IMG/VR virus record: IMGVR_UViG_3300003086_000041
Span: 1 to 41,586 of that record
Length of the DNA: 41,586 nucleotides
Direction: 5' to 3' (one strand)
DNA from: a virus
Lineage: Duplodnaviria > Caudoviricetes
The number at the start of each line of letters is the position of its first letter. Position 1 is the stretch's first letter. Under the pieces are notes generated by a model that was not told where the DNA came from, ran no database searches, and saw only the letters and a list, made by a program, of their open reading frames with translations. A program made the translations under genes and the position numbers. Positions 1 to 41,586 of the stretch are shown piece after piece.

Positions 1-1302
1 ATGTTAGAGATAAGTAGAGATAATATTAGTGGTTTAGAGTTAACTAAGTTTAAAGAGATAGATAGGTTTATAAAACTACCTGTAGAATCATATCTAGACT
101 TATTAGATGTTACACCTAATTCATCCCAGACTGCGTTAATCAATGCAGCAAACAACCCAGACTATAGATTTATAGTTGCGGCACTATCCCGACGACAGGG
201 AAAAACCTATATAGCAAACATTATTGGACAACTGATATCTTTGGTACCAAACTCTAATGTATTGATTATGTCCCCAAACTACAGCCTATCACAGATTTCC
301 TTTGATTTACAGAGAAGTCTGATAAAGCACTTCGACTTAGAAGTACTACGTGATAACGCTAAGGACAAGATTATTGAACTAAGTAATCATAGTACCATAC
401 GTATGGGTTCTGTGAATCAAGTAGACTCTGTAGTTGGTAGATCATATGATTTAATTATATTTGATGAGGCAGCTCTTAGTGAGGGGATGGATGCATTTAA
501 TGTAGCACTACGACCTACTTTGGATAAGCCTGGTTCAAAAGCCATATTTATATCTACTCCTAGAGGAAGAAATAATTGGTTCTCTAAACTATACAATAGA
601 GGGTTTAGTGACGATCACCCTAACTGGATATCTATTAAAGCCACCTATCATGAGAATCCTAGAATTACTATGGCTGATATTGAGGAAGCTAGAAAAGCTA
701 TGTCTACAGCAGAGTTTTCTCAAGAGTACCTTGCGGACTTTAATCAGTTTGAAGGTCAAGTATGGACTTTTGACCAAGAGAAGTATGTAGCTGACTTAAG
801 AGAACTAGATCTATCAAAAATGGATGTAATCGCAGGGCTGGACGTAGGTTTCAGGGATCCTACAGCATTTGTAGTAATTGCCTACAGCTGGGAAGATGAG
901 AAGTATTACCTAGTTGATGAATATTTACATGCTGAGAGAACTACAGACCAGCATGCAGTATTCTTAAGGAAACTGATTGATAAGTACGATGTTGATTTAA
1001 TTTATATTGATTCAGCAGCTCAACAAGTTAGGTTTGACTTAGCTCAAGAACATGACATCCCTACCAATAATGCTACTAAGGATGTATTGGCTGGTATTGC
1101 ACATGTAGCGAGTATTGTAGAGAACGGTAGATTAATCGTTGATCAAAGGTGCGTACAGACACTGATTACTTTGGATCAGTATCAATGGGACCCAAATAGA
1201 AACTTATTAAAAGAAAAACCCGTACACAATGATGCTTCCCATATTGCTGATGCTCTTAGATATGCGTTATATACATTCCAAGATTCTGAAATAACAGTAT
1301 AA
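1..1302 (+). CDS. terL: Terminase large subunit (T5-like)
   Basis: Walker A-like LSRRQGKT, Walker B LIIFDEAA, motif III ISTPRG, RNase H-like GLDVGFRDPTA and C-terminal HIADALRY. Confidence 0.95.
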   Translation: MLEISRDNISGLELTKFKEIDRFIKLPVESYLDLLDVTPNSSQTALINAANNPDYRFIVAALSRRQGKTYIANIIGQLISLVPNSNVLIMSPNYSLSQISFDLQRSLIKHFDLEVLRDNAKDKIIELSNHSTIRMGSVNQVDSVVGRSYDLIIFDEAALSEGMDAFNVALRPTLDKPGSKAIFISTPRGRNNWFSKLYNRGFSDDHPNWISIKATYHENPRITMADIEEARKAMSTAEFSQEYLADFNQFEGQVWTFDQEKYVADLRELDLSKMDVIAGLDVGFRDPTAFVVIAYSWEDEKYYLVDEYLHAERTTDQHAVFLRKLIDKYDVDLIYIDSAAQQVRFDLAQEHDIPTNNATKDVLAGIAHVASIVENGRLIVDQRCVQTLITLDQYQWDPNRNLLKEKPVHNDASHIADALRYALYTFQDSEITV

Positions 1303-1309
1303 GGTATAG

Positions 1310-1348
1310 AAAATTTCTCTTGACATTTTGGTCTGGGATTGGTATAAT
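1310..1348 (+). promoter_or_regulatory. Consensus sigma70 promoter with AT-rich UP element
   Basis: TTGACA (1320-1325), 17-nt spacer, TATAAT (1343-1348), preceded by AAAATTT, in an intergenic gap. Confidence 0.9.
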
Positions 1349-1429
1349 TGTGGTTATAAAAAAGTAGAAATGGTACCGTGGAATTACTGGTACTTTACTT
1401 AGAGGTAGAGATAGAGGAGATATTCTGGT

Positions 1430-1801
1430 ATGGCTGAACTAAAGCGCGATAGAGTTAAGTATATTCGTGATAGGGCGAAGAGTGCGTATGTAAAGGACAC
1501 AGAATGTTTTATATGCGGGGACACAGAGAAATTAGATTTTCACCACTTTAACTCAGTGACTGAACTTCTTGAAAGATGGATAAAGCAGAAAAACTTGACT
1601 ATAAATAGTGCAGAAGATATGATGGATATGCGGGACGAATTCATTGAATTTCATCATAAAGAGATTTATGACGATACAGTGACCTTATGTCATAGACATC
1701 ATTTGAAACTACACTCCATTTATGGGAAAAGACCTACTTTAGCTACGGCCCAAAAACAAGAACGCTGGGTGGACAAAAGGCGTGAAAAGGAATATAAATG
1801 A
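1430..1801 (+). CDS. HNH-type nicking endonuclease (T5-like, between terL and portal)
   Basis: CFICG...LDFHHF...TLCHRHHLKLH zinc-finger/HNH pattern; GAGGAG RBS; same position as the T5 nicking endonuclease gene. Confidence 0.8.
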   Translation: MAELKRDRVKYIRDRAKSAYVKDTECFICGDTEKLDFHHFNSVTELLERWIKQKNLTINSAEDMMDMRDEFIEFHHKEIYDDTVTLCHRHHLKLHSIYGKRPTLATAQKQERWVDKRREKEYK

Positions 1802-2991
1802 GTATATTAGATATTATTAGAGACAAGTTAAACCCATCTCAACCAGATATCTCCATTAATTTAGAAGGTTCGGAGATATCTACTACCAAACCATTCAAAA
1901 AATTTGGTGATGCGTATAGAGATGTAGAAGTGGTTAATAGAGGAGTCAACATGTTAGTTGACTCTGCTGTAGGATTAGAATTTGATATTGGGGATAAACT
2001 AGCGTTTACCGGCCCGGCAAATATTAGAAGAAATAAGTTAGCCTTATTACTAAATAAGCAACCTAATCTATTTCAAGATGCCTCAGCTTTTAAGCGCAAT
2101 TTATATACAGATTTTTTAGTTGAAGGTAACGCTTTTATCTACTTTGATGGAGCGCACTTATATCATTTACCTGCATCTAATGTTATAATTAAAACAGATA
2201 AGAAAACATTTATAGAAAGCTATGAGTACAACAATGTATTCTATAGCACTGAAGAAATTATTCATATTAAAGAGAACTCAGCAACTTCAATCTATAGAGG
2301 AGACTCTAGATTGGCATCTTGCTTAAGAAGTATTAATACTCTTTATAAGATGAGGTTATTTCAAGATAACTTCTTCGATAATGGAGCAGTACCAGGATTA
2401 GTACTAAAAACTCCAAACACTTTAAGCACAAAAATTAAGGATAGGTTATTGGCTTCTTGGAGATCCAAGTATAACCCCAAGACTGGAGGTAGAACTCCTC
2501 TTATTTTAGATGGTGGATTAGATATTTCCCCTCTCTCTAATACTAATTTCCAACAGTTAGATTTTGACGAAAGTTTAAAGACTTTAGAGTCTAGAATTTT
2601 ACAAGCGATAGGAGTTCCACCCGTATTATTAGATGGTGGAAATAATGCTAATATATCTCCTAATACTAAACTAATGTATCACCAAACGGTTATACCTTTA
2701 GTTAAGAAGTTTAATTCAGCTTTCGAAAGATTCTTTACATACGATATAGACTTAGCAACTCAAAAAGTTTTTAGTCTACGTCCAGAATTAAAAGATGAGT
2801 CGCAATACTACTCAACTTTAGTGAATAATGGTATTATGACAGGAGCTGAGGCTCGTGAGCTACTACGATTAGAACCTATTGATGACGAAGCACTCAATAC
2901 TATTAGGATTCCAGCTAACGTGGCGGGAGCCGCAACAGGTGTAGCCGGTGAATCAGACGGAAAACCTGTACAGGATACATCAGAGGAGTAA
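1798..2991 (+). CDS. Portal protein (HK97/T5 pb7 family)
   Basis: LLNKQPN, LVEGNAFI, EIIHIK, FFDNGAVPGLVL, IGVPPVLL, GIMTGAEARELL; ATGA overlap with the upstream gene. Confidence 0.93.
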   Translation: MSILDIIRDKLNPSQPDISINLEGSEISTTKPFKKFGDAYRDVEVVNRGVNMLVDSAVGLEFDIGDKLAFTGPANIRRNKLALLLNKQPNLFQDASAFKRNLYTDFLVEGNAFIYFDGAHLYHLPASNVIIKTDKKTFIESYEYNNVFYSTEEIIHIKENSATSIYRGDSRLASCLRSINTLYKMRLFQDNFFDNGAVPGLVLKTPNTLSTKIKDRLLASWRSKYNPKTGGRTPLILDGGLDISPLSNTNFQQLDFDESLKTLESRILQAIGVPPVLLDGGNNANISPNTKLMYHQTVIPLVKKFNSAFERFFTYDIDLATQKVFSLRPELKDESQYYSTLVNNGIMTGAEARELLRLEPIDDEALNTIRIPANVAGAATGVAGESDGKPVQDTSEE

Positions 2992-2993
2992 AG

Positions 2994-3320
2994 ATGACAC
3001 AGAACGAGCAATTAGAGTTAATGATTGAATTCTTTAAAAAGAACGACCATGAATTAAGCGAAGGTCACTATAGAGCTAGGAAAGATAAACCAGTCTCCAT
3101 TAAGTTATTAAAGAGAATGTGGGGTTCAGGTAACGCTTACTTAAGAGCAAGACGTCGTGCTATTGAAGAAATAGCAAAAAGAGTAGTAGTTTCAAAACCA
3201 GTACCTAAGGCCGTAGCACCCGCTACACCTAAGCCTGGTATGTTGAATAAACCCACGCCTAAAGCAGCCCCTAAACCGGCTCCTACGGCAAAGGTAGAGA
3301 AGGGAACAAAAAAGGCTTAA
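2994..3320 (+). CDS. Small basic protein with Pro/Ala/Lys-rich tail
   Basis: GAGGAG RBS and fills the portal-protease gap. Function unknown. Confidence 0.7.
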   Translation: MTQNEQLELMIEFFKKNDHELSEGHYRARKDKPVSIKLLKRMWGSGNAYLRARRRAIEEIAKRVVVSKPVPKAVAPATPKPGMLNKPTPKAAPKPAPTAKVEKGTKKA

Positions 3321-3344
3321 GCCTTAATTTTTAGGAGTTAATTT

Positions 3345-5288
3345 ATGAGAAATAAATTTGAATTGCATACTCATTTTACCAAGGCAGTTTCTGATGAAGA
3401 AGGTGTTCTACGTATAAAGGGGTATGCTAACACGACTACTAAGGACAGAATGGGGGATGTAATCCCTATGGATGCGTGGACTAAATCAGGTGCTTTAGAA
3501 AATTTTCTAAAAAATCCTATTGTTCTTGCGTATCATGACCATTCGCAACCCATTGGAAAAGTAGTAGATTATTCTATTACTAGCAAGGGGTTAGAAATAG
3601 TAGCCGAAATTAGTAAAGCTGCGGGGAATGTAGCAGATCTCATCATAGATGAGGTTCTAAAAACTTTCTCTATTGGGTTTTCTATCAAAGATGCAGAGTA
3701 TGACAGAGAGTCAGATATTTTTACGATCAAAGATCTAGAACTATTTGAAGTATCAGTCGTATCTGTGCCGGCAAACCAAGATTCAACTTTTTCTGTGGCT
3801 AAGTCATTAGACACTGCAGATTTAGACGAATTAAAAACGAAGTATGGAACGTCTGAAGTAACAGAAGCTGTTAAAGCTGAAGTGGCGGAAGATATTAATA
3901 ATAAAACAGCACCTGTTGCTGAAGAAAAGGAAGAACTAGAAATGGATAAAAAAGAACTAGAAGCTTTACTGGCTAAAACTGCAGCAGATGCGGCAACAGC
4001 TGTAACAGCTAAAATAGAAGCTAAAAAAGCGGAAGAGAAGGCTGCACTAGCTGCGGAAACTAAGAAGCAAGAAGAAGCTGAAAAAACTAAGAATATTGCT
4101 ATTGAGGCAGGTGCTACTGGTGCTGAGCGTCTTATGGCTGATATTGCTAAAAAGATGGAAGATGAAACTGCTTCATTGAAAGACATCGTTAACACAATGG
4201 GTGAAGAACTTAAAGCTAAATCTGATGAGATTGAAGCTATGCAACGTTCTAAGATGACTTTTGCTGATCATAAAGAAGAAGCAATCGCTAAAGAATCTGC
4301 AGAAAAAGCTTACTTACTAGGTATCGTATTACGTAAAAATATGTTTGATACAAAGTATGGTGCTGGTTTAGTAGAGAAGGTTAATACTTCTTCATCTGCA
4401 CAAGTATCTTCAGATAAGTACGAGCAAGAAGTATCAACTAATCTTGAACGTGATATCTATGAGAAGCTAGTTGTTGCTCCTATGTTCCGTTCAATTGATA
4501 TGAATCAAGCGACTATGGTATTACCAATTGCTCCAGATGCAGCTATGGCTGACTGGGTTGCTGCTAGTACTTACGGTGCTGATGCTACCACGGGTGGAAC
4601 TAAGACTACTGCGTTAACAGAGATCTTATTACAGACGTATAAGATGGCTTCTAAGTCATTCTTAACTGACGAAACTGATGAAGATGCAATTATCCCATTA
4701 CTACCTCTAATCCGTGACGGTTTAGTACGTGGTCATGCTCGTGCAACTGAAGATGCGTTACTTAATGCTGACTCTACAGTATCTCCAACTACTGGACCAT
4801 TCAATGGTTTAATTAAGAAGGCTGGTACTAATGTAAATGCAGTTAAAGTTGGTACTACAGGTACTGCTAAGATTATTGCTAAGGACTTACTTGAGACTCG
4901 TCGTAAGCTAGGTAAGTGGGGCTTAGACCTTTCTTCTCTAACTTGTATTGTTAGTCAAGAAGTATACTGGGATCTATTAGAAGATGATAACTTTGCTCAT
5001 TTGAATGAAGTAAATGGTCTTGCAACTAAGATTTCTGGTCAAGTTGGCTCAATGTACGGTATGCCAGTAGTTGTCTCTCCTGAGATGCCTGCTAAAGCAG
5101 ACGGCGCAGCTGGAGCAGTAATTGTTGCTACTTCAAACTTCGTAATGCCTCGTATCCGTGGTTTACGTGTTCAGTCTGACTACTATGTTGAGAAACAGCA
5201 GCAAGTTATTGTTGCTACTCAGCGCTTCGGCTTCAGTGATATTATCGCTGGTCAAGCAGTAGTTGCTATGACATACGACTACTCTTAA
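3345..5288 (+). CDS. Prohead protease fused to scaffold (delta domain) and HK97-fold major capsid protein (T5 pb11+pb8-like)
   Basis: N-terminus has IKGYANT, VLAYHDH, FSIGF and LFEVSVVSVPAN (HK97-type protease). C-terminus has VNTSSSAQVSS, WVAASTYG, KSFLTDETDEDAI and YWDLLED, as in T5 pb8. No stop lies between them. Confidence 0.93.
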   Translation: MRNKFELHTHFTKAVSDEEGVLRIKGYANTTTKDRMGDVIPMDAWTKSGALENFLKNPIVLAYHDHSQPIGKVVDYSITSKGLEIVAEISKAAGNVADLIIDEVLKTFSIGFSIKDAEYDRESDIFTIKDLELFEVSVVSVPANQDSTFSVAKSLDTADLDELKTKYGTSEVTEAVKAEVAEDINNKTAPVAEEKEELEMDKKELEALLAKTAADAATAVTAKIEAKKAEEKAALAAETKKQEEAEKTKNIAIEAGATGAERLMADIAKKMEDETASLKDIVNTMGEELKAKSDEIEAMQRSKMTFADHKEEAIAKESAEKAYLLGIVLRKNMFDTKYGAGLVEKVNTSSSAQVSSDKYEQEVSTNLERDIYEKLVVAPMFRSIDMNQATMVLPIAPDAAMADWVAASTYGADATTGGTKTTALTEILLQTYKMASKSFLTDETDEDAIIPLLPLIRDGLVRGHARATEDALLNADSTVSPTTGPFNGLIKKAGTNVNAVKVGTTGTAKIIAKDLLETRRKLGKWGLDLSSLTCIVSQEVYWDLLEDDNFAHLNEVNGLATKISGQVGSMYGMPVVVSPEMPAKADGAAGAVIVATSNFVMPRIRGLRVQSDYYVEKQQQVIVATQRFGFSDIIAGQAVVAMTYDYS

Positions 5289-5306
5289 TATTAGAGTAAC
5301 GTAATT

Positions 5307-5336
5307 AACGGGGGACCCGACAGGGTCGCCTGTTTT
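5307..5336 (+). terminator. Probable intrinsic terminator after the capsid gene
   Basis: AACGGGGGACCC-GACA-GGGTCGCCTGTT hairpin (one mismatch, one G-U) ending in a short T run. Confidence 0.6.
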
Positions 5337-5361
5337 AATAATTGCATTTAAGGAGAAATAA

Positions 5362-5949
5362 GTGGCAACTTTAATAACAGTGGCAGACTACAAATCATAT
5401 GCTGGCATTACTAGTACTAAGTTTGACACACAGATCTCTAATATAGTTACTGCAATAAGTGCAATTATTAAAACATATTGTAACCGTACTTTCGTAGATT
5501 ACGCTAGTACAGATAAAACCGAGTATTTTAGTATCGCTAATGATGCTACCATATTTGTAGAAGAAATACCTATAATATCAGTAACATCACTAAAGGTACG
5601 ATTAAACCCTAGGGTCGCGTACACTACATTAGTAGAGAATACTGATTTTGTTGTGGAAGAGGGGCAAATTGTCCATATTGATCCAACTACTGGTGGAGCA
5701 TTAAAATTTCCACATGGACCACTAGCCGTAGAACTAAAGTATAAAGCTGGTTTTACGACAATACCTGGTGATTTAAAAATTGCTGCAATGGATATGGTTA
5801 CTTTCTATATGAAGAAGGAAGCAACACAAGAAGTAATGATGATGTCTAAGTCTCCTAGTAATATTAGTAGATCGGCTAATGATAAGCAGGTATCTAATTT
5901 CCCTCCACATATTTCACGTATACTAAATTATTATAGAACTATACTGTAA
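5362..5949 (+). CDS. Head completion / head-tail adaptor (T5 p144-like)
   Basis: GTG start after AAGGAG; LITVADYK, IKTYCNRTF, YKAGF..IPGDLKIA, FPPHISRILNYYR. Confidence 0.85.
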   Translation: MATLITVADYKSYAGITSTKFDTQISNIVTAISAIIKTYCNRTFVDYASTDKTEYFSIANDATIFVEEIPIISVTSLKVRLNPRVAYTTLVENTDFVVEEGQIVHIDPTTGGALKFPHGPLAVELKYKAGFTTIPGDLKIAAMDMVTFYMKKEATQEVMMMSKSPSNISRSANDKQVSNFPPHISRILNYYRTIL

Positions 5950-6245
5950 TGGCTGTAAAGGACCTCAAGAGGTTATTACTGAAGTACGAATCAAATTTAG
6001 CTAATAAAGCCAACTATAACGCGTCAAAATTAGCAAGAGTAAATACATACAATAATAGAGATTATGTAGTAGATTTAAGCAAGAAAACTATAATAAAAAA
6101 TACTAAAGATAATATTAGAGTAGCAGGTAGAGATGAACCTACTGCTGCAGAATTAGAGAATATTTGGGAAAGAACAATTGCTTCTATTAAAGCTGCAATA
6201 CCTCCCTTTGGTGGAACAGGAAATAAAAGTGTTGGTGGTGCTTAA
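5949..6245 (+). CDS. Hypothetical; probably the N-terminal part of the tail-completion gene
   Basis: TAATG coupling to the upstream gene; the reading frame continues in +1 near 6240. Confidence 0.6.
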   Translation: MAVKDLKRLLLKYESNLANKANYNASKLARVNTYNNRDYVVDLSKKTIIKNTKDNIRVAGRDEPTAAELENIWERTIASIKAAIPPFGGTGNKSVGGA

Positions 6246-7425
6246 AGTTACCTGGAATTCTAGCAATACTATTATGTATATTAAGAATGTAAAGAATGAT
6301 CCATGGTCGGGGCAAAGTACCCATACATTCCTATTAAAGCTTAGGCAAAAGTTAGAAAAGGAAGTATGGGGCTTCAATGTAGGTAGTGTTGCTAATAAAA
6401 AAAGAGGTACCAGTACTACAGCAGGTGTAGATATTGGACATGTTGAGGACTTAATACTCGTACAATTAAAAGATACTCTATTAGGCAGTATTAATGATAT
6501 TATTAGAAGCTTTAAATCTACGAAAGCAGCTAGAGGTATAATTTTAGATGATATAGCAAAAGAGCTAAGAAGTGGAGTAGCTAGCGGAAGTATACCCTTT
6601 AATACATTTATTGAAGTAACTAAGAATATAACTAGTGAAGGCACAATTAAGATGGGTGTTGGAGTAGGTGCAGAAGATGTGCCCTTAAAAACTTTTGAAA
6701 AGTGGATTGAAGTTCAGTTTGAGGCTACTTGGCAGAACCAAGGACAAAAGTCTAAGGATGTACAAGCTGCTGCTAAACTATTCAAAAAGACCATATTACC
6801 TGAGATATTAAAAAGTTTAAATAAGTTAGTAGGTCAAAATGATTGGCCCGGGCAGAAAGCAAGTCCTGCAATTAATGAAATGATTGATACTATGATAGAG
6901 AATTCTCTATTTAGTACTAAAAATGTTAATACTAGATTCGGCTCAAAAGCTAAGAGTAAAAAGAAAGCTGCAAAGCTAAAGTCTAAAGTAACTAAGGTTA
7001 AAAAGTATTTAAGAAAGAAACCTAAGAAACCACCTCCTAGTAAAGGAGATATAAGAAACTATATTCAAGACCCTAGAGGAAATTGGATTTCCCCTATAAG
7101 TCTTACAAGCTTAATAGATGGATTAGTAGGGTCACAAGTTGCAGCTAATATGGGTACTCCTGCTCTTAACTATCGTACAGGTAGATTTTCAGAGTCAGTA
7201 GAAGTACTTGATATAATGCCAGATACTGGCATTACTATTAGAGGACAAAGACAAGAACAAGTGACGGCATATTATACATATATGAAAAGACCGTACGAAA
7301 CTTTTGAAAGAAAAGACAAATGGGGTGAATTTAAAAACCCAAGAAGATTAATTGATAAGTCTATCCGTGAGATAGCTACAAAGTATATTAATGCGAGGTA
7401 TGACTTAAGGACGGTTAGATTATGA
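6178..7425 (+). CDS. Tail completion protein (T5 p143-like), start uncertain
   Basis: C-terminal MGTPALNYRTGRFSESV, YTYMKRPYETFE and NPRRLIDKSIREIA motifs; lies between adaptor and terminator. Confidence 0.75.
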   Translation: MLLLKLQYLPLVEQEIKVLVVLKVTWNSSNTIMYIKNVKNDPWSGQSTHTFLLKLRQKLEKEVWGFNVGSVANKKRGTSTTAGVDIGHVEDLILVQLKDTLLGSINDIIRSFKSTKAARGIILDDIAKELRSGVASGSIPFNTFIEVTKNITSEGTIKMGVGVGAEDVPLKTFEKWIEVQFEATWQNQGQKSKDVQAAAKLFKKTILPEILKSLNKLVGQNDWPGQKASPAINEMIDTMIENSLFSTKNVNTRFGSKAKSKKKAAKLKSKVTKVKKYLRKKPKKPPPSKGDIRNYIQDPRGNWISPISLTSLIDGLVGSQVAANMGTPALNYRTGRFSESVEVLDIMPDTGITIRGQRQEQVTAYYTYMKRPYETFERKDKWGEFKNPRRLIDKSIREIATKYINARYDLRTVRL

Positions 7426-7862
7426 GTTTAGGGAAAGCAAGAGGTGCTATAGTTGACGCTATAGTTACAAAGCTTAAAACTATTGATGGTTCAGGATTTT
7501 TTAATATTGACCTATCCAATAATGTTGAAAATAAGCTTGTATTTTGGGATGAATTAAACGACTTTCCTTTTGTGTCAGTCGTTGCGGGAAGTGAGAGAAG
7601 AGAATATCTACCAGGTAACTTTAAGTGGGGATTTTTAAATATTACAATACGTATGTATGTGTATGATGAAGACCCTGTTTCTGAGTTAGAAAAACTATTG
7701 GTAGACACAGAAAGCGTCCTAGATTCTAATAGGCAGTTAAATTATGCCACTGGAATGGACACAACGGAAGTTCTGATTGCTCAAATATCTTCTGACGAAG
7801 GTTTATTAGCACCCTATGGTGTGGGCGAGATGAATATTATAGTTCAATACGAAGTTCAATAA
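7422..7862 (+). CDS. Tail tube terminator (T5 p142-like)
   Basis: LVFWDELNDFP, ERREYLP, ELEKLL.D.E, SDEGLLAPYGVGE; directly upstream of the tube gene. Confidence 0.85.
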   Translation: MSLGKARGAIVDAIVTKLKTIDGSGFFNIDLSNNVENKLVFWDELNDFPFVSVVAGSERREYLPGNFKWGFLNITIRMYVYDEDPVSELEKLLVDTESVLDSNRQLNYATGMDTTEVLIAQISSDEGLLAPYGVGEMNIIVQYEVQ

Positions 7863-7935
7863 GTACAATATATCAACACTGGTTAGATCCCTGTTAAATC
7901 TTATAAGAACCAAGTAAAAATAAAAGGAAAATAAA

Positions 7936-9093
7936 ATGGCTGTAAATTTAAGTAGAAATACTAAGGTATACTTCTCAACTGCTACTGTTACTGCATCTGG
8001 AGCAACGGGAGGCGACTTCACTGCCTCTAACACTTATGAAGTACCTGTACTAGATGGTTACTCTTTTTCACAGAGTACTGCTACACAAGAGATTCAACTA
8101 GACGAGGCTGGATCTTCACCTAATCGTGGTTCTCGTTCTTTCAATACTGCAATTAACCCAGTAGACTGGTCAATGAGTACGTATATTCGTCCATTCGATA
8201 CTGAAGTTACTGCGGGTTCACCTGCTGTAACAACAAGCACTTACACTGCTGTAGAAAAACGCTTATGGAATGCATTCGCATCAGATAAAGCTGTAGGAGT
8301 AGCTGGAGCTGCTTGGACAGACTCAGCTGGTACTAGTGGTCTTCCGTCTGACGGCGCTAAGTTTAAACTGATAAATTCTAATAAACACCAAATGCAAACT
8401 TTCCATTTAGTATTTGAAGTAGATAATGTATTTTATGTAGTTAAAAACGCTGCAATTACTTCTGCTGAATTGGATTTTTCAATTGATTCTATTGCAACAG
8501 TTGCATGGACTGGTTTTGGACAAGAACTAGAAGAGATGGCTACACCTACTGCTTTCGCTGCTGAAATGTTGGTTGCTGTTGATGTTGCTAATAGCTTTAT
8601 CACTAATAAACTATCTACTATTACATTAGTAGAAGTTGGTTCAACTGGTACACAAACCTTTACTGTTCCAATTACTGGTGGTAGCTTATCATTAGAAAAT
8701 AATATCACATACCTAACTCCTGAAGAGTTAGGTACTGTTAATAAGCCTATATCGGCTTATTACTCAGGAGCTCGTGGAGTTACTGGAAGTTTAAGTGCTT
8801 ACTTACGTTCTGGTTCTGGTTCTTCTGATACTGGTGCTTTAATGAAGTCTCTAGTTAATAATACAGAAACAGAAAACTTCTATAAGCTTGTAGTTAATAT
8901 CGGGGGTACCTCTGGTAACCGTGTTGCTGCTACTATGCCAGCTGTACAATTACAGATTCCTTCTGTAGATGTTGCAGACGTAATTGGTACAACTATTAGT
9001 TTTGTAGCGCAAGGGTACACAGGTACTGGTGCATCTACAGCATATGATATTACTGCTAATAACGAAATAGAGTTAGAGTACAAGTCTGTATAA
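7936..9093 (+). CDS. Major tail tube protein (T5 pb6-like)
   Basis: LSRNTKVY, RGSRSFNTAINPVDWSMSTYIRP, FITNKLS, NNITYLTPE, GSLSAYL; strongly biased codons; terminator follows. Confidence 0.88.
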   Translation: MAVNLSRNTKVYFSTATVTASGATGGDFTASNTYEVPVLDGYSFSQSTATQEIQLDEAGSSPNRGSRSFNTAINPVDWSMSTYIRPFDTEVTAGSPAVTTSTYTAVEKRLWNAFASDKAVGVAGAAWTDSAGTSGLPSDGAKFKLINSNKHQMQTFHLVFEVDNVFYVVKNAAITSAELDFSIDSIATVAWTGFGQELEEMATPTAFAAEMLVAVDVANSFITNKLSTITLVEVGSTGTQTFTVPITGGSLSLENNITYLTPEELGTVNKPISAYYSGARGVTGSLSAYLRSGSGSSDTGALMKSLVNNTETENFYKLVVNIGGTSGNRVAATMPAVQLQIPSVDVADVIGTTISFVAQGYTGTGASTAYDITANNEIELEYKSV

Positions 9094-9110
9094 TTACTTA
9101 AGTAATTAAT

Positions 9111-9148
9111 AAAACCCCTATAGGTCTTTGGCCTATAGGGGTTTTTTA
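9111..9148 (+). terminator. Intrinsic terminator
   Basis: AAAACCCCTATAGGTC-TTT-GGCCTATAGGGGTTTTTT, a long stem with a T tract. Confidence 0.92.
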
Positions 9149-9156
9149 TCACCTGT

Positions 9157-9197
9157 AAAAAATTTTTCTTGACATTTTGGTTTCCCCCTGTTATAAT
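9157..9197 (+). promoter_or_regulatory. Consensus sigma70 promoter with UP element
   Basis: AAAAAATTTTTC, TTGACA (9169-9174), 17 nt, TATAAT (9192-9197), with TG just upstream of the -10. Confidence 0.92.
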
Positions 9198-9295
9198 ATT
9201 CTTGTGCGGTATAGAAAAAAAGACTTCTTACGATAAGGAGTTAATGTTATTTAAACTAAAGAGATCCCGCCGTACAGGGATAGGAGAAAAAAAGA

Positions 9296-9739
9296 ATGAG
9301 TGAAGTAAAAGAGACAACCGTAAAAAGAAAGTTAAGCCTTTCGAGCCTATTGACGCCTTCTAAAACAGTAGAAGTAGATTATCCAGGCTTTCCAGGGTTT
9401 AAAATACAATTAACGTATTTAGGCCGTGATGAGCTTTTGAAATTAAGAAAAAAAGCTACAACAACGAAATTCGATCGTAAGACTCGCCAACCACTGGATG
9501 AAGTGGATGATGACGTATTCATGCAATTGTATTCTGACGCCGTGATTAACGGATGGTCAGGCTTTAAATACAAATATTTAGCACAGTTAACCCCTATTGA
9601 CGACTCCGGAGTTGATGCAACTGATACCTTAGATTATAGTTCTGATGATGCTTACATTTTAATGAAGCATTCCCCAGATTTTGATGGTTTTATTGCAGAT
9701 ACAGTAGGTGATCTTCAAAATTTTACTACGAACAGTTAG
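9296..9739 (+). CDS. Tail assembly chaperone (gpG-equivalent)
   Basis: AGGAG RBS; acidic 147-aa protein between tube and tape measure; ends just after a slippery heptamer. Confidence 0.8.
   Translation: MSEVKETTVKRKLSLSSLLTPSKTVEVDYPGFPGFKIQLTYLGRDELLKLRKKATTTKFDRKTRQPLDEVDDDVFMQLYSDAVINGWSGFKYKYLAQLTPIDDSGVDATDTLDYSSDDAYILMKHSPDFDGFIADTVGDLQNFTTNS
9718..9724 (+). other. Programmed -1 frameshift site A_AAT_TTT
   Basis: X XXY YYZ heptamer in frame (CAA AAT TTT). The -1 frame is open (FYYEQLEALTEQIGSYLRHEDIG) into ORF 9790..10101. Confidence 0.8.
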
Positions 9740-10101
9740 AAGCTCTAACTGAACAGATAGGATCCTACCTACGTCATGAAGACATAGGTATGACTCGCGA
9801 TCGTGTACTCGAAATGCATAATCAGATGGGTACAGAACCTGACGAGGATGAACTACCTCCAGATATGGATATGTTCGCTCAAGAGGTACAGGAAGCCTTT
9901 ACTATATATGGGCTACTACAAGATCGAGTAGAAGGTATGGGAACTTACTTGGGTAAGGACTATAGCTATGTACGTGATATGTTAGACGTATATGGATATG
10001 AAGATCCAAAACTTATATTGTTTTTAGTACGATACATAGATAATATCCGAGTGGATATCTATAATAAAAAACAACTTGCTAAATCAAAGTCTAAGAAATA
10101 A
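9721..10101 (+). CDS. Tail assembly chaperone extension (gpT-equivalent, read as a GT fusion)
   Basis: The frame is open from the slippery site through the ATG at 9790, immediately before the tape measure. Confidence 0.78.
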   Translation, partial: FYYEQLEALTEQIGSYLRHEDIGMTRDRVLEMHNQMGTEPDEDELPPDMDMFAQEVQEAFTIYGLLQDRVEGMGTYLGKDYSYVRDMLDVYGYEDPKLILFLVRYIDNIRVDIYNKKQLAKSKSKK

Positions 10102-10116
10102 ATAGGATAATAGTCG

Positions 10117-13100
10117 ATGGCCAGTAAGAGTAAAAACATACAAATTATTGTAACTAGTAAGGGATTAAAAGAGGTAAAAAGAGACCTCGTATCTATCCGA
10201 AAACTTACTGGCCCGGGTAAAAATAATAATATTAAGATTAACCTCAGTGTTAATCAAAAATTCTTTCAAACGTCATTACAAAAGGCGTTTAAGAATATCG
10301 CCACTAAGAAACTTAATCTTAGTATAAATCAAGCATTCTTCAATAAATCTTTAGCAAATGCAATTGCTCAGGCAGAACGCCGTGGCATTAGATTAACCGC
10401 AAATGTTATTGGAACAGGAAGAGCAAGACCAGAACAAAAAAGAGCCGAGCGTATATCTGGAGGAGCAGCTACGTCTAATATAGTTGGTGGTGTTGCTTAC
10501 CAAAGATCATCTATGATAGCTACTCAGGCTGCTACTAAGGCTCAAATAGCGGGTAACCAACTTGTTGCGAAGAACGTTCATTCAAATAAAATAGTTGCTA
10601 AGCAAGCTGAACAGGGTCGTCAAGCGACACTTAAACAGGCGTCACATTCAAAGTTTGCTAATAAACAGTTACAGAATCTAAATAGAGCTATATCTTTATT
10701 AAATAAAACTATGGAACGAGTAATTCGTTCTATGTTACAGATAGAGTTAGTAATAAAATCTAATAGTGGTGTAAAAACTGGAAACACAGAACGGCAGATA
10801 AATAGAATTAAAAGCCAAGCTAAGGTTACTCGACGAAATTTAGCATCAGCTACAGCTTTAGAGCCTTATGACCCTAGTAGTACTAATAGAAGATATGCAG
10901 GTGGCGCACCAAAACATCCATCTGTATATAGACAGGATCAAGAAGCCTATAGAATCAGAAAACAGTTAGATGCAGGGCAAGCATCTGGACAAAGATTTAC
11001 TACACTGACAGGCGGAAGACAAGTCGATACCAGAGAGGCTATTAGAGCAACTCACGAAGCAAGAAGGCTAAAGTTTGATACTGGTCAACTCGATAAAAAA
11101 GGTCAAAAGATATATCGTAACGCTGATACCTCTGAGGTTAACGCAGAACAAGTTAGAGTGGTTAAAAAGTTAGTTGCTTCTCAGAGAACTTTACAACATC
11201 ATGTAGATAAACAGAGCAAAGAATATATCGCTAGTAAACCCCCTATATACACTTCAGAAGTTATGGGGGGTAGAACATCGGGAGCGAGAGGAAGCCGTCC
11301 AGGCGGGTCTGGCGGGTCTGGCGGGTCTGGTGGCGGAGGTGGTGGTCGTGGTCGTAGTATAACTGGTGCTGATCCATATAAAAGAAATAGAGGTATCATA
11401 GGTACTAAAGGCGGGGGCGGAGACTTTTCGCATATGGCATCTGGAATGGGTGGCTTTGTTGGTATGTATGCTGAAGTTGCAGCTAAGACTTTCGCCTTAG
11501 GAGCCGCATTTAGAGCTCTAAAAGAAGCTGCTGATTTTGGTGTGCTTATTGATGGTATGAAAGCCTATGAGGCAGCATCTGGAGCATCTTTATTATCTGT
11601 AGCCAAAAGAGTACAAGAAATTACTCAACACACTATAGGACTTAAGCAGGCATCACAAGGTGTAACTATGTCTATAGCTGCTGGGTTTGACTCAACTCAA
11701 ATTGAAGCTATGGCAACAGCAGCCAAGAATGCAGGACTAGCCCTAGGGCGAGACTTGGGTGATGCTTTCGACAGAATTACCAAAGGTGTAACAAAAGCAG
11801 AGCCAGAATTATTAGACGAATTAGGAATTATATTACGTCTTGAAACTGCCTCTAAAAAATATGCTAAAACAATAAGAAATTTAGACGGTAGTATAGGTAA
11901 AAATGTTAAAGAACTAACTACTTATGAGAAGCAACAAGCTGTATTAAACGAAGTTATAACTCAAGCTGAAAATAAGTTTGGCTTATTAGGCAAGCAGATG
12001 GAAGGTAAAGCTAACTCTTTATCAGCAATATCAGCTGCTTTAACAGATACAGCTCTTAAAGCGGGTAATTTCGCGCTAGACTTTGATATAATATTTGGAA
12101 TAGCTAGTATTAAAGATGTAGTAAAATTCTTTTCTGAGAATGCTACAGCAGTAATCGCAGCTTTTTCTGGGTTAGCTATATTTTTACTAAAGAATATGAT
12201 ACCCCAGGTAGGAAAATTTACTAATAAGTATTCTGATGCTGCAAGTAGGTTTGCAGCAGATTCTCATGCTATGGCAGTATCAGCTAAAAATAGTGGAACT
12301 ACATTCCAAAGCTTTGCTAAACAAATGAATACCATGGGAACAGGTGCTGCATTCTACTCTACTATAGAGGATATGGGTGTTAATGTAACAAACGCAGAAG
12401 GTCTCATAGTAAATAAGTTTGATAATATTACTAATGCGTACAGAAATCTATTAAGTGAAGGGGGCGTGAATAATGCCCAAGCGATGCGCCACCTAACGGA
12501 TGTAGCTGGCGGAGATGTTGCAAATATGTTGGTAGATTCTGCAGATAAGGTCAACATGTCTAAACTTGACCTAGCTAATGATCCATTTGCGGGTACTAGG
12601 GATGTGCAGAAGGCAATGAGTTCTTCCCTAATGAGTAATGTCGATGGATTAATAGGGGATATGGAAACTACCGGCAGAAGAGTCGGCACCCTTATTGATG
12701 AAGGCATGGGCATTGAGATGGATGTAACCAGACGAGGACTAAAAGATCTAAGGATGCAAATGCTTAGAACGGTAGATCCGAAAGCATATGCTAAGCAGTT
12801 AGCAGAGATGGAAAGTGCTGTAACTGGATCATCATCAAGCTGGGCCAGAAATATGGAAGGCAAAGTTAGATCCCGTATGGCTTTTAATGCCAAAAAAGCG
12901 GGTTTACGAGCAGCAGGTAAATTTGAAGTTCAACAAGCATTTCAACATGAAGGAACTTCTGCAGGGTGGCAAGAAGCAAGTTACCAAGCTAAAAGGTATG
13001 GCAAAGAGATGGATAAGCTATATAAGGCTGAAGGCAAAAAAATGAACTTGTATCATAAAGCCCTAAAGTCTATGGGCAAAGCGAATATTAGGTTCGGCTC

Positions 13101-16100
13101 ACAAATTGCTTCTCTTGGTCGTGGTATAATGTCAGGGGGTATGAAAGCTATGCAAGCTGTAGCTATATACACCATGCTTGAAGCAGCTGTAAAAGGTATA
13201 TCTAAAGCATTCGGTTTCACTACTGACGTTATTAGTAAGGCTATTTCAGGTGCTAATGCTTTTGGGGAAGAATTAGACGCTCAACAAGAAAAATGGATAG
13301 GGTACTCTAATCAGTTAAATCTATTCACTAATAGTTTAGAGGGAATAGGTAAAGCAGCTGGTCAAGAAGCTAGTAGTTTAGAGAGTTTTTCTAACTCATT
13401 AACTACTATGTCTGTTAAGTGGGGTCAGGCAATTGATAAAATGACAGCTGGTGATAAAGTAGGCGAAGTCTTCTCAGAGATGGTATTCTGGTCAGATAGT
13501 ATGTCAGAGTCAATGGATGAGCAAACTAAAAAGTTTATTGATACGGTAAAAACTTCTGGGCACTTAAAAGCAATTGCGTCAGCATTGAGTATAGATATAG
13601 ATAGTATAACACTTTTTGATTCTAAAGGTAGACTAACTAAGGATCTGGCCAGATTTCAAGAAGAGACAAAAAAGGTCTCTGCAAGCTCTAGAAATTTAGA
13701 ATCGAACATTAAAGACTTAGCTCTAGCATTTCAAGGCTTAGGAGACGCTCAGTCTGAGTTTGCAAAAGGATTGCTAACATCTACTAAGTTTGATACTTTA
13801 GTAGATCAGTCAAAAGGGTTGAAAAAAACTTTTGAGGATACATTCTATAATGAACAATCAATAATGGCCTTTGAAGGCACATTAGATAGAGCCGTAGAAG
13901 CAGTAAAAGAATTTAAAGATACTTTAGGAAATCTTAGTTTTGAGATTGATCTAGTAAAAGTTTCTCCTAGTACTGGTAAGGATATTATAGGGTTATTAGG
14001 AAAAGATTTAGAACGAGTTACAGAGTTACAGAAACAGTTGCCGTCGTTTTCGGAAGGTATATTTGCCCCTAATGAATCTTTTGTTAAGACTAAAGCAATA
14101 AATCAGGAAATTCATGAAGTACTGTCAAAAGCTAATGTACAGAGGCAACAAGAGGGAGTAGCTAGCCAGCTAAAAGATTCATTATTACCTCAACTTAAGA
14201 GAACTGCCTTTAAACATATACCTGAGGAAGAATGGAATAAGGTATCTAAAGCTATCCTTGCAAGTATTCATACTAAAATTGCCGATGCTGCAGCTGCTCA
14301 AAGAGCAGAGCAGTTTGCCAATATGCAGTCTGGCAATACTATGAGTGGGATCGCCAGTCTTGAGTCGTTATCAAGTGATGCTTTAGAACTATTAGTAAAA
14401 GATGCTGTAGGTAAACAAATTACTCCTGATATGATTAAGCAGGGTATGTGGAAAAGTGCTATAGCAAGCCAAATTGAGGGTCTGAGCATAGAGCTACAAT
14501 CAGCGCTGGAGACACTATTACTAGAATCTGGTAGATTTCTTAAAGATGAAAAAGAAGGGTTCCTATCAAGAATACATGAAACTGTAGATAGTAAACTATC
14601 ATTTACGGAAGCAAAGGATACAATTAGAGAGGCTATTGTACTTTATGATGACTTTGTAAAAAATGCCCAAAGACAATTTAGATACTTACAGGGTGAAATA
14701 GATCTCATGGCTTCTGCTATGACAAGGTTAAAGGGTACTGGAACATCTACAGATTTAATCAAATCTTTAAATATAGAAAGTAAAATACTAGATAGTAAGC
14801 AAGCTCAGTTCCGTCTAACAATTAAAACTCTAAGATTGAGTAAACGTACAAAAGAAAATCAAGAAGCTATTGCTCAAGAACAAAAGAAAATCGCAGACTT
14901 AGAGCTTAATAGGTTATCTGAAGCTCAAATAATACATCAAGGTATTACTACAGAAATTAAGTATCAGTATAGCATATACGAAAAGAATCTTGGGCTGATT
15001 ACTGATATGGTAACGGCGCTAGAGTCTATAGGTAGCATAAATAAGTCTCAAGTAGCACATCTAAACTTTGTGTCTACTAAACAAACATCCATTAATTCTG
15101 CAATTAAGGACTGGTTAGATATACATACTAAGTATCAGAAAGATTTGAAATCTCCTGAAGCTGATAAAGTAAAGTTACTTGAAGCTTACACATCTGCTAA
15201 TAAGATAGTAGGGGAGCGACTTACTAATATTGTTAAAATTGCAAAGATAGAGAGGGATTCTTCTTACTTAGATCATAAATTAGACCTATACAATAAAATG
15301 GTAGATAGAGCTAGTGCTCTATTAGATATACAAAAAGAACTATCAGGTGTGCATGATGCCAATGCTAGTACTACCGAATCTCTAGCAATTATTAGTGCTA
15401 GGGAATCAGACCTTGCAAAAGAAAGACTTGATTCTATGAGGGCAACTACTGAGCTAACTGAGAGGCATACACTTGCTCTACAGAATGCTGTGGGTAGTAC
15501 TACAGACTTAACTAAATGGTATAAATTAGAGAAAGCTCATATGGCTTTCATGCTAACTACTAGAGAGGAACTTATAAGTCTACAGGCATTAGCAGCACTA
15601 AATACCCTTAAAGAATCTTCTTCTCTTGAGAGTATAAATAGGCACTTAGTTGCTCAAGAAGAACTAAATAATGCTAAACTTACTAGTAGTCTTCATGTTA
15701 ATAATATTAAAGCTAGAGAAAATAGATTATCTAATATTAAGAAGAAGTTTGATATTAAGGCTTTACAGCATGAACATAATGTACTAAAAATTAGAGATAA
15801 ACTAGAAAATCTAGAATTAACATCTTGGGAAAGACAGAATCTAATTAGAGATATTGATTCTGAAATCCTAGAGATGGAGAAAGAAAAGGTAGAAGTTTTA
15901 GAGGAATACGTAGAGGGGCTAAAAGCTGCTCACGAAGCAAAAAAGAGAATAGGCGAAGCATCTTTAGATGATGAGCTATACTATAGAATTAAAGAAATGC
16001 AAGAGGCTATGCCTAGTGCTATCGATTCAGCTGCCAATGTAATGATAGGGTCTATTAATACTGCTGTAGATATGATGGCAGAAAATATTAAGGAAGGCGA

Positions 16101-17004
16101 AGGAGCCTTCGGTGCGGGCGGATTTGAAAATTTTGCGGCTAAGCAATGGCGAGCTGCTGGAGATACACTTATAGACTCTGCAGCTGAGAAAATGAAAGTG
16201 GCTTCAGCCAAGTTAATGTTAGGCTCTACTTACATTACTCCAGAAGAAAAAGCAGTACAAGCACTAAAGAAACAAGACATTGGAAATAACTATTTATTAG
16301 ATATTTCTGCGACTCTAAAAGCTATCAGAGATAGAAGGGTTGACATATCTAATCAGACAGGCACTACTATTAATGGTGTAGAGGATTTTTACGCAAAAAA
16401 TAAGAATAAGAAAGTATTTGACCAATTCGTGCCAACAACTAAGTCTGAATTTTTAACAAATGCTATATTAGCGGCCGAAACTACAGGCGATAGAATTGCT
16501 GATACTTTAGAAAAGCTAGTTGATATTATGGATACTATGAGATTAAATAAATCTCTAGATAATACTCCAAGCTGGTTAGGTGTTGCAGACAACCTTATGT
16601 CAAATGAGGATCGCGCCTTAGCAGTAGCTCTAGATGTACAAGCAGAATCAATTTTTAAAGCACAAGATAATTTCAATGCTCAGTGGGATGCGATGGAGCA
16701 CCGTCTAAATACTACTCCAAGCTGGTTAGGTGAGCCAACAAACAATCTTATGTCAAATGAGGCGCGTGCTGCAGCAGTAGCAGCTGATAAAGCAGCGAAA
16801 GTATCAGCAGCTAGAGCAGCGGAAGAAGAATATTTAGATCTTGCGATGTTCCAAGCTGAATTCGACCAAGAACAGATGGAGGCTCAGGCTAATATAGAGC
16901 GATTCATAGAGTCTCTAGGTTACTCAATGGATAGAGTTATAAGCTTGGGTAATAAAGGGAAAACAGCTACAGAAGTAATAACTAATTATACAGATAAGTT
17001 ATAG
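10117..17004 (+). CDS. Tape measure protein, N-terminal part (T5 pb2-like)
   Basis: LGRDLGDAFDRITKGVTKAEPELLDELGIILRL resembles pb2; long helical Ala/Lys/Glu-rich sequence; hydrophobic segment AVIAAFSGLAIFLL. Confidence 0.88.
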   Translation: MASKSKNIQIIVTSKGLKEVKRDLVSIRKLTGPGKNNNIKINLSVNQKFFQTSLQKAFKNIATKKLNLSINQAFFNKSLANAIAQAERRGIRLTANVIGTGRARPEQKRAERISGGAATSNIVGGVAYQRSSMIATQAATKAQIAGNQLVAKNVHSNKIVAKQAEQGRQATLKQASHSKFANKQLQNLNRAISLLNKTMERVIRSMLQIELVIKSNSGVKTGNTERQINRIKSQAKVTRRNLASATALEPYDPSSTNRRYAGGAPKHPSVYRQDQEAYRIRKQLDAGQASGQRFTTLTGGRQVDTREAIRATHEARRLKFDTGQLDKKGQKIYRNADTSEVNAEQVRVVKKLVASQRTLQHHVDKQSKEYIASKPPIYTSEVMGGRTSGARGSRPGGSGGSGGSGGGGGGRGRSITGADPYKRNRGIIGTKGGGGDFSHMASGMGGFVGMYAEVAAKTFALGAAFRALKEAADFGVLIDGMKAYEAASGASLLSVAKRVQEITQHTIGLKQASQGVTMSIAAGFDSTQIEAMATAAKNAGLALGRDLGDAFDRITKGVTKAEPELLDELGIILRLETASKKYAKTIRNLDGSIGKNVKELTTYEKQQAVLNEVITQAENKFGLLGKQMEGKANSLSAISAALTDTALKAGNFALDFDIIFGIASIKDVVKFFSENATAVIAAFSGLAIFLLKNMIPQVGKFTNKYSDAASRFAADSHAMAVSAKNSGTTFQSFAKQMNTMGTGAAFYSTIEDMGVNVTNAEGLIVNKFDNITNAYRNLLSEGGVNNAQAMRHLTDVAGGDVANMLVDSADKVNMSKLDLANDPFAGTRDVQKAMSSSLMSNVDGLIGDMETTGRRVGTLIDEGMGIEMDVTRRGLKDLRMQMLRTVDPKAYAKQLAEMESAVTGSSSSWARNMEGKVRSRMAFNAKKAGLRAAGKFEVQQAFQHEGTSAGWQEASYQAKRYGKEMDKLYKAEGKKMNLYHKALKSMGKANIRFGSQIASLGRGIMSGGMKAMQAVAIYTMLEAAVKGISKAFGFTTDVISKAISGANAFGEELDAQQEKWIGYSNQLNLFTNSLEGIGKAAGQEASSLESFSNSLTTMSVKWGQAIDKMTAGDKVGEVFSEMVFWSDSMSESMDEQTKKFIDTVKTSGHLKAIASALSIDIDSITLFDSKGRLTKDLARFQEETKKVSASSRNLESNIKDLALAFQGLGDAQSEFAKGLLTSTKFDTLVDQSKGLKKTFEDTFYNEQSIMAFEGTLDRAVEAVKEFKDTLGNLSFEIDLVKVSPSTGKDIIGLLGKDLERVTELQKQLPSFSEGIFAPNESFVKTKAINQEIHEVLSKANVQRQQEGVASQLKDSLLPQLKRTAFKHIPEEEWNKVSKAILASIHTKIADAAAAQRAEQFANMQSGNTMSGIASLESLSSDALELLVKDAVGKQITPDMIKQGMWKSAIASQIEGLSIELQSALETLLLESGRFLKDEKEGFLSRIHETVDSKLSFTEAKDTIREAIVLYDDFVKNAQRQFRYLQGEIDLMASAMTRLKGTGTSTDLIKSLNIESKILDSKQAQFRLTIKTLRLSKRTKENQEAIAQEQKKIADLELNRLSEAQIIHQGITTEIKYQYSIYEKNLGLITDMVTALESIGSINKSQVAHLNFVSTKQTSINSAIKDWLDIHTKYQKDLKSPEADKVKLLEAYTSANKIVGERLTNIVKIAKIERDSSYLDHKLDLYNKMVDRASALLDIQKELSGVHDANASTTESLAIISARESDLAKERLDSMRATTELTERHTLALQNAVGSTTDLTKWYKLEKAHMAFMLTTREELISLQALAALNTLKESSSLESINRHLVAQEELNNAKLTSSLHVNNIKARENRLSNIKKKFDIKALQHEHNVLKIRDKLENLELTSWERQNLIRDIDSEILEMEKEKVEVLEEYVEGLKAAHEAKKRIGEASLDDELYYRIKEMQEAMPSAIDSAANVMIGSINTAVDMMAENIKEGEGAFGAGGFENFAAKQWRAAGDTLIDSAAEKMKVASAKLMLGSTYITPEEKAVQALKKQDIGNNYLLDISATLKAIRDRRVDISNQTGTTINGVEDFYAKNKNKKVFDQFVPTTKSEFLTNAILAAETTGDRIADTLEKLVDIMDTMRLNKSLDNTPSWLGVADNLMSNEDRALAVALDVQAESIFKAQDNFNAQWDAMEHRLNTTPSWLGEPTNNLMSNEARAAAVAADKAAKVSAARAAEEEYLDLAMFQAEFDQEQMEAQANIERFIESLGYSMDRVISLGNKGKTATEVITNYTDKL
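11302..11352 (+). repeat. GGCGGGTCT x3 / poly-Gly linker
   Basis: Tandem 9-mer encoding [15 protein letters not shown]. Confidence 0.85.
16561..16782 (+). repeat. Imperfect direct repeat TPSWLG..NLMSNE.RA.AVA (two copies, 150 nt apart)
   Basis: TACTCCAAGCTGGTTAGGTG at 16563 and 16713; CTTATGTCAAATGAGG in both copies. Confidence 0.85.
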
Positions 17005-17074
17005 GGAACATGAACGGTACAATAATAACCTTGCAGAACTTAAACAATTCTTACATGGTGCTGTAAACGAAGAA

Positions 17075-20000
17075 ATGGGTAGTGGCTTTATGGGCTTCAA
17101 TCCTATGAAGACTGTGGCCCATAGTATGTTGACTAGTGAAATGGGTCAATACAATGACCCTAATATAGTAAATTCGGGTATGCTTGCTAATACTAGAGCA
17201 ATGATGGCGGATAAGATGTCTGGACAGGTATCCCCAGATAAGATAGCATATATTTTAGATAGGTTCGATAGATTCGCAGCACAATTCGATAATTACAAAG
17301 CAGCTGTAGATAATTATACAGAGAAGTTACTGGCACCAACAGTCGTTATACCATCTATACCCTTAGAAAAGCCCAAGTATAACGCTCTGCCTAGTGCATC
17401 TGATCTTAACCATAATCCTACTTGGCAAGACAGAGATGATAACAATAGAGGCGCAGAATTTTATGCACATGGTGGGCATGTGTCAGGATTAGGCGGCCCT
17501 ACAGATGATTCAGTAGCCGCATGGCTATCTAATGGAGAGTTTGTTGTTAATGCAGACGCCGCTCAAAGAAATAGAGCTTTCTTAAATATTATTAATGAAG
17601 GTGGTAAGATACCTGGATTCTATGAAGGAACCAGACCAGATAGTTATTTAGGTGGAGGTATTTTTGATGCTGTAGACCCTCAAGTAACTAGAGTATTGAG
17701 AGAAGTAGCCGGGCATGTGCTTACTATAAGTACCTTATTAAAAGACCAGGTAGGCTACTCTGTTCGCGCAATTGATGATTTATCTAGAGAATTAGTATTC
17801 GATTTAGTATCTGTTATAGAATTCGAATTAGGAATCCCTATGGGAGAATTCATGAGTTTCATCTCTACAGAGATGTCTCCTACATTAGATAAATTAAATA
17901 TTACACTAGACACTATTAATACTGAGTTTACTAGTGCGTCTAAGACTTATGACACAATCACTACTCCAAGTGAGTGGTTCTCTCCAAGTGAGTGGTTCTC
18001 TCCTAAAGCAGGCGACCTACCTCATAATAAATTTGCAGCAGGTGGTCGTATTTCAGGCCCAGGGGGCCCTAAAGAGGATAAGATCCCTGCCTGGTTATCT
18101 AATGGAGAGTATGTTATTAATGCAGCCTCTACTAAAAAGTATGGACCATTAGTAAAATCCATCAATGACGATACTCTGAATCTAGCTGCTGGTGGAAGAT
18201 CAGATAAGAGTAAATATGCTAAATTTGCAGAGGGAGGCATTGCTAAATTTGCAGATGGTGGTTCATTTGATTGGATGAAATCTCTTCAAAAAACAAACGT
18301 AAATGATGCTGTTCAAAGACTAGCAGATAAAATGAATATAAATAATGTCATAAAGAATGATGACGTTATGCGAAATACTAGTGGAAAGATGCACAAAGCT
18401 GGTCCAAACTTTAAAACTTTTAAAGGGGCAAGTTGGTGGGTAAACAAAGAAGGACAAAGAGTTCGTAATGTAGGGAAGCCATACGGTAATTGGCAAGAGG
18501 GTATGAAGTGGAAAGGTGGAAGTGCAGGAGCTCATAGATTTGGGCCTTTCAGTACAGGCAACCCTTACGCGGGTACTCCTCCAAACCTTAATATGCATGA
18601 AGTCGGTACTGCCACTAATAGAAATAAGCCAGTATCAATACTAAATCAATATGACAAAAAACCTGATGGGACCGCTAAATATGCCAAAGGGTTTAAAAGT
18701 GTATCTGACGAAAAGAAAGCAGCACTAATAATATACGATAAGCTAATGGCAGGAAAGGACCCATATAGAGGTAAGTCCCTTATGGTTCCAAACCCTGTAT
18801 CACATCAAGGTATTGTAGCAAAAAGTGCCAAAGGAGTACAGTTTGCCAAAGGTTTAGCGCAGGAAAGGAGAATTTGGACTAAAGGATTTGCTAAAAAAGC
18901 AGCTGGATCTTTAGTTGGTTTACCTCTTGCGGGAGGACTTGGCATAGCTGAGCTTATAAACATACTAGTAGGTAACCCATTCGTGGATGAGCCTAGAAGT
19001 GTTATGCAAGGATTTGCAGGTGGCGGACTAATATCTGACTTCTTCCTTGGTAAACAAGCGAATGCTATTAATATAACACCTGGTTGGGGACCATTCGGTG
19101 AACGATTAATGCCAGGTGGCGTTGGACGTGGTATAATGCCGAGTGGTGGGGGTGGAAGGTCTTCAGGTATTCCCCCATTACCAAACGGTAGAATTACTAT
19201 CGCCCATAGAGGGAATATGACTAGGGAAGAGTACAAAACCCTCAGACAACAAGTAGACTCTAGGAACGGCGTATTTGTACCAGGACTTCAACCATGGGAT
19301 ATGGCTCAGAGACGGTCGGCTGCTAGATTGGATATGTGGAAATCGATACACAGCCATGGATCATTTGCCAATGGAGGTCCAGTAGGTAACGCGGAAAGAT
19401 TCGTTAGAGGCATGGATTGGAATATTATGGGGTGGGAGGACGATGTCGTACCTAAAGATCCAATGGGGTTACATAAATATGGTTTCTCTTCTAAATCTAG
19501 AGGTAAGAATGATCTTAATGATAGACTTAAGCTATCTTTCGAAGGGCTAGATCCAGATGCTATGGCTAATAAAGCTCCTTTCTTCTTTCTAGGAAATCCA
19601 GGACAAGACCCTATATTCGCACTAAGAGGGCGACTGGCAGGGGGTAATATCCGTGGAGTTGCAGAACAGGGTTGGGATGAAGATGGTAACTGGGCTAAGA
19701 TAGCTACATATTTTTCAAGTATAGAAGGTGATATGGTGCGTACTATGGCGCATGAAACTGGTCATTTTCTCCCTTCGGCCCAACTTGGCTGGAAAGAGGT
19801 ATTTGGGGATAAAATAGATATATCTTGGTTCAAGCATTTAGCAACAGATAAAAATGATAAAGGTGGAACTAAAGAAGATAGAAAAATGAACCATGCGTTT
19901 ACTTACCGTGAAGACCAGATAGGTAGGGAACTTATTGCACGTACTAGAGAAAGAATGGCAGTATCCCCTATGGGAACAAGCATTAAAGATCTGGTTCCTG

Positions 20001-21487
20001 AGTGGTTAAAAGAATACTATACTCAAGAAATGTGGGAGGCTCTAACTGATGCTTCCATTCCTAAGAAGGCAGACTATGATATGGAAAGAATGTTTGAAAC
20101 TCTTTCTGGTAAAGGTCGTAATGGAGATACAGAATTAGCTCATGTTAATCCTTTTGAGTCTAGTGTACTAAGAGGTTTGGGAGGATCTGGAAGTGTCAAT
20201 CCTACCACAGGTCTGAGAGAATATGCTCAGCACAAACTTGCAACCGTTAAAACAAAGAGTGTAGTACAAGAAGATCTTTTGACAAAGATTAGTAAGATGA
20301 CTGAAGAACAAGCTGAGACCCTTAAAAAGCAACTTGAGTACTTTGAAAATTCATTTAACTTCCAGAAAGGTGAATTAAATGAAGAGCAGAAGAACTGGAA
20401 GTTATTCAATGACTCTGACGCTGTTAAATCATTTGAGGGCTCAACAGGTATAAGTGCTCAAGCTTTAGTACAAAGCTTTGGTGCTTCTTTTGAGATGGAA
20501 CTAGGAAGTTTATTTAAAACGGGTAAGTTTGACGTTAAGAGTATGCTTTCAACGTTTGCAACTAGTGTCAGTGTAGCCTTTATGAACTCAGCAACAGCAA
20601 TGGCAGTAGACTATATAGATAGTTTAGGAAGGGATTTATTCTCTTCTTTAGCCGGAGACGGAAAATCTGAATCTAGTAAGGTTGTAGATGATTTTGGCAC
20701 TAGTGTAAAGAAGTCTGTATCTGATACATTTGATAAAGAAACTACTGGTACCGGAGGAATATGGCAGAGTATATCCAATTTTGGTACTAAGTTATTTGAC
20801 GGTATAGGAAGTATATTTAATGGTGAGGGAGGAGACGGCGGACTTATGGGTATGCTAAAAACTGGTGGAAGCTGGCTTATGGATCTGTTTAGTGGTAGCG
20901 GTGACTGGTTATCAAGTTTATTCAGTGGTTTCACCACCACAGCTTTAGCTAAAGGTGGGTACGCAGAATTTGCAGCAGGTGGAGCAGCTAAACAAGGATA
21001 TGCAAGATTCTCTGATGGCGGTGCGATACACGGTGCAGGTGGACCAACAGCAGATGCAATTCCTGCTTGGCTATCTAATGGTGAGTATGTTATTAATGCA
21101 GCTTCTACATCACGATACAGACCTATAATAGAAGCCATCAATGCTGATGAGTTAGCTAAAGGCGGGTTCGCCAGATTTGCTAGAGGTGGATTCCCAGAGT
21201 ATACTAAGTATGCTGCGGGTGGAATTAGTGGTACTATGACTCCTGGTCCAGATATGGCAGCTATTAAGCCTATCCCTCAAGGCTCAATGGGTAAAACTGA
21301 AGTTAGTAATAATGTTAGTGTAAATGTTAATGTAACAAATGGTGGTGCTTCTGTAGATGTTGATTCTAGCTCAGGTAATGAGTTAACTCAGGAACAATCT
21401 AAAGCACTTGGTTTAATGATTGGACAGAAGATTCAGGAGCAGCTACTTGATGAGCAAAGACCTGGTGGAATTTTAAGTGAGTATTAA
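17075..21487 (+). CDS. Tape measure protein, C-terminal part, with repeated AxGG/WLSNGE modules
   Basis: Three GG...GPxxDxxxAWLSNGE(Y/F)VxNA modules and terminal EQRPGGIL, typical of lambda gpH-like C-termini. No RBS before 17075, and the frame is open from 16982. Confidence 0.8.
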   Translation: MGSGFMGFNPMKTVAHSMLTSEMGQYNDPNIVNSGMLANTRAMMADKMSGQVSPDKIAYILDRFDRFAAQFDNYKAAVDNYTEKLLAPTVVIPSIPLEKPKYNALPSASDLNHNPTWQDRDDNNRGAEFYAHGGHVSGLGGPTDDSVAAWLSNGEFVVNADAAQRNRAFLNIINEGGKIPGFYEGTRPDSYLGGGIFDAVDPQVTRVLREVAGHVLTISTLLKDQVGYSVRAIDDLSRELVFDLVSVIEFELGIPMGEFMSFISTEMSPTLDKLNITLDTINTEFTSASKTYDTITTPSEWFSPSEWFSPKAGDLPHNKFAAGGRISGPGGPKEDKIPAWLSNGEYVINAASTKKYGPLVKSINDDTLNLAAGGRSDKSKYAKFAEGGIAKFADGGSFDWMKSLQKTNVNDAVQRLADKMNINNVIKNDDVMRNTSGKMHKAGPNFKTFKGASWWVNKEGQRVRNVGKPYGNWQEGMKWKGGSAGAHRFGPFSTGNPYAGTPPNLNMHEVGTATNRNKPVSILNQYDKKPDGTAKYAKGFKSVSDEKKAALIIYDKLMAGKDPYRGKSLMVPNPVSHQGIVAKSAKGVQFAKGLAQERRIWTKGFAKKAAGSLVGLPLAGGLGIAELINILVGNPFVDEPRSVMQGFAGGGLISDFFLGKQANAINITPGWGPFGERLMPGGVGRGIMPSGGGGRSSGIPPLPNGRITIAHRGNMTREEYKTLRQQVDSRNGVFVPGLQPWDMAQRRSAARLDMWKSIHSHGSFANGGPVGNAERFVRGMDWNIMGWEDDVVPKDPMGLHKYGFSSKSRGKNDLNDRLKLSFEGLDPDAMANKAPFFFLGNPGQDPIFALRGRLAGGNIRGVAEQGWDEDGNWAKIATYFSSIEGDMVRTMAHETGHFLPSAQLGWKEVFGDKIDISWFKHLATDKNDKGGTKEDRKMNHAFTYREDQIGRELIARTRERMAVSPMGTSIKDLVPEWLKEYYTQEMWEALTDASIPKKADYDMERMFETLSGKGRNGDTELAHVNPFESSVLRGLGGSGSVNPTTGLREYAQHKLATVKTKSVVQEDLLTKISKMTEEQAETLKKQLEYFENSFNFQKGELNEEQKNWKLFNDSDAVKSFEGSTGISAQALVQSFGASFEMELGSLFKTGKFDVKSMLSTFATSVSVAFMNSATAMAVDYIDSLGRDLFSSLAGDGKSESSKVVDDFGTSVKKSVSDTFDKETTGTGGIWQSISNFGTKLFDGIGSIFNGEGGDGGLMGMLKTGGSWLMDLFSGSGDWLSSLFSGFTTTALAKGGYAEFAAGGAAKQGYARFSDGGAIHGAGGPTADAIPAWLSNGEYVINAASTSRYRPIIEAINADELAKGGFARFARGGFPEYTKYAAGGISGTMTPGPDMAAIKPIPQGSMGKTEVSNNVSVNVNVTNGGASVDVDSSSGNELTQEQSKALGLMIGQKIQEQLLDEQRPGGILSEY
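17964..18003 (+). repeat. 18-bp tandem duplication (PSEWFS x2)
   Basis: CTCCAAGTGAGTGGTTCT twice, followed by CTCC. Confidence 0.9.
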
Positions 21488-21489
21488 TT

Positions 21490-21840
21490 ATGGCATATGA
21501 TTTTAATACAGTAGTAGGAATTGTTCCTGCTAAAGGGTTTAAAGAGCAGGTTAAGGCTACTGCTTTAAAAGCTAGATATGGTGATGGATATATGCAAAGG
21601 GCTGCAGAAGGTATTAATAACTTTACTAGCGTTTTTGCCCTATCTTTTACAAATAGAACTTCAGCTGAAGCTCAAACTATTATAGATTTCTTAGAAGCTA
21701 GAAGAGGTTTTGAAAAGTTTACTTGGACTCCCCCATATAAAACAGTAGCAATTTCAGTATACTGTGAACAGTGGGCTGAGCAGTATGTTGCTCATGGTGC
21801 TATAACAGTTACTGCTACATTTGTGAGGGTATTTGAGTGA
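21490..21840 (+). CDS. Distal tail protein, lambda gpM-like
   Basis: YGDGYMQRAAEGIN, FLEARRG...FTWTPP, ATFVRVFE. Confidence 0.92.
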   Translation: MAYDFNTVVGIVPAKGFKEQVKATALKARYGDGYMQRAAEGINNFTSVFALSFTNRTSAEAQTIIDFLEARRGFEKFTWTPPYKTVAISVYCEQWAEQYVAHGAITVTATFVRVFE

Positions 21841-22661
21841 GTAGTGGGTATAAGTCCATTATAGAGGATATATACGGACTAGAGCCAGGAGCTATAGTAG
21901 AGCTTTTTGAACTTGATCTTACAACTATACCTAATTGGGTAACTCCTGCTAGTGGTGTTGAAGTACTACGTTTTCATGCAGGTACTGCAAATTATAGTGT
22001 GCATAAAAATCAAGAAATAATGTGGCAAGATAAAATCTATTACCCTTATCCTATAGAAGTATCGGGATTCGAATTTAGCGGACAAGGGGCACTACCTACT
22101 CCTTCTTTAAAAGTGGCTAATTTAACCGGAGTACTGACAACACTTATACTAGACCACGAAGATTTAGTATGGGCAAAATTAACTAGAAAAAGAACTTTTG
22201 CAAAATATTTAGATTCTGTTTGTTATGATGTTATTAATTCAACCCCTATAGAGGGTATTACTAGCTATCTAGGATGTACAGCTATTTCTGGGGGAGTTTG
22301 GCATCCTAATAGTAGCATGGATGTAAATGCTCATTTTCCTGATGATATATTCTACATAGATAGAAAGAAAACAGAAAATAGAGTGATGATAGAATTTGTA
22401 CTGTCTACTGCATTTGATGTGCATGGTACTAAACTACCTCGTAGACCTATGATTTCTAATACATGTACTTGGAAGTATAAGAGCGGGCAAGGTTGTACTT
22501 GGGTGGATAATTCTACTAAAAGGTATAGTGTTGATGATATTGCAGTAGCTAGTGAAGCAGATGACCACTGTGGTAAAAGAGTAAAGAGTTGTGAGTTGCG
22601 TTTTGGTGAGAGTAACGAGTTACCTTATGGAGGTTTCCCTGGATCTAATTTAGGATTTTAA
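21837..22661 (+). CDS. Tail tip protein, lambda gpL-like (Fe-S type Cys cluster)
   Basis: VELFELD, LRFHAG, YPIEVSGFE, RKRTFAKYLD, CTWKY....C, CGKRVKSC..RFG, PYGGFPG. Confidence 0.93.
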   Translation: MSSGYKSIIEDIYGLEPGAIVELFELDLTTIPNWVTPASGVEVLRFHAGTANYSVHKNQEIMWQDKIYYPYPIEVSGFEFSGQGALPTPSLKVANLTGVLTTLILDHEDLVWAKLTRKRTFAKYLDSVCYDVINSTPIEGITSYLGCTAISGGVWHPNSSMDVNAHFPDDIFYIDRKKTENRVMIEFVLSTAFDVHGTKLPRRPMISNTCTWKYKSGQGCTWVDNSTKRYSVDDIAVASEADDHCGKRVKSCELRFGESNELPYGGFPGSNLGF

Positions 22662-22662
22662 A

Positions 22663-23376
22663 ATGGAAGAAGAGATGAGAAAGCACACTAAGATTGAATA
22701 TCCTAGTGAGGCATGTGGGTTAGTAGTAGAAGTTAATGGTACTGATAGGTATATTCCTTGTAAGAATATAGCAGACCGTACTAACGAAGAATTTATAATT
22801 GATCCTATAGACTATGCGGATGCAGAGGACTTAGGTAAAATTAAAGCAGTATTTCATTCTCATCCAGATTGGACTGAGAAGCCTAGCGAAGGAGATTTAG
22901 TAGCTTGTGAGGAAACCAAGATACCTTGGATTATACTCAGTTGGCCAGGTAATAAGTTTTATAGGTTCGCTCCAAAAGGATATAGTGTCGATTTATTAGG
23001 TAGACCGTTCTACTACGGTATACTAGATTGTTGCACCTTATGGAGGGATATTTATAAAAGAGAGCTTAATATAGATTTTCAATGTATTGATAAAAGTGGT
23101 AGATACCCAGAGTATAACTGGTGGGAAGAGGATAAAGATTATTATATAGAGAACTTCGAATCTCAAGGATTCGTAAAATTAATTGATACGAAGCCTAAGA
23201 AGTATGATGTATTTCTTATTAAACTAGCTTCTAGGGTTGCCAATCACGCTGCAGTATATATGGGAGGAGGTATTATTATCCACCATGTACTAGGTAAATT
23301 ATCTACAAAAGAAATGTATGGTGGATATTGGCAAAAACATACAGTACACCACTTAAGGCATGAATCACTATGTTAA
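22663..23376 (+). CDS. Tail assembly protein, lambda gpK-like (JAB/MPN + NlpC/P60)
   Basis: EACG...HSHP.....PSEGD (JAB); LLGRPF..GILDC, NHAAVY, IIHH (NlpC/P60). Confidence 0.93.
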   Translation: MEEEMRKHTKIEYPSEACGLVVEVNGTDRYIPCKNIADRTNEEFIIDPIDYADAEDLGKIKAVFHSHPDWTEKPSEGDLVACEETKIPWIILSWPGNKFYRFAPKGYSVDLLGRPFYYGILDCCTLWRDIYKRELNIDFQCIDKSGRYPEYNWWEEDKDYYIENFESQGFVKLIDTKPKKYDVFLIKLASRVANHAAVYMGGGIIIHHVLGKLSTKEMYGGYWQKHTVHHLRHESLC

Positions 23377-23975
23377 CGGATGTTAAACTATACGGAGAAC
23401 TAAAAGATAAGTATGGTGCAGAATTTACTTTCGATGTAAATTCTGCTAGAGAAGTTATATCTGCCTTAATAGCTAACTTTAAGACATTTCAAGATACTCT
23501 TAGTATAGAAGGTAACCAATATGTCCTAGTATATGATAAACAAGAATTGGCTATAGATGATATTATGCTTAAAACTTTTGATAAAAGGAAAGTTTTAAAG
23601 ATAATACCAGTAGTATCTGGAGCAAAGTCTAAATGGGCTACTATTATAATAGGAATTGTATTAATATATGTAGCAGTTATGGTACCTGGAGGTATGGCTT
23701 CTATGGGTGAATTAATGGCAGGTACTGCAACTGGTGCTCAATATGCTGCAGCTGTTGCATTTAATATTGGTACTTCAATGGTAACGGGCGGTATTGCACA
23801 AATTTTAGCTGGAGACCCTGGTAGTCCTACTAGCGTAGCAAAATCTAAGAACTATTTTTTTGATGGCCCAGTAAATACAACAAGGCAAGGAGCACCCGTT
23901 CCTATTGCTTACGGGCAACTAATGGTAGGTGGAGCAGTAATTAATGCACAAATAAGGGCAGAGGAAGACCAATGA
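23370..23975 (+). CDS. Tail assembly protein, lambda gpI-like, copy 1
   Basis: VKLYGEL...YG ubiquitin-like N-terminus ending IIPVVSGA, hydrophobic helices, NYFFDGPVNTTRQGAPVPIAYG. Confidence 0.9.
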   Translation: MLTDVKLYGELKDKYGAEFTFDVNSAREVISALIANFKTFQDTLSIEGNQYVLVYDKQELAIDDIMLKTFDKRKVLKIIPVVSGAKSKWATIIIGIVLIYVAVMVPGGMASMGELMAGTATGAQYAAAVAFNIGTSMVTGGIAQILAGDPGSPTSVAKSKNYFFDGPVNTTRQGAPVPIAYGQLMVGGAVINAQIRAEEDQ

Positions 23976-24565
23976 GTGAAGTTGTACTATATGGAGAATT
24001 AAGAGAGAAGTTTGGCAAAAGTTTCTCTTTAGAGGTTCATAGTGCAGCAGAAGCAGTTCGTGCTTTATGTGCTGTTTTACCTGGATTTAAGGATTTTGTA
24101 GTTACTTCTGAAGATAGAAGTATTGGGTATCGAGTACTAGTAGATGAAATAGATAGAGGATTAGATGAACTACATAATCCTGTAGGCAGTGAAAAAATAA
24201 AAATAATACCGGCTATATTAGGATCTAAAAGTAAGGCAACTAAAATAATTCTTGGAGCTGTTATGATATATGCGGGTGTTCAGATGGGTGGTATGACCGA
24301 CGTATCAGGTGGTATTGCTAATATGACTGCTACACAAATAGCAGGTAAACTGCTGATAAATTTTGGAATGTCAATGGTATTTTCAGGCATTGCTGAATAC
24401 TTGGCTCCAGACCCCAAAGCAGCTGTAGAGGCTCCAGAGAATTACTTCTTTGATGGGCCAGTAAACACACAAAGACAAGGTGTCCCAATACCAATAGCCT
24501 ACGGGCTTGTAAGAGTAGGTGGGTCAGTAATTAATGCGTATATAGTAGCACAGGATAAAGATTAA
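23972..24565 (+). CDS. Tail assembly protein, lambda gpI-like, copy 2
   Basis: VVLYGELREKFG, AAEAVRAL, IIPAILGS, NYFFDGPVNTQRQGVPIPIAYG. Confidence 0.9.
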   Translation: MSEVVLYGELREKFGKSFSLEVHSAAEAVRALCAVLPGFKDFVVTSEDRSIGYRVLVDEIDRGLDELHNPVGSEKIKIIPAILGSKSKATKIILGAVMIYAGVQMGGMTDVSGGIANMTATQIAGKLLINFGMSMVFSGIAEYLAPDPKAAVEAPENYFFDGPVNTQRQGVPIPIAYGLVRVGGSVINAYIVAQDKD

Positions 24566-27500
24566 TGGAATATATAAAGAAACCTATTAGAGGAGCTGGA
24601 GGTGGTAAAGGCGGAGGTGGTGGCTCTGCTCCTACTGAGGATCCTAACACTCTACACTCTACTGGATCTGCTCAAGTAATAGATTTAGTATCCGAGGGAG
24701 AAATTGAAGGCTTAGTTGATGGGGCTAAGTCTATATTCTTTGATGATACTCCTCTACAAGACTCTGCAGGTAACTATAACTTTGAGGATGTTGTTTGGGA
24801 TGCGAGACAAGGAGCCCAAGGACAGGCGTATATTCCCGGATTTGAATCTGTGGGTACTCAAAAAGCAGTTGGTATTAAAATAGAAAATAGCGGGGCTACT
24901 CCTGGAGGAGTTATACGTACTCTTACTAATAGTAATATGGATGCTATACGTGTATCTCTGTACACCAATACTTTTAGTCATCAAGAAGATACAGGAGATA
25001 TCCACGGAACTAAAGTTGAATATGAGATATCTTTTCAAGTAGATAATAGTGGTAGTTGGGTAACTCAAGGTACTTTTACTAAAGAAGGAAAAACTACTGC
25101 AAGATATGACTGGAGCCATAGATTTGATATACCTGCTAGTTGGAAAACTGCTGGATTTTCTCAAGTTGCTATAAGAATTAAAAGATTAACAGAGGACTCA
25201 GATTCTCAAGTTATAAGAAACGATATATTTTGGCACACTCATACCGAGATTATAGATAACAAATTTTCTTATCCTAATAGTGCTTTAATGGGTATAAGAC
25301 TAGATGCTAAACAATTTGGCCACGTACCAAGACGAGGTTATGAAATTAAGGGGGTGAAAGTAAAAGTTCCTTCGAACTATACTCCCTATGACCCAAATTC
25401 AACTCAAGTTGGAGATTTCCTGTATTCTAGTATCTGGGATGGTACTTTTGACGTAAAGTGGACATGTAATCCTGCCTGGGTCTATTACGATCTTCTTACT
25501 AATGATAGATACGGCCTTGGACAATATTTAGATGATTATAATATTGATAAATGGGCACTATACCAAATTGCTAGATATTGTGACGCAGTAGATGATAATG
25601 GTAAGTACGTAGGAGTACCCTCTGGATTTATGGATGGGACTACTACAAAGGTAGAACCACGTTTTGCTTGTAACTTATACCTACAAGGGGCAAATGAAGC
25701 TTATAAGGTTTTAAATGACTTAGCTTCTATATTTAGAGGGCTAGTTTATTGGGACCAAGGATTAGTATCTGCAATTCAAGATGCTCCTAAATTACCAGTA
25801 TTTCATTTTACTGAGTCTAATGTGCTTGGAGGAGACTTCACATATACAGGCTCTTCCAAAAAAGCTAGACACAATGTAGTATTAGTTACTTGGAATGACC
25901 CAGCTAATGGGTATAAACAGACTGTAGAGTACGTAGAGGATAGAGAAGGCATACAAAGATACGGAATGGTAGAAAAAAGCGTTATAGCTTTTGGGTGTAC
26001 TTCTAGAGGACAAGCGCAGAGGGTAGGTAAATGGATTCTATATACTGAACGATTAGAAACTGAAGGTATTAGTTTTGCTACTGGATTTGAAGGTGCTCCA
26101 ATACGACCAGGTGATTTAATGAAGGTGTCTGATAAGCATAGAGCAGGTGTTCGCTATGGTGGGCGTATTTTGCCTAATGTATGCTCTGATACTAGTTATA
26201 CTTCTCAAACTGATTGTGAATTAGGTACTACTTATACAGGAACAGGATTAAACGATTTTATTCGTACAGGTAGCTATACTGGAGATCCTGCTGATGTGTA
26301 CAGATTTGTAGTATATTTAACTCCTCACGTACCAAAAACTCATAATATATTTGTTACTAATACTTCATGGTTTAGAGATGAAGCTTTAACAGAAGAATAT
26401 GAGAGTTGTAGTGATGGGTCTTCATCTACACCTGAGTTATGTTGTACAAATAACTCTGGAAGTTGGGACGCAGTTAATTTTACTTGTGCAGGAAGTGCTG
26501 AGGAATGGATTACCTTAAGTTCGTATGATGGGGATACTTATAGGTTTAAAAATAAAGACTCCTCTACAGCAGTAGTGCGTGAGACAAATTTAATATTTGA
26601 ATCTCCAGTATTATATGAGGGAGATATATGGGAGTATAAAACAGCAAAAGATTTTTCTGCTGTTTTAACTGCTGCTGCAGGACTTGGGCTTACATATATT
26701 GAAAACGCCCACGGTACGGGGATAGACCTGGAATTTGGGGCTACTTTTCTTACTTCTTCCATGCACGATACTTTCAATATATTTATTAATGGTTCATTAG
26801 ACTTTGCTTCCGGAGTTAACATACGCATGGAGCTAGGAGAGCAGTCTTATAACTATGGTATTAAATATGAATTTCAAAATGTAATAGGACACACTACAGG
26901 AGATTATTGGGAGTGGGACGCCAGAACATGGACTGTTACTGATAAAGGTACTATTTGTTTAGATGCCCCAGTAGAACTAAACGGCGCAGATGATATGAAT
27001 TTCAGTATCATAAAGCCAGATGATAGGTGTACTAACCAAGATGGAAGTACTAATGCATCATATACTTCTAAAGTTGCTTGTATGGGAGCAGGTAAAAATT
27101 GGGATGAAGCATCTTATATAGTAACTAAAGATGTTACTATTGATCCAGGTGCCTCTACATATTCTACCAATATTATACATTTAGAATCGGACTTAGACTT
27201 TGACCCATTACCTATGCAAGTGTGGACTTTGGAAAGAATAGGGCAAGTAGAGTCTCAATTATATAGAGTAGTAGCTATTACAGAAGATGACCTGAATAAG
27301 TTTACTGTTACTGGACTAGAATATAATGAATCTAAGTTTAATGCTATAGAACTTGGTGATGAAATAGAGGTAACAAGTATAAGTGAAAGGATGCCTTGGG
27401 GAACTGCTCCACCATCTATAACTGATATTAATATAACCGAAGAATTATATAGCAATGTAAACACCATTAGAAATAGGATGCATGTTAGTTGGGTAGCTCC

Positions 27501-30303
27501 TGGACAAAATTACTTTTGTTTAGAAGATAATACCTATACTGATAAAGCCTCTTGTGAGGCTGCTACTTATAATTGGCTAAGATCTTCTTATGACTATTTA
27601 AGTCATTATGAGGTACAATGGAGAATAAAAGGGGAAACCTGGAATACAATAGAGCATAATACTGAGAGTAATATTACTATTGATAATACTTACTCTTTAC
27701 CAGCTAGATGTGACAGTGGAGACTGTTTTGCAGATCCTACACTTACAAGCCAGACAACCTGTGTTGCAGCAGGCCACTCGTGGACATCTTATGGAACTAG
27801 TACAGATTGTACTACAGCAGGACATACTTGGCTTGCTGCAGGATTAGAATATGAAGTAAGAGTCAAAACTGTAAGTTTAGTAAACAATAAAAAGTCTCTT
27901 TGGACTACAGCCTCTAAAGTATTATATGGTAAGACGTTACCTCCAATGAATGTAGGTGGGTTATCTACTACTTGGGGAGTAGCTAAAGGACTGACAATAC
28001 ATTGGAAGTCTAATCCAGATATAGACTGGGCTTATTATGAAGTCCGCAAGGGATTAGTATGGGGTACAGCAACAGTAGTTGCCACTAATATTACCTCTAT
28101 TCATCATCAAGTAGGAGCTGTTGGTACAGGTAATCATACTTATTTACTTAAAGCGATTGACACTACGGGTAATTACTCTGTAGATGCTACTCCTATAAGT
28201 TATGTAGTATCTGAACCTAGTTCAGTTAGTTCTATAATTCACGTATTTAATATAGGGGATGTGAATATTACTTGGACTGCTCCAGGTACAGCCCCTCAAG
28301 GTATTAAAGAGTATGAAGTTAGAGAAGGAGCGAGTTGGGCTGCAGGTATTGATCCTAAGGTAGTTACTACTCCGTCTATAACTTACCCAGTTACTTGGGG
28401 TCCAGGTATATATGGATCAGTAGGTGTAGACTCTAAAACTTTTTGGATTGCTGCTAAGGACTATTCTGATAATTACGGGGTACCTAGTAGTTTTACATGT
28501 GTGATAGCTAGACCAAATCCAACTATTCTTACCTCTAGTATAACAGGCGCTAATGTAGTTCTTAATTGGACTACTCCTTCTTCAGATTTACCTATTGTAG
28601 ATTATGTACTGAGATATGGAGATGTTTGGGCTAGTTCTACAGATATTGCAATTAGTAAAGTTACAGATTGGACAACTAAAGTTACCTGGGGACCAACTAC
28701 TCCTAGGACTTTTTGGGTTACTTCTGTAGATTCAGCAGGAAATGAAGGTACCCCAGTCAGTATACCTATAGACGTAATAAAACCTGGTAAACCTACAGTA
28801 ACAAATACTTATAATACTGAAAACGTTCTTTTATCCTGGACCTCTACTTCTGCGGTTACTTTACCTATTGATACATATGAAATACGATATGGGGATACGT
28901 GGAGTAATGGACGGAACCTGTCTGGAGTTTTAGCAACAGATGCGTCATTCTCCCCAGAATTGAAATCCGGAACTACTAAATCAGTACGTTGTAGTTGGGG
29001 CCCATTTACTGGAGAGGCTACTAGAACATTCTGGGTTGCACCTATAGATACTGCAGGAAACTACGGAGATAAAGGATTTGTTGATGTTACAATAGACCAA
29101 CCTTCGGCCCCTAGTGGATTATCTGTAGAAGTCATTGATAACTATGTTAAGTTAGATTGGTCTGACCCTAGTTTAACTACTAGGCAGATGCCTATAGTAA
29201 ATTATAGAATCTCAAGATGTGATAGAGATGTCACAACTTGTACTCTAATAGATACAATAGAACAAGACTTACTGGGACCTGCTACTTTCGTTACTCGTTT
29301 TGAGTCAATTGGTGGCACATATAAGTATTTTATTGTTTCTATTGACTCAGCAGGTAATGAAAGTACTCCATTAACTTCAACTTCTAATGTTAATGAACCC
29401 GCAAACTTTGTACTACATCAACAAATAAATAGTTCTTTAGACCCTGACAAGCCAGTAAATGAGGCATACTGTTCTGGAGCAGTGGCAACTAATTCTACAG
29501 ACTGTATAGCTGGTGGTGGCAGTTGGGTAGTAGAAGATAAAATTCAAGTTACTGATATCTACAAAGGAGATAGTTTCCCAGCATTTGGACCAATAAATAA
29601 CACCGAGACTTGGGAACAACATTTCACTACTAGAAGTTGGAATAGTCCTGCGGATCAAGTATCTGCAGGATACCAATATTATATTGTAGCTAAAGCTGGT
29701 ACTGATGAATGTGAATATTACCATTCTTGGGATATTGGAGTTGAGTTATCTTCTTCTAATATTACAGTAACAATTGCGGCAAACTATAGAGATAATACCA
29801 CTACTACAGTTACTAAAGAAAATCATATTTATTGGACTAATAGTTTAGCTATTTATAACCAAGCATTGAATGATGTTACTGGCTGGAACTACTCAGGAGC
29901 AGCTTCTAGTACCTCAAGTGCTTCCGACTTTAGATATGTTAAAATTTATACTAAATTTACATCAGTTCCGACAAATGATATAGTTGAAATAGATAATGTT
30001 AAGTTTTTATTATCAATGTCAGAACAAACAGAATCTGGCTCTCATACTATCACTACTTTAGAAAAAGATACTGGAGTAAAAGTGTACGTAGATAGCACAG
30101 ACCCAACTAATGGTACACTATATAAATATGTGGATCTTAATGAAATTACTGTAAACTACAGTGGAACAGCAGGCAAGACCGCCATCTATGATTTTGTAGA
30201 TGAAGCTAACCCAGAGAGTTTTACAGTTTATATATATGATATAACAACAGGTAGTAGAACCGATGGTAATTTTACCTGGTCAGTTACTGGCGTTAGAGAC
30301 TAA
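24565..30303 (+). CDS. Tip attachment / central tail fibre protein, lambda gpJ-like, with FnIII repeats and insertions
   Basis: IDLVSEGEIEGL, YPNSAL, VKVPSNY, NPAWVYYD, EPRFACN, AFGCTSRGQAQRVGKW, then several W...Y.(V/I)R...AxDxxGN FnIII-like units. Confidence 0.93.
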   Translation: MEYIKKPIRGAGGGKGGGGGSAPTEDPNTLHSTGSAQVIDLVSEGEIEGLVDGAKSIFFDDTPLQDSAGNYNFEDVVWDARQGAQGQAYIPGFESVGTQKAVGIKIENSGATPGGVIRTLTNSNMDAIRVSLYTNTFSHQEDTGDIHGTKVEYEISFQVDNSGSWVTQGTFTKEGKTTARYDWSHRFDIPASWKTAGFSQVAIRIKRLTEDSDSQVIRNDIFWHTHTEIIDNKFSYPNSALMGIRLDAKQFGHVPRRGYEIKGVKVKVPSNYTPYDPNSTQVGDFLYSSIWDGTFDVKWTCNPAWVYYDLLTNDRYGLGQYLDDYNIDKWALYQIARYCDAVDDNGKYVGVPSGFMDGTTTKVEPRFACNLYLQGANEAYKVLNDLASIFRGLVYWDQGLVSAIQDAPKLPVFHFTESNVLGGDFTYTGSSKKARHNVVLVTWNDPANGYKQTVEYVEDREGIQRYGMVEKSVIAFGCTSRGQAQRVGKWILYTERLETEGISFATGFEGAPIRPGDLMKVSDKHRAGVRYGGRILPNVCSDTSYTSQTDCELGTTYTGTGLNDFIRTGSYTGDPADVYRFVVYLTPHVPKTHNIFVTNTSWFRDEALTEEYESCSDGSSSTPELCCTNNSGSWDAVNFTCAGSAEEWITLSSYDGDTYRFKNKDSSTAVVRETNLIFESPVLYEGDIWEYKTAKDFSAVLTAAAGLGLTYIENAHGTGIDLEFGATFLTSSMHDTFNIFINGSLDFASGVNIRMELGEQSYNYGIKYEFQNVIGHTTGDYWEWDARTWTVTDKGTICLDAPVELNGADDMNFSIIKPDDRCTNQDGSTNASYTSKVACMGAGKNWDEASYIVTKDVTIDPGASTYSTNIIHLESDLDFDPLPMQVWTLERIGQVESQLYRVVAITEDDLNKFTVTGLEYNESKFNAIELGDEIEVTSISERMPWGTAPPSITDINITEELYSNVNTIRNRMHVSWVAPGQNYFCLEDNTYTDKASCEAATYNWLRSSYDYLSHYEVQWRIKGETWNTIEHNTESNITIDNTYSLPARCDSGDCFADPTLTSQTTCVAAGHSWTSYGTSTDCTTAGHTWLAAGLEYEVRVKTVSLVNNKKSLWTTASKVLYGKTLPPMNVGGLSTTWGVAKGLTIHWKSNPDIDWAYYEVRKGLVWGTATVVATNITSIHHQVGAVGTGNHTYLLKAIDTTGNYSVDATPISYVVSEPSSVSSIIHVFNIGDVNITWTAPGTAPQGIKEYEVREGASWAAGIDPKVVTTPSITYPVTWGPGIYGSVGVDSKTFWIAAKDYSDNYGVPSSFTCVIARPNPTILTSSITGANVVLNWTTPSSDLPIVDYVLRYGDVWASSTDIAISKVTDWTTKVTWGPTTPRTFWVTSVDSAGNEGTPVSIPIDVIKPGKPTVTNTYNTENVLLSWTSTSAVTLPIDTYEIRYGDTWSNGRNLSGVLATDASFSPELKSGTTKSVRCSWGPFTGEATRTFWVAPIDTAGNYGDKGFVDVTIDQPSAPSGLSVEVIDNYVKLDWSDPSLTTRQMPIVNYRISRCDRDVTTCTLIDTIEQDLLGPATFVTRFESIGGTYKYFIVSIDSAGNESTPLTSTSNVNEPANFVLHQQINSSLDPDKPVNEAYCSGAVATNSTDCIAGGGSWVVEDKIQVTDIYKGDSFPAFGPINNTETWEQHFTTRSWNSPADQVSAGYQYYIVAKAGTDECEYYHSWDIGVELSSSNITVTIAANYRDNTTTTVTKENHIYWTNSLAIYNQALNDVTGWNYSGAASSTSSASDFRYVKIYTKFTSVPTNDIVEIDNVKFLLSMSEQTESGSHTITTLEKDTGVKVYVDSTDPTNGTLYKYVDLNEITVNYSGTAGKTAIYDFVDEANPESFTVYIYDITTGSRTDGNFTWSVTGVRD

Positions 30304-30320
30304 TAAAGGAGTAATAAAAA

Positions 30321-31439
30321 ATGGCAAATTGGGATAATCCAACACTATCTAGTTTATACACAGATTTTGTAGATGAAGTAAAAAATAGGGATTCTGATGC
30401 CGCTAGACAGTTTAGAGTATATGGTACTAATACCTTCACAGGTTCAGGAACTACAGTAGTAGGTACTATTAGATTTGACGGAACTAAGTGGCTAACTTGG
30501 AATGGTACATTATGGGAGGCTTTAGTTTCTGAGTATGATATTAATGTAACTACACTTAAAACATTCGCACCCTCTACTACTGGTGGAGCTAATACGATTC
30601 CTCTGTGTAATAATAATACACAGTTACAATTAAGTGCAGACTTATTGGACGGATTTCATGCGGGAAATGTTTCAGGTGCAATTCCTATATCTAACGGTAC
30701 CTTGAATGTAAACTTAAATTCGGACCTATTAGATAGTAAAACTGCTGGTAATGCGAACGGTAATATTCCTATTTCTAATAGTACCGTATGTGTAAACTTA
30801 AACGCAGATATGTTAGATGGTAATAATGCTAGTAACGCTAGTGGTGATATTCCTATATCTAACGGCATTAAAAATGTCAATCTAAATGCAGATATGCTAG
30901 ATGGGTTGACTTCTGGTAATGATACTGGGAATATACCTGTTTCTAATGGTACCCTGAACGTCAATTTAAATGCAGACATGGTAGATAGTAAAACTGTTGG
31001 TAATGCTAATGGTAATATTCCGATATCTAACGGAGCAGTTAATACCAACTTAAATGCAGATATGTTAGATGGTAACAGTGCTGCCTACTTTTCAGCAGCA
31101 CATACCCATCCTTATCTACCTACCGCAGGGGGTACAATAACAGGAGATTTAACTATTACAGGTACTCTTACGGAAAGTTCAGATATTGCTTTAAAGTACG
31201 ATATTAATCCTATAGAGAACGCTTTAGATTCTATAAATAAATTAAAAGGATCTACATATAGATGGAAGTCAAATGATAAGTCTTCTATCGGTTTAATAGC
31301 CCAAGAAGTTGCTACAGTATTACCAGATGCAGTTACATACAATGAAGATGGAGAGGCTAATGGGGTACAATACACTAGGCTTATTGCTGTTTTAATTGAA
31401 GCAGTAAAAGATTTAAACAAAAAATTGGAGAATAAATAA
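30321..31439 (+). CDS. Tail fibre with 28-aa repeats and C-terminal intramolecular chaperone (peptidase S74-type)
   Basis: AAGGAG RBS; SDIALKYDINPI (S-D-x-x-x-K autocleavage pattern), GLIAQEV, YTRLIAVLIEAVKDL. Confidence 0.88.
   Translation: MANWDNPTLSSLYTDFVDEVKNRDSDAARQFRVYGTNTFTGSGTTVVGTIRFDGTKWLTWNGTLWEALVSEYDINVTTLKTFAPSTTGGANTIPLCNNNTQLQLSADLLDGFHAGNVSGAIPISNGTLNVNLNSDLLDSKTAGNANGNIPISNSTVCVNLNADMLDGNNASNASGDIPISNGIKNVNLNADMLDGLTSGNDTGNIPVSNGTLNVNLNADMVDSKTVGNANGNIPISNGAVNTNLNADMLDGNSAAYFSAAHTHPYLPTAGGTITGDLTITGTLTESSDIALKYDINPIENALDSINKLKGSTYRWKSNDKSSIGLIAQEVATVLPDAVTYNEDGEANGVQYTRLIAVLIEAVKDLNKKLENK
30636..31073 (+). repeat. 84-bp tandem repeat, five full units plus a partial
   Basis: (A/S)D(M/L)LD(G/S)xxxGNxxGxIPISNGxxNVNLN. 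Confidence 0.92.
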
Positions 31440-31783
31440 TGCCAGCAGGAACACATAATATTATTATTGAAAAGGGAGCATCTTTCGACTTGGCTCTTAC
31501 TGTAGAGCAACCTGCAGGTACTCCCTTAGATATATCAAATCATACTATTAGGGGGCAAGTTCGTAGAGACTTGTACGAGCCCACTATTAATGCAACCTTT
31601 GTTGCTACTAAGCCAGGAGGAGGTACAGATGGAAAGTTTGTAGTTACTATACTTCCTGCAGATACAGATACTATGATTTCTGGTATGAATGTATATGATA
31701 TAGAATTAGAGGAAAATAGCACAGGGGTGATAATGCGACTTTTGGAGGGCCGTGCTGACGTCAGAGAAGGGGTAACAAAATGA
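31439..31783 (+). CDS. Virion accessory protein (BppU N-terminal-like beta domain)
   Basis: IIIEKGASF...PLDIS...GQVR...VYDIEL...RLLEG pattern common in fibre clusters; TAATG coupling. Confidence 0.65.
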   Translation: MPAGTHNIIIEKGASFDLALTVEQPAGTPLDISNHTIRGQVRRDLYEPTINATFVATKPGGGTDGKFVVTILPADTDTMISGMNVYDIELEENSTGVIMRLLEGRADVREGVTK

Positions 31784-32160
31784 TAGATGTTAACCTTACA
31801 GTAACTGTATCACCTGTTATTGATGTAACTGTTGAGACTACTGGGGGAGTAGTCACAGCTATTACAGAGCAGGTTACAGTAGTTACTTCCTCTGAATTAT
31901 CCTTTAGTCAGTTAGCTCAATATGTTACTTATGCACCACAGGGGACTATGGTTTCTCAGACAGTGCAGGATGCTATTACAGAATTATCAGAGAATTTATT
32001 TCAACAGGGTACAGAACCTACAACTGGAGTCAATGAAGGAGATTTATGGTTTGATACAACAAATGATAAGCTGATGGTATACAGTACTATTAGTGGCGTA
32101 TCTACTTGGGAAGAAGTGATTATGCAAAACCAGGGTACGGTAGACGGTGGTGAGTTCTAA
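31780..32160 (+). CDS. Hypothetical fibre-associated protein
   Basis: TVQDAITEL, EPTT...EGDLWFDT and terminal VDGGEF motifs; ATGA coupling. Confidence 0.65.
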   Translation: MIDVNLTVTVSPVIDVTVETTGGVVTAITEQVTVVTSSELSFSQLAQYVTYAPQGTMVSQTVQDAITELSENLFQQGTEPTTGVNEGDLWFDTTNDKLMVYSTISGVSTWEEVIMQNQGTVDGGEF

Positions 32161-32189
32161 AAATTACTACTATTTTTAGAGAGGTGAGG

Positions 32190-32229
32190 AAAAAATTTAC
32201 TTGACATTTATGATATAATTAGGTATAAT
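32190..32229 (+). promoter_or_regulatory. Consensus sigma70 promoter with UP element
   Basis: AAAAAATTTAC, TTGACA (32201-32206), 17 nt, TATAAT (32224-32229). Confidence 0.9.
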
Positions 32230-32268
32230 GTATTTATAAACTCGAGTCCTAAATAGGATTTTATTAAG

Positions 32269-33108
32269 ATGGCTAGATCAAACACGATAGTACTAAAGAG
32301 AACAAATGTTCCCGGTAAGATACCAAGTACTCTTAATTTGACTAAACCTGGCGAAGTCGCCGTAAACTTAGCAGATAATAAGTTATTTGTGAGGAATACG
32401 ACTGACCAGATCGTTGAGTTAACCAGCCAGCCGATTGGCAATGCTTCAGATGTAACCATTACATCTCCAGTAGATGGGCAAGTACTAAGATTTAGAAGTT
32501 CAACTAATGAGTGGGAATCTTCGAACTCTTTACGCGTACAGTCGAAAGACGGTACCGTTTCTGTAGATAATACTGAAGTACTTAAGTTCGATCAAAATAC
32601 AGGGTTAAAGGTAACAGATTTAGGGGACCATACTGTTGAAATCAGCATTGGTTCACACTGGAAAAATTTAGAAGTAGACGGAGAGTCTACGCTAATACCA
32701 ATTGGTGAAGAAACTTTACGTTTCATAGCAGGTACTGGATTAGCAATAAAAACAGATAGTTCAACCGCTCCTAAGAGCATCGAGTTTATAGCAAACGAAC
32801 CTTATCTGAATGCCTTACAAGACGTTGTATTAGATCACACACCGCCCGTAAATGGAGAGATATTAAAGTGGAGCAATAACGCCTGGAGATTATCTACTGG
32901 TGTAGATATTCAACGGTTCGATTTTGGTACTCCAAGTTTTACTTGGAATATAACTCACAATCAGGGTACAGATCAATTTATAGAGAGAATAGTTAGAGGA
33001 GACGGAATGCCTATGTTTGCTAACATAGATGTTACTGATCTGAATAACTTTAAAGTGTATTTTACTGAAGAAGTAACGGGACATATTGACGTTATATTTT
33101 CAGGATAG
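32269..33108 (+). CDS. Fibre connector-like protein
   Basis: N-terminal IVLKRT.VPGKIP.....GEVAVNLADNKLF resembles long-tail-fibre N-termini; DV......G..L.W repeats; C-terminal WNITHN domain. Confidence 0.65.
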   Translation: MARSNTIVLKRTNVPGKIPSTLNLTKPGEVAVNLADNKLFVRNTTDQIVELTSQPIGNASDVTITSPVDGQVLRFRSSTNEWESSNSLRVQSKDGTVSVDNTEVLKFDQNTGLKVTDLGDHTVEISIGSHWKNLEVDGESTLIPIGEETLRFIAGTGLAIKTDSSTAPKSIEFIANEPYLNALQDVVLDHTPPVNGEILKWSNNAWRLSTGVDIQRFDFGTPSFTWNITHNQGTDQFIERIVRGDGMPMFANIDVTDLNNFKVYFTEEVTGHIDVIFSG

Positions 33109-33123
33109 AAAGGAAGAGAATAA

Positions 33124-33333
33124 ATGAATGAAATAAAAATACCACGAACGGAGCTACACTTAGCTGCCTATGTTAAAAGTCATGGGGCTAGTTTTATTGA
33201 CTTCGCAAATGGGTGCTTTATATTTGAGAGCGATACTACTGAGAATGAGTGGAGAGTTGCCCATAGCAATAGTTGTTGTTTAAAGACAGATGTAGAGTTA
33301 TTTACTTTAAAGAAGTTTTTACCCCGACGCTAA
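33124..33333 (+). CDS. Small hypothetical protein (DUF5659-like pattern)
   Basis: TELHLAAYVKSHG...FIF pattern; AAGGA upstream. Confidence 0.55.
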   Translation: MNEIKIPRTELHLAAYVKSHGASFIDFANGCFIFESDTTENEWRVAHSNSCCLKTDVELFTLKKFLPRR

Positions 33334-33388
33334 AGAGACGTATAGAGATGAAATAATTTTATAAATATATTACTTAGGAGGTAATAAT

Positions 33389-35374
33389 ATGCCAACATAC
33401 CCAATTCATCACGGTATTACGCTTGCAAGCGGTTCGGAAATAGAAAACGTTGTAGTTGAAACTTTAGCTAACGACCCTTCCCCGCTTGTAACCGGACGTG
33501 TATGGTACAACTCAACCACGGGCAGCTTAAAAGTTGCATTAGGTAACCCAGCAGCAGCTTGCGAATTAGCTTGCGGTGCTGACGTAGATTCTGCAATTGC
33601 AGCACTTAAAACAGACCTTGAAGGTCAATTAGCCATTTTAGATGGTAACACATATAGTAAAACTGAAACAGACGCTGCAATTACTGCATCTGTAGACGCA
33701 TTAGTATCAGGTGCTCCAGGGCTACTGGATACTTTAAATGAATTAGCTGCCGCAATTGGCGACGATGCTAACTTTGTTACTACTATTCAGTCACAAATTG
33801 CTGCAGAAGCAGCTACTGCTAGAGCAGCTGAAGGTGTACTACAAGGTAACATTGACGCAGAAGCTACTCGCGCTGGTTTAGCCGAAGCAGCTAATGCTAG
33901 TAACATTATTGCTGAAGCGTTAGCTCGTGCTACTGCTGATGGTAACTTAGGATCATTAACTACTTCTGCTCAAGGTAACTTAGTAGACGCAGTTAACGAA
34001 GTAAATAGTGATATTACAGCACTACAGAATGAAGTTAATACTACTCAAGCTGGTTCAGGACTAGATACAACAGGTTCTTATGTTCCACATGAACAAGGTT
34101 CTTCTTCTTTCATTAGTACTGCTACTTCACTACATGACTGTGACTTAAAACTAGATGCTCAAACAGCTACTAATACTACTGCTATAGCTCAAGAAGTTTC
34201 AGATAGATCTGCTGCTTTTGTTACTGAAATAGCTGCACGTGGTGCTGCTGACGCTGTATTACAAGGTCAGATAGATAGTAATGACACTGATATTGCTACT
34301 GCTAATACTAATATTGCTACTAATGTTGCTGATATTGCTACTAATGCTGCTGCAATCGCTGTTAATGCTGCTAATATAATCTCTCATGATGCTACAATGC
34401 AAAATGAGCTTGATGCTACGCAAGCTGGAGCTGGTTTAGCCGCTTCTGGTGCTTATAGTGCTAATGCTGCTATGGTTTATATCGGTGCTGCTACAGACTT
34501 GGCTGATGCTGATGAGAAGTTAGACACTCAAGCTAAGGTTAATGCTGATGCAATTGCTGCGGAAACTACTGCTCGTGGTAATGCAGATAATGCAATTACT
34601 GCAGTCACTACGGCTAATACTAATGCTAATACTGCTACACAAGCTGAGCTTGATGCTGTAGAAGCTGCTGCTGGTCTAGGAACTAATGGTTCTTATTCTG
34701 CTAATGTTAGTGCTAACTTTATTGCAGGCGCTACTACACTTGTAGCTGCAGATGATTTATTAGATGCACAGGTTAAAGTTAATACAGATGGTTTAGCTAC
34801 TGAAACAGCTGCTCGTATTTTAGCTGATTCTGGTTTACAAACTTCAATCACTGCTAATGCTAGTTCTGCAGCTGCTAATGCAGCTTCAATTTCTGCTGAG
34901 ACTACTCGTGCAACAGCTGCTGAAGGTGTAAACGCAGGTAATATTGCTACTAATGTGACTTCAATTGCTACTAATGCTACTGCAATTTCTACTGAGACTA
35001 CTCGTGCTGGTAATGCTGAAACTAGTTTAGCTACAGATATTACTACTGAAGCTACAGCTCGTTCTAATGCAGATGCCGCTCTACAAATCTTAGTTGATTC
35101 TAATACATCAGCAATTGGTGCACAGAATTTGTCGATTCGTGGTGATTACAATGCTACAGTATACACGTATCAGTCAGGTGCTTCATCATTGGTTCACGCT
35201 ATCCCTCATAACTTAAATAGTACTTTCGTTGAGATAAGTGTATTTATGTTCTCTGGTGGTAAGTGGCAGAATGATATTGCATTGATAGAAGAAGTAGATG
35301 CTAATAACTTAACAATCACTATGACAGATAGTAGAGATGTTAAAGTTGTAGTTAGATCTGCTGCTGATATCTAA
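33389..35374 (+). CDS. Ala-rich coiled-coil fibre protein
   Basis: AGGAGG RBS; GAPGLLDTLNELAAAIGDD motif; many AExxxR heptads; three internal ELDATQAGAGL-type repeats; C-terminal IPHNL domain; strong GCT/ACT codon bias. Confidence 0.8.
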   Translation: MPTYPIHHGITLASGSEIENVVVETLANDPSPLVTGRVWYNSTTGSLKVALGNPAAACELACGADVDSAIAALKTDLEGQLAILDGNTYSKTETDAAITASVDALVSGAPGLLDTLNELAAAIGDDANFVTTIQSQIAAEAATARAAEGVLQGNIDAEATRAGLAEAANASNIIAEALARATADGNLGSLTTSAQGNLVDAVNEVNSDITALQNEVNTTQAGSGLDTTGSYVPHEQGSSSFISTATSLHDCDLKLDAQTATNTTAIAQEVSDRSAAFVTEIAARGAADAVLQGQIDSNDTDIATANTNIATNVADIATNAAAIAVNAANIISHDATMQNELDATQAGAGLAASGAYSANAAMVYIGAATDLADADEKLDTQAKVNADAIAAETTARGNADNAITAVTTANTNANTATQAELDAVEAAAGLGTNGSYSANVSANFIAGATTLVAADDLLDAQVKVNTDGLATETAARILADSGLQTSITANASSAAANAASISAETTRATAAEGVNAGNIATNVTSIATNATAISTETTRAGNAETSLATDITTEATARSNADAALQILVDSNTSAIGAQNLSIRGDYNATVYTYQSGASSLVHAIPHNLNSTFVEISVFMFSGGKWQNDIALIEEVDANNLTITMTDSRDVKVVVRSAADI

Positions 35375-35389
35375 GTAGATACATAGCTA

Positions 35390-35486
35390 AGGTGGGCGCG
35401 TGCTGTGCTCACCTACTTAACAATGAGAAAAGTAGCATCTACCAATCCACAAGTACCTTTAACACCTTGTTGATTGGTAGATGCTA
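35390..35486 (+). promoter_or_regulatory. Two consecutive RNA hairpins
   Basis: AGGTGGGCGCG/TGTGCTCACCT stem (35390-35414, three G-U pairs). TAGCATCTACCAATC/GATTGGTAGATGCTA perfect 15-bp stem, extended by ACAAG/CTTGT (35433-35486). Confidence 0.75.
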
Positions 35487-35647
35487 TGAGAAACAAAGAG
35501 ATAGACGAACATTTAGATAAATTAGATAAGGAAATAGAAATTCTTATGAAAGACATATCTGAACTATCGAATAAAGAGGTCCTGGATAGAATTAACTATA
35601 TTTCATATAGTTATCATACTGTTGGATCACTATTCAAAGAATTATGA
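35486..35647 (+). CDS. 53-aa hypothetical protein, not in the ORF track
   Basis: MRNKEIDEHLDKLDKEIEILMKDISELSNKEVLDRINYISYSYHTVGSLFKEL; ATGA overlap with the next ORF. Confidence 0.6.
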   Translation: MRNKEIDEHLDKLDKEIEILMKDISELSNKEVLDRINYISYSYHTVGSLFKEL

Positions 35648-35886
35648 ATAAGCAAGAGGAGCAAGGAATATATTCCTGGCTCAGCAAGGTTAGGCAGAAT
35701 TTGTTGGCTTTTAAAGCTACGTACCCATCATACTCAATAAAGTATAATTCAAGATGGTGTACAGAACAGAAACAGTCTTTATACTACGCGACAAAATCAC
35801 TAACTAGCGCCGCTTATTTCAAGGGATTAGACCCTAGGTCTATGAAGAATAAACAGGCAAATTATAAATATACTAAAGGAAAATAG
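35644..35886 (+). CDS. Hypothetical basic protein
   Basis: Fills the gap, ATGA-coupled, ends 3 nt before the next gene. Confidence 0.55.
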   Translation: MNKQEEQGIYSWLSKVRQNLLAFKATYPSYSIKYNSRWCTEQKQSLYYATKSLTSAAYFKGLDPRSMKNKQANYKYTKGK

Positions 35887-35889
35887 AAT

Positions 35890-37176
35890 ATGAATTCAGC
35901 ACAATACATGAACTTGATGACTAATCTTAAGGTTAGCGCAAACGCAGGCTTTGCTTTCGAGCAAACTAATGTACTACCTTCAGACCCAATGATGGGTCAA
36001 ATGGCTTTAGTGGATGGTGTATTATACATCTATGTCACTATTAGCGGTGTTACTACTTGGTTCCCACTAACAAATGGAAAATCAGCATACGTACACACAC
36101 AATCTGTTGCAGCTACTGCATGGTCAGTTACTCACGGATTAGATAGCAAGAACTTTGTCTATATGTGCTATGATGCAAATCATAACTTAACCATAGCAAA
36201 TGTATCTGACGTAACTTTAGCCGGCTTTACAGCTAACTTCAGTGTTGCTCAAACAGGTACTTGTGTAGTATTTGTAGAAAGTGAAGTATACCTACCAACA
36301 GTTGGAGCTAACAATGTTGCTACACAAACTTTAACAGTCGATGGCGGAACAACCGTAATAGACTCTTTAGGTGTTGTAGTAAATGGTGTAAATATTTCAA
36401 CTACAGCAGTTGATAATGCAGCAGCTATCACAGTATTAAATGCAGGTTCTGGTACAGCCGGTTCTGTAGATGCTAAGATTGCTACAGTAGTAGGAGCAGC
36501 CCCAGCAGCATTAGATACTCTAGTGGAAATTGGAGCTTCTTTAGCTAACGATGCAGACTTTGCAGGTACGATGACTACACAGTTATCTCTTAAGGCTACA
36601 GTAGTAGACTTAACAGCAGAAGAAACAGCTCGTACTGCAGATACAACAAATCTACAAGCACAAATCAGTACTAAGCTTAACTCTACGGATTACAATGCCG
36701 CTGACGTTTTAGCTAAATTAATAACTACTGATGGACCAGGATCGGCTCTAGATGCAGATACGCTAGATGGAAAAGAACTAGCTACTATCGAATCTGATCG
36801 TCAATCCGCTGATGCTACTCTACAAAGTAATATTACTGCTGAAGCAGGTACTGCTCGTGCAGCCGAAACAGCTAATGCTAATGATATAGCATCTGAAATT
36901 ACTCGTGCAACAGCAGCAGAAGCTACTTTACAAGGTAATGTTGATTCTGTAGTTCCTAACTTGAACCACGGAGGAGTAATTTCTTGTGTAGACGCTCAAG
37001 CTACTTACAATGCAAACTTCAAAGAGTCGTTTGCTATGGTATACTTAAACAGAATGTTACTTAGACCTACAGAATGGTCTGCATCATGTGCAGCTGGTTC
37101 TTGTACAAGTATAACAGTTGATTCAAGCATTTCAATCACGGATGGTGACGAACTAGAAATCGTATCTATAGTATAA
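35890..37176 (+). CDS. Fibre protein related to 33389..35374
   Basis: YVHTQSVAATAWSVTHGL domain, GAAPAALDTLVEI motif, DGPGSALDADTLDG, AExxxAR heptads. Confidence 0.78.
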   Translation: MNSAQYMNLMTNLKVSANAGFAFEQTNVLPSDPMMGQMALVDGVLYIYVTISGVTTWFPLTNGKSAYVHTQSVAATAWSVTHGLDSKNFVYMCYDANHNLTIANVSDVTLAGFTANFSVAQTGTCVVFVESEVYLPTVGANNVATQTLTVDGGTTVIDSLGVVVNGVNISTTAVDNAAAITVLNAGSGTAGSVDAKIATVVGAAPAALDTLVEIGASLANDADFAGTMTTQLSLKATVVDLTAEETARTADTTNLQAQISTKLNSTDYNAADVLAKLITTDGPGSALDADTLDGKELATIESDRQSADATLQSNITAEAGTARAAETANANDIASEITRATAAEATLQGNVDSVVPNLNHGGVISCVDAQATYNANFKESFAMVYLNRMLLRPTEWSASCAAGSCTSITVDSSISITDGDELEIVSIV

Positions 37177-37204
37177 CTTAACTAAATCTTAGAGGAGATA
37201 TATT

Positions 37205-38902
37205 ATGGCTAGAAGAAAACACAGTATTAAGGATAAGGCTGGAAACACCCTATCCCATACTAATAAAAATCAATCGTTACTATTAAAACGTGATGGCACA
37301 GTTGGGTCTATTGCAGACAAAGCAACATTAGATTCAACGGATACTAGTGAATCAATAATTCTATCTGGTGATAAGGGAAACCTTAGATCAGGAGAGTTAA
37401 CGGAGCACAATATTGCTGTATTAAATACAGTAAAAGCTGATGTTAATCACACACATAGTGAACACTATACCAAAACTCAGATGGATTCCACAATATCTGG
37501 CATTAATAGTAATGCCAGTTCCGAAGCTTCTACTAGAGCAGCTGGGGATTCCACCTTACAAACCCAAGTATCCACCCTAGATGGTACAAGTACTACGCAT
37601 ACTGCAAGTATTGCTACTAATACAGCTGCAATAGCTGCTATAAATGCTACACCAACGTATGCGCCAATGACTACGTCCCCTACTGCTCCAACATCTCCAA
37701 ATGTTGGCGATCAATGGTGGGATACAGTTTATAACGCTCTTATGATCTATATCAATGATGGTGATTCTACCCAATGGATGGATATTACTACTGATATTGG
37801 TGACACAATGACGCTTGCTGAAGCAGAAGCTCGTTATGTTAAGCGTGCTGGTGATACTATGACAGGCCATTTACAGCCTGCCACAGATAATGTGCATGAC
37901 TTAGGTAGCCCAAATAAACGTTGGAGAGATGTATATATTGGACCAGGTTCTTTATACATTGACGGACAAAAGGTTATAGAATCAGTAGCTAATACTATTA
38001 CTATAACAGCAGATGATAACCAAAATCTTGCTATAGCGACTAAGGGAACAGGTGACATAGAAATCCAAACTAGTGTTGGGTCTATTCAAATGAAATCAGA
38101 TGTACTAATGACTGTGGGCAAAGGTTTTAATACTGCTAATGGTTCTCCAGTACCTTTTCATTCAGGGCTTGATCTTAAAGGCGAAACCATGCAAAATCTT
38201 GGTGACCCGGTTAATGCTACTGATGCTTCTAATAAAGGGCACGCAGATGGTTTAATGGCTACTGAAGTAACTGCAAGAACTGCAGCTATTTCTGCTGAAG
38301 CATCGGCAAGATCTACAGCTATTTCTGCTGAAGCATCTACAAGAGCTTCAGCTATTACTAGCCTACAGTCTGATATGTCAACTAATAATACTGATATTGC
38401 TAATTTAACAACGGCAATGTCAACAGATACTGAGCGTTTAGCATCAGTAACAGCTTTGACTACAGCATTTACAGCTGCAGATACAAGCTTAGATGGTACA
38501 CTTACAGCGGCCATTGCAGGCAAAGCTAACAGTGATCTTAGTAACGTAGCAACTCTACCATCTGGTGTAGTTACTCAATTAAAAGGTGACACTGGAAATA
38601 CAGGTGCTCAAGGTCCTATAGGAAACACTGGAGCTGCTGGTAGTAATGGAAATACAGGTGCTCAAGGTCCTATAGGAAACACTGGAGCTGCTGGTAGTAA
38701 TGGAGCTACAGGTTCTCAAGGACCTATAGGAAACACTGGAGCTGCTGGTAGTAATGGAGCTACAGGTTCTCAAGGACCATCTGGATCTAATGGAAGTCAA
38801 GGATCCACAGGAGCTTCGGGTAATTCTGTATCAGTAACAACAGCAACGTCAGGCACACCTTCTGGTGGTGCCAATGGTGACTTATTCTTTGTTATAGTAT
38901 AG
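37205..38902 (+). CDS. Collagen-containing tail fibre
   Basis: GAGGAG RBS; [43 protein letters not shown] motifs; G-X-Y run; terminal [11 protein letters not shown]. Confidence 0.82.
38585..38826 (+). repeat. Collagen G-X-Y tract containing a 54-bp repeat (x3 plus partial, from 38594)
   Basis: G(N/A)TG(A/S)[13 protein letters not shown] units with near-identical DNA. Confidence 0.92.
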
Positions 38903-38911
38903 GGAGCAATC

Positions 38912-39772
38912 ATGGCATTAGATGGTGATTGGCAAGTAAAACATAATGGTACTTGGAGTAGTATTCAAGAAGCCTGGGTAAACAATAATGGTACCTGGGA
39001 AAGATTTATTAGAACACAGCCTGTAGATGGGGACTGGTCTGCTTGGTCAGGATATAGTACGTGTACTGCTTCATGTGGCGGTGGTACCTATTCAAGAACT
39101 AGAGTATGTAATAATCCTACCCCAGCATATGGAGGTGCGGATTGTTCCGGTTCTACCTCTGAAACTACTGCATGTAATACACAGAGTTGTTGTACAGCAG
39201 GCTCACAGACTTTTACATCGAGTGGTACGTTTAATATGCCTTCTGGCTGTACTTCTGCGTCTGTAACTGTGGTTGCTGCTGGCGGTGGTGGCGGTGGTGG
39301 AGAAGGTAATGGTGGCGGAGGTGGCGGTGGCGGCACTTGGTCCGGTTCTATTACAGGATCTGTATCCGTAACTGTAGGCTCTGGAGGCACGGGAGGGCTG
39401 GGAGACTGTAATTACGGAGGTAATTACAACGCTACAAATGGAGGAGCTTCATCCTTCGGATCCTATATTAGTAGGTCTGGCGGTACCGCCGGTACCAATA
39501 TATGTAGTGGATGTGGCGGAGGAACCGGAGGAGCTGGTGGAAGTGATTCCCCTTGTAACTACGGAAGCGGTTGTGGAAGTACAGGAGGCGGTTCATGGAA
39601 CGGTCAAGGAGCCGGAGGTCAGAGAGGTTGTAGAGGTAGTAATATAGGCAACGGTGACGGAGGGGGACTTATCGGAGGTTCTTATGGCGGCGGTGGTGGC
39701 GGAGGCGGCTGGTCTTACGGACGAGGTGGCAATGGTGCTAGTGGTGCAGTAATTATTTCTTGGAGCGCATAA
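38912..39772 (+). CDS. Gly-rich tip adhesin 1 with thrombospondin type-1 domain
   Basis: Trp-rich N-terminal peptide; VDGDWSAWSGYSTCTASCGGGTYSRTRVCNNPTPAYGGADCSGSTSETTACNTQSC; then SQTFTSSGTF...VVAAGGGGG...GGNGASGAVIISW Gly-rich domain. Confidence 0.85.
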   Translation: MALDGDWQVKHNGTWSSIQEAWVNNNGTWERFIRTQPVDGDWSAWSGYSTCTASCGGGTYSRTRVCNNPTPAYGGADCSGSTSETTACNTQSCCTAGSQTFTSSGTFNMPSGCTSASVTVVAAGGGGGGGEGNGGGGGGGGTWSGSITGSVSVTVGSGGTGGLGDCNYGGNYNATNGGASSFGSYISRSGGTAGTNICSGCGGGTGGAGGSDSPCNYGSGCGSTGGGSWNGQGAGGQRGCRGSNIGNGDGGGLIGGSYGGGGGGGGWSYGRGGNGASGAVIISWSA

Positions 39773-40062
39773 TGATATATTTTGAAATAGATAAAAATAC
39801 ACAAGAAGTATTGTCGGGTCCTTGGGGTTCTAACGAGTTACCAATTTTCTCTGAAGAGTCTAATATAGTAGCTACTGAGTCTCTATCTCTTAAGGTAGGA
39901 TGGTTTTATGTAGATGGGTTGCTAGAGAAACCTCTATCCCCTAATCCTTCCTGGATTTGGAGTGATTCTGAGGAGTCTTGGTCCTCGCCTATACCCTACC
40001 CGGAAGGTGAGCTAAACTATGACTGGAACGAAGAATTAACTAATTGGGTATTAGTACCTTAG
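39772..40062 (+). CDS. Small acidic Trp/Pro-rich partner of adhesin 1
   Basis: Likely start is the ATG at 39772 (TAATG overlap). C-terminal PNPSWIW....W.SPIPYP......WNEE...W matches the 41211 protein. Confidence 0.75.
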   Translation: MIYFEIDKNTQEVLSGPWGSNELPIFSEESNIVATESLSLKVGWFYVDGLLEKPLSPNPSWIWSDSEESWSSPIPYPEGELNYDWNEELTNWVLVP

Positions 40063-40139
40063 TAATGATAGAATTTAAATATACTGTTTCTTGAGTTGAT
40101 ACTGTATAGGATATAACGAATTAAGAAAGGAGGTATTCA

Positions 40140-41201
40140 ATGGCATTAGACGGCGATTGGCAAGTAAACCATAACGGTACTTGGAGTAGTATTCAAGAAG
40201 CCTGGGTTAACGAAAATGGTACTTGGAAAAGATTTATTAGAATAACCCCTATAGACGGTGGATACTCTGCATGGTCAGCATACGATGCTTGTACTGTAAA
40301 TTGTGGTGGAGGTACTCAAGGTCGTACTAGAACATGTACTAACCCTACTCCTGAACATGGCGGTGCAGATTGTGTAGGTACAGCTTCAGAGTCTCAAGCT
40401 TGTAATACTCACAGTTGTGCGGTATACGTATCGGCTACAGGAGGTGCAGTGACTACTTCGGGTAGCTATAGGTATCATACGTTTACAGGTACAGGTACCT
40501 TTAGTGTGACAACGGCGGGTAATGCAGCAGGGTCTAATACTCTTGAATATTTGGTTATTGCAGGCGGTGGTGGCTCAGGTCGAGGAGACAAGTCAGGGGG
40601 GCCAGGTGGTGCAGGAGGCTATAGAACTGCTTCTGCCACAGCATCAGCAACTGGGTACTCTGTTACAGTAGGTTCTGGAGGCTCGTACGGTTACTATAAT
40701 GGAATGAGTGGTGTTAATGGTGGTAATTCTACTTTTAACGGCTTAACCTCTACCGGTGGTGGCGGAGGCGGTGCCTCTCACACCGCAGGTAAGAGTGGTG
40801 GTTCTGGCGGCGGTGGTGGTGGTGGTACTAATACCGCTGCGGGTGGTACAGGAATCGCAGGACAAGGTCACAATGGTGGCTCAGGGCACAGTGCATGTTG
40901 TCTTCACCCTACCGGTGGTGGTGGTGGAGCGGGAAGCGCAGGACAAGCAGGTACTACTTCAAGAGTCGGTGGTTCGGGTCTAACATGGTTAGATGGAACG
41001 GTCCGAGCTAGTGGTGGTGCTGGTGCTAACGAAGGTGGATTTGGTTCTACTTCAGCCACTCCGGGTGGTGGTGGCTCAGGTGGTGATAGCGCATCTAACG
41101 GTATAGCAAATACCGGTGGTGGAGCTGGCGGTGTGGGACATCAGACAAATGGTAAAACAGGTGGCTCAGGTATCGTAATCATTAGATATCAGTATCAATA
41201 A
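40140..41201 (+). CDS. Gly-rich tip adhesin 2 with thrombospondin type-1 domain
   Basis: AAGGAGG RBS; same N-terminal peptide; [56 protein letters not shown]; ATGG...YHTFT...EYLVIAGGG...[10 protein letters not shown] domain. Confidence 0.87.
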
Positions 41202-41210
41202 GGGGTAAAT

Positions 41211-41586
41211 ATGGCACATTTTGCAAAATTAGGAATTAACTCAAAAGTTATAGATGTTCTTGTTATTGATAATCAAGATATCACTGATAAAGAGGGTATA
41301 GAATCTGAACAACTTGGAATTGATTTTTTAGAAAAATTAACTAGATACCCATTTTGGGTTCAAACCTCATATAATAGAAACATTAGAAAGAACTTTGCTA
41401 GTGTGGGAAGCACTTACGATGACGTAAGAGATGCGTTTATACCCCCACAGCCTTACCCTTCTTGGGTATTAGATGAAGCTACTTGTCTTTGGCAAGCCCC
41501 TATTTCTGAACCTGTACTTACAGATGAAGATAGTTTAGGAGTTATGTGGAACGAAGATAAAACAGAGTGGAGAAACGTGTATCCTC
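41211..41586 (+). CDS. MAHFA-type partner protein of Gly-rich adhesin, truncated by the window end (not in ORF track)
   Basis: AAGGGG RBS; MAHFAKL...WVQTSYN...RKNFASVG.TYD..RDAFIPPQPYPSWVLDE.TCLWQAP; no stop before 41586. Confidence 0.85.
   Translation, partial: MAHFAKLGINSKVIDVLVIDNQDITDKEGIESEQLGIDFLEKLTRYPFWVQTSYNRNIRKNFASVGSTYDDVRDAFIPPQPYPSWVLDEATCLWQAPISEPVLTDEDSLGVMWNEDKTEWRNVYP

Follow-up and report, generated by a model that had tools for sequence, protein, structure and literature searches.

A tape measure gene with 13 AxGG motifs

The window, by which we mean the whole stretch of 41,586 nucleotides analysed, carries the tape measure gene of an uncultured marine phage, split here into two open reading frames (ORFs; 10117-17004 and 17075-21487). 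The gene is placed as in siphophages: it is very long, follows the tail tube gene and two chaperone genes, and precedes the distal tail genes. Tape measure families were matched at both ends (PHROG 3779 for the N-terminal part; 25241, 3547, 24 and others for the C-terminal part). The split results from a 29-base gap at 17001-17004, which shifts the frame. The 29 extra letters were found in 8/8 sequencing runs, from 5 studies, and the ORF junction is in frame in 4/4 near-identical loci (L002-L005), giving a full protein of ~3,799 amino acids (aa). Because the gap is filled in all eight runs, we treat the product as a single tape measure of ~3,799 residues; the same runs and loci rule out both a programmed frameshift at 17004/17075 and a pair of distinct genes. 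The 29-base loss may be an assembly error or a rare mutant, two cases that are indistinguishable since contigs drop rare variants. The N-terminal part has a helix-forming composition and one loose motif match, and its early end is caused solely by the gap. The features of the locus are compiled in Table 1.

Table 1. Positions of the tape measure features and neighbouring tail genes in the window
Feature	Position	Strand	Remarks
Tape measure, N-terminal ~2,295 residues	10117..17004	+	PHROG 3779 tape measure, E 5.8e-42; continuous with next ORF in L002-L005
Site of 29-base gap	17001..17004	+	29 letters more in 8/8 runs; L003 reads through
Tape measure, C-terminal 1,470 residues	17075..21487	+	All 13 motifs; PHROG tape-measure matches
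Motifs 1-7 (starts)	YAHGG 17462, FAAGG 18032, LAAGG 18182, FAEGG 18224, FADGG 18248, FAGGG 19013, FANGG 19364	+	
Motifs 8-13 (starts)	LAKGG 20945, FAAGG 20969, FSDGG 21008, LAKGG 21152, FARGG 21176, YAAGG 21209	+	
Module 1 (YAHGG + GGP..D..AWLSNGE.V.NA; degenerate FYEGT at close)	17462..17626	+	HMM match aa 130-184
Segment S, acidic, lying between the first two modules	17627..18031	+	Shared with P0001 (83%) and P0002 (45%)
Module 2 (FAAGG...) and cluster LAAGG, FAEGG, FADGG; upstream fence of variable row	18032..18262	+	Module kept in five-relative alignment
Cassette A, 250 aa, basic, hydrophobic helix at end (about 18914-18970)	18263..19012	+	Only P0022 matched, 31% over 150 aa
Cassette B, basic and rich in Gly/Pro, 112 aa, with its FAGGG motif	19013..19363	+	38% over 99 aa to P0003 cassette
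Cassette C, a candidate zinc metallopeptidase of ~237 aa, with its FANGG motif	19364..20089	+	P0001 match, 73% over 244 aa
GRNGDTELAH...GLREY, the fourth conserved block, fencing the variable row on its downstream side	about 20081..20230	+	Overlooked in the first-pass annotation
Conserved helical part, then length-variable Gly-rich, weakly hydrophobic stretch	20231..20944	+	
Cluster LAKGG, FAAGG, module 3 (FSDGG...), LAKGG, FARGG, YAAGG	20945..21223	+	Mosaic changeover in or just before FAAGG 20969
Last 92 residues, conserved tip-facing piece	21209..21487	+	Size equals T5 pb2C
gpK-like JAB + NlpC/P60 protein	22663..23376	+	E...HSH...S..D motif intact
Two tandem gpI-like genes	23370..24565	+	PHROG 32 for both

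The 1,470-aa ORF contains 13 (F/Y/L)(A/S)xGG motifs, while shuffled sequences gave a mean of 0.49 and a maximum of 6, and none of 20,000 shuffles reached 13. A looser form of this motif occurred at most once per ORF in the other 31 window ORFs scanned. The first-pass annotation of this DNA had described about a dozen such motifs, three GGP...LSNGE modules, and three segments (A, B and C) in between. Its motifs recur in the order in which it gave them, the modules were confirmed (aa 130-184, 319-369 and 1312-1362 of ORF 17075-21487), and the segments agree in coordinates and character, A being basic with a hydrophobic end, B Gly/Pro-rich and C bearing HExxH. Its remark that the module is usually single near a tape measure end stands only as a tendency: a pattern search of 122 homologues, a set biased by a query with three modules, found one module in 66, 2-3 in 26 and none in 30, and the module occurs twice in Douge gp16 (PDB 8ZDO). 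By analogy with the lambda gpHC-gpI pair, we infer that the last 92 residues bind the tail tip.

The GRNGD block lacks here the AxGG motif that precedes it in most relatives. It is present also in podovirus-like ejection-region proteins, and in L018, a phage in which stabilization and DNA-transfer genes are present, a putative ejection protein combines the motif with both block types. A common family for the GGP module and the GRNGD block, suggested by eye, drew no support (hhalign probability 2% local and 0.1% global; reversed control, 0.6%).

Content of the cassettes

Cassette A has a pI of 10.1 and a hydrophobic 19-mer near its end, a type of terminal helix common to other cassettes of relatives; its first ~60 codons stand after a different motif in contigs of three studies. 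Cassette B has a pI of 11.4 and a Gly+Pro content of 25.6%, versus 7.0% in the ruler body. Cassette C encodes HETGH at 19751-19765, with HExxH kept in the window and P0001 (two sequences only). It carries no AxGG at its downstream end, where it joins the GRNGD block directly, and would therefore remain fused to ~280 further residues. The structure model of C (pLDDT 35.7) was unusable for fold assignment, a comparison with the PDB gave no match, and its Atlas neighbours were unnamed viral clusters, that at rank 26 having PF07737 on 17% of its members. A, B and C had no match in Pfam, PHROGs or phage GenBank records, and nothing in NCBIfam beyond one match for B at E 0.07; the earlier suggestion of anti-defence or envelope-degrading effectors thus drew no direct backing from these databases. 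A family search with segment S also gave no match, and the sole match of a metagenome scan was the window's own record.

Two cassettes of relatives, both absent from the window, were characterized further. Cassette D was modelled at pLDDT 71 as a compact alpha/beta domain of strand-strand-strand-helix-strand-helix order. Many acetyltransferases aligned to this model at Z 4.3-5.4, on a level with unrelated folds (best Z 6.0), and Foldseek returned no match at E <= 0.001; on the model, cassette D is possibly GNAT-like. A cassette of L036 may be ClpP-like, matching NCBIfam NF045542 over 64 residues (E 7.3e-5; 22.8 bits versus a cut-off of 120) and a PHROG head maturation protease family (E 0.003).

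Exchange of cassettes among relatives

The proposal that variable segments lie between conserved flanks was borne out in six relatives (P0001, P0002, P0003, P0004, P0022 and P0023), which, at the same fences (module 2 on one side, the GRNGD block on the other), carry differing cassette strings. None of the six has A, B and C together, and C, B and part of A were each found again in one different relative; further different cassettes were read by eye in the L036 group and in L048. In near-identical pairs, entire units differ: L036 and L037 are set apart by one 540-base unit (YADGG plus cargo), and the L036 and L043 sequences part 10 bases into the motif. Contigs from other studies have either A replaced (joint 18234-18989) or A+B replaced (joint 18186-19381). 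Compared with L002, the window shows 0 differences over 17075-20979, then 29 over 20980-21446, and homology to L007 begins in the 20945..21223 motif cluster. A motif is present at nearly every cassette boundary in relatives; in P0002 and P0004 two cassettes are joined directly, without an intervening motif, and of 10 alignment ends 5 fell outside motifs and 5 at motifs, the count being 3/8 once the L005 deletion, a possible assembly error, is omitted. On these alignments, cassettes are shown to be gained, lost and reordered between fixed flanks, with several changeovers at motifs.

The motifs had also been taken for recombination points. This holds in part only: changeovers often lie at motifs, but the copies are not conserved as DNA. 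When the motif copies of the gene are compared with one another, third codon positions show 0.24-0.50 identity, versus 0.85-1.0 for positions one and two of the Ala/Gly codons. The constraint is therefore on the peptide and not on the DNA, and a reading of AxGG as a base-level repeat serving recombination finds no support in these third positions. The motifs that open the three cassettes share exact runs of at most 4-11 bases with other motifs (one overlapping-neighbour comparison excepted). Incoming cassettes would survive selection only if in frame between intact motifs, and changeovers would therefore fall at motifs without a dedicated recombinase.

Such turnover might mean that the cassettes are near-neutral filler, accumulated by recombination and adjusting tail length, with the motifs as duplicated remnants of the terminal module. 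The want of a family match for A, B and C is in keeping with this, as are the single match among 1.84 billion representatives searched with A+B+C and a crude count, of unchecked alignment register, of 47 changed versus 17 silent codons in a comparison of the window with L006 that covered a portion of C plus the block after it. We consider filler very unlikely all the same: the same cassettes recur, reordered, at 60-74% identity in phages with an overall ruler likeness of just 33-50%, catalytic-looking motifs are kept, AxGG is conserved with free wobble, and cassette D of a relative models as a compact domain, as given above.

Evidence bearing on cleavage

In T5 pb2, a cut was measured at R1127|AEGG, directly before AEGG, giving pb2* and a 92-residue tip piece, pb2C, that is kept in the virion and proposed to be the first ejected (Linares et al. 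2023, PMC10038345; PMC11937500; PMC11937520). The site is disputed, an earlier study having put the cut at V1148; the masses that we computed for R1127 are 121,680 and 9,702, versus measured values of 121,683 and 9,702. This cut stands before one of just two AxGG in 1,219 residues, RAxGG being invariant in 5/5 aligned T5-like proteins. T5 leaves ALGG at 139 uncut, and AxGG is therefore by itself insufficient for cutting. YAAGG in our protein lies 92 residues from the end, just as R|AEGG does in T5, and as the last motif it leaves a piece of 91-92 residues. The residue before AxGG is Arg at the T5 cut versus F/Y/L in this protein, and K/R in 28/120 module-leading motifs of homologues. Because no significant similarity to the modules of our protein emerged for the T5 post-cut block (best match E 0.86), the link with T5 consists of four residues and their position; the module profile also gave no match to T5, and a weak one to lambda (E 0.007). 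For lambda gpH, site and catalysis of the cut are described as unknown in the available account (PMC12617516); a cut before A734 of FATGG computes to 79.6 + 12.5 kDa, versus literature values of ~78 + ~14 kDa. By analogy with T5 pb2 (R1127|AEGG), we regard cutting of the present protein as likely.

The motif could instead be a structural joint or loading signal in a protein cut once or never, whose cassettes are ejected tethered, as domains of a trans-envelope channel. The T5 and lambda rulers are each cut a single time, a hydrophobic helix with the potential for membrane anchoring closes many of the cassettes, a separating motif is missing in C and in certain fused cassettes, and the tight motif clusters resemble repeats of a structural turn. 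The main text on Douge (PMC13033339) is moreover silent on cleavage or proteolysis despite the two-module ruler, although this is silence and not a test. Against such a joint speak the sole precisely measured cut, directly before an AxGG that is invariant in T5-like phages, and the presence of the motif at nearly every cassette boundary of relatives; we find it rather unlikely, if deserving of consideration. As a separate observation, cutting throughout the clusters, at a spacing of 8-14 residues, would yield tiny peptides of no obvious use, which counts against cutting.

If the motifs are cut, the pieces might still be freed in the producing cell during assembly, to act late or be discarded, and not be carried by the virion. 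Of the six gpHC copies in lambda, three may be lost, the stretch beyond the first motif is 1,341 residues long, and folded cassettes would presumably need unfolding to fit the tail tube. However, T5 pb2C and lambda gpHC remain in the particle, and a late-acting protein would gain little from fusion to the ruler; we hold release in the producer to be improbable.

Both candidate proteases of the first-pass annotation, cassette C and gpK, fared poorly. As a general processing protease, C is too sporadic, being present in only 1/6 relatives compared by BLAST. A gpK-like gene was found in 11/12 relative loci tested, the twelfth ending before the gpK position. A search of the 22-kb T5 tail region gave no gpK match, and since T5 makes the same kind of cut, gpK is unlikely to be the protease. 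JAB enzymes cleave after Gly-Gly, whereas the T5 cut precedes AxGG. The gpK-like protein more likely acts on the gpI proteins than on the tape measure; in the F-pyocin, the gpI homologue loses its N-terminal region to an unknown protease.

Discussion

The reading that we favour, and to which we give about an even chance, is that AxGG motifs fence cassettes that vary among relatives, and that the protein is cut before the motif alanine during tail assembly, its pieces being held in the tail and ejected ahead of the DNA. Cutting would probably be confined to some of the motifs, with those at the head of a module the likeliest, and the protease would not be a variable cassette. As with T5 pb2C and lambda gpHC, the individual cassette pieces would remain inside the tail tube and enter the host before the DNA; with the ruler C-terminus bound to the tip, the cassette pieces would therefore leave first. 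Enzyme-like cassettes (HExxH in C; possibly ClpP-like and possibly GNAT-like ones in relatives) and fast turnover would fit a host-directed role.

The phage shares with T5 its head and tail gene order. T5 pb2, in contrast, has 1,219 residues, one cut, one piece and a pb9/pb3 tip, as against 3,799 residues, 13 motifs and variable cassettes here, with a tip of the lambda type (M/L/K/I/I/J). In lambda itself, FATGG (733) and YATGG (778) of gpH bracket a short block, the one weakly matched by the module profile; gpH (processed to gpH* + gpHC) differs in having one block, no cargo and, in the available account (PMC12617516), no known enzyme activity. Mycobacteriophage tape measures similarly have ruler-embedded enzyme motifs, a role in stationary-phase infection and suggested processing (TM4 mt3, PMC1796659; Douge, PMC13033339), but the available text of these reports describes neither mapped cut sites nor motif-fenced cassette exchange. 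The contractile injection system effectors Sle1 and Tme likewise join a ruler-like coiled coil to a variable, exchangeable C-terminal functional domain (PMC13277306); these, however, belong to bacterial nanomachines and have one domain per protein, and cleavage is not mentioned in the main text of that report.

More tentatively, and as a possibility that we hold to be somewhat doubtful, the tape measure of many tailed phages may be a self-loading polyprotein magazine, in which one conserved protease would cut before AxGG, the pieces would be held in the tail and fired before the DNA, and populations would reshuffle them like a polymorphic effector locus. Podovirus-like ejection proteins would use the same code, and lambda gpH would be cut between F733 and A734. 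The motif thus gives a one-residue prediction for a cut that is unmapped according to the available account (PMC12617516). Should cutting and injection of the cassettes occur, tape measure genes would hide pre-made host-directed proteins that are invisible to gene callers, and the motif would mark their excision points. Even without cutting, the contigs of several studies reveal strain-level exchange of cassettes within one essential gene.

Tape measure gene and its motifs

The window record is linear, 41,586 bases long and estimated 35% complete, and the public runs covering it best are labelled hydrothermal vent metagenome. It holds a tailed-phage structural region, running from terminase, portal and a fused protease-capsid gene through T5-like connector and tail tube genes and two tail chaperones to the tape measure, which is followed by lambda-type tip genes (M, L, K, two I, J) and then by fibre genes. 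In two related loci (L025, L032) the gpL region between gpM and gpK spans ~2.3-2.8 kb vs 0.8 kb, which suggests an inserted element, for example an intein or intron.

As given, the window splits the tape measure into two ORFs. Aligned contigs from all 8 runs (5 studies) carry 29 additional bases at 17001-17004, in three of the 8 as a diverged version, and the junction is in frame in the near-identical loci L002-L005. The tape measure is one gene, not two; the joined protein has 3,799 residues, with the first motif at about residue 2,459, and annotation of the record would give two false genes owing to the 29-base gap.

The first-pass annotation had described 13 AxGG-type motifs, (F/Y/L)(A/S)xGG, and three copies of a GGP...LSNGE module near the C-terminus, and all of them were recovered (see table of features). 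Thirteen motifs were never reached in 20,000 shuffles (mean 0.49, maximum 6), and none of the 31 other window ORFs scanned has more than one loose match. The DNA of the three modules is 69-74% alike, and the inter-motif segments, or cassettes, contain 14.6-25.6% Gly+Pro vs 7.0% in the body of the protein. The idea that the motif is a DNA recombination repeat is only partly supported, since among the 13 copies third codon positions are identical at 0.24-0.50, the peptide being conserved instead (first two bases of Ala/Gly codons, 0.85-1.0); judged by codon positions, the motif is a peptide signal. In 120 module-leading motifs of the homologue set the preceding residue was F (37), K (21), Y (18), L (15), R (7) or another (22), and the constant part is, by this count, AxGG itself.

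Features of the window
Feature	Position	Remark
Overlapping ORFs	5949-7425	98 + 415 aa, vs a single tail completion gene in T5; possibly another frameshift in the record
Duplication in tape measure	16554-16781	150-base period (TPSWLG...NLMSNE); region replaced in relatives
ORF with the 13 motifs	17075-21487	Modules 1-3 at residues 130-184, 319-369, 1312-1362
Exact tandem in tape measure	17964-17999	18 bases (PSEWFS)
Cassette A	18263-19012	
Cassette B	19028-19363	
Cassette C	from 19379	
GRNGD block	about 20081-20230	GRNGDTELAH...GLREY
Two tandem gpI-like genes	23370-24565	Two separate best matches in L019, L023; both queries lead to one place in L025, L032, L036, L038
Gly-rich protein	38912-39772	Thrombospondin type 1 domain (Pfam E 1.3e-9), unusual for a phage
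Gly-rich paralogue	40140-41201	Shares its N-terminus with 38912-39772

A fourth conserved block, GRNGD, absent from the first-pass annotation, ends the variable row in all close relatives read. AxGG precedes it in most of these; in the window and the related protein P0001 it is missing, and C is therefore fused to the downstream part. Kinship of this block with the GGP module was tested and is not supported, their profiles failing to align. In phage Venkman the block starts a small protein. Between them, proteins at L017:6944-7852 and L018:6533-8812, in podovirus-like ejection regions, carry AxGG motifs, a GGP-type module and the GRNGD block; the latter locus, of phage DSL-LC04, encodes a 759-residue protein with the block, FAMGG, FANGG, LAKGG and the module, labelled tape measure in GenBank and lying among stabilization and DNA-transfer genes, neighbours from which we infer a podovirus-like ejection protein.

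Cassette exchange among relatives

The tape measures of six relatives were cut at the motifs and the pieces compared by BLAST. As the first-pass annotation had anticipated, variable segments lie between conserved flanks, A, B and C never occurring all together in any of the six.

Cassette strings flanked by module 2 and the GRNGD block
Tape measure	String
Window	A-B-C
P0001	74-residue piece, D, C
P0002, P0004	D+F fusion, G
P0003	69-residue piece, D, B homologue, F
P0023	D, F
P0022 (fragment)	A-like tail, two other pieces

Cassette C has its counterpart in P0001 (73% over 244 residues), B in P0003 (38% over 99) and A in P0022 (31% over 150); two further lineages, the L036 group and L048, carry other cassettes as judged by eye. 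L036 and L037 differ by a single 540-base unit, YADGG plus cargo, whose ends lie 25-33 bases ahead of motifs with 4 bases of microhomology. Likeness between L036 and L043 is 99.8% until 10 bases into FAKG, and beyond it the two are unrelated. The window and L002 are identical over 17075-20979 and show 29 differences over 20980-21446, beginning within FAAGG. Five of 10 distinct alignment ends in these genes fall within a motif (motifs being 3-10% of bases), or 3/8 on excluding two from one deletion, possibly an assembly error, and alignments tend to stop at shared motifs anyway. In contigs of three other studies, aligned at 85% likeness and perhaps from related phages, joints were seen at 18234-18989, replacing A (2 runs), and at 18186-19381, replacing both A and B (1 run); in 3 runs the start of A was placed behind a different motif. 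The D+F fusions have a joint without a motif, against a strict motif-boundary rule. The cassette architecture and cassette exchange are real.

On the tail-tip side, window 20980-22700 is ~6-10% different from L002, with identical sequence upstream; L001 has the window's own gpL, and two tip-region alleles co-occur in the same runs. The L036 and L038 tape measures are near-identical for 7,026 bases, after which the C-termini differ entirely; their tip genes differ as well.

Cassette functions

Searches of protein family databases and phage records gave no family match for A, B or C, and A+B+C against 1.84 billion representatives returned one match, P0022. HETGH is kept in both known C copies (window, P0001); as structure prediction of C gave no usable model and its Atlas neighbours are viral clusters without names, the candidate assignment as a zinc peptidase rests on this motif. 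Cassette D has a predicted fold with a GNAT-like order of elements and no clear match in structure searches, and one cassette of a relative (L036:6576-7397) is weakly ClpP-like, with no match in a PDB search. Many cassettes are basic, and a similar hydrophobic helix ends several. The proposed anti-defence or envelope-degrading roles are guesses.

Proposed cleavage at AxGG

Single tape measure cuts are already known for T5 and lambda. T5 pb2 is reported to be cut after R1127 (PMC10038345), which in the T5 record is an R followed by AEGG; masses computed for this cut are 121,680 and 9,702 vs 121,683 and 9,702 measured. RAxGG is invariant in 5/5 T5-like proteins aligned (T5 and four chosen for distance among 30 listed of 909 records). 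A rival group keeps V1148 as the site and points out that trypsin, too, would cut at R1127, to which the R1127 group replies that its measurements were made on whole, undigested tails. The other T5 AxGG, at 139, is uncut, and profile comparison gave no significant match between the block following the T5 cut and the modules of the window protein. For lambda gpH, a cut before A734 would give 79.6 + 12.5 kDa vs about 78 + 14 kDa reported. Passages of PMC10713586, PMC12724387 and PMC13033339 give no further cut site; also known are enzyme motifs embedded in the TM4 tape measure (PMC1796659) and tape measure-derived effectors with exchangeable domains (PMC13277306). Our literature search, with most subscription journals outside its coverage, turned up no account of tape measures with motif-fenced cassette rows and 0 papers joining 'AxGG' with 'tape measure'.

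Segment C, one of two processing proteases suggested by the first-pass annotation, was found in just 1/6 relatives and therefore cannot serve the group. The other, gpK, has an intact JAB motif and occurs in 11/12 relative loci tested, with no match in the T5 tail region; JAB enzymes cleave their substrates after Gly-Gly. The cut may instead come from a host enzyme or from self-cleavage at the modules; the title of a 1973 paper reportedly gives the host a part in cleaving T5 tail proteins. The gpI-type proteins would offer gpK an alternative substrate, an N-terminal region of such a protein being removed in F-pyocin (bioRxiv 10.64898/2026.02.24.707460). Cutting and injection of the cassettes would be the most likely reading of the row, a prospect that we judge to be about evenly balanced; the single measured site on which it rests is disputed and belongs to a distant phage.
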